IMG/VR virus record: IMGVR_UViG_3300024348_000005
Coordinates: 83,744-147,743 of that record
Reading direction: 5' to 3' (one strand)
Source: a virus
Length of the DNA: 64,000 nt
This document shows, piece by piece, positions 1-64,000 of this stretch. Under the pieces are notes generated by a model, which ran no database searches, had not been told where the DNA came from, and worked only from the letters and a program-made list of their open reading frames with translations. The position numbers and the translations under genes are program-made. Positions within the stretch are counted from its first letter, which is position 1. Each line of letters opens with the position of its first letter.

Positions 1-1
1 T

Positions 2-1207
2 AATATATTCGCCGAAAATGCATATTTAACTAATTTAGAAATTGACAACATAACTTTAAATAGTTTATCACTTCCAGGTAATTTAACTGTAAGTGGTACA
101 ACAACATTATCTGGTTCTGTTTATGTTGAAGATTTAATTGAAAAAAGATTAGTTGTTGCTGGTGCCGGTGGTTTATTAACAAACTACAGTGGACTAACAT
201 TTAATAATGGTAATTTAAATGTTTCAGGAGCACTTGAAGTAACAAACATTCAAGGTACAGGTTCACTTTATTTACGACCTGACAAAGCCGACGGAAGATA
301 CTTTGAAATTTATAACACCGCAGCAAGTGATGTACACATTAAATCTAGTAATGGATTAAGTTTCTTTGGTGATGACACGAATTACTTAAAAATTGACGAC
401 TCAGCACAAACAGTAACAATTGATAGTACAAACGGAATATTTTTAGATAGTAATACAAAGGTTAATGGAACATTAATAGTTACTGGTACCACATCATTAC
501 AAAATACTTTAACTGTAACAGGTACTACAATAATTCATGGAAATGAAACAGTAAACGGTATTTTAACTGTAACGGGAAACACTCAATTAGGTGGTAACTT
601 ATATGTTTCAGGAACATTAGAAGTTTTAGGATCATCAACAGAGGTACATATACAATCAAATACGGTTGAAATTAATGACAATATTATTTTATTAAATGCA
701 TATTCACCATTTGAAAGATATGCGGGTATAGCATTATATGATTCAGGTTCAACAGGAGAATCGGGTTCATTCTTGTGGGATTCATTGAACAACTATTTCT
801 TAATGAACAATAACAGTGTAAGTAGTAAAGTTATTGGTACAACAACAAACACATTAGGTAACGAAAATAGTTTAACCTCAACATATTTTCCAATTGCAAC
901 TGGTGACAATACAATAGGAAATAGTTTGTTAAGATATTCAGGAACAACACTTTCATTTAATACTAACAAGTTTACTGTTGATTCATCAAGTGGTAATGTT
1001 TATGTAGATGGTAATGTTAGAGTTAATGGTGCTGGTGGTTCAAATTATACAGGTTATACATCTGAAATTGTATTTAAAAACAGTGATGATGATTTAGGAT
1101 TTGTTAGTAGTACTGACACACAAACAGTTACAACACAGTTATTGGGATATCAATCTTCTGATGGTACTTTAGTTTTCTCATCATTAATTGATGGTGGTTC
1201 ATACTAA
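2..1207 (+). CDS. Virion fibre/structural protein, 5'-truncated (frame open from window start, extends the 773..1207 ORF)
   Basis: Frame 2 translates without a stop from nt 2 to 1207; Thr/Gly/Val-rich beta repeats (GNLTVSGTT, TLTVTG, GNLYVSG); ends in IDGGSY, a phage-fibre-type DGG terminus. Confidence 0.8.
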   Translation, partial: NIFAENAYLTNLEIDNITLNSLSLPGNLTVSGTTTLSGSVYVEDLIEKRLVVAGAGGLLTNYSGLTFNNGNLNVSGALEVTNIQGTGSLYLRPDKADGRYFEIYNTAASDVHIKSSNGLSFFGDDTNYLKIDDSAQTVTIDSTNGIFLDSNTKVNGTLIVTGTTSLQNTLTVTGTTIIHGNETVNGILTVTGNTQLGGNLYVSGTLEVLGSSTEVHIQSNTVEINDNIILLNAYSPFERYAGIALYDSGSTGESGSFLWDSLNNYFLMNNNSVSSKVIGTTTNTLGNENSLTSTYFPIATGDNTIGNSLLRYSGTTLSFNTNKFTVDSSSGNVYVDGNVRVNGAGGSNYTGYTSEIVFKNSDDDLGFVSSTDTQTVTTQLLGYQSSDGTLVFSSLIDGGSY

Positions 1208-1226
1208 TTAATTAAAATTAAAATAT

Positions 1227-1254
1227 AAAGGGAACTCAAAAGGTTCCCTTTTTT
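1227..1254 (+). terminator. Intrinsic terminator
   Basis: aaagggaac-loop-gttcccttt stem followed by a T-run just after the stop at 1207. Confidence 0.8.
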
Positions 1255-1287
1255 ATTAAATTCTATTTATTTAAACTATTTTTTTGT

Positions 1288-1296
1288 GTATTTATA
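1288..1296 (+). promoter_or_regulatory. Putative late promoter RTATTTATA
   Basis: Same 9-mer upstream of the genes at 1361, 3410, 9294, 48583 and 62532. Confidence 0.6.
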
Positions 1297-1298
1297 GA

Positions 1299-1337
1299 AA
1301 GACTTATATAAGTCTTATTAACCGTGGTATATACCAC
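1299..1337. promoter_or_regulatory. Two perfect palindromes in the 5' leader
   Basis: aagacttatataagtctt (1299-1316) and gtggtatataccac (1324-1337), both centred on TATA. Confidence 0.55.
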
Positions 1338-1360
1338 AATTGAATGAGGGAACCATACAT

Positions 1361-3337
1361 ATGGCACAAATAGTCAAACTGCGTAGGAGCGCTGTATCCG
1401 GTCAAAAACCAACAAACAGTAATTTACAGCTAGGTGAATTAGCGTTGAATACCGCCGATGGTAAGGTATACATGGCAGTGTCAGGTTCGGGAGGACCCTC
1501 AATTCAAGAATTATTAGTAACAAACACGGTTAATACAGGTTCAATTTATCTTACAAATAATGTAACCGCATCTTTTTTCACAGGTTCATTTATTGGTAAT
1601 GGTACGGGTTTATATAACGTACCGGCAAGTGGTGTAACTGGATTAAGTCTTTACCAAATCGTAAGTGGTTCGGTATCTGCCTCAATATCACCTGATTTAG
1701 GATTTCAAATTAATACTAATACTGCAATAACAGGTACATTATCTGTTAGTGGTAATTTATTTGCAACATCATCACACGCAATTAGTGCATCATATGCCGC
1801 GAATGCCATTATTGTTTCTGGACAAACAAAAACTTTAACGGTAAATCCGGCAGCAACAACATGGTCATTCCAACATAATTTAGGTTACAAATATCCAGCA
1901 ATTAATGTTTTTGATGTTAATGATAATGTAGTTGTACCAAAAGAAATAACTGTAGTTGACAATAATAATTTAGTTGTATATTTCGATACACCACAAATAG
2001 GTACTGTAATTGCAACGATTGGTGGTAACGGTTCTTCCGGAACAAGCGGAACATCAGGTACGAGTGGTTCTTCAGGAACTGCAGGTACGTCAGGTACGTC
2101 AGGAACAAGTGGAAGTTCAGGATCATCAGGTTCTAGTGGTAGTTCAGGTACAACCGGTTCTTCAGGAACCTCAGGTTCATCGGGAAGTAGTGGTAGTACT
2201 ACCGTAGGTGCTTATAATTCTTTAACAGTATCAAGTCCAAGCACAACATGGTCATTTCAACATGATTTAGGTGCTCAATATCCTGTATTTCAAATTTATG
2301 ATACAAATGGTTTTGTAATAATTCCACAACAAATACAAGCCATTGATTTATATAATTCAACAATAACATTTTCATCACCACAATCAGGTATTGTTGTTGC
2401 AACTCTTGGTGAAGGTGGTGGTGGGTCTTCAGGTACTTCAGGCACTAGTGGAACCTCAGGTTCAAGCGGTAGTAGTGGAACTTCAGGTACGTCAGGAACA
2501 AGTGGAAGTAGTGGTACAAGTGGTTCTGCCGGAACTAGTGGTACTTCAGGTAGTTCAGGGTCAAGTGGAACGTCAGGAACAAGTGGTACATCAGGTTCTA
2601 GTGGTTCTTCAGGAACATCTGGTACAAGTGGTAGTGATGGTTCATCGGGTACTAGTGGTAGTAGTGGAACCTCAGGTTCAAGTGGTAGTAGTGGAACGGC
2701 CGGTACATCAGGTTCTTCAGGTTCTAGCGGTAGTAGTGGTACTAGTGGAACATCAGGGTCTAGTGGTACTAGTGGAACATCAGGGTCTAGTGGTTCGTCA
2801 GGAACAAGTGGTAGTAGTGGAACGTCCGGCACATCGGGTTCTTCAGGAACTGCGGGTACATCAGGTACATCAGTAACAGTTGGAGGTACGACTAATACGA
2901 TTGTTAAGTTTGATTCACCAACAACAATTGCTGATTCAAATATAGATGACAACGGTAGTTTAATTACACTAAACACAAATACAACAATTTCAGGGTCATT
3001 ATCTGTAACGGGAAGTGTTGGTATAACCAACGGTAGAATATATAATCAATATTCAAATGTTGTTTCAGGTACAACAAGTGTTTTTGCAATTCAAACAGGT
3101 TCATTTACCTCCGCATTTTTCAATTATACATTATATGATCAAGCAAACGCTAGAGCGGGTATTATTGTGAGTGCTTGGAATGGTAACATTATAAACTATA
3201 ATGAAACAACAACTACCGACATTGGAGACACAACGGATGCAACATTTGACATAACATTATCAAATGAAGGTCACATCGAATTAAAGGTTATTTCAACCGC
3301 TAACTGGTCTTTTAAAACAATGACAACATTTTTATAA
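1361..3337 (+). CDS. Tail-fibre-like protein with Mtd-N-like N-terminus, two H[ND]LG modules and (G-S/T-S)n tracts
   Basis: MAQIVKLRRS...LQLGELALNTADGKVY resembles phage fibre N-terminal attachment domains; ATG 1361 preferred over TTG 1340. Confidence 0.75.
   Translation: MAQIVKLRRSAVSGQKPTNSNLQLGELALNTADGKVYMAVSGSGGPSIQELLVTNTVNTGSIYLTNNVTASFFTGSFIGNGTGLYNVPASGVTGLSLYQIVSGSVSASISPDLGFQINTNTAITGTLSVSGNLFATSSHAISASYAANAIIVSGQTKTLTVNPAATTWSFQHNLGYKYPAINVFDVNDNVVVPKEITVVDNNNLVVYFDTPQIGTVIATIGGNGSSGTSGTSGTSGSSGTAGTSGTSGTSGSSGSSGSSGSSGTTGSSGTSGSSGSSGSTTVGAYNSLTVSSPSTTWSFQHDLGAQYPVFQIYDTNGFVIIPQQIQAIDLYNSTITFSSPQSGIVVATLGEGGGGSSGTSGTSGTSGSSGSSGTSGTSGTSGSSGTSGSAGTSGTSGSSGSSGTSGTSGTSGSSGSSGTSGTSGSDGSSGTSGSSGTSGSSGSSGTAGTSGSSGSSGSSGTSGTSGSSGTSGTSGSSGSSGTSGSSGTSGTSGSSGTAGTSGTSVTVGGTTNTIVKFDSPTTIADSNIDDNGSLITLNTNTTISGSLSVTGSVGITNGRIYNQYSNVVSGTTSVFAIQTGSFTSAFFNYTLYDQANARAGIIVSAWNGNIINYNETTTTDIGDTTDATFDITLSNEGHIELKVISTANWSFKTMTTFL
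2030..2870 (+). repeat. Coding Gly-X-Ser tripeptide (9-nt period) tracts, interrupted by one globular module
   Basis: ggttcttca/ggaacatca/ggtagttca units encoding GSS/GTS/GTA; boundaries approximate. Confidence 0.9.
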
Positions 3338-3365
3338 AAAATAAATGAAATTAAGTAAATAACAA

Positions 3366-3374
3366 ATATTTATA
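3366..3374 (+). promoter_or_regulatory. Putative late promoter RTATTTATA
   Basis: atatttata about 35 nt upstream of ATG 3410. Confidence 0.6.
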
Positions 3375-3409
3375 AAGGACTTAGTGTAATATAAAAACAA
3401 AAGTAAAAA

Positions 3410-6400
3410 ATGGCAAATCAATTCATAGTTAAAAACGGTCTCATTGTAGACCAAGGTGGCGCGATAATAACGGGTTCATCCAATATTTCGGGCTCATTAG
3501 CAATAACAGGTTCACTCAACCTTTCAGGTAGTCAAACAATTACCGGAAATTTAGAGGTTGGAGGTAATTTGATCGCCAATCAATACATTGTTTCTTCTTC
3601 AGTTAGTTATATAACAGAATCTTTTGCCTCAGGTTCACATAAATTTGGTGACAGTTTAGACGATAATCATGATTTTACTGGTAGTCTAAACATCACAGGT
3701 TCATTAAATATTAATGGTACTTCATATACTGCTGCAACATCAGGTACTTCAGGTACTTCAGGTAGTTCAGGAACAAGTGGTACATCGGGTTCTTCAGGGT
3801 CAAGTGGAAGTAGCGGTTCATCAGGAACAGCTGGTTCTTCAGGAACAAGTGGTACCTCAGGTTCTTCAGGAACTGCCGGTACGTCAGGTACATCAGGTTC
3901 TTCAGGTACATCAGGTTCTTCAGGTACTGCAGGAACAAGTGGTTCATCAGGTTCTTCAGGAACTAGTGGTTCATCTGGTTCTTCAGGTTCAAGTGGTACA
4001 TCAGGTTCAAGTGGTACTGCGGGTACTTCAGGAAGTTCAGGTACATCAGGTTCTGCAGGTACGTCAGGTACTTCTGGTTCAAGTGGTACTGCAGGAACAA
4101 GTGGTTCATCAGGTTCTAGTGGGTCAAGTGGTTCTTCAGGAACTTCAGGTTCTAGTGGATCAAGTGGAACATCAGGTTCTAGTGGTTCATCGGGAAGTTC
4201 CGGAACTTCAGGTTCAAGTGGTTCTTCGGGTAGTGATGGTTCTTCAGGAACATCAGGTACTTCAGGTACTGCGGGAACTTCAGGAACTTCAGGTTCTAGT
4301 GGTTCTTCAGGTAGTTCGGGTACATCAGGTTCTAGTGGTTCTTCAGGAACAAGTGGTTCATCGGGAACATCAGGTTCTAGTGGTTCTTCAGGTTCAAGTG
4401 GGTCTAGTGGTAGTTCTGGAACATCGGGTTCTAGCGGTTCTGCTGGTACATCAGGTTCTTCAGGTACTTCAGGTTCTAGTGGTTCTTCAGGTTCTTCAGG
4501 TTCTTCAGGAACTGCGGGAACATCAGGAACATCAGGTTCTTCAGGTTCTTCAGGTTCTTCAGGAACAGCAGGTACTGCGGGTACGTCAGGTACATCGGGT
4601 TCATCGGGAACATCAGGTTCATCAGGTTCTAGTGGAAGTAGTGGAACTGCGGGTACTTCAGGTACTTCGGGTACATCAGGTTCTTCAGGTTCATCAGGAA
4701 GTAGTGGTACTGCAGGTACTGCGGGTACATCAGGAACATCAGGTTCGTCTGGTACATCAGAGGTTTATAAAACAACATCAACTTCAACCTTTACATTAGG
4801 TCAAGCTGGATCATTAACGGTCCTATCAGGATTAAGTTACTCAGCGGGACAATCAATTATAATCGCTTACGACGTTAACAATTATCAAGAGTCTGACGTT
4901 GTAAGTTATAGTGGAACAACATTAACATTCACAGCACCAGATTCAAATGGTACTGTGGGTAGCGGTATATATTCAGATTGGACAATTAACTTGGATGGTG
5001 CAACAGGTGCCGATGGTAGTTCAGGAACCTCAGGTTCTTCAGGTTCTTCAGGTTCAAGCGGTTCATCAGGTTCAAGTGGTTCATCAGGTACAGCAGGAAC
5101 TTCAGGAACATCAGGTTCAAGTGGTTCTTCAGGAAGTAGCGGAACGGCTGGTACATCTGGTACATCAGGAAGTTCAGGTTCAAGTGGTTCATCAGGTTCA
5201 TCAGGTTCAAGTGGAACATCTGGATCAAGTGGAACATCAGGTTCTTCAGGTTCTTCAGGTTCTTCAGGAACATCAGGAACAAGTGGAAGTTCAGGTTCAT
5301 CAGGTTCATCAGGAACGGCCGGTACAAGTGGTAGTTCAGGAAGTTCAGGAACTGCAGGAACATCCGGTTCTTCAGGAACATCAGGTTCAAGTGGATCATC
5401 GGGAACTGCTGGTACATCAGGTACAAGTGGAACTTCAGGAAGTAGTGGTTCAAGTGGTTCGTCAGGAACTGCGGGTACATCTGGTTCTTCAGGTAGTTCA
5501 GGTTCATCAGGTACAGGTGGTACATCAGGGTCTTCAGGAACATCAGGAACATCAGGTTCTAGCGGTTCAAGTGGTTCTTCAGGAACAGCAGGAACAAGTG
5601 GTACCTCAGGTAGTTCAGGAACTGCAGGTTCTTCAGGAACAGCAGGTACAAGTGGAACATCGGGGTCTTCTGGTTCATCAGGTTCTTCAGGTGATAGTAT
5701 ATTCGCTTTAACAGGTTCAGTTTGGGAGACGAATTTTAGTGTTAAATTTAATCAACCAGTAACTTCTTCTGTATTCACAGGTTCATTTATAGGTGATGGT
5801 GCGGGTTTATATAATATTCCAGCGTCAGGTGTTACAGGATTAGAATTAAATAAAATAGTAAACGGTGCGGTAAGTGCATCTGTTTTATCTGATGGAACAT
5901 TCAGAGTAAACGGAGATACCTATATTAATGGTACATTAACCGCAAAAGAAATACATACGAGTATTGTTACATCTTCAGTACTTTACGAAAGTGGTAGTAC
6001 TAAATTTGGAGACACACTTGATGATACTCATTCATTTACTGGTTCTGTTAACATTACAGGTTCAATTTCATTAAATGGTCAAGCAATTGGTACAGGTAAA
6101 TTAGATGAAACAGCATTCAATACGTATGTTTCAGGTTCAAGTTCACAATTTGCCGGTACATCGTCATTTGCTGTTTCTTCATCATATGCTGTTTACGCTG
6201 AAAATGCGGTTATTGTTTCAGGTCAAACTAAAACATTAACAGTAGGTTCTAATACAACAACATGGTCATTTAATCATAGTTTAGGATACAAATATCCTGC
6301 AATTAACGTTTTTGACACTAACGACAAAGTTATTGTTCCAACAGAGATTGAGGTTATTGATAGTAATAATTTAAAAGTATATTTTAACGTACCACAAAGT

Positions 6401-9181
6401 GGTACAGTAATTGCAACTGTTGGTGGTAACGGTTCTTCAGGAACATCAGGAACCGCAGGTACAAGTGGTAGTTCAGGAACAGCAGGAACAAGTGGAACAT
6501 CAGGTTCTTCAGGTAGTTCAGGTTCTTCAGGTTCTTCAGGTAGTTCAGGAACATCAGGTTCAGCAGGTACTTCAGGTTCTAGTGGTTCTTCAGGAACCGC
6601 CGGTACATCAGGTAGTGACGGTTCTTCAGGAACATCGGGTAGTTCAGGTTCTAGTGGTTCTTCGGGAACTGCGGGTTCATCAGGAACTTCAGGTAGTTCA
6701 GGTTCATCAGGTAGTTCAGGAACAAGTGGAACGTCAGGTTCTAGTGGTTCAAGTGGTTCATCAGGAACAAGTGGAACTTCAGGAACTTCGGGTTCATCAG
6801 GAAGTTCAGGTACAAGTGGAACATCAGGTTCGTCAGGAACAAGTGGAAGTTCGGGTTCATCAGGTTCTAGTGGTTCTTCAGGAACTGCAGGTACGTCAGG
6901 TACTTCAGGAACAAGTGGAAGCTCAGGTTCTTCAGGTTCTAGTGGAACATCAGGTTCATCAGGTTCTTCGGGAAGTTCAGGAAGTTCGGGTTCATCAGGA
7001 ACATCAGGAACATCAGGTTCATCAGGAAGTTCAGGGTCAAGTGGAACTGCTGGTACTTCGGGTACTTCAGGTTCATCGGGGTCATCAGGAAGTAGCGGAA
7101 CTGCTGGTACATCGGGTACATCAGGTACTTCAGAGGTTTATAAAACAACATCAACTTCAACCTTTACATTAGGTAATTCAGGTTCGTTAACAGTACCAAG
7201 TGGATTAAGTTATTCAGTTGGACAGTCAATTATAGTTGCGTACGATATAAATAATTATCAAGAGTCGGTTGTCGTTAGTTATAGCGGGACAACATTAACA
7301 TTTAGTGCACCTAACATTAATGGTACTTTTGGTAGTGGTATATATTCAGATTGGAATATTAACTTAGATGGTACAACAGGTGCTGACGGTTCTTCAGGTA
7401 CTTCAGGTACTTCAGGTACTTCAGGTTCTAGTGGTTCATCAGGTTCGTCAGGAACAGCGGGTACTTCAGGTTCAAGTGGTTCAAGTGGTTCATCAGGAAC
7501 ATCGGGTTCAGCGGGTACTTCAGGTAGTTCAGGGTCAAGTGGAACATCTGGTTCAAGTGGTTCTTCAGGTACTTCAGGTAGTTCGGGTTCTTCAGGAACA
7601 GCCGGTACAAGTGGAACATCAGGTTCTAGTGGTTCAAGTGGAAGTTCTGGTACATCAGGCACTTCAGGAACATCAGGTTCAGCGGGTACTTCAGGTAGTT
7701 CAGGGTCAAGTGGAACATCAGGTTCTTCAGGAACATCGGGTTCTTCAGGTTCAAGTGGTTCTTCAGGCACCGCAGGCACTTCGGGTACCTCGGGAAGTTC
7801 AGGTTCATCAGGAAGTTCAGGTAGTAATGGATCATCAGGAACAAGTGGAACATCGGGTTCTTCAGGAACATCGGGAAGTAGTGGTAGTACTACGGTAGGT
7901 GCATACAATTCATTAACCGTATCAACACCAAGTACAACATGGTCATTCCAACACGATTTGGGAGCACAATATCCTGTTGTTCAAATTTACGATTCAAACG
8001 GATTTGCAATTATACCTACAACAATTAGAGCAATTGACTTATATAATATTGAAGTAACATTCTCAACACCACAAGCCGGTTTAATTGCGGTGACACTTGG
8101 TGAAGGTGGTGGTGGTTCATCAGGAACAAGTGGTAGCTCAGGTTCTTCAGGTTCTTCAGGAACCGCAGGTACAAGTGGTAGTTCAGGAACTGCAGGTTCA
8201 TCTGGTTCTTCAGGAACTGCAGGTTCAAGTGGTACATCAGGAACAAGTGGAACATCTGGTTCTAGTGGTTCAAGTGGAACATCGGGTACATCAGGTAGCT
8301 CAGGTTCTTCAGGAACAAGTGGAAGTTCAGGTACATCAGGTTCATCAGGAAGTTCAGGTACTTCAGGTTCGGCTGGAACATCAGGAACAAGTGGTACAAG
8401 TGGTTCTAGTGGGTCAAGTGGTTCATCGGGAACAAGCGGTAGTTCAGGTTCTTCAGGAACTTCAGGTTCAAGTGGGTCATCTGGTTCTTCAGGAACATCA
8501 GGTACTTCAGGAAGTTCAGGTAGTTCAGGTTCATCAGGAACCGCGGGAACAAGTGGTTCAAGTGGAACATCAGGAACTTCAGGTTCGTCAGGTTCTAGTG
8601 GGTCATCTGGTACTTCAGGTACGAGTGGAACATCAGGTTCTTCAGGAACGTCAGGTTCTAACGGTTCAAGTGGTACGAGTGGTTCAAGTGGTTCTTCAGG
8701 AACAGCAGGTACTTCAGGTTCCGCGGGTACATCAGGTACATCAGGTTTAATAACATTAGCGGGAACAACTGATAATGGTATTATAACACTCAATGGTAGT
8801 TCACCAAATGGTACCGTTGAATCTAATTTAACATTTAATGGTTCAACATTAGATTTGACGGGTGACATCTTAATGAATTCTAAAGTTGGTTTTAAATCAG
8901 AAAGAATTACAGGTGTAACAGGAACATCAACAGTGTTTATATTAACAGGATTTGATGGTATGGTTATGGATTACTTGGCAAAAAATGGTTCTAACATGAG
9001 AGCGGGTACGGTTGTGGGTATTTGGGATGGTTCAAATTCTAATTTATCTGAAACGACAACAACTGACTTAGGTAACACAACTGCAATCACATTTAGTGTA
9101 TCAAATGCGGGAACAATAAGTGTAAACGCGTCATCAGGAACATGGACAATTACTGCAACAGTAAGAGCGTTAAGTAGTTAA
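3410..9181 (+). CDS. Giant modular fibre-like protein (1923 aa) with five G-S/T-S repeat tracts
   Basis: Long ORF with a duplicated EVYKTTSTSTFTLG...DWxINLDG module, H[NSD]LG modules and KFGD[ST]LDD modules; C-terminal domain homologous to that of 1361-3337. Confidence 0.8.
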   Translation: MANQFIVKNGLIVDQGGAIITGSSNISGSLAITGSLNLSGSQTITGNLEVGGNLIANQYIVSSSVSYITESFASGSHKFGDSLDDNHDFTGSLNITGSLNINGTSYTAATSGTSGTSGSSGTSGTSGSSGSSGSSGSSGTAGSSGTSGTSGSSGTAGTSGTSGSSGTSGSSGTAGTSGSSGSSGTSGSSGSSGSSGTSGSSGTAGTSGSSGTSGSAGTSGTSGSSGTAGTSGSSGSSGSSGSSGTSGSSGSSGTSGSSGSSGSSGTSGSSGSSGSDGSSGTSGTSGTAGTSGTSGSSGSSGSSGTSGSSGSSGTSGSSGTSGSSGSSGSSGSSGSSGTSGSSGSAGTSGSSGTSGSSGSSGSSGSSGTAGTSGTSGSSGSSGSSGTAGTAGTSGTSGSSGTSGSSGSSGSSGTAGTSGTSGTSGSSGSSGSSGTAGTAGTSGTSGSSGTSEVYKTTSTSTFTLGQAGSLTVLSGLSYSAGQSIIIAYDVNNYQESDVVSYSGTTLTFTAPDSNGTVGSGIYSDWTINLDGATGADGSSGTSGSSGSSGSSGSSGSSGSSGTAGTSGTSGSSGSSGSSGTAGTSGTSGSSGSSGSSGSSGSSGTSGSSGTSGSSGSSGSSGTSGTSGSSGSSGSSGTAGTSGSSGSSGTAGTSGSSGTSGSSGSSGTAGTSGTSGTSGSSGSSGSSGTAGTSGSSGSSGSSGTGGTSGSSGTSGTSGSSGSSGSSGTAGTSGTSGSSGTAGSSGTAGTSGTSGSSGSSGSSGDSIFALTGSVWETNFSVKFNQPVTSSVFTGSFIGDGAGLYNIPASGVTGLELNKIVNGAVSASVLSDGTFRVNGDTYINGTLTAKEIHTSIVTSSVLYESGSTKFGDTLDDTHSFTGSVNITGSISLNGQAIGTGKLDETAFNTYVSGSSSQFAGTSSFAVSSSYAVYAENAVIVSGQTKTLTVGSNTTTWSFNHSLGYKYPAINVFDTNDKVIVPTEIEVIDSNNLKVYFNVPQSGTVIATVGGNGSSGTSGTAGTSGSSGTAGTSGTSGSSGSSGSSGSSGSSGTSGSAGTSGSSGSSGTAGTSGSDGSSGTSGSSGSSGSSGTAGSSGTSGSSGSSGSSGTSGTSGSSGSSGSSGTSGTSGTSGSSGSSGTSGTSGSSGTSGSSGSSGSSGSSGTAGTSGTSGTSGSSGSSGSSGTSGSSGSSGSSGSSGSSGTSGTSGSSGSSGSSGTAGTSGTSGSSGSSGSSGTAGTSGTSGTSEVYKTTSTSTFTLGNSGSLTVPSGLSYSVGQSIIVAYDINNYQESVVVSYSGTTLTFSAPNINGTFGSGIYSDWNINLDGTTGADGSSGTSGTSGTSGSSGSSGSSGTAGTSGSSGSSGSSGTSGSAGTSGSSGSSGTSGSSGSSGTSGSSGSSGTAGTSGTSGSSGSSGSSGTSGTSGTSGSAGTSGSSGSSGTSGSSGTSGSSGSSGSSGTAGTSGTSGSSGSSGSSGSNGSSGTSGTSGSSGTSGSSGSTTVGAYNSLTVSTPSTTWSFQHDLGAQYPVVQIYDSNGFAIIPTTIRAIDLYNIEVTFSTPQAGLIAVTLGEGGGGSSGTSGSSGSSGSSGTAGTSGSSGTAGSSGSSGTAGSSGTSGTSGTSGSSGSSGTSGTSGSSGSSGTSGSSGTSGSSGSSGTSGSAGTSGTSGTSGSSGSSGSSGTSGSSGSSGTSGSSGSSGSSGTSGTSGSSGSSGSSGTAGTSGSSGTSGTSGSSGSSGSSGTSGTSGTSGSSGTSGSNGSSGTSGSSGSSGTAGTSGSAGTSGTSGLITLAGTTDNGIITLNGSSPNGTVESNLTFNGSTLDLTGDILMNSKVGFKSERITGVTGTSTVFILTGFDGMVMDYLAKNGSNMRAGTVVGIWDGSNSNLSETTTTDLGNTTAITFSVSNAGTISVNASSGTWTITATVRALSS
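3737..8746 (+). repeat. Coding (Gly-Ser/Thr-Ser)n tracts (approx. 3737-4757, 5013-5692, 6431-7131, 7388-7888, 8110-8746)
   Basis: Gly at every third residue over hundreds of codons, with mixed synonymous codons. Confidence 0.9.
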
Positions 9182-9201
9182 GATTTAAATAAAAAATAGA
9201 T

Positions 9202-9229
9202 AAAAAGGGGGAATTTATCCCCCTTTTTT
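9202..9229 (+). terminator. Intrinsic terminator, possibly bidirectional
   Basis: aaaaaggggga-loop-tcccccttttt stem after the stop at 9181. Confidence 0.85.
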
Positions 9230-9249
9230 ATTTTATAACAAACCGTTTA

Positions 9250-9258
9250 ATATTTATA
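9250..9258 (+). promoter_or_regulatory. Putative late promoter RTATTTATA
   Basis: atatttata between the terminator and ATG 9294. Confidence 0.6.
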
Positions 9259-9293
9259 TAGTAACACATTAGTGGAAATGAAACTAATCAATT

Positions 9294-12200
9294 ATGGCAA
9301 ACGAATTTAGAGTCAAAAATGGCCTCGTTGTATCGGGGTCTGCAGAAATACAAAACGATTTAATCGTTCAAGGTACAATAACAGCAAAAGAAATACATAC
9401 AAGTTTAGTTACTTCGTCTGTTATTTTTGAATCAGGTTCGACCAAATTTGGTAACACTAATGATGATACTCATCAATTTACGGGTAGTTTAAATATATCA
9501 GGTTCATTAATTCTTAATGATACCAATTTTTCAGCATTTACTTCAGGAACAAGTGGAACTTCAGGAACGTCAGGTAGTAGTGGAACCGCGGGAACTTCAG
9601 GTTCTTCAGGTTCAAGTGGTTCTTCAGGTTCTAGTGGTAGTTCAGGAACATCCGGTACGTCCGGAACCTCAGGTTCTTCAGGAAGTTCAGGTACTTCAGG
9701 TTCAAGTGGTTCCTCAGGTTTAGCGGGAAGTAGTGGAACATCGGGAACATCAGGTTCTAATGGTTCTTCAGGAACGGCTGGTACTTCAGGTACTTCGGGT
9801 TCTTCAGGAACTGGCGGAACGTCAGGTTCTTCAGGTTCTAGTGGTTCATCAGGAACTTCGGGTTCATCAGGAAGTTCAGGTAGTTCAGGTACGAGCGGAA
9901 CATCGGGGTCTAGTGGGTCTTCAGGAACATCAGGTTCTTCAGGTTCAAGTGGTTCTTCAGGTTTAAGTGGATCTTCAGGTTCAAGTGGTTCTTCAGGAAC
10001 AGCAGGAACTTCAGGTTCATCAGGAACAAGTGGAACCGCAGGCACTTCGGGTACCTCGGGAAGTTCAGGTAGTAGTGGTAGTAGTGGTAGTAACGGCACA
10101 TCGGGTAGTTCGGGAAGTTCAGGTTCAAGTGGAACATCAGGTTCCTCAGGTAGTTCAGGTTCTTCAGGAACTGCGGGTACAAGTGGGTCTTCAGGTACAT
10201 CAGGTTCTTCGGGTTCAAGCGGAACATCTGGTTCTAGTGGTTCTTCAGGAACTGCAGGAACATCAGGTTCAAGTGGTAGTTCAGGTGTATCAGGTACAAG
10301 TGGAAGTTCGGGTAGTACCGGCACGTCAGGTACATCAGGTACTTCAGGTTCAAGCGGTTCTTCGGGTTCTTCAGGAAGTTCAGGTATTAGTGGTACTAAT
10401 GGAACGTCAGGAACAAGTGGTAGTAGTGGTTCAAGTGGAACATCAGGTTCTAGTGGTTCAAGTGGAAGTTCTGGCACATCAGGTACAAGTGGAAGTTCTG
10501 GTACATCGGGGTCTTCAGGTTCAAGCGGTACATCTGGTAGTTCAGGTTCTTCAGGTACCGCAGGAACAAGTGGTTCAAACGGAACGTCAGGAACGTCCGG
10601 TTCGAGTGGAAGTTCTGGTGTGTCGGGTAGTTCAGGTGTATCAGGTTCATCAGGAACATCAGGTACTAGTGGTTCATCAGGTTCAAGTGGTTCATCAGGA
10701 AGTTCGGGTACATCAGGTTCTTCTGGTAGTAGTGGAACAAATGGACTTACGGGTACATCAGGAACATCAGGTTCATCTGGTTCAACAACAGTTGGGGCAT
10801 ATGAATCTATGACTGTTACATCGGGAAGTACCACATGGAACTTTCAACACAATTTAGGAGCAAAATATCCTGTTTTTCAAGTATTTGACCAAAATGATAA
10901 AGTCATAATACCGACTGAAATACGTGTTATAGATTTATACAATGCTGAAATTTTATTTTCACAACCTCAAACAGGAACAGTTAGTGTTACGTTAGGTAAA
11001 AGTGGAGGAGGATCATCGGGTACTTCAGGTAGTTCAGGTAGTTCAGGAACAAGTGGTACTTCGGGTTTAAGTGGTTCAAGCGGAAGTTCTGGATTATCAG
11101 GTACTAACGGTTCATCAGGTTCTAGTGGTACTGCAGGTTCTTCAGGAACAAGTGGAGCGTCGGGTTCATCTGGTTCAGGTGGTACTTCAGGTTCATCAGG
11201 AACAAGTGGTAGAGATGGTATTGGAGGTACAACACAAACATTTGCATCATCCACAACATGGTCTGTAGCTCATAATTTAGGTACTGATTTTCCGGTGGTA
11301 ACTGTTTGGGATGATAATAAAAATGTTGTCATTCCAAATCAAATAAAATCAATTAATTCAAACAATCTTGATGTTTATTTTGGTAATCCAATTTCAGGTA
11401 GTATTAATGTAGTTTATGGTGGACACGTTGTTAGTGGTGCTATTGATACATCGGCAGTTGGACACATTGTACCATCACTTGATAATACATATGATTTAGG
11501 ATCACCATCAAAACAATTTAGAGACTTATACTTATCAAGTGCTTCGTTATATATTGATGGACAAAAAGTTTTAAGTTCAACAAATCAAGAATTACAGATT
11601 ACAACCGATACGGGTCAATCAATTAAGATTTTAGAAGATGGTAGTGATAATATAATTTTACAAACTGTTGATGGTGATGTTGAATTAAAATCTTCGGGTG
11701 GAGGTGATATATTATTAGACCCTACCGCAGGTTTAATTTCGGTTAAAGGAACATTACAAGTACAAGATGGTAGTAAAATTACAAGTTCAGGAGCAACTAA
11801 AGTTGTTTTTGGAAATGATATTGAGGTAACAGGTTCAATTAGAACAAATGGTACATTGATTATAAATGGTGTTTCATTCTCAGCAATGACATCAGGAACC
11901 TCAGGAACAAGTGGTACTAGTGGTTCATCAGGTACTAGTGGGTCTTCAGGTTCTAATGGATCAAGTGGTTCATCAGGAACAGCTGGTAGTTCGGGGTCTA
12001 GTGGAACATCAGGTTCTGGTGGTTCATCAGGAACTGCCGGTACAAGTGGAACGTCAGGTTCAAGTGGAACATCAGGTAGTTCGGGGTCTAATGGTTCAAG
12101 TGGTTCATCGGGAGATTCAATATTTGCACAAACAGGGTCTATATGGTCAGCAACTAAAGATGTTGAAATTACCGGCTCATTAAAAGTTAAAGGTGCAATT

Positions 12201-13037
12201 ACAGCCGACGAACTTTATATGACATATGTCACATCATCCGTTATGTATTCATCAGGGTCAACTAAATTTGGTGATACATTAGATGATACACATCAAGTTA
12301 CGGGTAGTTTAAGTATAACAGGTTCATTATCGATAAATGGAACATCATATACCGCGGCAACATCAGGAACTAGTGGTTCATCAGGAACATCAGGAACTGC
12401 TGGTTCTTCAGGAACGTCAGGTTCTAGCGGTAGTAATGGTTCTTCAGGAACGTCAGGTTCTAGCGGAACTTCAGGTTCAAGCGGTTCTTCAGGAACATCA
12501 GGTTCTTCAGGAACATCAGGTTCATCAGGTTCATCAGGTAGTTCAGGTTCATCAGGTACATCGGGAAGTAGTGGTTCTTCAGGTTCTAGCGGAACTTCAG
12601 GTTCTTCAGGTTCTTCAGGTACATCGGGAAGTAGTGGTTCTTCAGGTTCTAGCGGAACTTCAGGAAGTTCAGGTTCTAACGGTTCTTCAGGTTCTAGTGG
12701 TACAACAACAATCACAAATGCGGTTGATAATAGAGTAATGACGAGTGTTGGTGGTGTTACATTAAATGCTGAAGCCAATTTAACATTTGACGGATCAACA
12801 TTAACGGTAGCGGGTAACGTTTTACCTGAAGCAACCGGAACAAGAGATTTGGGTTCTTCATCATATCGTTGGAGTACAGTTTATACATCGGATTTATCCT
12901 TAAACAACGGAATAGGTGATTGGACAATAGTAGAAGGTGAAGATGATTTATTCTTATACAATAATAAGAAGGGTAAAGTTTACAAATTTGCATTAACCGA
13001 AGTTGACCCTAATGTTGCAACTCCTAAAAAATCTTAA
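9294..13037 (+). CDS. Modular tail-fibre-like protein (1247 aa) with G-S/T-S tracts
   Basis: N-terminus MANEFRVKNGL parallels MANQFIVKNGL of 3410; C-terminal DLGSSSYRWSTVYTSDL...WTIVEGEDDLFL...KVYKF resembles fibre termini of aquatic myophages. Confidence 0.8.
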   Translation: MANEFRVKNGLVVSGSAEIQNDLIVQGTITAKEIHTSLVTSSVIFESGSTKFGNTNDDTHQFTGSLNISGSLILNDTNFSAFTSGTSGTSGTSGSSGTAGTSGSSGSSGSSGSSGSSGTSGTSGTSGSSGSSGTSGSSGSSGLAGSSGTSGTSGSNGSSGTAGTSGTSGSSGTGGTSGSSGSSGSSGTSGSSGSSGSSGTSGTSGSSGSSGTSGSSGSSGSSGLSGSSGSSGSSGTAGTSGSSGTSGTAGTSGTSGSSGSSGSSGSNGTSGSSGSSGSSGTSGSSGSSGSSGTAGTSGSSGTSGSSGSSGTSGSSGSSGTAGTSGSSGSSGVSGTSGSSGSTGTSGTSGTSGSSGSSGSSGSSGISGTNGTSGTSGSSGSSGTSGSSGSSGSSGTSGTSGSSGTSGSSGSSGTSGSSGSSGTAGTSGSNGTSGTSGSSGSSGVSGSSGVSGSSGTSGTSGSSGSSGSSGSSGTSGSSGSSGTNGLTGTSGTSGSSGSTTVGAYESMTVTSGSTTWNFQHNLGAKYPVFQVFDQNDKVIIPTEIRVIDLYNAEILFSQPQTGTVSVTLGKSGGGSSGTSGSSGSSGTSGTSGLSGSSGSSGLSGTNGSSGSSGTAGSSGTSGASGSSGSGGTSGSSGTSGRDGIGGTTQTFASSTTWSVAHNLGTDFPVVTVWDDNKNVVIPNQIKSINSNNLDVYFGNPISGSINVVYGGHVVSGAIDTSAVGHIVPSLDNTYDLGSPSKQFRDLYLSSASLYIDGQKVLSSTNQELQITTDTGQSIKILEDGSDNIILQTVDGDVELKSSGGGDILLDPTAGLISVKGTLQVQDGSKITSSGATKVVFGNDIEVTGSIRTNGTLIINGVSFSAMTSGTSGTSGTSGSSGTSGSSGSNGSSGSSGTAGSSGSSGTSGSGGSSGTAGTSGTSGSSGTSGSSGSNGSSGSSGDSIFAQTGSIWSATKDVEITGSLKVKGAITADELYMTYVTSSVMYSSGSTKFGDTLDDTHQVTGSLSITGSLSINGTSYTAATSGTSGSSGTSGTAGSSGTSGSSGSNGSSGTSGSSGTSGSSGSSGTSGSSGTSGSSGSSGSSGSSGTSGSSGSSGSSGTSGSSGSSGTSGSSGSSGSSGTSGSSGSNGSSGSSGTTTITNAVDNRVMTSVGGVTLNAEANLTFDGSTLTVAGNVLPEATGTRDLGSSSYRWSTVYTSDLSLNNGIGDWTIVEGEDDLFLYNNKKGKVYKFALTEVDPNVATPKKS
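9541..12700 (+). repeat. Coding G-S/T-S tracts (approx. 9541-10785, 11010-11210, 11890-12112, 12360-12700)
   Basis: Tripeptide periodicity; a 50-nt exact duplication with 63-nt period at 12552/12615. Confidence 0.9.
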
Positions 13038-13040
13038 AAT

Positions 13041-13289
13041 ATGGAAAACAGAAAATATATAATTTTTAATGTCAGTGAATTAGATAAAATTGACTTTAAT
13101 CAAGTTCAAGAAACATCAGTAGATACAATTAGAAAATCTGTTGATGAAACATTAACGTTTGTAAAATATGATGGAGATGAAATGCCGTCAAGTGTATCAT
13201 CTTTAACAACAAAACAAGGACCATACACACAAACGGAAATACTTGAAATAATAAACACACCTGAATGGTCTGTAGAGATAACACCTTAA
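13041..13289 (+). CDS. Small hypothetical protein, possibly a fibre accessory or chaperone
   Basis: 82-aa ORF tightly coupled between the fibre and LamG genes. Confidence 0.65.
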   Translation: MENRKYIIFNVSELDKIDFNQVQETSVDTIRKSVDETLTFVKYDGDEMPSSVSSLTTKQGPYTQTEILEIINTPEWSVEITP

Positions 13290-13292
13290 TAG

Positions 13293-14000
13293 ATGCCAAT
13301 TAATATAAACGGAAATATTGTTAATAGTCAAATTGCCAGTACTTTAAATTACAAAAGTATCGTTACTAGAGGATTGAGTATTCATTTTGACGCATCAGCA
13401 AAAGATTCATATCCCGAAACAGGAACCAGTTGGTTTGATTTAGTTACATCTACAACCGGTACTTTACAAAACGGACCAACTTATTCAAGTGATGGTAATG
13501 GGAGTATTTCTTTTGATGGAACAAACGATTATATAAGTACTTCAAATATTTCAACGTCTTTTGCTGGAGGAGCAACATTAGAAATGTGGGTAAATTTAAT
13601 AAGTAAAGATAGAAATCAAGGATTTATAGATTACGGTGGTGGTGGAAAGTATATAAACTTTTATATGCCATCTTCCAATTATATGAGATGGGAAGTAATT
13701 GGAACAACCGCAAATCCATATAATACTATTACTACAACTACTGCTTTTCAAACTGGAATTTGGTATCACGTAGTTGGAACTTTTAATGGTGCTAATATGT
13801 ATCTATATTTAAATGGATCACAACAATCAACTGGAGCGTTGACTAATGTACCCACAGATATGAATGTATCTTTTACGATAGGTAGTTATGCTGGATATGG
13901 AAACGCTAAAATAGCGGTAGGAAGATTTTATAATAGACCATTAACTGCTGCCGAAGTTTTACAAAACTATAACGCACAAAAAAATAGATTTGGATTATAA
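13293..14000 (+). CDS. LamG/concanavalin-A-like domain protein
   Basis: DAS...SYP..GTSWFDL, FDGTNDY, WYHVVGT, YNRPLTAAEVLQNY motifs. Confidence 0.8.
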   Translation: MPININGNIVNSQIASTLNYKSIVTRGLSIHFDASAKDSYPETGTSWFDLVTSTTGTLQNGPTYSSDGNGSISFDGTNDYISTSNISTSFAGGATLEMWVNLISKDRNQGFIDYGGGGKYINFYMPSSNYMRWEVIGTTANPYNTITTTTAFQTGIWYHVVGTFNGANMYLYLNGSQQSTGALTNVPTDMNVSFTIGSYAGYGNAKIAVGRFYNRPLTAAEVLQNYNAQKNRFGL

Positions 14001-14010
14001 AAAATAAATT

Positions 14011-14739
14011 ATGCCATTTAATATAGGAGGACACATATATAACGGAACACATGCGGATGTTGAAGATTATAAAAATGTAATTACTAGAGGATTGGTGTTA
14101 CATTTAGATGCATCAGCACTAGAATCTTATCCAGGTTCAGGAACAAGTTGGAGTGATTTATCAGGAAATAATAATAATGGTACTTTAACAAATGGACCAA
14201 CATTTAGTAGTGGTAATCAAGGGTATATTAATTTTGATGGTACTAATGATTATGTAACTATTCCTGATTCTTCAAATTGGGATTTTGGTACTGGAGAGTT
14301 CTCGATAGAAATGTGGATTTATTTAGATGGAGCTCAACCACAAAATTATTCAGGATATATAGGTACTTTTCAATCAAAATGGCCAGCATCAGGATGGGTT
14401 ATAATGAATTCACCCGGTACTACTATGAGAAATTATTCAAATGACGGAACTTACGAAACAACTATATCAACTAATACTGACTTAAATCAATGGAAACACG
14501 TTGTATTAACTAGAGTTGGTAATACTGGATATATGTATATAAATAATTCATCTGTTGGTACTCAAAGTTGGACTAATGCCGCGTTTAATAATACGGGAAA
14601 CCCTCTTTTAATAGGGGCAGGTAGTGGAGATCATTCTAAAATACGAGTTGCATCTGTTAAAATATATAAAGGAGTTGGTTTTACAAGTACAATGGTTACA
14701 CAAAACTACAACATACAAAAATCAAGGTTTGGTTTATAG
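14011..14739 (+). CDS. LamG/concanavalin-A-like domain protein (paralog of 13293)
   Basis: LHLDAS..SYPGSGTSWSDLSGN, FDGTNDY, WKHVVL; shared RFGL terminus. Confidence 0.8.
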   Translation: MPFNIGGHIYNGTHADVEDYKNVITRGLVLHLDASALESYPGSGTSWSDLSGNNNNGTLTNGPTFSSGNQGYINFDGTNDYVTIPDSSNWDFGTGEFSIEMWIYLDGAQPQNYSGYIGTFQSKWPASGWVIMNSPGTTMRNYSNDGTYETTISTNTDLNQWKHVVLTRVGNTGYMYINNSSVGTQSWTNAAFNNTGNPLLIGAGSGDHSKIRVASVKIYKGVGFTSTMVTQNYNIQKSRFGL

Positions 14740-14757
14740 AAATATTTTTCTTATATT
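14729..14757 (+). promoter_or_regulatory. Sigma70-like promoter TTGGTT-N17-TATATT
   Basis: 17-nt spacing, just upstream of ATG 14764; same architecture at 16140, 39015, 47489 and 56931. Confidence 0.5.
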
Positions 14758-14763
14758 ATAGAT

Positions 14764-15495
14764 ATGAATAATATTGGTATAGGAATAATGTGTTTCGGAG
14801 ACGATTACTATTTTAGAGGTACTAAAGAAAAAGTTAAGGAATTTAATTCTTTAAATTATCCTGTCTATATTATCACAGACAAACCAAATGAATTCCCAAC
14901 TAACAATCTAATAAATGTTATATATTATGATAGACAAATAAAGTCATATCATGATAAAATGTTATTACCAAAATACATTTTAGAGAACCACGAAATTTGT
15001 ATCATATTAGATGCCGATTTACACATCAAAGATTATTCATTTTTAAAAAAATTAAAGGATTACCAATTCTTAGTAGGTATTTCATATATAGACACACTTC
15101 TAAATCATCCGGCAAAAATAGTATTCAATAACAATTTCAATTTTAATGAATTGGAGTGGGTACCTTATAAAAAATACATAGATTATGTTTACGAACCGAT
15201 ATTAGGGTATGAAACAATTTGGGAATATATGTTAATAGTTAATAAATTTGGATTTAACCAAGAGAAGTTCTACAACGAATATGAAAAATTACAAATTGTT
15301 AAAGAATATTCGGATTTGTCAGTAAAAAAAGATATATTAGGTAATGGGGAAGGTATTTCCATAAGAGTAAGTTCAATTTTATCCGATACATTAATACAAA
15401 GAGATTTTGAATTGTATGAAATGATAAAAGATAAGGTTGAAAGTATAAGTAAAAAATTCACAAGACCTGAGTTATGGCCGATATGGATGAAATGA
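14764..15495 (+). CDS. Putative GT-A fold glycosyltransferase-like protein
   Basis: YIITD and IILDAD (DxD) motifs; first gene of the enzyme island. Confidence 0.5.
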   Translation: MNNIGIGIMCFGDDYYFRGTKEKVKEFNSLNYPVYIITDKPNEFPTNNLINVIYYDRQIKSYHDKMLLPKYILENHEICIILDADLHIKDYSFLKKLKDYQFLVGISYIDTLLNHPAKIVFNNNFNFNELEWVPYKKYIDYVYEPILGYETIWEYMLIVNKFGFNQEKFYNEYEKLQIVKEYSDLSVKKDILGNGEGISIRVSSILSDTLIQRDFELYEMIKDKVESISKKFTRPELWPIWMK

Positions 15496-16223
15496 TTAGT
15501 AATCAAGAGTTTATAAAGAAAAACATTACCACGAATGATGGTGAACCGGTTCCATATAGATGGACACATGGGGCAACCGATGAACATTTAGGTGATGGTA
15601 TCCTCGTATACTCTTTAATTCAACACATGAGGTCCAAAAACTGTGTTTGTATAGGTTCGGGTGGTGGATACATACCAAGGATAATAACACAGGCTAGAAT
15701 TGATTTATATAAACAAGGAATATTTGAAGGAAATGGAGACTATAATTGGGGTAACATTGGTGCTACTTATGTTGTTGACGCTTGTAATGGTGTTGGTGGT
15801 CCTAACGATTTGGATAATGAAGACTCATTCTACAGGAAGAAGTTTTATCCGAGGTTTATTAAATCAACTTCTGTCGACGCGTATCATGATTTTTTTGTTA
15901 GACAAGATATTAAAATAGATTTCTTGTTTATCGATGGAGACCACTCATATGAAGGGGTTAAATTAGATTTCGAATTATATTCAAACTTATTATCTGATAA
16001 TGGTATAATTGTTATACACGACACAGATGAACAATATGAAGAATCGATGATTATTTCAGAAGATTCCAAAAAAGACCACCATCGATTTGATGGTCCGGCA
16101 AAATTTATTAAAGAATTACAAAAAAATCCTACCTATAATTTGATTAATTTATTTAATTTTCGTATATTATCTACTAAACCTACATCAAGTGGTTTAACGA
16201 TAATAAACAAAAAACATGATTAG
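15492..16223 (+). CDS. Class I SAM-dependent methyltransferase (Methyltransf_24-like)
   Basis: CIGSGGG, FLFIDGDHSYEGV, IVIHDT; start chosen at the ATGA overlap. Confidence 0.8.
   Translation: MISNQEFIKKNITTNDGEPVPYRWTHGATDEHLGDGILVYSLIQHMRSKNCVCIGSGGGYIPRIITQARIDLYKQGIFEGNGDYNWGNIGATYVVDACNGVGGPNDLDNEDSFYRKKFYPRFIKSTSVDAYHDFFVRQDIKIDFLFIDGDHSYEGVKLDFELYSNLLSDNGIIVIHDTDEQYEESMIISEDSKKDHHRFDGPAKFIKELQKNPTYNLINLFNFRILSTKPTSSGLTIINKKHD
16140..16168 (+). promoter_or_regulatory. Internal sigma70-like promoter TTGATT-N17-TATATT
   Basis: 17-nt spacing, about 48 nt upstream of ATG 16216. Confidence 0.4.
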
Positions 16224-17064
16224 ATTAGTAACAGTTATTGGTCACGGCTCGAACTTAATCCCACATTTTATTAATCATTACGAAACCAAAGTTGATGAAA
16301 TCAACATGGTCGTTTATGTTTCTGACGTTAATCCAAATTTAGAAGAGGAGGTTTATTCAAAGGTTAATAATCACCCAAAAGTAAAGATAGTCTCAATTGT
16401 AAAAGATAGGGTTTTTGACTGGAACAGGGTAACTGAGTTATATAATCAAACAAAAAATTTATATCCGAATGACTGGTGGGTTGTTGCCGACATTGATGAG
16501 TTTCATCTTTATTCAGATTCATTATTACAAATTATACACACTTGTAATAAAAACGGATATGAATTGGTTCGAGGAGGTTTTATAGACAGAATTGGTCGTG
16601 AGGGTGAATTTCCCGAATTAAAAAATGATACATCAATATGGGAACAATTTCCAAACGCAGGTTTTTTTAGATATCCAATGAGTGATGCTTGTCCTAACAA
16701 AGTTTGTATAATGAAAGGACATATTGAAATAACATCCGGACAACATTATGCTAAAATAAATGGACAAACAACTTGGAAATGGCAAGGATGGAATCATCCA
16801 TTAATTAATCCACACGATTCGGTACAGGTTCATCATTTTAAATGGGACTCTACATCAATTGAAAGAATAAAATCTGTGGCATCAATAAAACAAGTCTATG
16901 CATTTTCAGATGAATACAATAAAATGTACAAATCTTTAAATCAAACAAATTTTAAAATTGATTTAATAAATCCTGAATACATGTTTGAACTTGATTTAAA
17001 ATATCCTAAATTTGAACAATACACAAAATGGAATAAACTATATAACAAAATAATATCAATATGA
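16216..17064 (+). CDS. Glycosyltransferase family 2-like protein
   Basis: FINHY, WWVVADIDEF, GQH and VHHFKW motifs. Confidence 0.7.
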   Translation: MIRLVTVIGHGSNLIPHFINHYETKVDEINMVVYVSDVNPNLEEEVYSKVNNHPKVKIVSIVKDRVFDWNRVTELYNQTKNLYPNDWWVVADIDEFHLYSDSLLQIIHTCNKNGYELVRGGFIDRIGREGEFPELKNDTSIWEQFPNAGFFRYPMSDACPNKVCIMKGHIEITSGQHYAKINGQTTWKWQGWNHPLINPHDSVQVHHFKWDSTSIERIKSVASIKQVYAFSDEYNKMYKSLNQTNFKIDLINPEYMFELDLKYPKFEQYTKWNKLYNKIISI

Positions 17065-17267
17065 GTACTAAAGTAGAAAAAGAAATCGACGTTTTAGCGT
17101 TAGAAACAAGAAAAGTAAAGGCGTTAGAAAAAATTGCCAATTCATTAGATGCCCTAACCGTATGGTTTGAGGAAATCGATAAAGAAGAGTGGAGCCAAAG
17201 AACTCAATACTATTTGGCAGAATTTCACACGGCAGTAAAACCAAAAGACCCAACAATAAATGGATAA
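17061..17267 (+). CDS. Hypothetical helical protein
   Basis: 68-aa ORF overlapping both neighbours. Confidence 0.6.
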   Translation: MSTKVEKEIDVLALETRKVKALEKIANSLDALTVWFEEIDKEEWSQRTQYYLAEFHTAVKPKDPTING

Positions 17268-18687
17268 AAAATTAGGGATAATTGTTCCCTATAGAGCAAG
17301 AGAAATTCATTTAGAGACATTTAAAAAGAAAATGACTCAATATCTCAATGCAAGAAAAATGAACTATGAAATAATTGTTGTCCACCAGGACGACGCTAAA
17401 TTATTTAATAGGGGAATGTTATTGAATATTGGTTTTAAAATTGCTGAAAGTTATGAGTGTGATTATGTGGTGTTTCACGATGTCGACATGATTCCATTAA
17501 TTGTCGATTATTCATATAGTGATATTCCATTACATTTAGCAACCGATTTTAAAGGTTCGGAAGGAGAACCTAAAAGAGAACTATTTGAAGAATATTTTGG
17601 AGGAGTAACATTATTCCCAATGGAGGATTTCCGTAAAATTGATGGGTACTCAAACAAATATTGGGGTTGGGGATTTGAAGATACCGATTTGTTACATAGA
17701 TGTCGAAAAAACGATATTAAATTAGATACATGGAAAATTAAAAACACCGGTTCTAATGGACTCGCGTTAAAATTTAATGGACACAATGCATATGTTAAAG
17801 GAATTAATAAATTTAATTTAAATAATAATTTAACAATATTTGTTTCCTTTTATCCTGATGATTTTATATGTAATCACGAAAAAGATTCTGACGATTTTTC
17901 TATTTTTTCAATACCAGGATATGATACCTCAATATCATTTAATTCATTCTCAAGATATAATTTCTGTACATTTAGTGAAGAAGAAAAAAATGTTTTTTAT
18001 GCCAACTCAAATATTAAACCAAATTATAAAACAAATATTTGTGTAAGGTTTAATGTTACTGAAAAAATCATTAGTGTGTTTCAAGATGGTGAATTAATTG
18101 AAGATATAAATCATTTTGAAAAATTAATAAAATACAATAAAGAGTCATTCTTTTATTTAGGTGTTGGAGACCCAAATAGAGAACACGATTTAAAATATTT
18201 TAAAGGACATATGGATTCGTTTGCTGTTTTTAATGACATATTGGAAGATGAAGAGATTAAGGAAATATCAAAAAATCGTTACTTCGGATTAACCCAAAAT
18301 TTCGGTAATTACATATCCTCACACACATTACAAACCTACTACGATGCTAAACATATAAAAGATTATAAATTAATGGATTTATCGGGTAACGGTAACCATG
18401 GTGAAATTGTAAATTGTGAAATAACTGAATTAGAATTTGAACCATATAAAGAAGTAAAAATACCATTTAGAAGAGAATCTAAATTTGGTTCACTTTTTCA
18501 TGAAGAAAATGGTTTCTTCGATAATAAATGGAAACAACAATCAACCAGATGGAATCAATTAAGATTTCAAAATGAAGTTCTATTGGATGATAATTTAATC
18601 AAAAACGATGGACTGTCAACGTTAGAATTCATTGAACACGGCAGAACACATGAAAATAAAATAACACATATTAATATTGGTATATGA
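17260..18687 (+). CDS. GT7 (beta-1,4-galactosyltransferase-like) enzyme with inserted LamG-like domain
   Basis: IVPYR, FNRGMLLNIG, FHDVD, YFGGV, SNKYWGWGFED; central LKFNG...LGVG...FKG..D LamG-like segment; GT7 C-terminal part (H...N..RF...DGL) resumes afterwards. Confidence 0.8.
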   Translation: MDKKLGIIVPYRAREIHLETFKKKMTQYLNARKMNYEIIVVHQDDAKLFNRGMLLNIGFKIAESYECDYVVFHDVDMIPLIVDYSYSDIPLHLATDFKGSEGEPKRELFEEYFGGVTLFPMEDFRKIDGYSNKYWGWGFEDTDLLHRCRKNDIKLDTWKIKNTGSNGLALKFNGHNAYVKGINKFNLNNNLTIFVSFYPDDFICNHEKDSDDFSIFSIPGYDTSISFNSFSRYNFCTFSEEEKNVFYANSNIKPNYKTNICVRFNVTEKIISVFQDGELIEDINHFEKLIKYNKESFFYLGVGDPNREHDLKYFKGHMDSFAVFNDILEDEEIKEISKNRYFGLTQNFGNYISSHTLQTYYDAKHIKDYKLMDLSGNGNHGEIVNCEITELEFEPYKEVKIPFRRESKFGSLFHEENGFFDNKWKQQSTRWNQLRFQNEVLLDDNLIKNDGLSTLEFIEHGRTHENKITHINIGI

Positions 18688-20117
18688 GTCATAAATTAGG
18701 TATATGTATACCATATAGAAATCGGAAGGAACATGTGGAACAATTAATTCCACATTTAACAAAATACCTTAATGAAAGGGGTGTTGAACATAAATTTTAT
18801 ATAGGACATCAAGTAGACGATAAATTGTTTAATAGAGGTGCAATGAAAAACATTGCAGCACATTATGCATTTGAAGATGGATGTGATTATATTGCTTGGC
18901 ATGATGTTGACATGTTAGCGTTAGAAAAAGACGAATTAATTTGTGATTATTCTTATCCCGAAGAAACACCAATTCATATAGCAACTAAATTATCAAAGTA
19001 TCAATATGGTTTAGGATATGATCAGTATTTTGGTGGGGTTGTATTGTTTAATAAAGAACAGGCATATAAAACAAACGGATACTCAAACGACTATTGGGAT
19101 TGGGGACAAGAGGACGATGATTTATTTTGGAGATGTTATTTTGAAGATTATACAACAGGAAAAATTTTAAAAAATTATGGAGATAGAAAAGTGTTGTATT
19201 TTAATGGTGAGAACTCAGTTTTAAAATTACCAACAAATAGAGAAATTAGTGCATCATTACATAATGAATTCACAATTTCGATGTTGTTCAGTGCAGAACA
19301 ACAACCAGAAAAAGTACCCATTTGGTTGGTTGGTGATAAAGAAAAGAAATTCATAGAATATCCGTTACTTAGGAAAGAAGGTTCTTGGACGTGGGGTTTA
19401 TCTTTTAATAATTCACGTGCATTAACGATGGTCATGTTTGATAAAAATAATAATCATCATTATAATTGGGGAAAAAGATTTGAGAATTTATGGACATGGG
19501 TAACATTATCATATTCAAAAGAAAATAGAGGTGCTTACCTTTACATCAACAATGAATTGATATGTCAAATGAACGGAATAAAAGAAGATAAACCTTTCCC
19601 AATAACTGAGGATTTGAAATCACACGATTCAATAAGACCGTTTCTAATTGGATTTTGTGAACATATGAATACACACTTTAAAGGTAAGGTTGCTGAGATA
19701 AAAATGTTTAATAAATTCATTGATAATATTAATGAAGCAATTGATGAAGAAAATAACTTAACTTTACATTATAACTTTAACGATAGTTTAACGGATTTGG
19801 TTAATGACGGTGAATGTGAAAAAGAGAACGTTGAATTAATAACTGATAAAGTAGAGTTGGTTGAGAATGTTTTACCATTTAGAAGGGAGGGTAATTTCTA
19901 TTGTATGTCACACGAAGATGAGGGGTTTGTTGATGGAACATGGAAAAAAGGTGAGACAACCGCAAAAAATGAAAGAAGATTTGTTACAGAAATGCAACAA
20001 AAGAAAATAAATTATAAAGAAGACGGATTAAAAAATATTTTAAGTGTTTTGGATGTGGACAATATAGACCAAGAAACATACCCGAACACAATGTTTATAA
20101 ATGTAAAAATGAAATGA
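18684..20117 (+). CDS. Second GT7 enzyme with inserted LamG-like domain
   Basis: IPYRNR, FNRGAMKN, WHDVD, YFGGV, SNDYWDWGQEDDD; same architecture as 17260. Confidence 0.8.
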   Translation: MSHKLGICIPYRNRKEHVEQLIPHLTKYLNERGVEHKFYIGHQVDDKLFNRGAMKNIAAHYAFEDGCDYIAWHDVDMLALEKDELICDYSYPEETPIHIATKLSKYQYGLGYDQYFGGVVLFNKEQAYKTNGYSNDYWDWGQEDDDLFWRCYFEDYTTGKILKNYGDRKVLYFNGENSVLKLPTNREISASLHNEFTISMLFSAEQQPEKVPIWLVGDKEKKFIEYPLLRKEGSWTWGLSFNNSRALTMVMFDKNNNHHYNWGKRFENLWTWVTLSYSKENRGAYLYINNELICQMNGIKEDKPFPITEDLKSHDSIRPFLIGFCEHMNTHFKGKVAEIKMFNKFIDNINEAIDEENNLTLHYNFNDSLTDLVNDGECEKENVELITDKVELVENVLPFRREGNFYCMSHEDEGFVDGTWKKGETTAKNERRFVTEMQQKKINYKEDGLKNILSVLDVDNIDQETYPNTMFINVKMK

Positions 20118-22207
20118 GAATAGAGTATCAAAAACCTTGGTTTTTAAAATCAAAATCATCCGAGACAAACATCTTGGTTAACAGAAACTTTTCTTTGAGT
20201 GTTTCATTCAAAGTGGAAAAGAATTTTAAAAAAGATGATAAAATTGGTTTTTTAGGAATTCCTGGTAAGAATTTTGGAATTAGTTATGACTATGAAGTCG
20301 ATGCGTTTGTGTTCGAGTTTTGGACAAAAAAACCTGAAGGTGAACCGGAGTTTCATTGCTTTGTTTATGACCACATTAATGAAACAATACTTGCTAAAGG
20401 TGTAACAATCACAATTACATTCGATGGTAACAATTTTATTCTTTACAAAGATTTTAGAGTTTTTGATACCATTCAGGTATCAAATCCATTGATTGAAGAT
20501 TATAACAATGAACCATTATATCTTGGTTGTCACAACTTAGATAGTTTAGTTAAGAGACACGCTTGTTATACTGAAATGGAAATTACTCACTTAAGTATTT
20601 TTGATGGGGTAATACCAATGTCATTGTTAAAAAGTTATGTGTTAGGTGAAATACCTTTAATTACTGGTAATCATATTAACCAAGTTCTTTGTTATTTCAC
20701 ATTTGAGGATAACACCAGCGAAGATTTATTAATATATGATGGAGTTAAAGATTTATATTTCTTAAAGAAAAGAAATAAGATGTCAATGGTTGGTTTTAAA
20801 CTTGCCAAAGATAAATTAGATTCCGTTGGGTGTGGATTCTGTTTGGCTAAGTGGACACAAGTAACAATGCACTTACACAATGGTACAACACACAGTTGTC
20901 ATCACCCAATCCCACATAAAGTTGGGTTGGAGGAGGTTTCAAGAAATCCAACCGCATTACATAATAGTAAAATAAAAAAACAAGCAAGAAAAGAAATGCT
21001 TGAGGGTAAAAGACCAAGTGAATGTGGATATTGTTGGAACGTGGAAGACAACACAAATTCATATTCCGATAGGGTATTCAAATCCTCTGAACCATGGTCA
21101 GAACCGCATTTTGATGATATTGCCAAATCGGATTGGAGAGATGATTTTAATCCAAAATACGTTGAGGTTAGTTTTTCAAACACATGTAATTTTAAATGTG
21201 CATATTGTGGTCCTGAATATTCTTCTAAATGGATGGAAGAGGTTACAGAACACGGAGCTTATATGTTATCTCACGAATATAATGGTATAAGAAGATTAGA
21301 AGAGAATAAAACAAAACCATACAAACACACAGAACACAATCCTTATGTTGAGGCATTTTGGGAGTGGTGGCCTGACATGTATAATAGTTTAGATACCTTT
21401 AGAATCACGGGTGGAGAACCTTTATTATCTAAAGATACATGGAAGGTACTTGATTACATTATCGAGTCAGAGAATCCAAATAAAGAACTAAAACTATCTA
21501 TTAATTCTAACTTAGGAGTACCAGACGAATTGGTAGATAAATTAATTTTAAAGTTAGATCAAATTATCAAGGAAGAAAGAGTTAAAGAGGTTATTATTTT
21601 TACATCATGTGATGCATACGGTGCTCAAGCTGAGTATAGTAGATACGGGATGGACTTCGATAAAGTATTCAATAACATTGATAAAATATTAACTAAATTA
21701 GAGAAAGTTACAGTTGTTATTATGTCAACATTTAACATCTTTAGCGTTTATTCATATGAAAAATTAATTAAAAAGGTTTATTCATATAAAGTAAAACACT
21801 TTAACACTATAAGATATTGGAATTCACCACTAATATTGGATACGTCTTTCTTAATTAATCCAGATTTCTTAAGTTTTAGAATATTAAAAGATTATTTGGA
21901 TGTTGAATATTTCGAAAGATGGGAAAAATATATGAAGTTTAATTCAACATTTAGAAGTTTAAATTTCCATAAAACACAAGACATAAATGATGTTGGATTT
22001 TCAACAAAAGAAATTGAGAAGATTACTCGTATTAAAGAAATGTTTGTAACGGATGCCACATCACCGGAAAGAACATTTGAAAGATGTAAACTTGATTTCT
22101 TAAATTTCATTAAAGAATATGAAAAAAGAAGAGGCATGAAATGTGAGGAATATTTTCCTGAATTAACTAAATTTATTAAAGATATTGAATATGAAAATAA
22201 AATATAA
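20114..22207 (+). CDS. LamG-like domain fused to twitch-type radical SAM enzyme
   Basis: CLAKW...HSCHHP...CGYCW auxiliary Cys motif; CNFKCAYC; ITGGEP. Confidence 0.85.
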   Translation: MRIEYQKPWFLKSKSSETNILVNRNFSLSVSFKVEKNFKKDDKIGFLGIPGKNFGISYDYEVDAFVFEFWTKKPEGEPEFHCFVYDHINETILAKGVTITITFDGNNFILYKDFRVFDTIQVSNPLIEDYNNEPLYLGCHNLDSLVKRHACYTEMEITHLSIFDGVIPMSLLKSYVLGEIPLITGNHINQVLCYFTFEDNTSEDLLIYDGVKDLYFLKKRNKMSMVGFKLAKDKLDSVGCGFCLAKWTQVTMHLHNGTTHSCHHPIPHKVGLEEVSRNPTALHNSKIKKQARKEMLEGKRPSECGYCWNVEDNTNSYSDRVFKSSEPWSEPHFDDIAKSDWRDDFNPKYVEVSFSNTCNFKCAYCGPEYSSKWMEEVTEHGAYMLSHEYNGIRRLEENKTKPYKHTEHNPYVEAFWEWWPDMYNSLDTFRITGGEPLLSKDTWKVLDYIIESENPNKELKLSINSNLGVPDELVDKLILKLDQIIKEERVKEVIIFTSCDAYGAQAEYSRYGMDFDKVFNNIDKILTKLEKVTVVIMSTFNIFSVYSYEKLIKKVYSYKVKHFNTIRYWNSPLILDTSFLINPDFLSFRILKDYLDVEYFERWEKYMKFNSTFRSLNFHKTQDINDVGFSTKEIEKITRIKEMFVTDATSPERTFERCKLDFLNFIKEYEKRRGMKCEEYFPELTKFIKDIEYENKI

Positions 22208-22928
22208 AGAACCATATTGGTTAAAATATAAGTGGGACATAACCAATCATCACGATAATCAATACGTAACCAAACACGATAAAGAAGAGAATTACGTTTT
22301 CAATGAATTTCTTCATAAAGATGAGTATATTATTACGTGTAATTTTAAAATAAAAAGCCATTATAAGACAGATACAATCTGTATGGTATATGGTAAACCC
22401 GGTAAGAATTTTGGTTTATCTTATAATACCGAATCAAAAACATTAGCATTAGAATTTTGGTCTTTAAATGAACCAAACGATAAAGTTCATTTTGTGCCGT
22501 TCAAAACAGTGACCGAAAAAGATGTGAGTAGAGGTATTACCGTTTCTATTATAAGAAGAAACAATACATTTATTTTATATAGGGAATTTGAAGAAGATAA
22601 CGTGTATGAATTTGAAAATAATTTGGTAGAAGACTACAAATACGATGGATTATATGTTGGATGTTCAAGTCCCGATTGTGAAACGGAAAGACAAAGATAT
22701 CACGGGGAAATGGATGTCAATCACTTATCCATACTAACCTCAACATCTAACATTAACGACGCGGTAGATGTATATGGTAACGAACCAGAAACACTATTAA
22801 ATCGAAGATACTACGATAATTTAATTTGTCTTTTTGATTTCAAAAATGTAAACAATTTAGGTATTGTATATGATGAATCAAAATATACTAATTTTTTAGA
22901 GAAAGTACCTAAAGAATATATAAAATAA
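22191..22928 (+). CDS. Stand-alone LamG-like protein homologous to the N-terminal domain of 20114
   Basis: GKPGKNFGLSY...LEFW versus GIPGKNFGISY...FEFW; LY[VL]GC; HLSI. Confidence 0.65.
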   Translation: MKIKYKEPYWLKYKWDITNHHDNQYVTKHDKEENYVFNEFLHKDEYIITCNFKIKSHYKTDTICMVYGKPGKNFGLSYNTESKTLALEFWSLNEPNDKVHFVPFKTVTEKDVSRGITVSIIRRNNTFILYREFEEDNVYEFENNLVEDYKYDGLYVGCSSPDCETERQRYHGEMDVNHLSILTSTSNINDAVDVYGNEPETLLNRRYYDNLICLFDFKNVNNLGIVYDESKYTNFLEKVPKEYIK

Positions 22929-22963
22929 CAATAAAATTAAGTATATTATAAAAAAAGATTAAT

Positions 22964-24421
22964 ATGTCAGAACAATTAAGGGAGTGGAGAGATAAAAACC
23001 TGAATTCAATAAGTTGTAGCTTCTGTGCAGCTAAGTGGTACAACGCAAGTTTACACTTAGGTCATGGTTTTACAAACTCGTGTCACTTACCATTACCACA
23101 CCCAATTGATTTAGAAGAAATTAAAACAAATCCTTCCGCACTTCACAATACAAAACATAAAAAAGAAATGCGTCGTATGATGTTGACGGGAGTGAAACCT
23201 GCTGAATGTTCATACTGTTGGAAGATTGAAGATATTGGTCGTGGTAATATTTCCGACCGAGTTTATAAAAGTCAAATCTACAAAGAGGAAGATATTGAAG
23301 CACTTAAACACATTCCTTGGGACCAAGACATTCCCTTGAAAACTGTTGAGGTTAGTTTTGACCGTATCTGTAACTTCGCATGTACATATTGTAACTCAGG
23401 TTATAGTACAACTTGGGGTAAAGATATTAAAAACAATGGACCTTATCAGAAATTTAAAACGACCAGTGCTGGTGCATATTATGCGGATGGTTCTTGGTCT
23501 GAAACTTATGGTAAGTACGCTGGTGATAATCCATATGTTAACGCATTTTTAGAATGGTGGCCCGAATTATCACAAACATTGGAAGAGATAAGAATTACGG
23601 GTGGAGAACCATCTCAGAGTCATAATTTTTGGGCTTTCATGGAAACAATGAAACAATACCCATCACCTAATTTGAGACTCGCAATCAACTCTAATTTAGG
23701 TTTAAATCAAGCAACGTTAGATAGGTTAGTTAATATAACACACGAAGTTAAGGTTAAAGAATTTGACATTTACACAAGTTGTGAGGCGTACGGCGAACAA
23801 GCGGAGTATATTCGTGACGGTTTGAAGTACGATTTATGGAGAGAAAATTTAATAAAGATTATTGAGAACGCGAACATTAGACAAGTTGTTATCATGATGA
23901 CAATTAATAGTTTATGTTTGTTTAGTATTACAGAATTTTTAGATGATATGTTAAAACTTAAAAAACAATACGGTACACATAAACCAATTGTTGATTTTAA
24001 TATTTTAAGATGGCCTTCATTTATGTCACCATTAACTTTACCAAATGATATCAAGTACGAATTACACGGTAAATTATCAATGTGGTGGAGAAAACACAAA
24101 AAGAATCCATTAATTAATATGCACGAAGGTGCACAAATCGAAAGATTGATTGATTACATTGAGGTAGTTAACAGAGGACATAATACTACTGAAATGGATA
24201 TGGAACTACAATTCCACGATTTCAAAAGTTTCTACACACAGTACGATGTTCGTAGAAATAAAAGTTTTGTTGACACATTTCCAGAATTAGCTGATTGGTA
24301 TAATGGTCTTAAAATTGACAACACAATACCTGACGTTAAAATAACGGATGGTAAAATAACACATTTTGAGTCTGGAATTTATGAATCAGATGTTCAAAAT
24401 TATAACAAATCAATAGAATAA
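22964..24421 (+). CDS. Twitch-type radical SAM enzyme
   Basis: CAAKW...NSCHLP...CSYCW; CNFACTYC; ITGGEP. Confidence 0.88.
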   Translation: MSEQLREWRDKNLNSISCSFCAAKWYNASLHLGHGFTNSCHLPLPHPIDLEEIKTNPSALHNTKHKKEMRRMMLTGVKPAECSYCWKIEDIGRGNISDRVYKSQIYKEEDIEALKHIPWDQDIPLKTVEVSFDRICNFACTYCNSGYSTTWGKDIKNNGPYQKFKTTSAGAYYADGSWSETYGKYAGDNPYVNAFLEWWPELSQTLEEIRITGGEPSQSHNFWAFMETMKQYPSPNLRLAINSNLGLNQATLDRLVNITHEVKVKEFDIYTSCEAYGEQAEYIRDGLKYDLWRENLIKIIENANIRQVVIMMTINSLCLFSITEFLDDMLKLKKQYGTHKPIVDFNILRWPSFMSPLTLPNDIKYELHGKLSMWWRKHKKNPLINMHEGAQIERLIDYIEVVNRGHNTTEMDMELQFHDFKSFYTQYDVRRNKSFVDTFPELADWYNGLKIDNTIPDVKITDGKITHFESGIYESDVQNYNKSIE

Positions 24422-25704
24422 TGTATTTCGCTTTCGAAGATAAATTTAATTTACAGAATTTTATTAATTGTAAGGACATTAATAAATCCACAATACCAAG
24501 ATTTAGTACATCCCCTCTACTAACATCATCACAAATATATTTCCAACAAAGTGACCCAAATGAAATGGTTTATTTTAATTCAACGGATAATATTGACGGT
24601 GATTATATTATAAGTGCAAGTGTTAATCATAGTCCAGATGATTGGACTGGACACGACCCAAGAGTTGAAACATTTTTTAGTCATTTAAATGAAAAATATT
24701 TAAAAGATTTAAGAGACAACAAGGCTTACTTGATGTTAGATCAAAGTTTAGAAGGATATCAAACGCCATGGTTGTGGGATTATTTTCATCAACAATGTGC
24801 CGAATGGAAAGTGTCACCAATACGTATGATTTACGTTACTGGTAATATGATTGCAGATGATGTGTACGAAAAATGGGCTAATGACAATAACGTTATTGAA
24901 CGAATGAAAGTTATTCCGTACGCACATTTTGAATTAGATATGGGAATGACAGCACACGGTAGATCAAAAGGTGAAAAGTCTAACCCATTACCAAGTTTCC
25001 AAGAACATATTGATTATAAAACAAAAAATGAAGAAAAAATAAAATCATTTGCGTGTTTAAACAAAAGAATAAGACCACATCGTGTATGGTTTTATAATTA
25101 CCTATATCATTCGGGTTTATTAAATAAAGGTTTAGTAAGTATGAATGAATTTCCTAAACATTTGTATAATTGGGAAGGTAAAATGATATATGATAATGAG
25201 TTAGATGAAATAACAAAAAATTTACCATTACAGGTTTATAACAAACCTAACGATGAATTAGATGATAGCTTTTATATCAATAGATTTAATGATGAAATTT
25301 GTTTAGACACATTCGTAACCGTTATTAGTGAAGCACATTGTGGAGATGGAGACCAAACCATGTTTTTAAGTGAGAAAACCTTTAAACTTATTGCCTGCCG
25401 ACATCCTTTTATGTTTTTAGGTAATAAAGATAGTTTAAAAATGATGAGGAAGATTGGTTATAAAACATTTGATGGATTTATTGACGAGGGTTACGACTCA
25501 TTACCAACACACGAAAGATTAGAATATTTAATTGAATCAATTAGAAAAGTTGATAATATTGAAAATAAAATTGAATGGTTTAAATCAATGGAGGATATTA
25601 TTGAACACAACTATAACACACTTATTAGTAAACTTTTTGCACCTCCTGAGGCGTATAATGAACTTAAAAGATACTGTATCAAAACAACAAAAAAATTATT
25701 GTAA
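24421..25704 (+). CDS. Putative glycosyltransferase-like protein (N-x-R-x-x-HR / [ST]EKxFK family)
   Basis: CLNKRIRPHR, VISE, LSEKTFK, GYKTF; four paralogs elsewhere in the window. Confidence 0.55.
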   Translation: MYFAFEDKFNLQNFINCKDINKSTIPRFSTSPLLTSSQIYFQQSDPNEMVYFNSTDNIDGDYIISASVNHSPDDWTGHDPRVETFFSHLNEKYLKDLRDNKAYLMLDQSLEGYQTPWLWDYFHQQCAEWKVSPIRMIYVTGNMIADDVYEKWANDNNVIERMKVIPYAHFELDMGMTAHGRSKGEKSNPLPSFQEHIDYKTKNEEKIKSFACLNKRIRPHRVWFYNYLYHSGLLNKGLVSMNEFPKHLYNWEGKMIYDNELDEITKNLPLQVYNKPNDELDDSFYINRFNDEICLDTFVTVISEAHCGDGDQTMFLSEKTFKLIACRHPFMFLGNKDSLKMMRKIGYKTFDGFIDEGYDSLPTHERLEYLIESIRKVDNIENKIEWFKSMEDIIEHNYNTLISKLFAPPEAYNELKRYCIKTTKKLL

Positions 25705-26639
25705 TGTTAGATTGGTATAAAGATGAGTTGATAGAACGTAAAAAAAATAAATCCAAAATATTGATTGGTTTAGGTGATAGTTTCACTCAGGGTCAGGGTG
25801 CTTGCTCAATAGAATTATGGGAAAAATACAATTGGGATTTAGGCACATCGTCTGAAATTGATAATCATGATTTGTTAAAATCATCTTACGAAAATTCTTG
25901 GGTAAACAAGATTTGTGAAAATTATCTAACCGAGTACACACCAATTAATTTAGGAATGACAGGTAGAGGTAATCGAGCCGCAGTTAAAGAATTATATTTA
26001 CATCCAGATTTACAATTGGAAAAATCTAACGAAATAATCGTTGTTTTCATGTTAACCGGAATGGAGAGGTTTGATTTTATTGATAAAGAATTTTTTGAAC
26101 ATGTTCATTATACGACTATGTGGCCAAATAATAATACTAAATTATCATCCGGTTATTTTGAAGAAATATGGAGTGATAAGTTTGGTGTGATTGAATCACT
26201 ATTATCAATTGCCGAAGTTAAAATGTGGTGTAAATTAAATAATGCTAAATTATTATTAATCAGTGCCTTTTCTCCCAATTTTAATAGAGATTACTTTTTT
26301 AATACTTTAATTGGTGATGGTAAAGAAAATAAAAACTATCTATATAAAAACAAAGACTACACAAATCTATTACTTAATAGTAATATTGATTGGGATAATT
26401 TTATTAGACCAAATAATTTTAATTGTGTAACGGATTTTTTATGTCATTTAGAAAATAGAGAAGATTTAATAAATTCATCGTCACCACACCATTACTATGA
26501 ATATGCTTATAGTTTGGATAAAATGAGTCCAAATGGATATATCACAAAATGTGCTCACCCATCGAATAAGGGTCACGAAAAAATTGCGGAATTAATACAC
26601 AATGAAATAATAAAAAATAAAAAAGACAAGTTAATTTAA
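25704..26639 (+). CDS. SGNH/GDSL-like hydrolase or acyltransferase
   Basis: GDSFTQG, NLG..G.GN, C-terminal AHPSNKGH. Confidence 0.7.
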   Translation: MLDWYKDELIERKKNKSKILIGLGDSFTQGQGACSIELWEKYNWDLGTSSEIDNHDLLKSSYENSWVNKICENYLTEYTPINLGMTGRGNRAAVKELYLHPDLQLEKSNEIIVVFMLTGMERFDFIDKEFFEHVHYTTMWPNNNTKLSSGYFEEIWSDKFGVIESLLSIAEVKMWCKLNNAKLLLISAFSPNFNRDYFFNTLIGDGKENKNYLYKNKDYTNLLLNSNIDWDNFIRPNNFNCVTDFLCHLENREDLINSSSPHHYYEYAYSLDKMSPNGYITKCAHPSNKGHEKIAELIHNEIIKNKKDKLI

Positions 26640-27058
26640 TGGAAAAAAGAAGATTCTTACCAACATTATCAGAATTGATAGACAGATTATCAATAGTACA
26701 ATTAAAAGAGGTATTCATACCAGAACATAAAGAAGCGTACGCTCAAGAAATTGCGGATATCACACACGACATACAACTTATTTTAAGTGAAAAAGATGTT
26801 GTTATAACTGGTGAGATGTTGAGAGCGGTTATTGTATGTGCTCAGATGAACTTACATATTTGGCATAACGAATCTAACGTTAGAAGTGGTAAAGAAGGTC
26901 CAAGTATGTTAGCATTAACACACGGAATTAATGGAATAAGAAATACCGCCAAAAACAAAATACAAGAAGTTGTTGGAGGTAGAAAAGATTATAAAATTGA
27001 TTGTATCGCTGCCGATTTTAAAGATTGGAAAGTTAGTTGGCCTAACCAAGAAGGTTAG
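26639..27058 (+). CDS. Conserved-looking hypothetical helical protein
   Basis: ELIDRLSIVQLK...N..IW..E...R...NG.RN..KN.I pattern. Confidence 0.6.
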   Translation: MEKRRFLPTLSELIDRLSIVQLKEVFIPEHKEAYAQEIADITHDIQLILSEKDVVITGEMLRAVIVCAQMNLHIWHNESNVRSGKEGPSMLALTHGINGIRNTAKNKIQEVVGGRKDYKIDCIAADFKDWKVSWPNQEG

Positions 27059-27603
27059 TTAATATAATACAATTCAGGATATTCAACAATTACGTGTATA
27101 CCACCTTCGGTATATGCGTTTTTGTATATTGTTTCAATATTATTCCATTCCTTTAAATCCCAAAATTTAATATTAGGACACATTGATTTAAACTCATCAA
27201 AATAATTTCCTCTATGTTGATGCCCCGGGTCTAATGGTTTATCTGACCCCTTACCCAAACGAATAATCATATTAGGTTTCCATTCGTCCTTACTCATCAA
27301 TCCAATCTTATCAACATGGTTTACTAATTGATTTGTTGCACAGATTATGAAATCCCAACGAGGGTAGAAAGTTATTACAAATTTACCGGCCATAGCTATA
27401 CCTAAACTCATACCCATTTGAGACTCTTCCATTACAGGTAATTCAATTAATTTATTCTTAGGTACATCACCAATTGTTGTACTCATAGGATTACCGTGCC
27501 AAAGGACCTGTTGACCTATAAAAACGGTGTTCTCTTGTTGACCAAGGAAAGTCATTGAATTAGTTAGTGCGTCTTTGTATGGGGTGTATTCTGGTTGACT
27601 CAT
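27055..27603 (-). CDS. ThDP enzyme E1-beta/transketolase pyrimidine-binding domain (short)
   Basis: VFIGQ, IELPVMEESQMGMSLGIAMAG, NQLVNH, PGHQH. Confidence 0.8.
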   Translation of the reverse strand: MSQPEYTPYKDALTNSMTFLGQQENTVFIGQQVLWHGNPMSTTIGDVPKNKLIELPVMEESQMGMSLGIAMAGKFVITFYPRWDFIICATNQLVNHVDKIGLMSKDEWKPNMIIRLGKGSDKPLDPGHQHRGNYFDEFKSMCPNIKFWDLKEWNNIETIYKNAYTEGGIHVIVEYPELYYIN

Positions 27604-28427
27604 TTTAAATCTTTTTGTATGTTATTTATTATATTTTCTGCAATTACTTGGTGACACAATTTAGATGGGTGGTGATCTGACGGTGGGGTCCCTACAAAGT
27701 TATCAAAATCTGATTCAATAACCATGTTTTTATGTTCCCTTTGTAGACCTTCAATTGTTTTATATTCTTTATTTTTATATTTTAATTTAATAAATCTTTC
27801 ACTTAGGTATGGGTCTTTTAATATTGGGGATACCAATTCATTTTGCCAAGATAAAATTTTAACTTTAATACCTTTTTCTTCATAGAACATTACTTCATTT
27901 TTAAGTCGTAAAAATTGTTGTTCCACCATTGATTCATTACAATCATCAAAGGTCTGATTACTATCATAAAACCATTCTAAAAAATCTGGATATCGTTTTT
28001 CAATTTCAGAAAGATTTTGAAGGGGAATGTTTATAAATTTATTTGTGTCGTTTTTATCATAATAAAATTTATTTCTCCACATATGAGATAATTGTATTAT
28101 CATATAATCAAAATCGTGGTGATTAAATTTTTCATATGATATGTGTTCTGCCGTTTTACTCTTTTCCTCAAAAACAAATTTAAAGAATTGAAAAGTTTCA
28201 TCTTCTGACCCACCATTTACATTTTTAAATGCTTCAAATGTGTTGAAATGATTTGCAACCAATCTTGGGTAATATAGAGTTTCTCTAAATTTAATATGTG
28301 ACAATTTTAAATCTTCACCATTAAATACATAATGACTTTTAGGATATTTTAAATCTACCAGATCAGAATAAAAATATAAACCCTGCCCCCAAGTAAATGA
28401 ACATCCGCCAAATATTATTCCTTTCAT
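27600..28427 (-). CDS. SGNH-like protein
   Basis: GCSFTWGQG, NGGS, DHHP. Confidence 0.7.
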   Translation of the reverse strand: MKGIIFGGCSFTWGQGLYFYSDLVDLKYPKSHYVFNGEDLKLSHIKFRETLYYPRLVANHFNTFEAFKNVNGGSEDETFQFFKFVFEEKSKTAEHISYEKFNHHDFDYMIIQLSHMWRNKFYYDKNDTNKFINIPLQNLSEIEKRYPDFLEWFYDSNQTFDDCNESMVEQQFLRLKNEVMFYEEKGIKVKILSWQNELVSPILKDPYLSERFIKLKYKNKEYKTIEGLQREHKNMVIESDFDNFVGTPPSDHHPSKLCHQVIAENIINNIQKDLK

Positions 28428-29260
28428 ATTAAATCCTTTTCTATGTTTTTTATTATATTTTCAGCAATAACTTGATGACATAATTTTGATGGATGATGAT
28501 CTAATGGTGGATTATTCCCAAAACTATCAAAATCTGTTTTAATTACCATGTTTTTATTATTTTCTTGTAAATCCTTTATTGAAGAATAGGATACCCCATT
28601 ATAATTTAAATCTATAAATCTTATACTCAAAAAATCATCATTTTTTAAATAATTAACAATATCATTTTCCCAAGATAATATTTTTGTTTTAATACCCTTT
28701 TCTTCATAGAACATTAGTTCTTTTTTTAATCTAATGTACTGGTTTTCAATTTGTATTTTCTCCCATTCATTAAACGTATAATCGTTAGAATCAAACCACT
28801 CAAAGAACTTAACATTTTTTTCGTTTCTATTTTCTAATATAGGAGCAACATTCGTTTTATAATTAATACCCCCCAATTGAAAATGAAAATCATTTCTAAA
28901 TATGTGAGATATTTGAACTATCATATAATCAAAATCCACATAATCGTATTTTTTTAACATCAAATATTGATGTATATCTCGACCACCCAATAAATTAGGA
29001 ACTAACGAGTTTAGAAAAAAATCAAACGTTTTATCTTCCGACCCACCATTATCTTTTTTGGTCACCTCAAATGTATTGAAATGATTTGCAACCAATCTTG
29101 GATAGTATAATGTGTTTTTAAATTTTATTTGAGCGTCTGTTATTTCTTTTTGATTAAATACATATTCACTTTCAGGATATTTTAAATCCACCAAATCAGA
29201 ATAAAAATATAACCCTTGTCCCCATGTAAAAGAACATCCACCAAATATTATTCCTTTCAT
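28424..29260 (-). CDS. SGNH-like protein (tandem paralog of 27600)
   Basis: First 29 aa identical to 27600; DHHPSKLCHQVIAENII shared. Confidence 0.7.
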   Translation of the reverse strand: MKGIIFGGCSFTWGQGLYFYSDLVDLKYPESEYVFNQKEITDAQIKFKNTLYYPRLVANHFNTFEVTKKDNGGSEDKTFDFFLNSLVPNLLGGRDIHQYLMLKKYDYVDFDYMIVQISHIFRNDFHFQLGGINYKTNVAPILENRNEKNVKFFEWFDSNDYTFNEWEKIQIENQYIRLKKELMFYEEKGIKTKILSWENDIVNYLKNDDFLSIRFIDLNYNGVSYSSIKDLQENNKNMVIKTDFDSFGNNPPLDHHPSKLCHQVIAENIIKNIEKDLI

Positions 29261-30108
29261 ATTAAACTATTACTTGTTAAATTATTAATTATTGATTTAG
29301 CAATTATTTGATGGCACTCTTTAGACGGGTGAACATCGAAAACATTACGATTTTTATTTTTTCTAAAATCACCCTCAATGGTCATATCGTCATCTGATTT
29401 CATTAAACTCATTATTGTCCCGAACTCCTTATTATTATTTTTTATTTTTATTACCTTATCTTTAAAAAATGTGTCATCTTTTAAACAATAAAGTACATCA
29501 CCAAACCAAGAAATTATCTTAACATCAATTCCTTTTTTATTATAAAAAATAACCTTTTCCTTTAATCTTTTATTTTGTTTAATTAAATGCTGTTCCTGAA
29601 TATCATCAACGGTATAATTATGTAAATTACAATATTCATCAAACTCTTTACCACCGACAATATCGTCATCGATTCCGTTATATAGATGTGCATTTAATAT
29701 TTTTGTTTTATATGACACACCATTTAATTCAAATTCAAAATAACTTCTATATGGATTTGTTAATTGGATAATCATATGACTAAAGTCTTGATATGAAAAT
29801 TTACGTTCAACGTTAAATATATGATTGAAAAAATCAAATGTTTCATCTTCAGAACCACCATTACCTAATAATTGACCAACATCATCTTTACACACCTCGA
29901 ATGTATTTAAACCGTTAGCGACTAATCTTGGGAACCTTAATGAGTTTTTATGTCTAATCATCGCTTCAGTTATTACTCTTGAATTAAAAGAATGATTTTC
30001 CGATGTTGCTGGTAAATTTGAAAGGTTAGAGTAATGATACAACCCTTGCCCCCAAGTAAACGAACACCCACCAAATAATATACCTTTAATAGTTTGTCTC
30101 ATCCTCAC
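29257..30108 (-). CDS. SGNH-like protein (third paralog)
   Basis: GCSFTWGQG, NGGSED, DVHP. Confidence 0.7.
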   Translation of the reverse strand: MRMRQTIKGILFGGCSFTWGQGLYHYSNLSNLPATSENHSFNSRVITEAMIRHKNSLRFPRLVANGLNTFEVCKDDVGQLLGNGGSEDETFDFFNHIFNVERKFSYQDFSHMIIQLTNPYRSYFEFELNGVSYKTKILNAHLYNGIDDDIVGGKEFDEYCNLHNYTVDDIQEQHLIKQNKRLKEKVIFYNKKGIDVKIISWFGDVLYCLKDDTFFKDKVIKIKNNNKEFGTIMSLMKSDDDMTIEGDFRKNKNRNVFDVHPSKECHQIIAKSIINNLTSNSLI

Positions 30109-30718
30109 TAATTATTTGTATCAATGACGTTCTTAATAAATTATTATCAGTTATTTCCATAACTTCATGTTGTAAATTTGCCTCTTTAAAATTCAGTATT
30201 GCAACATTCCCAAATTTAGGTTCCACTTCAATCCTATTACCATCTAAATCGGTGATATATAACTCACCACCCATTCCCTTCTCCCAATTTTTAGTAAGGT
30301 AACAAATTAACGCACAAACTCTTGGAATATGTAAACCATCATTGTGATCCTTAATAAAACACCCTTTATTATAAAGTGCCAATTCAAAACCATTCTTTAC
30401 GAGTTTATATCTACCCCAAGTCTTTTCCAATGTTGGAAACGCATAATTAATTATTGTTTTTTCACCAAAAGAATAATCATATAACCATATCTGTACTAAA
30501 TCTTTCTCTTCTCTTATTAATCTTTCTTTTTCTAAGTTTGCCATTTCATAAGACATCATTTCAGTCCTATTTACGTTTTTCACTTCACCTATTGAATAAA
30601 ATACACAATAATTTTTACCAACATAATTGACATTACTTACCCTTTCTAAAATATTTTCATAATCAGGACCAAAAAATTCGTTTCCTGTCCCAACTATGTA
30701 TCCTTTACCTATTTTCAT
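30086..30718 (-). CDS. 2OG-Fe(II) oxygenase
   Basis: HND, YL...W....GGEL, HEV, distal R. Confidence 0.8.
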   Translation of the reverse strand: MKIGKGYIVGTGNEFFGPDYENILERVSNVNYVGKNYCVFYSIGEVKNVNRTEMMSYEMANLEKERLIREEKDLVQIWLYDYSFGEKTIINYAFPTLEKTWGRYKLVKNGFELALYNKGCFIKDHNDGLHIPRVCALICYLTKNWEKGMGGELYITDLDGNRIEVEPKFGNVAILNFKEANLQHEVMEITDNNLLRTSLIQIISEDETNY

Positions 30719-31695
30719 TAGTTATTAAATTCGTTTTTATGTTCCATATACCACACATACGCATTTTTTAACCCAACTTCTAATGGGGTTTTAGATTCCC
30801 AACCTAAGTTCTCTTTGATTTTATTTGAATCTATTCTACGTGTTGGAATCATAGATGGTTTACCCTGAATATATTCTGTAGGAGCATTATAGTCCACAAT
30901 ATGTTTCATTAAACCTAAAACATCATTTACAGAGTGTACTTCATTTGACCCTACGTTATATACTTGAAACATTTCCGTTTCTTTTTCCATAACAACCTGT
31001 AGAGCCTCTACGAAATCTTCAACGTAAAGTAAATCACGCAGTTCGCTACCATCTCCCCATACAGGAATTGGATTCATTTTATCAGCAACTTTACGAATTG
31101 TTGCTGGTGTTACGTGACATTTATTAAAATCGTACTTATCGTGTGGGCCAAACAAATTTGCTGGTCTGATAACCGTACATTTCATTGTTCGTGGTAAGTA
31201 TTTTGCATAAAGCTCACATTGAACCTCAGCATAACGTTTCATCCAACCTACTGGAAAATAAACGGGGTAAGGTTCATCAAATAAGAAATCAGTTTCGACA
31301 ACGGGTTCATCACCCTTTGGTGGATACACTGTGTTTGATGATATAAATATGTAATGTTCCACACCATTTCTCCATGACGCGTCAATTAAAAAATTATTCA
31401 TTGCCACGTTAGGTGTTACATGTGCTAAAGGGTCCACAACCGTATCTACAGCATTTGATGTTGAGGCAGCAGCGTGAAACACAACACTTACTCCTTCAGT
31501 TGCCTCTCGACAACCTTGATATGTTTGTAAATCATGTTGAGTGTATTCTACACCTTCATGTTTTGTTCTAACACCTCTTTTATGTAGGTTTACTCTGATT
31601 TCAGTATAACCTTCTTTTATTAATCTTGCGGTTAAATTTTGACCAACTAATCCCGAACCACCGGTGATTAATATTTTTGAATTTTTATTTATCAT
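30718..31695 (-). CDS. NAD-dependent epimerase/reductase, GDP-fucose-synthase-like
   Basis: TGGSGLVG, RPANLFGPHD, WGDGSELRDLLYVED; YxxxK position reads VGWMK. Confidence 0.8.
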   Translation of the reverse strand: MINKNSKILITGGSGLVGQNLTARLIKEGYTEIRVNLHKRGVRTKHEGVEYTQHDLQTYQGCREATEGVSVVFHAAASTSNAVDTVVDPLAHVTPNVAMNNFLIDASWRNGVEHYIFISSNTVYPPKGDEPVVETDFLFDEPYPVYFPVGWMKRYAEVQCELYAKYLPRTMKCTVIRPANLFGPHDKYDFNKCHVTPATIRKVADKMNPIPVWGDGSELRDLLYVEDFVEALQVVMEKETEMFQVYNVGSNEVHSVNDVLGLMKHIVDYNAPTEYIQGKPSMIPTRRIDSNKIKENLGWESKTPLEVGLKNAYVWYMEHKNEFNN

Positions 31696-33347
31696 ATTAT
31701 TTGTTTTTTTTTCAATTCTTTTTTATCAAATATAAAATCAATGAAAGTTAATCTTCTAAAACCATTTTTAACAGGATTAACAGCATGATTGGGGTTGTTA
31801 TGTGTGAAGTCTAACATTGAGAAATTACCTTTTATTGGAGTTAATGATTTTACATCTTTCCCTTCCATAATAACTAATTCACCACCATTAATATAGTCTT
31901 TTTCATCTGAAAGGTAAATTAAAACGACACATTTTCTTCCTTTATTTTCACCATCGTTATGTGGTGTGATGTGATCACCATCTTCATATATGGTGAACGC
32001 CGATTGATGTTCAATATTGTCTTTTAATTCAGGATAAATTTTAACCACATATTTCTCTACAATTTCTTTAAAGTAATCTTTAGATTTAGATAGGTCTCCG
32101 GTAAATTGTACACTTTCCCACCATTTTTGAACAACTTCTAAATTGTTATCTATAATAAATTGGTTACGTTCTTCTATTTCTTCTTTGGTTATAGATGGTT
32201 TATAATCACCCCCAAATTGGGAAAAGTTCCTATACTCATATCTATACAAATAATTCTCTTTTGTTTCTGCAGATTGATAAACAGGAGTAATATGTTGATT
32301 AAATTCATCCATATCAACACCTAACTCTTCAATCTTACCAAAATAATAACCAGATTTGATATAATCTTTTACTTTAAAATTTAGATTTGAATTATCAAAT
32401 TGAGAAATGTAATAATTATACGTGTTTCTTAATCCATCCTCAAAAGATTTTTTTGGTAATAAATCATAACTTTTTTGTTTGGTAACATCCATTTGTCTTT
32501 TTAAATCTCCATTTGGTTTCGATGGGTCCCAATTGATAGACAAATCTTTACCTGATATTTTTACCAAAGATTCAATCATAGATTTGATTGTTATTTCCAC
32601 ACCCGCACCAAAATTTACAATATCATTTATCTCATCCTCAAATAACTTTATACATGCGTCAGCAACATCACCACCGTAAACAAAATCACGAATCGGACTA
32701 CCATCTCCCCAACATTCAATACTACCTTCAGATTCCCATATTTTTTTAACGGTAGATGAAATCACGGTACCATTACCACTAAAATCGTCATAGTCACCAT
32801 ATATGTTAGCCGGTCTAATTATTGACCACTTTTTATAATCATATTGAACTTTATATGCCTCTAATAATATTTCTCCCATTCTTTTAGACCAAGAAGGAAA
32901 CCAGTCGTGTTCAGATGGCAATGTTTTCCAAACATCAGATTCAACAAACGTTTCTGCGGGAGAATAAACACCAACTGAGCTCATGAAAACCAACCATATA
33001 TTTCTTTTTGAACATTGATTAATTATCTCTGTGTTAATTTTGAATGATGGATATAAAAAGTCAACTGGTTGTGTTTTAGCTCTAATAGGTGAACCTTTTA
33101 TACCAAACGCGTTAATTACTACGTCCGGATTATGTTTATCAAATAACCCAATTAAATCAAGTTCATTTGTTAAATCAACCTTTTCATATGTAAATCTATT
33201 TTTATATAAATCACTTAAGTTTATGTTAGATTCTTTAATATCAGCACCAATCACAAGGTACATCTTATCACTCTGATGTCTTAAAAGTTTTTCAATTAAG
33301 AATTTTCCAACTAATCCGTTACAACCGGTTACTAATATTTTTTTCAT
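31692..33347 (-). CDS. GDP-fucose-synthase-like SDR fused to a C-terminal 2OG-Fe(II) oxygenase
   Basis: TGCNGLVG, RPANIYG, WGDGSPIRDF, KPNG; then HNDG...GGEL...HAV...R. Confidence 0.8.
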   Translation of the reverse strand: MKKILVTGCNGLVGKFLIEKLLRHQSDKMYLVIGADIKESNINLSDLYKNRFTYEKVDLTNELDLIGLFDKHNPDVVINAFGIKGSPIRAKTQPVDFLYPSFKINTEIINQCSKRNIWLVFMSSVGVYSPAETFVESDVWKTLPSEHDWFPSWSKRMGEILLEAYKVQYDYKKWSIIRPANIYGDYDDFSGNGTVISSTVKKIWESEGSIECWGDGSPIRDFVYGGDVADACIKLFEDEINDIVNFGAGVEITIKSMIESLVKISGKDLSINWDPSKPNGDLKRQMDVTKQKSYDLLPKKSFEDGLRNTYNYYISQFDNSNLNFKVKDYIKSGYYFGKIEELGVDMDEFNQHITPVYQSAETKENYLYRYEYRNFSQFGGDYKPSITKEEIEERNQFIIDNNLEVVQKWWESVQFTGDLSKSKDYFKEIVEKYVVKIYPELKDNIEHQSAFTIYEDGDHITPHNDGENKGRKCVVLIYLSDEKDYINGGELVIMEGKDVKSLTPIKGNFSMLDFTHNNPNHAVNPVKNGFRRLTFIDFIFDKKELKKKQII

Positions 33348-33979
33348 TTTTTACTTATAAAATTTATGTATGTTAATCTTTTAAAATCGTTTTTCACTGA
33401 AGTAACTTCATGAGTTACGTTGTTTTGTGTAAAATCTAATATAGTAAAATTTTCGTTAATTGGGTACACTTCTTCAATGATACCATTATTCTTTATAATC
33501 AATTTTCCACCCCCATCATTATATGTTTGTGAATCCGATAGGTAGATTAAAAAAACACAAATTCTACCTTCATTAAAACCATCTTTATGTTCATTTATAA
33601 AGTCACCATTTTCAAATAGAGTTACATCATCCATATGAACTAAATCACCAAGGTCCCCATAATTTTCATTTATAAAATTGGTAATACTCTTTCTAAAATA
33701 ATTTTTTAGGGGTATTAATTTATCACCACTATACTGCCACCATCTTTGAAATGTACTTAAATTATTATCTCTAACGAATTGTTCCCTCGTACTAATTTCA
33801 TTTAAACTAATTAACATTTCATATGGTATTGGGTCTTCATAATCAAAACGATACCTAAATTCATTCTTATCGTTAACTAATTCATTTGTTTTTAAACAAT
33901 AATCTTTGAATATCGACAGTTCAGAAAATAACTCCACATTTTTACCAACATAATACCCGTCTTTAAATAAATTATTCAT
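33344..33979 (-). CDS. 2OG-Fe(II) oxygenase, paralog of the C-terminal domain of 31692
   Basis: HKDG, IYLSD, GGGKL, HEV, R. Confidence 0.8.
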   Translation of the reverse strand: MNNLFKDGYYVGKNVELFSELSIFKDYCLKTNELVNDKNEFRYRFDYEDPIPYEMLISLNEISTREQFVRDNNLSTFQRWWQYSGDKLIPLKNYFRKSITNFINENYGDLGDLVHMDDVTLFENGDFINEHKDGFNEGRICVFLIYLSDSQTYNDGGGKLIIKNNGIIEEVYPINENFTILDFTQNNVTHEVTSVKNDFKRLTYINFISKK

Positions 33980-35681
33980 TTTTATGGATTAAACTTTTAA
34001 AATAGATTTCATCTCTTTTTGAATTATCAATATCTACTATTTTATTTTTATTGTCGATGAATCTTTGCTCGTTATTTTTATAAAATTCAATAACTTGATT
34101 TTTGTTTTTTAACAATCTCAAAATTTCATTAAAAACAAGTATAAACCTTTTTTTATCGTCTGGTTCATTATCATAATCGTGATTTACGATGTCATCAAAT
34201 AAATCAAATCCAAACCTATCTTTAAGTGTTTTTACGTGGTTATAAGACGAAACAAAAATAGGTAGTTGGTAAAAATAGAACGGTTTCATTGATTTTTCTG
34301 TGATGTGAATTTCTGGCCTGTCATAACAGGATTCGGTTACTATATTAACATAAGAACCCTCAAAGGTTCTATTCTCATATATATTTTTCCAATCAACCTG
34401 TGCATGATCACTCGTGTCATCAAACCACCCCTTTTCATTTTCAAAATTACTTTTCTTTATATCAATATCATTAAGTGTGTCTATTTCTGATTTTAACATA
34501 TCACACTCTTCTTTTGTGAATATCGGAGAATAGAACGGATAGTCGGGGTTAAACTTAAGTTGTTTCTTCCTATACCAACCATAGACTAAAGACCAATCCA
34601 CCTCATTTAAAATATTATTCTTCATCATTAATGCAAGTAACCCATATCTATGAGGTTTAGGACTTCTATTGTGACACATAAAAAAATTACCGGTTTTATC
34701 TGGTATAAATCTCGGTTCACCAAATTGGACCATGTGGTCACAAATAAATTTGACTAAAAAATCTAAAGAATAAACGTTTAAATCTGTGTTAAGTTCTTCT
34801 TTATATTGGTTTAATTTTGAATTATTATTCCATATGTAGATTCTTTTAGAATCCAAATTTTCGTTTTTACAAATCGTATCTACTTGTGAAATGAAATTTT
34901 TTGTTTCATACTCGTGCTCGTTTAAAAGTACAATATTAAAATTTGGGTACTGTAAAAAACATTCTCTAACTTTAACAGGTAATGGTAATGTTTGTTCATC
35001 TGAAATATGGTGACTGATATTATCACTATTAATAAAATAATAGTAATTTTCGTTTGGATTATCAAAAACCTCATCTAATGTGCAATTTTTGATGTTACTG
35101 AACATTTTGTAAAATCTAAAAAAACCTATAACTATACGATATCTTCTTTTATTTGGTTCCTCATGTAAATTTGGGAAATACGTGCCAATATCTTCGCTCC
35201 ATTTATCATAGACAACATTAAGAGTCTTTTGTTTTTTTATATTAATTAGATTATTGAAAAATGAATTATTTATCTCCTTTTCATCTAAAACATAAAATCT
35301 TTCAGTTGGTAAATTAATTTTTGTTATTACTTTAGTCACATCCTTAAAAATTTTTGGATCACCAATAAAGATAATTCTAAGATTATCGTGGTTCCAATAC
35401 ATGTTTCTTAATTTTGTTTCTAACGGCAAATCATCGTGCCCAATGTCTTGAGTTACAATGTTGAATGTTTCAAACCCATTTAATATATAAAAATAATCTT
35501 CATTTGGATTTTCAGAAATAGAATCTAAAGTACATTTTCTTATATTATTAATACCGATATTTGATAACACCAATTTTATACCTTCAAATTTCTCATCTTC
35601 ATTTTTTTTGATACCATTATAATAGTGTAATTCATTTACTCTATCATAATCACCATATATCACATTAAAAAAATACCCCAT
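33972..35681 (-). CDS. HR/TEK-family glycosyltransferase-like protein with duplicated N-terminal domain
   Basis: CHNRSPKPHR, NIVTES, HITEKSMKPF; CTLD...NPNE.Y.Y occurs twice. Confidence 0.6.
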   Translation of the reverse strand: MGYFFNVIYGDYDRVNELHYYNGIKKNEDEKFEGIKLVLSNIGINNIRKCTLDSISENPNEDYFYILNGFETFNIVTQDIGHDDLPLETKLRNMYWNHDNLRIIFIGDPKIFKDVTKVITKINLPTERFYVLDEKEINNSFFNNLINIKKQKTLNVVYDKWSEDIGTYFPNLHEEPNKRRYRIVIGFFRFYKMFSNIKNCTLDEVFDNPNENYYYFINSDNISHHISDEQTLPLPVKVRECFLQYPNFNIVLLNEHEYETKNFISQVDTICKNENLDSKRIYIWNNNSKLNQYKEELNTDLNVYSLDFLVKFICDHMVQFGEPRFIPDKTGNFFMCHNRSPKPHRYGLLALMMKNNILNEVDWSLVYGWYRKKQLKFNPDYPFYSPIFTKEECDMLKSEIDTLNDIDIKKSNFENEKGWFDDTSDHAQVDWKNIYENRTFEGSYVNIVTESCYDRPEIHITEKSMKPFYFYQLPIFVSSYNHVKTLKDRFGFDLFDDIVNHDYDNEPDDKKRFILVFNEILRLLKNKNQVIEFYKNNEQRFIDNKNKIVDIDNSKRDEIYFKSLIHKNE

Positions 35682-35692
35682 ATTAATTTCAT

Positions 35693-36856
35693 TTATATTA
35701 AAGATTCAAAATAATTGTAATCAGTTCTATCGTTTATTATGTTTGAAACGATTTCATTATTTTTTAAAAACCTTTCTTTATTATTTATGATGAATTTTTT
35801 AATTTCATCTCTATTATTATAAATTCTATTTATTTCATCACAAACAAGTGAGAATCTCTTTTTAAAGTTAGTTTCATTATCATAATCGTGATTAACCACA
35901 TCCTCAAATAAATCAAACCCATATATTTCTTTTAGATTCTTAACATGAAATGCGGAAGATAAAAATATAGGTATTTGATAAAAAAAGAACGGTTTAAAGG
36001 ATTTCTCAGTTATATGTACATCTTCAGTAATGAAATTTGTTTCCGTTGTAATATTAAGATATGCATTACGAAACGTATCCTCACAAATGAAATCACCAAG
36101 ATCACCAAATTTAAAGACATGGTCAATTTCATATTTACTTTTCACGTTACCATTTTTTAAAATAATTTCAATTTCTTCTTTTAATGTTGGAGATAAATTA
36201 TAATCCACATTTGATTCCGAATCGAACATAAATGACCAGTCGACATCATTGATAATGTTTGTTTTTTTAAGAAACGCCAATACCGCAAGTCTGTGTGATT
36301 TCATTCTTTTATTATGACACATAAATAAAAATTCACGATTTGTAGAAAATTCTATTTTATGTTTATTTAATAGTTTTGAATAAAAGATTGGTAAATATTT
36401 TGTGGACAACACGTTAATGTTACTATTGTATTTTGATTTATAAAAATTTAAAAGAGAATTATTATTGATTAAATGTATTTTTGTCCCATCAATATTATGT
36501 CTATCTATAAAATCATTTAATTTTATGAAATTTTCTTCGTCAATAGACTCGTGCTCACTTAATAAAACAACATTTACATTATTTAATGTTTTTAATGAGA
36601 CCATTAATAACTCCGTAAATGGAATTGTATTTTCAAAAAAACTAAATGTAGATAATTTTGAAATAAAATAATAATATTTTTCATTAGGATTATTAAATGC
36701 ATCAATTAACTTAGATTCATTTATTTCTTTGAAATTAAAATATTTAAAATGTTTTTTTAAATACAACATTCTTTCCTCATCACTACCTTTAACAAAGTAA
36801 TAACTCAAATCTATATCATCTAAATTATCCTTAATAATATTTAAAAAATTACCCAT
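35693..36856 (-). CDS. HR/TEK-family glycosyltransferase-like protein
   Basis: CHNKRMKSHR, NITTET, HITEKSFKPF; start chosen at MGNFLN. Confidence 0.6.
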   Translation of the reverse strand: MGNFLNIIKDNLDDIDLSYYFVKGSDEERMLYLKKHFKYFNFKEINESKLIDAFNNPNEKYYYFISKLSTFSFFENTIPFTELLMVSLKTLNNVNVVLLSEHESIDEENFIKLNDFIDRHNIDGTKIHLINNNSLLNFYKSKYNSNINVLSTKYLPIFYSKLLNKHKIEFSTNREFLFMCHNKRMKSHRLAVLAFLKKTNIINDVDWSFMFDSESNVDYNLSPTLKEEIEIILKNGNVKSKYEIDHVFKFGDLGDFICEDTFRNAYLNITTETNFITEDVHITEKSFKPFFFYQIPIFLSSAFHVKNLKEIYGFDLFEDVVNHDYDNETNFKKRFSLVCDEINRIYNNRDEIKKFIINNKERFLKNNEIVSNIINDRTDYNYFESLI

Positions 36857-37473
36857 TTCCCCGTTCCGTAGTGCGGCCACTCTTTTTTATAATCATACCA
36901 AATAACATCTGAAGGAACCTCACTTTTAACTTTCCATGTTTCCACTGTTGGAGTGTTGGTCGATACACCATTATCCTCAACAACAAATTTTATTGGTAAA
37001 TCAAAATTTTTGGCATACTTGTAGTTTTCCATAAATCCACCAGTTTCAAATGCCATGTCACCAACAAAACACCAAACAGTTTCATTATTATCCTCTATTT
37101 TATTTGCCATAGCAACACCAACAGCAATCGGTATTATAGCACCAACAATTGCAGATGCATAGAATTTCTCATCTTTATTTACTAATGTAATTGACCTACC
37201 GTCTAATATTTCTTGTTCAATCCATTCAGATGGTACACCTTTAAGTAACGCATGGTAATGAGATCTCCAAGTTGAAAAAACCCAATCGGGTTTCTTAATG
37301 TATTTGAATATTTCAATTAACTCATCTTCATTACCACCACTTAAGTGAATCGGTCCCCTAACTCTTCCGGATTCCCAATGATCCGCCATTTTTCTTTCAA
37401 ACTGAATAAGTCCCGCTTTATCCCATAATGGTTTGTTTACCATCGGTAATGAATCTATTAAATTTTTTATCAT
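36841..37473 (-). CDS. ThDP-dependent dehydrogenase E1-alpha-like subunit (short)
   Basis: HLSGGNE, STWRSHYH, GDMA...EDN ThDP-binding motif. Confidence 0.85.
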   Translation of the reverse strand: MIKNLIDSLPMVNKPLWDKAGLIQFERKMADHWESGRVRGPIHLSGGNEDELIEIFKYIKKPDWVFSTWRSHYHALLKGVPSEWIEQEILDGRSITLVNKDEKFYASAIVGAIIPIAVGVAMANKIEDNNETVWCFVGDMAFETGGFMENYKYAKNFDLPIKFVVEDNGVSTNTPTVETWKVKSEVPSDVIWYDYKKEWPHYGTGKWVIF

Positions 37474-38006
37474 CTGTCTCTTTTTTGTAATATTGGATTA
37501 TTTGTTGGCCATTCCATTTGATATTCGGGGTCATTCCATTTAACAACACCTTGTTCATTTGCATCAACATAACCATCTTTATAAAATAGGTTATAATGAA
37601 ACATACAATCGGTTAATGCGTAATGACCATTGGCAAATCCTGGAGGAACCAATACTTGATTTCTATCTTTCTCGGTAATCATAAAGGATTCCCACTCACC
37701 AAAGGTATCTGATTTCGGTCTCATATCTAATACTATTAAATATATATCACCAACTGCGGCTTGTACTAATTTCCAAGTCTTATTGTCCCAATGTAACCCT
37801 CTCAATACACCTTTGTACGATTTTGAAAACCTACCATGTACTTCGTTTCCTTCACCTATTTTTTGCATAACAGGATGTTCACCTGAATGAAAAGTTGTGA
37901 ATATCTCACCCCTATATTCTCTATAAATTGATGGTGTATATGTTGGTACTTCGTAACCAAATTTTTTTGATGGAGTAATTTGAAACTCATTCCATTTATT
38001 ATTCAT
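37470..38006 (-). CDS. rfbC: dTDP-4-dehydrorhamnose 3,5-epimerase family
   Basis: RGEIF, SYKGVLRGLH, LDMRPKS.TFG.W, VPPGFANG, WNDP. Confidence 0.85.
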   Translation of the reverse strand: MNNKWNEFQITPSKKFGYEVPTYTPSIYREYRGEIFTTFHSGEHPVMQKIGEGNEVHGRFSKSYKGVLRGLHWDNKTWKLVQAAVGDIYLIVLDMRPKSDTFGEWESFMITEKDRNQVLVPPGFANGHYALTDCMFHYNLFYKDGYVDANEQGVVKWNDPEYQMEWPTNNPILQKRDR

Positions 38007-38007
38007 A

Positions 38008-38979
38008 TTACATGTTGTTTGCGTATCCTAAAGGAAAACCATTTCTAAATTCCGCACCCATTTTTGGTACAATCATTTGATAAGCCATTATTAATTCTTC
38101 AATACCCATATCAATATCCCACTTAGGAGACCAACCAGTCGATTCAATCTTTGCATTTGATACAATATAATCCCTTTTGTCGGGATCTTCGTAATAGTCG
38201 TTATATGAGACAGCAAAGTTTTTAACGTGTGATTGAATCTTCTCAAGTAATTCTTGTTTACTTAAATTAGCAGTACTTAAACCCACGTTAAAAATCTCAC
38301 CTTTATGTTGTTCATAATTTTCTAACATAAACAAGAATACATTTGCAACGTCTTGAATGTGAATGAAGTTTCTTTTAAAATTCTTTTCAAATACCACAAT
38401 GTATTTGTCAGTAATAGCTTTATAGGTAAAATCATTTACCAATAAGTCCGTTCTCATTCTTGGTGAAACACCAAACACAGTTGCCAATCTAAAAATGATG
38501 GCATTGGTATTTGATTTTAAGAAATTTTCTGCTGAACATTTTGTTGTGCCGTATATTGAAATTGGATTTAATGGTGATTCTTCGGTACATTCAGTTTGAC
38601 CCACACCAATACCATATCCACTATTTGTATTAGGATATAATATTTTTATATTTTTATCTTTGGTGAATTTAACTATGTTGAAAATCTGGTTAAAGTTAAT
38701 TTCCTTAGCTAATTCTGGTTCTGCATCACACGCAGGAAACCCAACAATTGCGGCTAATGGAATTATAACGTCAACCTCATTACAAAGTTTTTCCAATAAC
38801 GATTCGTTTCTAACATCTCCGTGAATAAATTTAAAATTAGGATTTGATGTATAAACTAATAAAGATGTTTGATTGAATATCAATTTATCCAAAACAACTA
38901 CTTTGTGTCCGGCATTTAACATTTTTCCGGTAATTACGGAACCAAGATATCCAGCTCCACCTGTGATTAGTATTTTCAT
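38008..38979 (-). CDS. NAD-dependent nucleotide-sugar epimerase/dehydratase
   Basis: TGGAGYLGS, LAAIVG, YGTTK, RLATVFG.SPRMR.DL. Confidence 0.88.
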   Translation of the reverse strand: MKILITGGAGYLGSVITGKMLNAGHKVVVLDKLIFNQTSLLVYTSNPNFKFIHGDVRNESLLEKLCNEVDVIIPLAAIVGFPACDAEPELAKEINFNQIFNIVKFTKDKNIKILYPNTNSGYGIGVGQTECTEESPLNPISIYGTTKCSAENFLKSNTNAIIFRLATVFGVSPRMRTDLLVNDFTYKAITDKYIVVFEKNFKRNFIHIQDVANVFLFMLENYEQHKGEIFNVGLSTANLSKQELLEKIQSHVKNFAVSYNDYYEDPDKRDYIVSNAKIESTGWSPKWDIDMGIEELIMAYQMIVPKMGAEFRNGFPLGYANNM

Positions 38980-38985
38980 ATTTAA

Positions 38986-39043
38986 AATATACAAAAAATA
39001 ATCTTAATTACAAATTGTTATTACGGATTTTTTTATTTATATT
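38986..39043. promoter_or_regulatory. Divergent sigma70-like promoter pair
   Basis: Plus strand TTGTTA(39015)-N17-TATATT(39038); minus strand TTGTAA-N16-TATATT (39013 to 38986). Confidence 0.5.
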
Positions 39044-39056
39044 TTATCATAATATT

Positions 39057-40328
39057 ATGGATAAAATCATTTGCAGTTTAGAGGAATGGGATACTATTTT
39101 TGATTATTATAGACCTAACGGATCATCGAAAACGTGGTATATTAAAGAATTGAAAAAACTAAGTCAACCACTAATGTGGGGGAAATGGAATCTATATAGT
39201 GAAGGTGGTGAGATGTTCGACAAGGGGATGATGATGGGTCAAATTACACCTAAACATTCAGACAGGTTAGAATATGTACCATTTGACCAAATACAAGAAG
39301 GGAGTCATTTATATATCATAAATGTCTACTCGTATAGTTTTTTTGTTGATAATTTAGACATTGGATTTGGTTGTATATCAGAAAAGTACCTAAAAGATAT
39401 CAAGGAAGGTAGGTCTAAAATTGTGATGTTGTTTCTTTATGAGGGATATTCCGGTTCTAAAGGTAACTATGATTTAGAGATAATTGAAAAATGGAGGGTT
39501 GATGCAGATTTACCTATAAACTCAATTTATTACGTTTCAGGTAATTTATTGTGTCAGCAAATTGTAGAGGAAAAAAAATTAGGGTATCAGGGACGACCAA
39601 TACAGTACTTTGAACCTTGGAACAAATATAATGAAAATACAATTATAGATTTTAAACCGATTAATGAAAAAAATTTATACTTAACCTATAATAGAAATCC
39701 AAGACAACATAGAGTACAGTTAATTTTAAATTTATTAAAACACAACATATTTGATAGGGGGTTAATTAGTTTAAGTGAATTACTTTATAAAACACCGGCA
39801 GATGCGAACGTTGAACACGTTGAATTTTTAAAGAACAACACCCCATTTGTTATCAGTGAAGGATGTGACTTGTTTTTTAACATGTGTTGTAATATTACTA
39901 AAGAAGATTATGAAAAAACCTTTATCTCAATGGTTACCGAAACTTTGGTTGATGAGGGTACATTGTTTATTTCGGAAAAAATATGGAAACCAATTATGGT
40001 CGGTCATCCATTTATTGTTTTTGGTAATTTATGGACTTTAAAATTTCTTAAGTCTATGGGTTACAAGACTTTTGATAAATGGATTAATGAGGAATACGAT
40101 AACGAGCCCGATAGTGGTAAAAGATGTAATATGATTACTGACGAACTGATAAAACTATCAACAAAAACTGTGGAGGAATTAAAGTTAATTAGAGATGAGA
40201 TGAACGAAGTGTGTGACCATAATCAAAAATGGTATAAAAAACTTTATGATGAAAAATATGGTGGAATTGACATAAACGGAGATTTAACTAAGATATTTGA
40301 AGAGGTTTGGAATGAATTAAAAAAATGA
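39057..40328 (+). CDS. HR/TEK-family glycosyltransferase-like protein
   Basis: YNRNPRQHR, MVTET, ISEKIWKP, GYKTF; ATG 39057. Confidence 0.6.
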   Translation: MDKIICSLEEWDTIFDYYRPNGSSKTWYIKELKKLSQPLMWGKWNLYSEGGEMFDKGMMMGQITPKHSDRLEYVPFDQIQEGSHLYIINVYSYSFFVDNLDIGFGCISEKYLKDIKEGRSKIVMLFLYEGYSGSKGNYDLEIIEKWRVDADLPINSIYYVSGNLLCQQIVEEKKLGYQGRPIQYFEPWNKYNENTIIDFKPINEKNLYLTYNRNPRQHRVQLILNLLKHNIFDRGLISLSELLYKTPADANVEHVEFLKNNTPFVISEGCDLFFNMCCNITKEDYEKTFISMVTETLVDEGTLFISEKIWKPIMVGHPFIVFGNLWTLKFLKSMGYKTFDKWINEEYDNEPDSGKRCNMITDELIKLSTKTVEELKLIRDEMNEVCDHNQKWYKKLYDEKYGGIDINGDLTKIFEEVWNELKK

Positions 40329-41623
40329 TAATGACAAAGAATTTTAATATAGTTTATGAAAATTGGAAAGGAGATGAACCCATATCTAATTGGGTGGATA
40401 TTTTTCCAAAAAGAAATTTAAAAGATCCATATTATTTAATACAACATTATATAAACGACACCGAATTTGAAAATAAATTTAATTTGAGGAGGTGTGATTT
40501 CGATGATGTGATGAATGCCCCAAATGAGAATTTTTATTATTTCGTAAACTACGGAGTGGGAGATTTATGTGAGTTATTTGAAAATAACGAATTTGGTAAA
40601 CCGGTACAACCATTAAATCCGATAAGTGATAAATTAAAAAGTTTTATTAAGGATAACCAAAACTTTAATATGGTTTTTTTAACCGAGCATGAACCTGATA
40701 ATGAAGAGGGGTTTAGAATTTTAAACGATTACATAAAAAATAATGATTTAAACGCAAAACAATTCTTTGTAATTAACAATAATTCCAAAATTAAGGACTA
40801 TAATCAAAAATATAACAGTGAGATTAATACATACACTTTAAATTTCATACCTCACTCATCAACTAAAGTTTTAGTTAGAATTGGTGGTTGTGAATTTAAC
40901 ACAGAAAGAAAGGGTAAGTTTTTTATGTGTTTTAATAAATCACCCAAATCACATCGTTACGCATTGTTATGTCTTCTTAAAAAGAATAATATTTTAGAAA
41001 ATACAAATTGGTCCTTAGTACCGTCGTGGAATTGTAATTTTGACGAGTCTTACCTTCGTTCTACCTTTTCTAAGAACGAATTGAAAATGATTAAAACCGA
41101 GATTGATTATTTTGGTAAAATTGATATCAAAAGAAGCGATTTTGAGGATGACAAGGGATGGTTTAATAGGTTCAGTAACATCAACAGGGACTCGTTACCA
41201 ATATGGCAACAAATACCGGAGCATTTAGAAACCTTTCTTAGTTCATATGTAAACATCGTAACAGAGTCAATGTTTAAAGATGTAAACAACAACATTCACA
41301 TATCCGAAAAATCATTTAGACCATTCTATTATTATCAAATCCCTGTTATATTATCAACACATGGACATATTAAAACACTAAAGGAAAAGTATGGATTTGA
41401 TTTTTACGACGATATTGTCAATCATAGTTATGATGATGAACCAGACCAAAAAACAAGATTAATAAAATTGGTTGCTGAGGTTGCAAGATTGAATAATAAT
41501 AAAGAAAAAATAGTAGAATTTTTTAAAAACAATAAAGAAAGATTCGAAAGTAATAAACAGAAAGTAATTGAAGTTTTGAATGTTGTAAATCAAGATTACC
41601 TTTATTTTGAAAGTCTAATATAA
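40325..41623 (+). CDS. HR/TEK-family glycosyltransferase-like protein
   Basis: CFNKSPKSHR, NIVTES, HISEKSFRPF. Confidence 0.6.
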   Translation: MIMTKNFNIVYENWKGDEPISNWVDIFPKRNLKDPYYLIQHYINDTEFENKFNLRRCDFDDVMNAPNENFYYFVNYGVGDLCELFENNEFGKPVQPLNPISDKLKSFIKDNQNFNMVFLTEHEPDNEEGFRILNDYIKNNDLNAKQFFVINNNSKIKDYNQKYNSEINTYTLNFIPHSSTKVLVRIGGCEFNTERKGKFFMCFNKSPKSHRYALLCLLKKNNILENTNWSLVPSWNCNFDESYLRSTFSKNELKMIKTEIDYFGKIDIKRSDFEDDKGWFNRFSNINRDSLPIWQQIPEHLETFLSSYVNIVTESMFKDVNNNIHISEKSFRPFYYYQIPVILSTHGHIKTLKEKYGFDFYDDIVNHSYDDEPDQKTRLIKLVAEVARLNNNKEKIVEFFKNNKERFESNKQKVIEVLNVVNQDYLYFESLI

Positions 41624-42189
41624 TGAAAAGGAACATATTAATTTGTGGAGATAGTTTTGCTGCTGATTGGACAAAAAAATACAACGGAGTCGGTTGGGTT
41701 AATATGTTATGTGATAATTTTAATGTTACAAATGTTGCTGAGGCTGGAGTATCGGAGTATAAGATATACCAACAATTGAGTAAACAAAAAATCACGGATT
41801 TTGACAAGGTAATCATTTCACATACAAGTGCATATAGAATACCGGTAGAAGTTCATCCGATTCACTCTAAAGACATATTACATTATAATTGTGACTTTAT
41901 TTATTCTGATATCAAGGAACACAAAAACAATCCTGAGGTTAAATGTATTGTCGATTTATATGAAAATTATTTTCATGTTGAATATGCAATATTTGTACAT
42001 GACTTAATATTAAAAGAAATTAAAGGATTATGTCCTAACGCAATAAACATGACATTCTTTAATTCCTTTAATAAGGATTCAATTCAATTGGAAGATGTAT
42101 TTTTAGAGAATAGGGGGGATATAAATCACCTAAATGAAGTCGGCAATAAAATAGTATATAATAAAATTTTAAAATTATTAAATGAATAA
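41623..42189 (+). CDS. SGNH-like protein
   Basis: GDSFA, NVAEAGVS, NHLNEVGN. Confidence 0.65.
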   Translation: MKRNILICGDSFAADWTKKYNGVGWVNMLCDNFNVTNVAEAGVSEYKIYQQLSKQKITDFDKVIISHTSAYRIPVEVHPIHSKDILHYNCDFIYSDIKEHKNNPEVKCIVDLYENYFHVEYAIFVHDLILKEIKGLCPNAINMTFFNSFNKDSIQLEDVFLENRGDINHLNEVGNKIVYNKILKLLNE

Positions 42190-42898
42190 ACTTTGGACGT
42201 TTGGGTGTAGTTTTACCTCAGAGTATAATTTTACCCCTTTTAGGGGTGCGGTAAATCAAATGATAAACTATAAGGAATGGAGAAACGGTAGTGAACCTAA
42301 ACTATGGGCAACAATACTTGCGGATAAATTAAATTTAGAAGAAAAAAATTTAGGGTATCCGGGTTCCTCGGTTTATAAAATTTTTGACGCATTTTGTAAT
42401 AATTGTCACTTGATTGAAAGGGGAGATGTGGTTATTGTTGAATGGACAAGATTACAAAGATTTAGGGTTTGTTTACACGGAAACTTCCCAACAGTGCTAC
42501 CCGTTCATAATAAAGATACAAATACAATATTAAGTTATAAAACCACGGCTCAAATACAGGTGAATAGAGATGAAAGACCTTTTATTGAAGAGGTTTACTC
42601 GTTTCAAAATTTTATAGAGGAATTTTGTAACTCATTAGGTTGTGAAATATATTTTTGGTCGGCCGATGATGAAATTATTAACAAGGAAAGTAATGAATTT
42701 AAAAGTAAAAGAAAATATCTATTTCCCGAGGCAAATATTGATATGACACAATATTTGAGAAGAAAATATGGTGCAGAGACAATACATGAAGAGACGAGTG
42801 GTGAGGTCTTAGATCAACAACATTATGGTGAAAAGGGGCATATTGTTATGGGTGAAATATTTTATAATGAAATAATTAGATACAGAAATTTACAATAA
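42182..42898 (+). CDS. SGNH-like protein
   Basis: FGCSFT, NLGYPGSS, QHYGEKGH. Confidence 0.65.
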   Translation: MNKLWTFGCSFTSEYNFTPFRGAVNQMINYKEWRNGSEPKLWATILADKLNLEEKNLGYPGSSVYKIFDAFCNNCHLIERGDVVIVEWTRLQRFRVCLHGNFPTVLPVHNKDTNTILSYKTTAQIQVNRDERPFIEEVYSFQNFIEEFCNSLGCEIYFWSADDEIINKESNEFKSKRKYLFPEANIDMTQYLRRKYGAETIHEETSGEVLDQQHYGEKGHIVMGEIFYNEIIRYRNLQ

Positions 42899-43584
42899 TG
42901 AATACACTTTGGATATTTGGAGATAGTTTTAGTTCAGATTTTGACTATAAAAATCTACATGAAAATCATAAAACCTATATGGATATTTTTAATATTGAAT
43001 ACATACCGGTTTGGGCAAGTGTATTAGGAGAAAAATTAGGATATGATGTTAAAAATTTAGCAAAAGGAGGAAATTCTAATTATCAAATATTTCAAGATTA
43101 TTGTGATTCTTGTAATTTAATACAACCAAACGATATTGTTATTGTTGGTTGGGGACTGATTGATAAGTTTAGAATATCTCAAAATAATAAAGTCGTAAAC
43201 ATACATCCTAATAACACCAGAGATTATGAGAACATGTCTAAATCTACGTTAGATGAGATGATAAAAAATAGAAGAGAAATTTATAATGGTATCGATATTT
43301 GGGCGGGTGAAATTTACGGATGGGAAAGGGCGATTGATACGTTAAGTAAAAACAAAGGGTACCAAATATATTTTTGGTCAACTGAAGAAGATAGATTAAT
43401 GAAACAAGAAGATAAAAAAAATTATTTGTGTTCAGAAAGTAAAATATCTTTAATACATTATTTGAGGGATTTAGGGTGTTTAAGTATGTCACAAGAAACT
43501 AATAATGTTGTTGGAGATTCCCATTTTGGACTACAGGGTCATAATAAACAAGCAGAAATTTTTTATAATGAAATTAAAAAATAA
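42898..43584 (+). CDS. SGNH-like protein
   Basis: FGDSFS, NLAKGGNSN, DSHFGLQGH. Confidence 0.65.
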   Translation: MNTLWIFGDSFSSDFDYKNLHENHKTYMDIFNIEYIPVWASVLGEKLGYDVKNLAKGGNSNYQIFQDYCDSCNLIQPNDIVIVGWGLIDKFRISQNNKVVNIHPNNTRDYENMSKSTLDEMIKNRREIYNGIDIWAGEIYGWERAIDTLSKNKGYQIYFWSTEEDRLMKQEDKKNYLCSESKISLIHYLRDLGCLSMSQETNNVVGDSHFGLQGHNKQAEIFYNEIKK

Positions 43585-44353
43585 ACTTTGGACATTTGGA
43601 TGTAGCTTCACCGCAGAGTATGACCCGATAGGTGGAATACACCCACCGTTTGAAAATAATTTTGACAGGTATTATAAATTTAGAGGTAATAATTTTCAAG
43701 ACACATGGACAACCGTACTTGCTAATAAAATAGGATATAATCCCATGAATTGTGCTTTTGGTGGATCATCAAATTATGGTATACTTAATCAATTCATTGA
43801 GGTTTGTGATTTAATTAAAAAAGACGATATTGTTATTTTTGGATGGACACATTTAGGTAGATTTGTTGCGGTTAATAACGTGAACGATATCTTTAATCAA
43901 GTTCTACCCTTTGGTGCAGAATACAATGATTTAGGGTTATCTAAAAAAACAGTTGAAGAGATACAGGTAAATAGAACAAACCCTTTATGGGGTAAGGAAG
44001 TGTATAGTTGGATTTACTTCATTAATAGATATATTAAAAATATTGGAGCGGAATCATATCATTGGACAAGTGATGAAAGAATTTTTAACTATCACACCAA
44101 AAATAGAAAGGAAGATGGATTAATCGTGGTTGATGATGAAGAAATTTTAAACAATCCCCATATTGTGGATAAACACAATTTATTATGGTATCTAACTCAT
44201 CCGTTACAATATAATGGAAAACAAATGGGTAAGGTTATTGATGAGACCGACGGTCTAATTACCGACGGACACTTGGGTGAATGGGGACATAAAGTACAAG
44301 CGGGACTATTCTATATAAATTTAAAAGAAAGAAGTAAAATAACAATACCATGA
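43568..44353 (+). CDS. SGNH-like protein
   Basis: FGCSFT, NCAFGGSSN, DGHLGEWGH; ATG 43568. Confidence 0.65.
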   Translation: MKLKNKLWTFGCSFTAEYDPIGGIHPPFENNFDRYYKFRGNNFQDTWTTVLANKIGYNPMNCAFGGSSNYGILNQFIEVCDLIKKDDIVIFGWTHLGRFVAVNNVNDIFNQVLPFGAEYNDLGLSKKTVEEIQVNRTNPLWGKEVYSWIYFINRYIKNIGAESYHWTSDERIFNYHTKNRKEDGLIVVDDEEILNNPHIVDKHNLLWYLTHPLQYNGKQMGKVIDETDGLITDGHLGEWGHKVQAGLFYINLKERSKITIP

Positions 44354-44973
44354 GACTAATTTGTTTTGGTGATAGTTGGACTGCTGGTCATGGAATTGAA
44401 ACCGATATAAAATATAAAGAAGAACCGTTTCCTCACACGTTCATTCAAAAATTAAGAGAAATGAACTCATGGCCAAGATGGGTCTCAGATAAATTAAAAT
44501 GTGAATATATTAATTTAGGGGTTTGTGGTTATGGTAATGAATACATTTTAAAAGATTTAAAAGAAACAGTTGAAAACGGGTTTATTAACAAAGACGATAT
44601 TGTTATAGTAATGTTATCATATCCTTACCGTTATAAATCAAAAGACACACACAATGTTGTTGAAATATATCTATTAATGGAAGAACTATTAGAAGGATAT
44701 AAACATTTTTATTTTAATTCTTTCTATCCTTCGTTTATAGAAGAGGATGTCGACACAAAAAAATTACCAGAATATTTTATAAACCCGAATGGATGTGTGT
44801 CTGATGTATTAAGAAAGTATGAAATTAAAAATAACACCGGTGTTTGGGAATATCATAGTAGGTCAGTTTGGAATGACGAGAAAAATTTCTACGAGGGAGA
44901 CTACCACCCAAATTTAAAGGGGTATAAAATAATTGCAAAACACATATATGACGAAATCAAACGAAGAATCTAA
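44350..44973 (+). CDS. SGNH-like protein
   Basis: FGDSWTAG, NLGVCGYGN, DYHPNLKGY. Confidence 0.7.
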   Translation: MRLICFGDSWTAGHGIETDIKYKEEPFPHTFIQKLREMNSWPRWVSDKLKCEYINLGVCGYGNEYILKDLKETVENGFINKDDIVIVMLSYPYRYKSKDTHNVVEIYLLMEELLEGYKHFYFNSFYPSFIEEDVDTKKLPEYFINPNGCVSDVLRKYEIKNNTGVWEYHSRSVWNDEKNFYEGDYHPNLKGYKIIAKHIYDEIKRRI

Positions 44974-45682
44974 AAAAGTTTGGGAACAGTTTCTAACCGA
45001 AGAATATGTGAAACATGTTGGGTATACTCCATCAATACCGATTGAAACAGATTACTATGCGATTATTATAGAACCAAGAGTACATCCTGATTTGTTGACA
45101 GCAATTAAATCCACAATGTTTCATTTAAACGAAACGAACTCACCCATCAAATGGGGATTACAAATATTTCACGGTAATCAAAATAAAGAATTGGTTGAAA
45201 ATGTTAAGTTAAGTTTAGGTAATGTGGTTTTAACAAACATTGGAATTGATAACTTTACACATATCGAACATAGTAGATATATGGAAAGTGTAGAGTTTTG
45301 GAAACAAGTAAAAGGGACTAAGGCTTTAATCTTCCAAACAGATTCCTTATTATTAAGGAGTGGAATAGATGATTTTTTAAAATATGATTATGTGGGAGCT
45401 CCGTGGAGAAAACCCAAAGAAAATCAATGGGTCGGAAACGGGGGATTATCATTAAGAACAGTTAGTAAAATGATTGAAATTTGTGAAAATAACCCAGTCA
45501 CTGAAGATATTTTAGAGGATATTTATTTTATGAAGTATATGAAGGGAAATGGAGTTGCAGATATTGAAACCGCAATGAAGTTTAGCATGGAGGATGTATT
45601 TTCACCAAACCCTTTAGGAGTTCATAACCCAATAAGACACATAGGACCTGAACAATTAAAAAAGGTTCTGTTTAAAAAATAA
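44948..45682 (+). CDS. DUF5672-like putative glycosyltransferase
   Basis: IIEPR, IFQTDS, YDYVGAPW, VGNGGLSLR, EDIYF. Confidence 0.7.
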   Translation: MTKSNEESKKVWEQFLTEEYVKHVGYTPSIPIETDYYAIIIEPRVHPDLLTAIKSTMFHLNETNSPIKWGLQIFHGNQNKELVENVKLSLGNVVLTNIGIDNFTHIEHSRYMESVEFWKQVKGTKALIFQTDSLLLRSGIDDFLKYDYVGAPWRKPKENQWVGNGGLSLRTVSKMIEICENNPVTEDILEDIYFMKYMKGNGVADIETAMKFSMEDVFSPNPLGVHNPIRHIGPEQLKKVLFKK

Positions 45683-45685
45683 AAA

Positions 45686-47350
45686 ATGTATATAATAGGA
45701 ATATCGGCATTTTATCACGATTCTTCTGTTTGTTTATTTAGAGACAATCAGTTGATTTTTGCGTGCGAAGAAGAAAAATTTACGGGAATTAAACACGACA
45801 GTTCTTTTCCCGAAAAGACTTTAGAATATATCTATAAACAATTTAAAATTACAGATAAAAATTTACAATCGGTTTGTTATTATGAAGACCCGAAATTGAA
45901 ATACGAAAGGGTAATGAATAACATTAAACCACAATGGTTTAAGAATCCAATTTATTCGTTAAAGTCTTATTTAAAAATTCGTAACATTGCGAAAGAGGTT
46001 GATGAAAGATTAAGAAAAATTTCACCGAACGTTTTCTATTCAACACATCACGAATCTCACATATACTATTCATTTTATACGTCAAATTTTCAAGAGGCAA
46101 CTTGTCTATCAATAGATGGCGTTGGTGAAATGGACACAATGTCAATTGGGTTAGGTAATGAACATGGTATCGAATACGCATCTCTTGCAAAATACCCACA
46201 CTCAATCGGTTTATATTATTCTGCAATGACGTCCTTTTTGGGATTCAGACCAAATGAAGGTGAATACAAAATGATGGGATTAGCGTCTTATGGTAATCCA
46301 AACACCTACTTAGATGTTGTCAGAAAATTGATAACATATAAAAATAGTAAATTAGAATGTAATTTAGATGTATTTTGTTGGAATAAGTCTGATAAAATAA
46401 TGTTCAATGAGAAATTATCCGAATTACTTGGTGTTGAACAAAGATTACCTGAAGATAGTATTGAATCAATTCACCAAGATTTGGCGGCCTCAGTACAAAA
46501 AGTATATGAGGAAATTTTATTTGAAGTATTGAAAACGGTGTCAATTATAAGTGTTAGACCAAATCTTTGTTTAAGTGGAGGTTGTGCGTATAATGGGACA
46601 GCTAACGGTAAAATTGTAGGTAATAGTTTGTTTCAACACCTATGGATACCACCGGCACCATCAGATGCCGGTTCATCAATTGGTGCTGTTGTACATTATT
46701 TAGTAAAAGAAAGAAAAATAAAAAATAAAATAACCAAAAATCCATTTTTAGGACCCGAATACTTTTACGACGATATTCAAAAATCAATTAAAGGGTTGAA
46801 GTATAAAAACTTTACAACTGAGAAGGGTTTAATGAGATATGTTGCAAAGAAAATTAACGAGGGTAGTGTTGTGGGTTGGTTTAGTGGACATATAGAATTT
46901 GGGTCAAGGGCTTTAGGTAATAGATCAATATTAGCGAATCCAACACTTCCAAATATGAAAGATAGGATTAACAAGGTCATAAAGAAAAGAGAAGGATTTA
47001 GACCATTTGCACCAATGGTAACAAAAGAGAAACAACACGATTTTTTTGAAATGACCGATGATGTACCATATATGAACCAAGTTGTACAGGTTAAACCACA
47101 GTTTAGGGATATCTTAAAGGCCGTAACACACGTAGATGGTTCAGCTAGAGTCCAAACTGTTTATAAAAACACATTAATACATAAACTATTAGAAGAATTT
47201 GAATTAGTAAGTGGGTACCCAATACTCCTTAATACATCGTTTAACATAAAAGATAAAACAATGGTATTAACACCAAAAGACGCAATAGATACATTCTTTG
47301 ACACTGAAATGGATTTATTAGTCATTGGTAATCACGTATTATATAAATAA
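45686..47350 (+). CDS. O-carbamoyltransferase (NodU/CmcH family)
   Basis: GISAFYHDSS, HHESH, DGVGE, EGEYKMMGLA, GGCAYN, EFGSRALGNRS, REGFRPFAP, HVDGSARVQ, LNTSFN. Confidence 0.93.
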   Translation: MYIIGISAFYHDSSVCLFRDNQLIFACEEEKFTGIKHDSSFPEKTLEYIYKQFKITDKNLQSVCYYEDPKLKYERVMNNIKPQWFKNPIYSLKSYLKIRNIAKEVDERLRKISPNVFYSTHHESHIYYSFYTSNFQEATCLSIDGVGEMDTMSIGLGNEHGIEYASLAKYPHSIGLYYSAMTSFLGFRPNEGEYKMMGLASYGNPNTYLDVVRKLITYKNSKLECNLDVFCWNKSDKIMFNEKLSELLGVEQRLPEDSIESIHQDLAASVQKVYEEILFEVLKTVSIISVRPNLCLSGGCAYNGTANGKIVGNSLFQHLWIPPAPSDAGSSIGAVVHYLVKERKIKNKITKNPFLGPEYFYDDIQKSIKGLKYKNFTTEKGLMRYVAKKINEGSVVGWFSGHIEFGSRALGNRSILANPTLPNMKDRINKVIKKREGFRPFAPMVTKEKQHDFFEMTDDVPYMNQVVQVKPQFRDILKAVTHVDGSARVQTVYKNTLIHKLLEEFELVSGYPILLNTSFNIKDKTMVLTPKDAIDTFFDTEMDLLVIGNHVLYK

Positions 47351-47368
47351 AATTTTAAAACAAAACAT

Positions 47369-47485
47369 ATGAAAAAGTTATTTAAGTGGATTTTAGACAA
47401 GATTGAAGCGTATAAAAAGAAAAAAAGATTCAAAAAGAAATTAGAAGAATTACGTAAAAGAGACCCATTTATTTATAATCATTAA
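47369..47485 (+). CDS. 38-aa basic peptide ending RDPFIYNH (not in ORF track)
   Basis: Hand translation MKKLFKWILDKIEAYKKKKRFKKKLEELRKRDPFIYNH, directly after the carbamoyltransferase. Confidence 0.7.
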   Translation: MKKLFKWILDKIEAYKKKKRFKKKLEELRKRDPFIYNH

Positions 47486-47488
47486 TAT

Positions 47489-47517
47489 TTGACTTTTTGG
47501 TAAAAGTTAAGTATATT
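47489..47517 (+). promoter_or_regulatory. Sigma70-like promoter TTGACT-N17-TATATT
   Basis: Near-consensus -35 and 17-nt spacer, about 10 nt before ATG 47527. Confidence 0.65.
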
Positions 47518-47526
47518 AGTAGTATT

Positions 47527-47964
47527 ATGATATATTGGTTTACCGGACAACCCGCAGCAGGAAAAACGACTTTAGCTAAACATTTAGAGTCGTATATTTC
47601 ACATTCAAATAAGGTTATTCACATTGACGGTGATGATTTAAGAGATATCTTTCAAAATAAAGACTATTCCGAAACGGGTAGAAGAAAAAATATTGAAAGA
47701 GCTCAAGACATTGCTCGTTTTATGAGTGAAAAAGGATATGACGTTGTTGTGTCACTTGTTTCACCATATAGAGACCAAAGAGAACAATTTAAAGAAAATA
47801 ACGAAGTTCATGAGATTTATGTTCGTACCACCGATGATAGAGGTAGAAATGATTTTCATGTAACCAATTACGAAGCTCCAACTGACGATTTCGTTGAAAT
47901 CGATACAACAGATAGATTGGAGGTTGATTCGTTTATTGAATTAACAATAAAATTAAAAATATGA
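47527..47964 (+). CDS. cysC: Adenylylsulfate (APS) kinase
   Basis: WFTGQPAAGKTT, IDGDDLR, YS..GR..NI, VSLVSPY, YEAP. Confidence 0.85.
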   Translation: MIYWFTGQPAAGKTTLAKHLESYISHSNKVIHIDGDDLRDIFQNKDYSETGRRKNIERAQDIARFMSEKGYDVVVSLVSPYRDQREQFKENNEVHEIYVRTTDDRGRNDFHVTNYEAPTDDFVEIDTTDRLEVDSFIELTIKLKI

Positions 47965-48341
47965 GTAAAAAGTACGCAATGTATGTGGGGCGTTGGCAAA
48001 ATTGGCATAAGGGTCACGAATGGCTTATTAACCAACAATTAGAGAAAGGAAAAGACGTATGGGTTGCAATTAGAAACGTACCCACAGATGAAAATAACCC
48101 AAAAACCGCACAACAGGTAATGATGGATTTATCTGAGGAGACTTTCTTTAAAGAAAATTCACAAAGAATTAATATATCAATTATTCCTGATATTGAGAGT
48201 ATCAATTATGGTAGAGGGGTTGGGTATGATGTTATTTACCATGAACCACCTCCAGATGTTGCAGTTATTAGTGGTACAGCAATTAGAACCGGCCACATGA
48301 CACCTGATGGTGAAATTAAATATGACCAAACAAAAGGATAA
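47961..48341 (+). CDS. Minimal HxGH nucleotidyltransferase (candidate ATP sulfurylase)
   Basis: GRWQNWHKGH and ISGTAIR motifs; coupled to cysC. Confidence 0.65.
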   Translation: MSKKYAMYVGRWQNWHKGHEWLINQQLEKGKDVWVAIRNVPTDENNPKTAQQVMMDLSEETFFKENSQRINISIIPDIESINYGRGVGYDVIYHEPPPDVAVISGTAIRTGHMTPDGEIKYDQTKG

Positions 48342-48556
48342 TGATAGTAGAAAGAAAAAGACATATCGCCAAAACCGTCTCATATCGTATTGTAAGTACC
48401 CTTATTGGATTTGTTATAATGTGGTGGGTAAGCGGTTCAATAAAGGTTGGTGCCGCATTTGGGATAGCCGAATTAATATATAAACCCATCCAATATTATC
48501 TTCATGAAAGAATTTGGTATAAATGGATAAAATTTGGTCTAAAAGATAAAAAATAA
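48341..48556 (+). CDS. DUF2061-like small membrane protein
   Basis: RHIAKTVSYRI, hydrophobic segments, YYLHERIW. Confidence 0.75.
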   Translation: MIVERKRHIAKTVSYRIVSTLIGFVIMWWVSGSIKVGAAFGIAELIYKPIQYYLHERIWYKWIKFGLKDKK

Positions 48557-48565
48557 GTATTTATA
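48557..48565 (+). promoter_or_regulatory. Putative late promoter RTATTTATA
   Basis: gtatttata about 18 nt before ATG 48583; same motif precedes the fibre genes. Confidence 0.55.
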
Positions 48566-48582
48566 TATAAAACTAAGAAAAT

Positions 48583-50079
48583 ATGAGAACAGTATTAATA
48601 GGTTCGGACTTTATGTACGATCAGGATGGTAATTTAAAACCCATTGAAATAAACACCGCAGTTGGTTGGGATAATGCATCTAAAGTTGAACATGATGTGG
48701 ATTCTTTGGATTTAACAAATTTATACCAATTTGTTACTGATAATAACTTCCAAAATATACATTATGTAGGTGATATACAATATTTCCATAAAACATTAGA
48801 AACACACTATACAGGAAGTTCCGTTACATATGAATACCACGCAATCGGTGGTTTGTCGATTACTATTCCATTTATAGAGGATAATGATGAAACATTGATT
48901 ATCAGAAGTGCATATGATACAACAGCGTTGGTAGATGATACCTATTGTAGAGATAAGGTTGAATTTATGAAACTTATCCAATCTCAATCATTCGGTTCAC
49001 AATTTGCTTACATAGATGAAAACAATACTTTAATTAATACCATAACAACAATACCAGATAATGGTGTACATCCGAATTTTATTCTAAAATCAAGGTATCC
49101 TGGTTATGATAAAGAGGTTTATCCTAAATTTTATAAAGTAACAACACAAGAAGAATTAGATGTGGTTTTAGAAAATGTAACATCTGATTACTTCTTAATG
49201 GAGAATTATTGTAACACTACTAATAATTACGAAGGACATATAAAGATAATTAGAAGTTTAAATATATTATATCCACCGACATTAGAATCAATTCAAATTG
49301 GACAATATACCAAATTGAATGAAAACGTATTTTTTTCTGAAGTAGAATATAACTCAGAAACCCATGAGATAAATTCAGAATATAGAGATAGTTACACAAC
49401 TAACACAAATGGTAGATGGCTACCTAAACTATTAGATACGGATATGGTCGAAATGGGCGATGGTACATTTAAAACTGCGTTAGATTTAAATGTTGATGAT
49501 GTAATTAAAACAATAGATATTCCAAATCCAAATGGTATTGATAATTCATCCTATGTTGGAAATTTTGGAATATCATACGAAACATTACTAAGTGGTACAA
49601 CGTATTCAACAAATAAAATTATTGCATTAAAGAGAGTTAATAAATTATCATATTTTTATCAATTAACTTTTGATGATGATAGTACTTGGGAGGATACCGG
49701 AGTTTCTTCGTATTTGATTGAAAGAAATAACGAAGTTCAATTTGAACATTTATTTGATGTGGTAAATGGAGATGTGGTTTTATTGTTAAACACAACGGAC
49801 GGGTTAATGGATTTTGTTAGAAAAACAATAGTGTCTGTTGTTCAAGTTAAAAAGGTATTTACCGGTTGGTTTATTTCAGTAGAAAGAGCACACTTATTTT
49901 TAACTAAGACCACATCAACAAATAACGAATCATTTGTTTCTATTGAACATAATGGACCAGCATGTCCAGTGGGATGTTGTTCCGCTTCATGTCCAACGTG
50001 TCCCAAATCCGAACCTCAATGCTCTGGTCCAGTATGGGCTCCAACATGTAATGGTTATTCGGGAATATGTTACTCATAA
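48583..50079 (+). CDS. Circularly permuted ATP-grasp-like / Hint domain / Cys-rich peptide fusion
   Basis: DFMYDQDGNLKPIEINT, NFILKS, FLMENY (CP ATP-grasp-like); Hint blocks ending IEHN; then GPACPVGCCSASCPTCPKSEPQCSGPVWAPTCNGYSGICYS. Confidence 0.7.
   Translation: MRTVLIGSDFMYDQDGNLKPIEINTAVGWDNASKVEHDVDSLDLTNLYQFVTDNNFQNIHYVGDIQYFHKTLETHYTGSSVTYEYHAIGGLSITIPFIEDNDETLIIRSAYDTTALVDDTYCRDKVEFMKLIQSQSFGSQFAYIDENNTLINTITTIPDNGVHPNFILKSRYPGYDKEVYPKFYKVTTQEELDVVLENVTSDYFLMENYCNTTNNYEGHIKIIRSLNILYPPTLESIQIGQYTKLNENVFFSEVEYNSETHEINSEYRDSYTTNTNGRWLPKLLDTDMVEMGDGTFKTALDLNVDDVIKTIDIPNPNGIDNSSYVGNFGISYETLLSGTTYSTNKIIALKRVNKLSYFYQLTFDDDSTWEDTGVSSYLIERNNEVQFEHLFDVVNGDVVLLLNTTDGLMDFVRKTIVSVVQVKKVFTGWFISVERAHLFLTKTTSTNNESFVSIEHNGPACPVGCCSASCPTCPKSEPQCSGPVWAPTCNGYSGICYS
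49426..49953 (+). other. Hint (intein-like) domain lacking the N-terminal nucleophile
   Basis: KLLDTDMVEMGDGTFKTALDLNVDD aligns to CFxxGTxVxMxDGxxKxIxDLxVGD with Cys1 replaced by Lys; LTFDDDSTWEDT; DVVNGD; ISVERAHLF...IEHN. Confidence 0.7.
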
Positions 50080-50100
50080 AATAATAAAAATTAAAATAAT

Positions 50101-50190
50101 ATGGCAACTATAATAACAAACACAGAAATCAACGTTCTAAATACAACTTTAACTACCATTGGTAATTTAATTGTAACCGCAAATAGTTAA
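50101..50190 (+). CDS. 29-aa Thr/Asn/Ile-rich peptide (not in ORF track)
   Basis: MATIITNTEINVLNTTLTTIGNLIVTANS; fills the intergenic gap after an A-rich leader. Confidence 0.55.
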   Translation: MATIITNTEINVLNTTLTTIGNLIVTANS

Positions 50191-50208
50191 CTCTAAAAAT
50201 AATAGGTT

Positions 50209-50739
50209 ATGGTTTATTTCATTCCCAATGTACTTTCAAAGGTGGAGTGTGAATTCTTGTCTAAACAATTTGATATTGAAAAAATAAATCACGCTTCTGG
50301 TGATAAAGTAGTAGATACAAATGCTTCCTTTGGGTTTAGACCTTCATATAATTTTGATAAATATTTAGATATTCTAAAACCAAAAGTATTAGAATTCAAT
50401 AATGAAATCGAACACTTAGATAATGTAAACACATATGTTAGAGAGTATTTCAATAGTGCATTTTTAACAAAACATATAGATAGAACAGATATAAGTGTAA
50501 CAATGTCAATATGTTTAGAGTCAACAATAAATAAAGAATGGCCGCTATTTGTAGAAATAGATGGTAAGGAATATTCACATCACACAAATGTGGGTGATGG
50601 AATAATATTATTTGATGCTGATAAAAACGTTCATTGGAGAAATCCTTTAGAATGTGACGAAACCCAAAGAGTATTACAATTTTTTCTACATTGGATGCCA
50701 ATTAATTATGTTGCAAAGAAAAATAAATCATTAATATAA
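50209..50739 (+). CDS. 2OG-Fe(II) oxygenase
   Basis: LTKHIDR, SVTMSICL, WPLF, HWR; ends KSLI. Confidence 0.8.
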   Translation: MVYFIPNVLSKVECEFLSKQFDIEKINHASGDKVVDTNASFGFRPSYNFDKYLDILKPKVLEFNNEIEHLDNVNTYVREYFNSAFLTKHIDRTDISVTMSICLESTINKEWPLFVEIDGKEYSHHTNVGDGIILFDADKNVHWRNPLECDETQRVLQFFLHWMPINYVAKKNKSLI

Positions 50740-51347
50740 TGTTAGATGCAATAAAATTTTCAGAAGAATTATCAATATATACCACAAAAATTAGTGATAT
50801 TGATAATGAACAACTTTCTAAAGATTTAGAATTGAATTGTAATATAAATAAAAACTTAATTAAGGGTGATAATATTCCGGGTATACAATCTGATATTATT
50901 ATAACTTCTAAAAATATCCAAGATTTAGAAATTAAAATTATAAAAATAATAAAAGATTTTTTAAAACTAAAGGATGATTATGTAATATATAAGTGGTATT
51001 GGACATACATTAGTGATTCTAATAATACACTATCAAAATATCATAACCATGTAACAAATTATAATATTGAATATTCAAGAGAAATTCCACAATGGTCATT
51101 AGTTTATTATGCAAGTTTCCCCAATAATTTGGAAGGGAATGATGGCATGTCATTATTCCAAACAAAATCAGGTGAAGAATTTTCAATATTACCCGAAGAA
51201 AGTCAGATAATAATATTTCCATCGGATGTACTACATAAACCCGGATTGAATAAAAATTCTACTAAAAAAAGAATAGTTTTTGCAGCTAACGTAGCAATTT
51301 TAGATACAAATAAAGAATATTCTAAAAAACAAAAATCATTAATATAA
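50739..51347 (+). CDS. 2OG-Fe(II) oxygenase-like protein (HxH type)
   Basis: YHNH, WSLVYY, IFPS.VLH, RIVFAAN; ends KSLI. Confidence 0.7.
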   Translation: MLDAIKFSEELSIYTTKISDIDNEQLSKDLELNCNINKNLIKGDNIPGIQSDIIITSKNIQDLEIKIIKIIKDFLKLKDDYVIYKWYWTYISDSNNTLSKYHNHVTNYNIEYSREIPQWSLVYYASFPNNLEGNDGMSLFQTKSGEEFSILPEESQIIIFPSDVLHKPGLNKNSTKKRIVFAANVAILDTNKEYSKKQKSLI

Positions 51348-51353
51348 AAAGTT

Positions 51354-51926
51354 ATGTCGTTTACATATAAATCTATATCAAATTTATTAACAAAAGAAGA
51401 ATGTAATTTAGTTCTAAATTTCACATTAGAAAATTTAATATTAAAACCTGCTGAAATTGTAGGAGATAATAATCACAATTACGATGCTAGAAAATCAAAT
51501 GTGGTGTTTTATCCATATTATCAAAAATTTTCATTTATTTTAGAAAAAATATCTAAATTATTAGATGAAAATATTTTAATAAAAGGATTTGACTTAGATT
51601 ACAAAAATAGTCAATTCCAATTCACAGAATATAAAATTGGGGATTACTTTGCGTGGCATAAAGATATTACAGGAAATGAAGTTACACAATATGATAGATA
51701 TTGTTCGTTAGTTATACAATTAAATGATGAATATGAAGATGGTGATTTAGAATTAAAATTATCGGATGATTCAATAATGAAAGTAGAAAAGGGAATAGGT
51801 AATACTATTGTTTTTTTATCAGATATTGAACACAGAGTAACTGGTGTTAAAAATGGTAATAGATATACATTAGTTAATTGGGTTGGTTTAAAAAAAACCA
51901 ATAATTATAAAAAAACACTATTATAA
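51354..51926 (+). CDS. 2OG-Fe(II) oxygenase, prolyl-4-hydroxylase/PKHD-like
   Basis: QFTEY, WHKD, YEDGDL, HRVT.V..G.RY.LV.W; ends KTLL. Confidence 0.85.
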   Translation: MSFTYKSISNLLTKEECNLVLNFTLENLILKPAEIVGDNNHNYDARKSNVVFYPYYQKFSFILEKISKLLDENILIKGFDLDYKNSQFQFTEYKIGDYFAWHKDITGNEVTQYDRYCSLVIQLNDEYEDGDLELKLSDDSIMKVEKGIGNTIVFLSDIEHRVTGVKNGNRYTLVNWVGLKKTNNYKKTLL

Positions 51927-51927
51927 T

Positions 51928-52224
51928 ATGATAGATTTCAAAGAAATTTCAACTGCGTGGTACAATACACTTATACATTCTAATGAATTAAAAAAATTAG
52001 CAGATAATAGGTTTGATATTTGTTTAGAATGCCCATCTAAGCAAGAAATGTTTAAAGGAAAGGAATGGTCCCTCAGATGTGGAGAATGTGGTTGCCCATT
52101 AAAAGGTAAAGTATATACCCCAAAAACATATTTAGATAAAAAGGGGTCGTGTCCATTAGGAAAATGGAAAGAAGTTGAAGATGAATATTTAAAAAGTTTT
52201 AAAAAATCTAAAACTATTATATAA
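51928..52224 (+). CDS. Small Cys-rich metal-binding protein (DUF6171-like)
   Basis: RFDICLECP...CGECGCPL..K...CPLGKW; ends KTII. Confidence 0.7.
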   Translation: MIDFKEISTAWYNTLIHSNELKKLADNRFDICLECPSKQEMFKGKEWSLRCGECGCPLKGKVYTPKTYLDKKGSCPLGKWKEVEDEYLKSFKKSKTII

Positions 52225-52226
52225 CA

Positions 52227-52907
52227 ATGTCCCATTTAATTAATAATGAACTTATTTGGGTTTCAATTCCAAAGTGCGCTAGTTACTCCATTGAAAGGTC
52301 ATTAAGAAACTCAAAATTAAATTTAGAATTAATTGAACCAAATGACAAAACACTTCATTTTCACATACCTCTAAATCAATGTTTAGAACGATGGGGCGAT
52401 AAAGAAACTGTTTGTATAACTCGTAATTGGTTATTTAGATGGTTAAGTGCCTTAAATTTTATTTGGGATAACATAGAATTTGAAAGCGAATATAATGCAA
52501 TTCGTAATTGGGAGGATGTTGATAATGAATATATCTATAAAACATTTGATACCGATTTTTTAAATAATTTACATTTGTTGAGTAATGATTATGATGGATT
52601 TAGGAAATGCTGGTTTAAACTGGTAAAAGAAAATTTTGAATGTGAATTACCAATTCGAGGTGCGGTTGACACTTTACTTTCTCAAAGATTTTACAAATCT
52701 AATAAAAAATGCACCTACGAATTTGATATTAGTGAGATTGATAAATTTATAGATTTTATAGAAGATAAGTTTGGTGAAAGATTGATTATAAATCACACAA
52801 ATAGAACATCTAAGAGACCAAATAAGATAATCGTAAATGATGAATTAAAATCATTTATTTGGGATAATTTCGAAAAAAGATTTGAAAAGGGAAATTATTT
52901 AATATAA
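52227..52907 (+). CDS. Sulfotransferase family 2-like protein
   Basis: WVSIPKCASYSI (5'-PSB loop), RN...RWLS (3'-PB); ends NYLI. Confidence 0.7.
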   Translation: MSHLINNELIWVSIPKCASYSIERSLRNSKLNLELIEPNDKTLHFHIPLNQCLERWGDKETVCITRNWLFRWLSALNFIWDNIEFESEYNAIRNWEDVDNEYIYKTFDTDFLNNLHLLSNDYDGFRKCWFKLVKENFECELPIRGAVDTLLSQRFYKSNKKCTYEFDISEIDKFIDFIEDKFGERLIINHTNRTSKRPNKIIVNDELKSFIWDNFEKRFEKGNYLI

Positions 52908-53638
52908 TGATAGTAGATAAAAAATTTATTTTTATAAGTCTACCAAGATGTGCATCAACATCATTTATGATTACGTGCCTTAAAAACAAAATACCAATAG
53001 AACATCTTAATTCAAATTTTGATAATCAGTTGATTAAGATAAATGAATGGGAAAAAATGAATAATGAAGAATTATCTGATAGTTTACTACACGCGCATGA
53101 GCCATTATATAAATTACAAGAGAAATTTGGGGTAACCAATCAAATTATTTCAATAAGAAGAAACAATTACGATAGATTTTTATCTTTATGGAAACATATC
53201 ATAGATGAATTATATAGAATCAAAAAACTTGATATTGCGGATATATTTTCAAAACTAACAACTAATCATATATTTGAAAATATTAAATCAAATGACATTT
53301 ATAATTCAGAAAATAGATATAAAGTTATTGATAATTTTTTAACTAAATTAGAAATTTCAAAAAAAGAATCTTATATCAAAAATATGTTAGATATATTATT
53401 TACACCAATAGTTGAACTCACAAATGGTAATCCAAATATTATTTGGTTTGATATTGATAATTTAGTGGAATTAGAAAATTGGGTATCAAAAAAATTAAAT
53501 AAGGATTTTAAAATGGAAAAAATAAACTCAAGTAAACAATTTGAGTGTGCAATAGAAATCAATGATGATTTTAAACAAAAATATGATAATCTTTATAAAG
53601 AATTCGAACAAAGAAAAATAAATAAAACATTAATTTAA
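52907..53638 (+). CDS. Sulfotransferase family 2-like protein
   Basis: FIFISLPRCASTS, RRNNYDRFLS; ends KTLI. Confidence 0.7.
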   Translation: MIVDKKFIFISLPRCASTSFMITCLKNKIPIEHLNSNFDNQLIKINEWEKMNNEELSDSLLHAHEPLYKLQEKFGVTNQIISIRRNNYDRFLSLWKHIIDELYRIKKLDIADIFSKLTTNHIFENIKSNDIYNSENRYKVIDNFLTKLEISKKESYIKNMLDILFTPIVELTNGNPNIIWFDIDNLVELENWVSKKLNKDFKMEKINSSKQFECAIEINDDFKQKYDNLYKEFEQRKINKTLI

Positions 53639-54109
53639 GTGGAAATTTATAAAAACATATTAACAAATGATTTTTGTGATACTTTAATTGAAAAAATTAA
53701 GAATCAATGTGTGTTAAGTGAATCACATAAAACAGATTGGTTTGTTTGGTTAATATGGGGCCAACAAGGTATTCAACTACTTGATAGAGAAAAGTGGAAT
53801 GAAGAAATTTATAATATGATAATAAATGAGTTGGATAAATGTAATTTTCCTAAACATAAAATAATGTGGTTACAAATGACGGAATACAAAGATGGTAGGT
53901 GGTTACGAAGACACATGGATGGTGCAGGAAACAAAACATCAATAATTTTGTTATCCAATGGGTTTGTAGGTGGAGATACCTATATAAATGATAGAGTTGT
54001 AAATTTAGAAAAAGGTGATGGTGTTGTATTTGCTGGCGGTCACCAATATCACGAAATAAAACCAGTAACGAAAGGAACACGATACGCATTAAATTTTTGG
54101 TTTCATTAA
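53639..54109 (+). CDS. 2OG-Fe(II) oxygenase, prolyl-4-hydroxylase-like
   Basis: HMD, FVGGDT, HEIKPVTKGTRY. Confidence 0.85.
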   Translation: MEIYKNILTNDFCDTLIEKIKNQCVLSESHKTDWFVWLIWGQQGIQLLDREKWNEEIYNMIINELDKCNFPKHKIMWLQMTEYKDGRWLRRHMDGAGNKTSIILLSNGFVGGDTYINDRVVNLEKGDGVVFAGGHQYHEIKPVTKGTRYALNFWFH

Positions 54110-54118
54110 TAATATATT

Positions 54119-55162
54119 ATGGTAGATTTAAAAAACTATACATGCAACGTACCATTCACCTCATTAGAAGTACATAATAATGTATGTTTTGTTTGTTGTC
54201 CATCTTGGTTACCCAATAAAGTAGAACTTAGTGAAATTCCACTAAAAGATGTTTTTAATAGTGAACCAATTATTGATATTAGAAATTCTATTTTAGATGG
54301 TTCATTTAAGTATTGTAGTAAAGAACTTTGTCCCTATTTAAGTAAATTGGTAAACTATGGCGTAACATCAGGACCTGTTACTTTAAACTCGGATTCAAAC
54401 ATTAATAGTCCGATTGTAGAAAATAATACACCTGATTATTTAGTAATGAATTTTGATAGGACTTGTAATTATAAATGTCCATCATGTAGAGTAGATTTGA
54501 TTGTTGAAGATAGTAAAGGTATAAGACGTGTTGAAAAAACGATTGAGGATATTGATAAATATTATTCACAGCATGTAAAAACATTATACATTACTGGCTC
54601 TGGCGACCCATTTGTATCTGTTGGATTCCGAAATTATTTAAGAAATTTTAATCCTAAAAAATATCCTAATTTAAAATCCATACATCTTCATACTAACGCA
54701 TCTATGTGGAATAAAGAAATGTGGGACAGTATGCCAAACGTACACAAATACGTTCATACTTGTGAAATTAGTATAGATGCGGGTACAAAAGATACTTACG
54801 AAAATAAAACAAGAATAGGTGGTAATTGGGATAACTTATTGGGTAATTTAAAATTTATTAACACCCTACCAAATATGAATGTAAAAACATCCTTCGTTGT
54901 ACAAGATACAAATTATACCGAAATGGAAACATTTTATAATTTGATGTATTCTATTTTTGATAAAAAGGTAAATGTATTTTTTGGTAAGATAACTAATTGG
55001 GGGACATTTTCAGAAGGTGAATTTAAATTAAAACAAGTGTGGGATATAGAACATCCAGAACACCAGTTATTTAAAAAAGAGTTTAATAAAATATGGAAAA
55101 ACACAAATCTATTTCACAATCTATATGAGTTTATTGATACTACAAATAAAACGTTAATATAA
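54119..55162 (+). CDS. Radical SAM enzyme with N-terminal auxiliary Cys cluster
   Basis: CNVPF..VCCP...CSKELCP; CNYKCPSC; GSGDPF; ends KTLI. Confidence 0.85.
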   Translation: MVDLKNYTCNVPFTSLEVHNNVCFVCCPSWLPNKVELSEIPLKDVFNSEPIIDIRNSILDGSFKYCSKELCPYLSKLVNYGVTSGPVTLNSDSNINSPIVENNTPDYLVMNFDRTCNYKCPSCRVDLIVEDSKGIRRVEKTIEDIDKYYSQHVKTLYITGSGDPFVSVGFRNYLRNFNPKKYPNLKSIHLHTNASMWNKEMWDSMPNVHKYVHTCEISIDAGTKDTYENKTRIGGNWDNLLGNLKFINTLPNMNVKTSFVVQDTNYTEMETFYNLMYSIFDKKVNVFFGKITNWGTFSEGEFKLKQVWDIEHPEHQLFKKEFNKIWKNTNLFHNLYEFIDTTNKTLI

Positions 55163-55659
55163 TGAAAATTTTATTAATTACTTTACCTAGAACCGGGTCA
55201 ACCTCATTATTAAAAAAAATATCCAAAGAACAAAAACTAAATTCAATAAGTGAACCATTCAACAATGTTAATGGTAATTCGGAAAAATACAAATATTATA
55301 ATTGGAAAAGTACAAACGATATATGTGTTAAAACACATATAAATCACAAAGACATACCATTTTATTTAGAGTTTATTAAATTTTTTGATGAAGTGATTTT
55401 ATTATCCAGAAAAGATTTAAACGCATGTGCAGAAAGTTTATCTTACGCAAACCATTTTCAAAGTTTTACGGAAAAATATAAATGGATTAAGACACCCAAT
55501 CTTAATGAAAATATTAAATTAGTAAAAGAATTTAATGAAGAATTAGAAAAACTATCCAAATTAACCAATATTAAAATTTCATATTATGAGGAATTGTTTG
55601 ATTCAGAATCGGAAGATAAATTAAGAAAAAATGATATTAAAAGAGAAAATCTTATTTAG
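55162..55659 (+). CDS. Sulfotransferase-like (P-loop) protein
   Basis: LPRTGSTSL, SEPF, VKTH, LSRKD....ES, YYEEL; ends ENLI. Confidence 0.65.
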   Translation: MKILLITLPRTGSTSLLKKISKEQKLNSISEPFNNVNGNSEKYKYYNWKSTNDICVKTHINHKDIPFYLEFIKFFDEVILLSRKDLNACAESLSYANHFQSFTEKYKWIKTPNLNENIKLVKEFNEELEKLSKLTNIKISYYEELFDSESEDKLRKNDIKRENLI

Positions 55660-56131
55660 TAAGGAGGAGTGTGAATCTATAATATCATATAACGACACAC
55701 ATATTACAAATTGGTTAATGGGAGATAGAAAATACAATTCACAACCAATTAATTATTCATTAGAAACCAAATGGTTATTTGATAAATTAAAAGAATTTGT
55801 TGAAGAAAATACTGATATTAAAATAAAGAAAATTAAAGAAACAATACATTTTCATAAATTTACAAAAGATGATTGGTTTGGAAAACATAACGATATTAGA
55901 GATAATAGATTATATGCTGTGGGAGTTTTATTAAACGATGAATTTGAAGGGGGTGATTTTAAATTATACAACCCAAATCAAATTATATTAGATAAAGTTA
56001 TTGGAAATACATATTTATTTGATGTAAGAATAGACCACGAAATAACACCAATTTTAGAAGGTGAACGATATTCTTTATTATGGTTTTTAGAAAATGAACA
56101 TATAAAAATAGAAACAAATAAATTAATATGA
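55631..56131 (+). CDS. 2OG-Fe(II) oxygenase
   Basis: HND, LNDEFEGGDF, HEITPILEGERY; ends NKLI. Confidence 0.85.
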   Translation: MILKEKILFSKEECESIISYNDTHITNWLMGDRKYNSQPINYSLETKWLFDKLKEFVEENTDIKIKKIKETIHFHKFTKDDWFGKHNDIRDNRLYAVGVLLNDEFEGGDFKLYNPNQIILDKVIGNTYLFDVRIDHEITPILEGERYSLLWFLENEHIKIETNKLI

Positions 56132-56934
56132 ACCCATTAGAATATTGGAATTCAGAAGGATTTGAAATTTCATCTTATATGTATTCATTAAGGGGAAGAG
56201 TAAATAAAACATACAGAACTTCCGGTAGTGATAATACCGAAAAATGTACCTACACCTATAATGAATTAGGATTTAGGGGTGATAGTATAAAAAAAGAAGG
56301 TTTTAAAGTCATGTCATTAGGATGTTCAAATACCGAAGGTGTTGGAGTAAATCATTATGAAACATGGCCATCTCAATTCACATCATTAATACCAAACGGT
56401 ATTAATATGAATTTTGGTACGGGGGGTAGAAGTAATGATTTCATTACTAGATGTCTATTAACATATTATGATATAATAAAACCTGATTTGGTATTAATAA
56501 TGTATACAGATCCATTTAGAAGAGAATTTTATACTAAAGATGGTGGGATAGAACCCTTTATGCCAACAGTATCTTGGGGATATTTGAAAGAAACAGATGA
56601 CGGTGTTAAAACACAAGAATATTTAACTTATTTACAAAATAATAACGAGGACATAATAAATTGGCATAAAAATCATTTATTAATAAAGTATTTTTTAGAA
56701 TCAAAAAAATGTAATTGGATATGGAATGGTTTTTTCAATATACCAAAAGATTGTAATGAATTTAATAGATTTGATGGCGATTACGATATGCCTTTTTTGG
56801 ATTTTGGAGTTGATGGGGTACATCCAGGTCCAAACCACAATAAAACATACGCTCATAAATTGTATAATTTCATATCAAAAAATTTCCCACATTACATATA
56901 TTACTTACCCAAAAATAAACAAAGTTTGATTTGA
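56128..56934 (+). CDS. SGNH-like protein
   Basis: YNELGFRG, LGCSNTEGVG, NFGTGGRSN, DGVHPG; ends QSLI. Confidence 0.7.
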   Translation: MNPLEYWNSEGFEISSYMYSLRGRVNKTYRTSGSDNTEKCTYTYNELGFRGDSIKKEGFKVMSLGCSNTEGVGVNHYETWPSQFTSLIPNGINMNFGTGGRSNDFITRCLLTYYDIIKPDLVLIMYTDPFRREFYTKDGGIEPFMPTVSWGYLKETDDGVKTQEYLTYLQNNNEDIINWHKNHLLIKYFLESKKCNWIWNGFFNIPKDCNEFNRFDGDYDMPFLDFGVDGVHPGPNHNKTYAHKLYNFISKNFPHYIYYLPKNKQSLI

Positions 56935-56959
56935 CATTTTGATAGATTTTCATTATATT
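56931..56959 (+). promoter_or_regulatory. Sigma70-like promoter TTGACA-N17-TATATT
   Basis: Perfect -35 and 17-nt spacer, about 8 nt before ATG 56967. Confidence 0.7.
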
Positions 56960-56966
56960 ATGGTAT

Positions 56967-59693
56967 ATGAAAATCTTAGCACACGCCCCCTTTATTGGTA
57001 CTACAGGTTACGCCAATCATGCACGTTCATTCTTTTGTGCACTCAATAAGTACCATACTGTAAAAGTTAGAAACCTTACCATTGGAAACAGTTGGAAGGG
57101 TATGAATAACCGACCTCACGATGGAGAACCATATTTCACCAAAGAAATTGGGGATATGTTGATTTTACAGACATTAAATAAGGCGGATGGTAACGGGAGA
57201 GTAGATGAACCAATGTACGATTACAAAGGTGACTTTGTACCGGATGTACATATTGTACTCATGGAAACTAATAACCACTACTTCTTTGATGACTATGTGG
57301 GTTATAAGATTGCATATAACGTATGGGAATCAACACGTTATCCCGACGAGTTCTTTAATCAATTATTAAAGTTCGATGAGATGTGGGTACCAACTCAATG
57401 GCAATTTGATTGTTTAGTTGAACAAGGTTACCCAAAAGAAAAGATATTCATTGTACCCGAAGGAGTTGATGTTGACATATTCAAACCAATTAAAAAATAT
57501 CCCGAAAGAGATAAAATACAATTCGTACATTTTGGTAGATGGGATTATAGAAAAGGAACGACAGAAGTACTTCAAGCATTTGCTGAAGAGTTTAAAGACG
57601 TGGATGACGTTGAATTAATTGCATCGGTTGAGAACCCATACCCATACGACGGATTGAAATCAACTGAAGAGAGGATTACACATCATAATATTGATACAAA
57701 AAATATCAAGTTTGTTAAGTTTCCACCAAGGAAAGATTATGTTAAATACCTACAAGAGGCACATGTGTTTGTATCGTGTGCTCGTAGTGAGGGATGGAAT
57801 TTACCATTAATTGAAGCGATGGCATGTGGTACACCATCCATCTATTCCAATTGGGGTGGTCAGTTACAATTTGCTCAAGGTAAGGGCATTCCTGTTGAGA
57901 TTAAATCATTGAGACCAGCAAATATTGAACACAAGGAATTTCCTGGTGAGTATTGTGAACCAGATTGGGAAGATCTTAAATTTAAGATGAGACAAGCGTA
58001 TGATTACAATACCGCAATGTGGGTTACAGCGAGGGGTGACGCTAAAAATATTCATGAAAAATTTAATTGGGACACGGTAGCGAAGGGTGCCTGTGAAATT
58101 TTAGAAAGAAATAAAAAACCATTTGCGTTTGTAACAACTGGTAATTTAAGTTACATGCCGGTGATTGAAAAATTAGTTCAATCCTTATTAGAATTCTCAG
58201 AACAAAAGATTTTAGTTTATGGTATCGATTGTGAGGTTCCATTTGACTATCCAAATATTATTAAAAGAACAATTACTGTTCCTAAAATTTCAGAACATGA
58301 TAAATGGTATTGGAAACAATGGTCTTGTATTGAAGCGTTAAAAGAAGACTTTGAAAATTTTGTTTGGGTTGATGGTGATGTTGTTGTTAATCACAATATT
58401 GATAACATTAGACAATACTTTAATCAAATTGAAAACTATCCAATTGCCGATATCCACGTACAAGAAGAATTTTTTGGTATGTACGATAATGGAAACAAGT
58501 CGCAATTATTTAATGAACAATTGGCAAATGAATGGGGTGTAGGTAAAAGAAACCCATACATGCATATTTGTCTTTATGTTTACAATAAAAATTGTGGTGA
58601 ATGGTTCGATGAATTACTTACTCACTATGTTTCATTAATGTCAACTAAACCCGAAGAATATAAACGATTATATCTTTGGAATGATGAGGGTATTGATAAC
58701 GCTATGAGATGGAAACATGGACATACGAAACATTTACCATTATCTAATTTTGATACATCGTCTTATGATGGTGACGCGGGTTTCATTGATAAATCATTAC
58801 ATCAATTCTATAAATTTTGGAATGAGGAAGGACCTCAGAACTTTGATAGAATATTCGGTTATCAATTTATACCAAAAGATAAATCTAAAATCATTTATTT
58901 CCACGGTAATAAGAACGCTGAGATTTCAGATAAGATGATTGAGTTTATTAAAATGCAACGAGACAATTCATTTTATAAATCACATTGTTTCTATACCGAT
59001 GTTTATAAAGTAGAAAACTTTTCACAATATTATCAATATGAAGGAAGTACACTTGATGTAGCTTCTAAATTTGGTTGGGCGGTCGCTATCTTTCATGAGA
59101 TTTTTAACTTATTGGATTATTATAAGAATAGGGAAAGAACCATCAATGAAGGAGACACCGTTGTTGACTTAGGTGGTAACATAGGAGTATTCAACAGATG
59201 GGCATATAGTCAGGGTGCGAGTAGGGTAATATCATTTGAACCTGATAAGAGGTACTTTAAATTATTGTCATTAAATGCTGACCCACGTTCAATAATATTC
59301 AACGCCGCCGCAAGTGACTCTATTGGTGAGTTGAGTTTATATGAAAGTGTACACTTGGGTGGATCAAATTTATTTGGTACACAGGAAGGTGCAAAGGAAT
59401 ACAAGGTAAGAACATATACATTAGACTACCTTTTTGAAACGAGATTAATTGATAAAATTGATTTCTTAAAGATAGACATTGAAGGTGCTGAACATCACGC
59501 ACTAAAAGGAATTAGTGACGAGAATCTTATGAAGGTTAAAACAATTTCAATGGAATACCATCATAGTCATTTTGATTATAATGAAGAGTTGAGACAAGAA
59601 ATGATTGATAGAATGATGAGATTAGGGTTTACCACATATATTTTATTTATGGGTTCAAATAATGCATTACAAATGATATATTTTACAAGATGA
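56967..59693 (+). CDS. Tri-domain GT4 glycosyltransferase / GT-A-like domain / FkbM methyltransferase
   Basis: TGYANHAR, GRWDYRKG, EGWNLPLIEAMACG; WVDGD, NDE; VVDLGGNIG, FEP, LKIDIEGAE. Confidence 0.85.
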   Translation: MKILAHAPFIGTTGYANHARSFFCALNKYHTVKVRNLTIGNSWKGMNNRPHDGEPYFTKEIGDMLILQTLNKADGNGRVDEPMYDYKGDFVPDVHIVLMETNNHYFFDDYVGYKIAYNVWESTRYPDEFFNQLLKFDEMWVPTQWQFDCLVEQGYPKEKIFIVPEGVDVDIFKPIKKYPERDKIQFVHFGRWDYRKGTTEVLQAFAEEFKDVDDVELIASVENPYPYDGLKSTEERITHHNIDTKNIKFVKFPPRKDYVKYLQEAHVFVSCARSEGWNLPLIEAMACGTPSIYSNWGGQLQFAQGKGIPVEIKSLRPANIEHKEFPGEYCEPDWEDLKFKMRQAYDYNTAMWVTARGDAKNIHEKFNWDTVAKGACEILERNKKPFAFVTTGNLSYMPVIEKLVQSLLEFSEQKILVYGIDCEVPFDYPNIIKRTITVPKISEHDKWYWKQWSCIEALKEDFENFVWVDGDVVVNHNIDNIRQYFNQIENYPIADIHVQEEFFGMYDNGNKSQLFNEQLANEWGVGKRNPYMHICLYVYNKNCGEWFDELLTHYVSLMSTKPEEYKRLYLWNDEGIDNAMRWKHGHTKHLPLSNFDTSSYDGDAGFIDKSLHQFYKFWNEEGPQNFDRIFGYQFIPKDKSKIIYFHGNKNAEISDKMIEFIKMQRDNSFYKSHCFYTDVYKVENFSQYYQYEGSTLDVASKFGWAVAIFHEIFNLLDYYKNRERTINEGDTVVDLGGNIGVFNRWAYSQGASRVISFEPDKRYFKLLSLNADPRSIIFNAAASDSIGELSLYESVHLGGSNLFGTQEGAKEYKVRTYTLDYLFETRLIDKIDFLKIDIEGAEHHALKGISDENLMKVKTISMEYHHSHFDYNEELRQEMIDRMMRLGFTTYILFMGSNNALQMIYFTR

Positions 59694-60349
59694 GTACATT
59701 AGACAAATTAGCAAAATCGTTCGGAACCGATAAATCTTCCGACAATCACAATTATTGTGTTAAGTATGAAAAATATTTACCATTTAATAGATATGATAAC
59801 TTAAATATTTTAGAGATTGGTATTTTAGATGGTAAGTCACTATTAACGTGGAAGGATTACTATTATCGTTCGAACATTTTAGGTATTGATATTAATCCCG
59901 ATTGTAAAAAATTTGAAGAGGAAAGAATTTCGGTTGAGATTGGTTCACAAGCGGATGGAAATTTTTTATCGAGAACATGGCAACAATATGGACCATTCGA
60001 CATGATTTTAGATGATGGGTCACATATGAGTAGTCATATGATTTATTCATTTGAACATTTATTTGGTTCGGTTAAATCGGGTGGTGTTTATGTTATTGAA
60101 GATATTGGTTGTTCGTATTGGGAGGATTATGGTGGTGGATACCTTAACCCCGGAAGTTCCATCGAGTACTTCAAAAGATTATCCGATGACATTAATTTTA
60201 GAGGATTAATGAATTTTGATTATTCTAATGTACATGCAAGAAGAGAAGATGTTTTGACTGATTTATCAAAACAAGTACAACCAGGATGTAGAACCGATAT
60301 TGAATCGATAAATTTCCTTAATGGAATTATTATAATAACTAAACGATAA
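59690..60349 (+). CDS. Class I SAM-dependent (sugar O-)methyltransferase
   Basis: GTDK...HNY, LEIG, GIDI, FDMILDDGSH, GGVYVIED. Confidence 0.85.
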   Translation: MSTLDKLAKSFGTDKSSDNHNYCVKYEKYLPFNRYDNLNILEIGILDGKSLLTWKDYYYRSNILGIDINPDCKKFEEERISVEIGSQADGNFLSRTWQQYGPFDMILDDGSHMSSHMIYSFEHLFGSVKSGGVYVIEDIGCSYWEDYGGGYLNPGSSIEYFKRLSDDINFRGLMNFDYSNVHARREDVLTDLSKQVQPGCRTDIESINFLNGIIIITKR

Positions 60350-62466
60350 TGGGATATAGTTTTGACGAAGATATCTTCGTAATTGATTGTTGGATTGATA
60401 CTAAAGAAAAAGAGCAAACACTTCTTAATTTAATTAATAGAGTAAAGATTTATAATGTACCAATATTATTATGTGGACACAGTCCCGTTAGTATTGAAGT
60501 ACAAAAACAAGTTGACTATTTCTTATATGATAAAAATAACAATATTTTATTAGAAAAGGATTTTGATGAGTATGGTGTTGTTAGTGATAGATGGTCTATC
60601 ATGAATGACTATAAAGTTTTTAATAAAGTAAACTTTCATCATGACTATGCAATTTGGGATACAATGAGAAATGCATTTCAATTTGTAAAGAAGTTAGGTA
60701 AAAAATACATACACTTTATTGAGTTCGATAATTTACCCGATGAAATACAATATCGTCAATCGTTTATGGAATATATTAGGGGAAACGACGTTGTGGTTCA
60801 AGAATATCTTCAAGGTTCAACAAAAGAACAGGACCCATATTGTGCCACGTACATATTCTCAATTAAAACGGATATTGCGAATCAAATGATTGATAGGATT
60901 AACACAAAAGAGGAGTATTTTAAAGATAGACCGGGTAAGTGGCAATTAGAAAAGGTATTTTATCAAACGTTAAAAGAGATTACCGGTAGTATTTTTGTTA
61001 GTAAGTATATTCCAAATGATGGTGAGTTAAACATATATGCGGCTTGGAACCGTAATGGTATTTTACGAAATGGTGCAAGATTTCAAACATATTTGGCGGT
61101 AGACCATCATAAAAAATTATATATACATTTTATTTCGGGATTTTCCGAGAATCCCGCGGACAAAGACTATATGGTAGAAGTAAATTACGGATCTCGTAGT
61201 TTCTTTCATACAATTAAAAAGGGTTCCTATCAAATAGAGGAATTGGGGGATTATATTGGGGAAGAGACAATAAAAGTGTTTTATCAGGGGATTGAAGTTT
61301 TCACAGAAACTCTTAATAAAGGTGTTGATGAATTTAGAAGATTAAATAAATTAGAATGGAAAGTTAAAGAATCAAACAGGAGAATTAATATAAATTTTGT
61401 TGATGGGCCTTTTATTGAGATATTAGATAATGTTGATTTATCTTATAAAATTGATTTTGTTAATAGAAAAAATAACAAAATAGAATATTCAACCACATTA
61501 AGGAGTAATCATTGGTCTAAGTGTTCGATAAAATATCACGTAGATTGGGAAATTAGGATTGTGGGTATAGATAATGACTATGTTGGAACTTATTTAATGG
61601 ACCTTAAAGAAAAAAGAGTCTTAATTAGTTATGAAACAAAATCTTTAGGGGACAATATTGCATTCATACCATATGTTGAAGAGTTTAGAAAACAAAAAAA
61701 TTGTCATGTTGTTTGTTCTACGTTTCATAATGACTTATTTAAAAAGGATTATCCTGAAATTGAATTTGTTGAACCGGGGACTAACGTTGATAACATTTAT
61801 GCGGTTTATAGATTAGGTATTTTTTATGAAAATAAACAAATAGATTATTCAAAACACCCAATTGACCCAATTAAGGAACCACTAATGAAGGTTGCAACAG
61901 ATATTTTAGGTATAAATTATAAAGAAACTAAGGTAAAACTCCCTAAATTATCTAAATCAAAAAAGAAAAGAGTGTGTATTGCAATTCACTCAACCTCACA
62001 AGCAAAATATTGGAACAATCCAACGGGATGGCAGGACGTTGTTGATTATATAAAGGGAAAGGGATATGAAGTAAGACTTCTTTCAAGAGAAGAAGATGGG
62101 TATATGGGTAATTCTAATCCAAAAGGTGTCACTAACCAACCAAATAGCACCACTAAGGAGGTATTAAAAACAATTCAAGAATCAAAACTATTTATTGGTA
62201 TAAGTAGTGGTTTAAGTTGGTTAGCTTGGGGTACAGATACACCTGTTGTTATTATATCAGGTTTTACCGATAAACACTTAGAACCAATTGAAGGAATTAC
62301 TCGAATAATAAATAAAGAAGTGTGTAATAGTTGTTGGCACAGTCACGAATTTGATCCAGGAGATTGGAATTGGTGTCCTATACATAAAAATACCGACAGA
62401 CAATTCGAATGTTCAAAAGAAATCACATCTGAGGATGTAATTAAACAAATTAAAAATTTTTTATAG
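60349..62466 (+). CDS. Aah/TibC-like protein O-heptosyltransferase domain with long N-terminal extension
   Basis: SLGDNIAFIPY, AKYWNNPTGW, FIGISSGLSWLAW, ISGF, CNSCW...WCP...FECSKEI. Confidence 0.75.
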   Translation: MGYSFDEDIFVIDCWIDTKEKEQTLLNLINRVKIYNVPILLCGHSPVSIEVQKQVDYFLYDKNNNILLEKDFDEYGVVSDRWSIMNDYKVFNKVNFHHDYAIWDTMRNAFQFVKKLGKKYIHFIEFDNLPDEIQYRQSFMEYIRGNDVVVQEYLQGSTKEQDPYCATYIFSIKTDIANQMIDRINTKEEYFKDRPGKWQLEKVFYQTLKEITGSIFVSKYIPNDGELNIYAAWNRNGILRNGARFQTYLAVDHHKKLYIHFISGFSENPADKDYMVEVNYGSRSFFHTIKKGSYQIEELGDYIGEETIKVFYQGIEVFTETLNKGVDEFRRLNKLEWKVKESNRRININFVDGPFIEILDNVDLSYKIDFVNRKNNKIEYSTTLRSNHWSKCSIKYHVDWEIRIVGIDNDYVGTYLMDLKEKRVLISYETKSLGDNIAFIPYVEEFRKQKNCHVVCSTFHNDLFKKDYPEIEFVEPGTNVDNIYAVYRLGIFYENKQIDYSKHPIDPIKEPLMKVATDILGINYKETKVKLPKLSKSKKKRVCIAIHSTSQAKYWNNPTGWQDVVDYIKGKGYEVRLLSREEDGYMGNSNPKGVTNQPNSTTKEVLKTIQESKLFIGISSGLSWLAWGTDTPVVIISGFTDKHLEPIEGITRIINKEVCNSCWHSHEFDPGDWNWCPIHKNTDRQFECSKEITSEDVIKQIKNFL

Positions 62467-62502
62467 TTTTAAAAATTTTTAATACTTAAACATAATTGTC
62501 GA

Positions 62503-62511
62503 GTATTTATA
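62503..62511 (+). promoter_or_regulatory. Putative late promoter RTATTTATA
   Basis: gtatttata about 20 nt before ATG 62532. Confidence 0.6.
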
Positions 62512-62531
62512 TGGTATAATATCATATTTAA

Positions 62532-64000
62532 ATGAAAATATTTGAACCAGTTATAACAGGGTCCCTTTCAGTATCAGGATCGGCAAATGTCTCAGGAGAC
62601 TTAACCGTACTTGGTACTATAAACGCATCGATTAGCGGTACAACAACGAACGCGACAAGTGCTTCACATGCGTTGTACGCGGATGACGCTAATAAATTGG
62701 ATGGTAAAGACTCATCCGAATTTGCAATAACGGGAAGTAACGTATTTAAAGCGAGTCAAACAATTACTGGCTCACTTTTCGTCACGACCGATATAATATT
62801 AAACGGACAATCGTACACAGGACAAACGTCAGGTACATCAGGTTCCTCAGGTTCGTCAGGTTCAAGTGGAACGGCCGGTAGTTCAGGTTCTAGTGGATCA
62901 TCAGGTTCTAGTGGGTCATCGGGCTCTTCAGGTTCTAACGGTAGTTCAGGAACAAGTGGAAGTTCTGGTTCATCAGGCTCATCAGGAACTTCAGGTTCTA
63001 ACGGTAGTTCAGGAACCGCAGGTACATCAGGATCATCTGGTTCAAGTGGATCATCTGGAAGTAGTGGTTCTTCAGGAACAAGTGGTTCATCAGGTTCTTC
63101 GGGTTCTTCAGGAACATCAGGTTCTTCAGGGTCAAGTGGTTCATCAGGTTCATCAGGAAGTTCAGGAACTGTTACTTTAAGTGGTACAACAGATAATGGT
63201 TTATTAACATTGAACGGTAGTTCACCTAACGTTAGTGTTGAACCTAACTTAACTTTTGATGGTACAACACTTACAGTTACGGGTGATATATTAGTAACGA
63301 ACAATCTATTAGTTCAAGGTACAAATACGAATTTACAAGTTACCAACTTATATGTTGAGGACAAATTAATCACATTGGCAAGTGGGTCATTAACAGCCGC
63401 AGCTGCTAATGGTGCGGGTATTGAGGTTGTTGGACCAGCAACAGGTGCCACATTCACATACGCAAATGCTGATGATAGTTGGAATTCAAATAAAAAATTA
63501 AATGTTCCGTCACTTACAATTAACGGAACATCATATTCCGCGGCGACTTCGGGTACATCAGGAAGTTCAGGTTCTAGCGGTTCATCAGGTTCTTCAGGTT
63601 CTTCAGGTTCAAGTGGATCATCAGGAACAAGTGGTTCTTCAGGAACTTCAGGTTCTAGTGGATCATCAGGTTCTTCAGGTTCTTCAGGTTCAAGTGGTTC
63701 ATCTGGAACAAGTGGTTCTTCAGGTTCTAACGGATCTTCTGGTACATCAGGTTCTAGTGGATCATCAGGTTCTTCAGGAACAAGTGGTTCATCAGGAAGT
63801 TCTGGAAGTTCAGGAACATCAGGTTCTAGTGGTTCTTCAGGTAGTTCAGGTTCAAGTGGGTCATCAGGTAGTTCAGGTTCAAGTGGATCATCAGGTACAA
63901 CAACAATTACAAACGCAAGTGATGACCGTGTAATGACAAGTGCGGGTGGAGTTACCCTAAATAGTGAAGCAAATTTAACATTTAACGGAACAACACTATA
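62532..64000 (+). CDS. G-S/T-S repeat fibre-like protein, 3'-truncated (not in ORF track)
   Basis: MKIFEPVITGSLSVSGS... runs to the window end; shares GTTDNG..TLNGSSPN with 3410 and TITNA.D.RVMTS.GGVTLN.EANLTF with 9294. Confidence 0.8.
   Translation, partial: MKIFEPVITGSLSVSGSANVSGDLTVLGTINASISGTTTNATSASHALYADDANKLDGKDSSEFAITGSNVFKASQTITGSLFVTTDIILNGQSYTGQTSGTSGSSGSSGSSGTAGSSGSSGSSGSSGSSGSSGSNGSSGTSGSSGSSGSSGTSGSNGSSGTAGTSGSSGSSGSSGSSGSSGTSGSSGSSGSSGTSGSSGSSGSSGSSGSSGTVTLSGTTDNGLLTLNGSSPNVSVEPNLTFDGTTLTVTGDILVTNNLLVQGTNTNLQVTNLYVEDKLITLASGSLTAAAANGAGIEVVGPATGATFTYANADDSWNSNKKLNVPSLTINGTSYSAATSGTSGSSGSSGSSGSSGSSGSSGSSGTSGSSGTSGSSGSSGSSGSSGSSGSSGTSGSSGSNGSSGTSGSSGSSGSSGTSGSSGSSGSSGTSGSSGSSGSSGSSGSSGSSGSSGSSGTTTITNASDDRVMTSAGGVTLNSEANLTFNGTTL

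Follow-up and report, generated by a model that had tools for sequence, protein, structure and literature searches.

A single gene in the 64,000-nucleotide stretch of viral DNA analysed here (the window; positions 83,744 to 147,743 of IMG/VR record IMGVR_UViG_3300024348_000005) is predicted, from its sequence and from structural models, to combine in one phage protein an ATP-using amide ligase, a Hint domain able to cut solely at its C-terminus and a rapidly evolving peptide of 41 residues with eight cysteines and one lysine. On balance we favour reading the fusion protein as a self-processing precursor, in which the Hint domain releases the C-terminal cargo and the ligase then acts with it. 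This arrangement may represent a new route by which peptides or protein domains are freed and attached: if both steps hold, it would be a single-chain machine with its own substrate, protease-free release and an ATP-dependent amide ligase at hand. To our knowledge, substrate, self-release and ligase have not been described together in a single chain for RiPPs, polymorphic toxins or phage virion assembly. The original prediction had not recognised the architecture as a described one either, and the literature on ATP-grasp enzymes with Hint domains, RiPPs with intein-like domains and BUBL yielded no description of a ligase-Hint-cargo layout.

The open reading frame on which that prediction was based exists and translates to 498 residues; every motif quoted from it is present in the translation, and the boundaries assigned to its three parts are correct (Table 1). 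The reading frame is no product of chance: the protein has 802 homologues of nearly constant length at E ≤ 1e-3 and 259 representatives of clusters at 50% identity, the gene occurs at 77 IMG/VR loci and the core evolves with a dN/dS of 0.06–0.2. The position of the start methionine is common to all homologues. Split or stand-alone full-length forms of the ligase-Hint fusion were not seen among complete genes across at least 250 of the 50%-identity clusters. Searches with the whole 498-residue protein returned no Pfam family at E ≤ 10 and nothing usable from PHROGs (best E 0.53) or from PDB sequences (E ≥ 0.6), and tblastn against 50,697 GenBank phage records gave no match. The fusion is widespread: its sequence clusters in jumbo phages of lakes and the sea run to hundreds, and it thus represents common, unstudied phage biology. 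A model of the full-length protein was poor (pLDDT 64, below 40 in the tail), and the position of the tail relative to the active site can therefore not be read from it.

Table 1. Features of the fusion gene and its surroundings (window coordinates).
Feature	Position	Strand	Basis or remark
Promoter-like motif TATTTATA	48558..48565	+	Ends 17 nt before the fusion-gene ATG
Fusion gene, 498 aa: predicted ligase, Hint domain and Cys-rich tail	48583..50079	+	ORF, homologues, IMG/VR loci
Predicted circularly permuted ATP-grasp-like amide-ligase domain, aa 1-283	48583..49431	+	AF2 model, Foldseek, VIA-wide
D9...E22-x-N24, predicted Mg/ATP-binding strand pair, N-terminal through permutation	48607..48654	+	Conservation, analogy
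Degenerate Hint domain, aa 282-457	49426..49953	+	Foldseek, profile A2, residue frequencies
His456-Asn457, predicted Asn-cyclisation site, cut between Asn457 and Gly458	49948..49953	+	Conservation
Putative cargo peptide, aa 458-498, 41 aa, 8 Cys, 7 Pro, single Lys	49954..50076	+	Pairwise identity, Cys counts
Lys475 codon, motif C-P-K	50005..50007	+	Alignments A3 and A1; short tails
29-aa micro-ORF, conserved C-terminus ...IG.LI...NS	50101..50190	+	Directly downstream of the fusion gene
190-aa 2OG-Fe(II) oxygenase, frequent companion	51354..51926	+	Pfam PF13640 at 9e-12; 65/77 eligible loci
98-aa six-Cys zinc-ribbon-like protein, near-constant companion	51928..52224	+	75/77 eligible loci

The N-terminal domain yielded a confident AF2 model (pLDDT 94.6, pTM 0.89), and its structural relatives are permuted ATP-grasp enzymes, as had been proposed from motif order by comparison with glutathionylspermidine synthetase and eukaryotic glutathione synthetase. 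Foldseek against the PDB retrieved glutathione synthetases, YgiC/YjfC and GspS (E 4e-6 to 1e-3; TMq 0.42–0.46), and Cp1B was likewise among the best structural matches. The top nine chains in VIA-wide were all permuted ATP-grasps with Z of 6.5–7.8, aligned from model residue 1–3; the classical ATP-grasps TTLL, LysX/ArgX, RimK and Ddl reached Z of 4.4–5.9 and aligned only from residue 52–57. These ATP-grasp alignments spanned 192–226 residues with an rmsd of 4.3–5.6. Both independent searches were dominated by ATP-grasp enzymes, with moderate scores (Z below 8), and in the model the ATP-grasp fold is complete within residues 1–283. No viral structure in BFVD was matched by Foldseek at E ≤ 1e-3.

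The extreme N-terminus of the domain bears the motif D9-F10...D13.D15-G16.L18-K19.I21-E22-I23-N24-T25, and the strings FILKS and FLMENY lie at residues 166–170 and 204–209. D9, E22, N24, R108, D118, K125, K169, K182 and R224 are invariant in all 53 sequences of alignment A3, D9 and N24 also in a wide alignment of 101 sequences, and the D...ExN motif together with the strand lysine is visible in four relatives that carry other cargoes (P0164, P0187, P0204 and P0210). Positions 10–36 of the family profile align weakly to residues ~275–312 of biotin carboxylase (E 0.5–2). Roles were assigned by analogy, in part with what we take to be the corresponding residues of Ddl and biotin carboxylase and for the rest with Cp1B; on this analogy the domain would possess an acidic/Asn Mg-binding triad and phosphate-binding Lys/Arg residues, the role of each being provisional. 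Glu163 and Asn165 of Cp1B, the equivalents of E22 and N24, are needed for activity, and enzymes of the permuted ATP-grasp clade convert carboxylates to amides through an acyl-phosphate (PMC12568646). The N-terminal domain is thus predicted to be a catalytically intact permuted ATP-grasp carboxylate-amine ligase.

Strand order is the same as in glutathione synthetase (2HGS), GspS (2IO7), YgiC/YjfC (7UKA, 7UK6) and the fungal Cp1B (9CJN), with the D...ExN strands first, and residues of the catalytic type are conserved in the phage domain. In contrast to these enzymes, the phage ligase is fused to a Hint domain, measures only ~280 residues and shows no match to them at the sequence level. Its start corresponds to chain residue ~94–160 of YgiC, the glutathione synthetases and Cp1B and to ~310 of GspS; judged from these alignment starts, it would lack the ~95–145 N-terminal residues that precede the aligned region in the matched chains.

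The Hint fold originally proposed for residues 282–457 was corroborated both by structure and by profile comparison. Foldseek matched the hedgehog autoprocessing domain, inteins and BIL2 (E 2e-7 to 1e-5; TMt ~0.7), all listed among the 57 PDB matches at E ≤ 1e-3 being Hint domains with TMt of ~0.6–0.73, and profile A2 matched the Mja KlbA intein at E 6.5e-7. Model pLDDT is 67–92 in most 10-residue blocks, 56 at residues 321–330 and ~52 at the C-terminal junction. Cyclisation at a His-Asn end cuts after the asparagine, and splicing requires an N-terminal nucleophile plus Cys, Ser or Thr at position +1. The phage domain ends in His-Asn and has neither the N-terminal nucleophile nor the TxxH histidine nor a suitable +1 residue. 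Lys282 occupies the block-A Cys1 position (Lys in 53/53 sequences of A3), and Cys, Ser or Thr is absent from position 1 also in those distant relatives whose sequences were inspected. Block B reads T372-G-V-S375-S, in which S375 aligns to the TxxH histidine of the Mja KlbA intein in the profile alignment (Ser in 52/53 sequences of A3), and the F-block Asp position is Gly428. Since the N-terminal nucleophile is lost, splicing or N-terminal cutting by this domain would be impossible, and the earlier description of a non-splicing Hint, with Lys282 for Cys1, Ser375 for the block-B histidine, Gly at +1 and His-Asn retained, stands. The same description held the block F/G terminus to be intact. This is true of the window protein, which has both H437-L-F and I454-E-H-N457, but H437 is no constant of the family: it is kept in 40/53 sequences of A3 and 14/26 of A1, with M, R, K or E in the remainder, and the sole invariant or nearly invariant residues of the Hint terminus are E455-H456-N457.

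The His-Asn pair marks the exact end of conservation. Of 207 family members, 199 have it and 206 have the Asn; in A3 it is invariant, and HMMER matches to distant relatives stop at query residue ~458–460, past which the sequences are unrelated and 8–1242 residues long. The +1 residue, Gly458 here, is one of 17 different amino acids across the 207 members. From this pattern and the modelled fold, the Hint domain probably cleaves after Asn457. Counting against cleavage, the usual helpers of Asn cyclisation are degenerate (F-block His retained in ~75%; block-B His and F-block Asp replaced), and some relatives have Pro, a poor leaving group, at +1.

The composition noted earlier for the tail, eight Cys and seven Pro in 41 residues that begin with Gly, is correct, and the expectation that relatives would combine a conserved His-Asn junction with a variable Cys-rich tail was borne out. 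Pairwise identity is 33% in the tail (22% without the Cys columns) versus 71% and 63% in the two domains, the latter value being that of the Hint domain; Cys makes up 20% of the tail versus 0.6% of the core. Six or eight Cys are found in 171 of 177 short tails, with variable spacing, and this even count suggests a disulfide-knotted mini-domain once the peptide is outside the cell. Lys475 is the single conserved non-Cys residue (Lys in 51/53 sequences of A3 and 26/26 of A1). All 177 short tails contain at least one Lys, 143 exactly one, and the motif C-x(0,2)-K-x(1,6)-C occurs in 168 of them versus a mean of 61 in shuffles. Acidic residues are scarce (Asp 2.3%, Glu 2.0%), and none is conserved as a partner. 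Because neither the tail C-terminus nor the +1 residue is conserved, a specific enzyme-substrate fit is not evident. Tail dN is 3–100 times core dN, with the Cys framework and one Lys kept. Clear positive selection on the tail was not supported: dN/dS is 0.14–0.48 and dS is raised too, and the changes in one close pair form clusters, a pattern that patchy recombination explains as well as selection does.

Distant relatives carry the same core and His-Asn, and the ligase is kept with every type of cargo. Some have regions of 540–1242 residues after His-Asn, some of these with BACON domains. Three representatives continue from His-Asn through an ~85-residue Cys-rich segment into Peptidase_S74, a self-cleaving intramolecular trimerisation chaperone of phage tail fibres and spikes that is absent from the window protein; these relatives hint at a second, independent way to cut the cargo free and at fibre-type virion cargo. 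In ~65 clusters, His-Asn is followed by a Lys-free peptide of 20–30 residues with 6–8 Cys, then by a canonical Cys1 Hint domain (Pfam Intein_splicing 1e-15, PT-HINT 4.9e-11) and finally by His-Asn with a conserved x(0-4)-Lys-(Lys) stub; the +1 residue at this second junction is never Cys, Ser or Thr. The term RiPP precursor, as used in the original prediction, is too narrow, because the same core and His-Asn carry cargo of 100–1242 residues or cargo bracketed by a second module in distant relatives. The core appears to be a general module, ligase plus release unit, that sets polymorphic cargo free.

The fusion gene lies within a collagen-fibre and glycan island of ~60 kb that contains genes for nucleotide-sugar enzymes, glycosyltransferases, a carbamoyltransferase, an APS kinase, 2OG oxygenases and radical SAM enzymes. 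The neighbouring tailoring genes are part of this large island and need not act on the peptide. All seven plus-strand copies of TATTTATA in the window are intergenic and lie 15–64 nt upstream of a long reading frame, namely four collagen-like genes, the frame at 39057, the APS-kinase gene and the fusion gene. Among 49 distinct related upstream regions, 40 have the motif 15–26 nt ahead of the ATG, versus 0.9% of background 60-nt windows. A role as general late promoter was not supported, as the motif is absent upstream of the capsid gene in a complete relative. A link between the fusion and the glycosylated collagen-like fibres of these phages is probable. At 77 of 78 standard-type loci, a member of the micro-ORF family begins 9–58 nt past the stop of the fusion gene; G21 and L23 are invariant in its alignment A4 and N14, I20, I24, N28 and S29 are conserved in at least 90%, with no visible co-variation with the tail. 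The idea that the micro-protein mimics a repeat in the N-termini of the collagen-like fibres was discarded, since the A4 profile matches only itself in the six-frame translated window. The 98-residue zinc-ribbon-like protein has no Pfam family and ends in -KTII, a shared C-terminal tag.

As judged from the anatomy of the junction, Asn457 would cyclise to a succinimide and the Asn457-Gly458 bond would break, freeing the 41-residue, eight-Cys, one-Lys peptide with a new α-amine. The fusion and its conservation point to a second step, in which the fused ATP-grasp, placed by its fold in a clade that activates peptide C-terminal carboxylates, would form an amide bond involving the freed cargo. That the ligase acts on or with the released cargo is a serious possibility, though somewhat short of probable. 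Since the new α-amine is the sole chemical feature common to all cargo types, it would be the likeliest nucleophile, with the conserved lysine as an alternative in Cys-rich cargoes; candidate carboxylate partners are the C-terminus of the micro-protein, the peptide's own C-terminus and an acid group on the glycosylated collagen-like fibres. The mechanism draws support from the two natural variant types that bracket the cargo with a second self-cleaving module. The job of the ligase would not simply be activation of a C-terminus, because the two-Hint relatives have thioester chemistry of their own yet keep it.

A more specific version, which we put forward tentatively and consider rather doubtful, is a cut-then-ligate conjugation in which the fused ligase, at the expense of ATP, would join the cargo through its new N-terminus or the conserved lysine to the carboxylate of a fixed partner. 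The cargo in such a scheme could, with the same reserve, be a Cys-knot peptide, a BACON-containing region or a fibre-type segment. If true, interchangeable tips could be attached post-translationally to the micro-protein C-terminus or a fibre acid group, by a logic reminiscent of ubiquitin or Pup but assembled from a Hint domain and an ATP-grasp, and the two-Hint relatives would arrive at the same product by thioester chemistry. The natural variants (two-Hint with Lys-Lys stub, S74-ended cargo, cargo of more than 1000 residues) offer a comparative series for this chemistry; possible tools are a C-cleaving Hint domain, whose natural relatives between them accept 17 different +1 residues, and a compact 280-residue ligase.

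Several known systems share parts of this layout. In graspetide and microviridin pathways the ligase is a stand-alone RimK-like enzyme without permutation, which recognises a leader peptide and introduces cross-links between Thr, Ser or Lys and Asp or Glu. The phage system resembles them in the genetic coupling of an ATP-grasp ligase to a ribosomal peptide with a conserved lysine, but its ligase is permuted and in the same chain as the peptide, release is predicted to be autocatalytic, and the tail, with ~2% Asp and ~2% Glu, has no conserved ester/amide partner motif. Polymorphic toxins have a Hint domain directly before the polymorphic C-terminal domain, and release of the latter has been attributed to it (Zhang et al. 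2012, PMC3482391). The likeness to pretoxin-HINT (PF07591) lies in a Hint autopeptidase right before a recombining C-terminal domain and in a constant N-terminal part with variable tips. However, the window protein matches neither PF07591 nor any other Hint Pfam model at E ≤ 10, its Hint has no N-terminal Cys, its N-terminal partner is an ATP-grasp ligase instead of a secretion, trafficking or RHS region, its cargo is across the family mostly a Cys-rich peptide of 35–42 residues and not an enzyme toxin, and the fusion is phage-encoded. Pfam searches of the fusion protein and its relatives detected no toxin families in the cargo, and no immunity gene was recognised adjoining it. The BIL domains, exemplified by BIL2 of Tetrahymena BUBL (6Y75/6TMM), are Hint domains that cleave or conjugate instead of splicing classically; the BIL2 thioester is resolved onto a lysine to give an isopeptide (PMC8616854). 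By structure and by profile, BIL2 ranks with the best matches of the window Hint, and the two-Hint relatives, with peptide, Cys1-Hint and x-x-Lys-Lys, look built for its chemistry. The window Hint differs in that it cannot form a thioester, because it has no Cys1, and in that its cargo is C-terminal to the Hint domain, not N-terminal. BUBL, moreover, needs no ATP, whereas the phage Hint is fused to an ATP-dependent ligase.

Release and ligation might also be unconnected, the Hint domain freeing a polymorphic effector or decoration domain while the ATP-grasp has a different substrate in the surrounding glycan island and amidates, for example, a sugar acid or a small molecule, with the fusion serving co-expression or localisation only. 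The glycan-enzyme setting of the gene, a UDP-glucose dehydrogenase nearby in relatives, the toxin-tip-like polymorphism and recombination of the cargo and the retention of the ligase whatever the cargo all speak for this reading. We consider it unlikely, as conservation of the fusion without split forms points to coupling, the conserved cargo lysine and the Lys-Lys stub of the two-Hint relatives suggest that amine chemistry takes place on the cargo itself, and an immunity-like gene was not recognised beside it.

Still less probable is that no cleavage occurs, that the Hint domain stays in place as a structural or adaptor element and that the 498-residue protein works whole, an enzyme ending in a metal-binding or disulfide-rich module. 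The degeneracy of several Hint catalytic positions would fit, as would a weak, non-significant match of the tail to the Fe-S-binding wing of FeoC (E 2.8); yet His-Asn is nearly absolute exactly where homology ends, the Cys spacing is too variable for a fixed metal site, the tail is swapped for unrelated cargo of up to 1242 residues, and two independent variant types place a second autocleaving module beyond the cargo. Phage genes are frequent intein hosts and the domain shares its fold, and to a weak degree its sequence, with mini-inteins, so that one could see in it a decaying mobile intein inside a former ATP-grasp gene, with the tail as leftover C-extein. This origin is very improbable: the Hint domain is under purifying selection, as its identity and the core dN/dS indicate, neither a Cys, Ser or Thr in position 1 nor a core devoid of Hint was seen anywhere in the family, and the supposed C-extein is hypervariable, interchangeable and outside an ATP-grasp fold already complete in residues 1–283.

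The carrier of the fusion gene is a large uncultured, tailed, T4-like jumbo phage. An origin from a giant virus was rejected, as a complete relative of 335 kb yields no match to NCLDV capsids and instead carries the gene for a T4-type Gp23 capsid; a Terminase_6C search of the same genome gave no match, a result uninformative on origin. The jumbo-phage 'moraphage' paper (PMC12619734) makes no mention of ATP-grasp, intein or collagen. UDP-glucose dehydrogenase genes accompany the fusion gene in relatives, and in a long-cargo relative the gene adjoins that of the tail sheath.

The fusion gene is an intact ORF encoding 498 aa, in which an ATP-grasp-like ligase is followed by a Hint domain and a Cys-rich tail. 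All motifs quoted in the original prediction were found in their places in the translation, and the ligase-like part, the Hint domain and the tail had been delimited correctly. Searches of a 5.8-billion-protein set yielded 802 homologues at E ≤ 1e-3 of near-constant length (~495 aa); clusters at 50% identity gave 259 representatives, and IMG/VR viral contigs, the longest of 335 kb, contained 77 loci with the gene. These numbers establish it as a real gene. No family in the curated family libraries names the protein, and the gene is absent from GenBank phage isolates. Two diverged copies (loci L042 and L065; 54% and 45% identity to the query) lie ~38 kb apart on one 211-kb phage contig, IMGVR_UViG_3300042892_005961, so some phages would make two different cargos, that is, two different segments following the terminal His-Asn.

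Features of the window (nucleotide positions) in and around the fusion gene
Feature	Position	Strand	Remarks
Fusion gene	48583-50079	+	498 aa
Ligase-like part			from aa 1 of fusion protein
Hint domain	49426-49953	+	aa 282-457
Tail	49954-50076	+	aa 458-498; 8 Cys, 7 Pro
29-aa micro-ORF	50101-50190		directly after fusion gene
Tagged ORFs	24421-30108, 35693-41623, 50209-56934
TATTTATA copies	1289, 3367, 9251, 39034, 47470, 48558, 62504	+	promoter-like
Four collagen-like fibre genes	1361-13037 and 62532-63998		Cys-free
Three syntenic upstream genes	47497-48556		APS kinase, 126-aa protein, DUF2061 membrane protein
Sulfotransferase-like genes	52227-53638

The model of the ligase domain (aa 1-283), built on a 101-sequence alignment, has a pLDDT of 94.6. 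Foldseek against the PDB returned significant matches to eukaryotic glutathione and homoglutathione synthetases, E. coli YgiC/YjfC and glutathionylspermidine synthetase (E 4e-6 to 1e-3, with TMq only 0.42-0.46). An independent all-against-representatives structure search placed the same nine permuted ATP-grasp enzymes at the top (Z 6.5-7.8). These enzymes align from model residue 1-3, whereas for classical ATP-grasps (TTLL, ArgX/LysX, RimK, Ddl; Z 4.4-5.9) the alignment begins only near residue 55, as circular permutation predicts. The proposed circularly permuted ATP-grasp is thus borne out by both searches and by the alignment ranges, at moderate fold scores, and its structural likeness is to the permuted glutathione-synthetase/YgiC clade. 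The domain is minimal: it begins at the equivalent of residue 94-160 of the matched chains (~310 in GspS) and so lacks the region that precedes their ExN strands. Residues D9, E22, N24, R108, D118, K125, K169, K182 and R224 are invariant among 53 sequences with identities down to 43%, D9 and N24 also in the wide alignment; the equivalents R139, D141, E163 and N165 of Cp1B are needed for activity (PMC12568646).

The full-length model has a pLDDT of 64 overall and is reasonable across most of aa 290-450. Structural matches to the hedgehog autoprocessing domain, many mini-inteins and Tetrahymena BIL2 (E 2e-7 to 1e-5, TMt ~0.7), together with a match of the family profile to the M. jannaschii KlbA intein (E 6.5e-7), confirm the Hint fold predicted for aa 282-457. 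Position 1 is an invariant Lys, Ser375 falls on the block-B histidine in the KlbA alignment and the F-block Asp position is occupied by Gly, an anatomy that excludes splicing, as had been foreseen, and N-terminal cleavage as well. Only ~75% of sequences retain the F-block His; the terminal E455-H456-N457 is essentially invariant. Asn cyclisation at the C-terminus of the domain could still proceed.

A core HMM covering the ligase and Hint domains was run on all 283 retrieved proteins, 207 of which reach the junction. Their core ends in Asn in 206 cases and in His-Asn in 199; the residue that follows is any of 17 amino acids, and the remainder measures 8-1242 aa. Most tails have 33-45 aa and 6 or 8 Cys. 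Proteins of 997-1667 aa have only residues 1 to ~460 in common with the query and continue into unrelated sequence, including BACON domains. In three representatives, a Cys-rich segment of 85 aa precedes an autocleaving chaperone domain, Peptidase_S74, of the type usual in tail fibres. A stable sub-family of ~65 clusters, the two-Hint forms, has the order His-Asn, a Lys-free peptide of 20-30 aa with 6-8 Cys, a Cys1 Hint, His-Asn and x(0-4)-Lys-(Lys)-x. This second Hint is canonical (Pfam Intein_splicing 1e-15, PT-HINT 5e-11), the +1 residue at its junction is never Cys, Ser or Thr, and the Lys has moved from the peptide to the stub behind it, which recalls the thioester resolved onto lysine in BIL2 (PMC8616854). 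A second self-cutting module therefore brackets the post-His-Asn segment in two independent architectures (S74 and two-Hint); among the comparative data, this speaks most strongly for the segment being released as a product. The conserved unit appears to combine a ligase with a module that releases polymorphic cargo; a RiPP-like peptide precursor, as originally proposed, is the commonest case and not the definition, given the long, BACON, S74 and two-Hint cargos.

Across 26 close homologues, pairwise identity averages 71% in the ligase, 63% in the Hint domain and 33% in the tail (22% without Cys columns), and 171 of 177 short tails contain 6 or 8 Cys, so that the expected contrast between a conserved core and a hypervariable, Cys-rich tail was found. 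Tail dN is 3-100 times core dN; with tail dS raised too and dN/dS at 0.14-0.48, positive selection on the tail was not demonstrated. One pair of loci, L003 and L004, shows 6 differences in ~1370 nt of core, 13 differences clustered in 24 nt of one tail loop (gene positions 1444-1467) and flanking genes far more diverged than the core, a pattern that suggests mosaic exchange around and within the fusion gene. The raised dS, the dN/dS values and this clustering point to a tail made hypervariable partly through patchy exchange. Lys is present in 177/177 short tails (exactly one in 143), and 168 of them contain C-x(0,2)-K-x(1,6)-C, versus ~61 in shuffles. The even Cys count and variable spacing favour disulfides over a fixed metal site.

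A syntenic relative of 335,630 bp in IMG/VR, rated complete by CheckV, carries a T4-type Gp23 capsid gene (E 2e-63), and no NCLDV capsid was found in it; in a distant relative with long cargo, the fusion gene adjoins a tail-sheath gene. The sole match in 185,579 prokaryote species genomes was a 2-kb contig of a DPANN archaeon MAG (L002; CAIWXP010000069.1, 2044 bp, 'Candidatus Diapherotrites'), in which the fusion gene is accompanied only by a tagged zinc-ribbon-like fragment; this contig is most likely phage DNA binned wrongly. These observations uphold the assignment to a phage; the carrier is a jumbo myovirus from aquatic metagenomes. The window belongs to a large island of fibre and sugar genes, with nucleotide-sugar epimerases, glycosyltransferases, a carbamoyltransferase, APS kinase, several 2OG-Fe(II) oxygenases and radical SAM enzymes; the complete relative (G001) shows the same layout. 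The four collagen-like proteins (up to 1923 aa, with long G-X-Y runs) have zero cysteine; in G001 this set recurs, ~35-55 kb upstream and 13 kb downstream of the fusion gene there. The three genes just upstream of the fusion gene, which are syntenic in relatives, and the sulfotransferase-like genes suggest a phage-encoded sulfation pathway. The 126-aa upstream protein has an H-x-G-H nucleotidyltransferase-like motif and no Pfam match.

In its release logic the fusion protein resembles pretoxin-HINT modules (PMC3482391) and BIL domains. It falls outside inteins, PF07591 and graspetide systems, and full-text literature searches turned up no paper in which an ATP-grasp and a Hint domain are combined in such a layout, in line with the earlier view that the architecture is undescribed. 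The best-supported mechanism, which we consider moderately probable, is that cyclisation of Asn457 would set the cargo free and the fused ligase would then form an amide bond involving it. The cargo's new alpha-amine would be the preferred nucleophile, because no other feature is shared by every cargo type; Lys475 could take this role in Cys-rich cargo. Given the sugar genes around it, the ligase might instead serve the glycan island, with release and ligation unrelated; we regard this as unlikely. That no cleavage occurs and the protein acts whole, to be weighed against the doubly bracketed cargo, seems more doubtful still. A decaying intein is very improbable. Release followed by ligation remains our preferred reading.

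At 77 of 78 standard loci the fusion gene is followed by a micro-ORF of 24-30 aa whose end, ...IG.LI...NS, is conserved; the 29-aa version varies less than the tail of the fusion itself, its C-terminus being almost fixed. The equivalent in two-Hint and S74-type relatives is longer and ends in -K-H-L. Further companions are a 98-aa six-Cys protein (75/77 loci) and a 2OG oxygenase (65/77). About 17 window ORFs from unrelated families, including 2OG oxygenases, sulfotransferase-like proteins, a radical SAM enzyme and the zinc-ribbon-like protein, end in x-[S/T/K/D/N]-L-I, roughly K-x-x-K-[S/T]-L-I-COOH. The final codons vary synonymously (TTA ATA, CTT ATT, TTG ATT, CTA ATA), which indicates that this tag is selected at the protein level. 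Seven plus-strand copies of the promoter-like motif TATTTATA occur in the window, 7/7 sited 15-64 nt upstream of a long ORF: the fusion gene, the APS kinase gene, the four collagen-like genes and the gene with its start at 39057. No copy precedes the capsid gene of the complete relative; among 49 related upstream regions, it lies 15-26 nt before the ATG in 40, versus a background of 0.9%.
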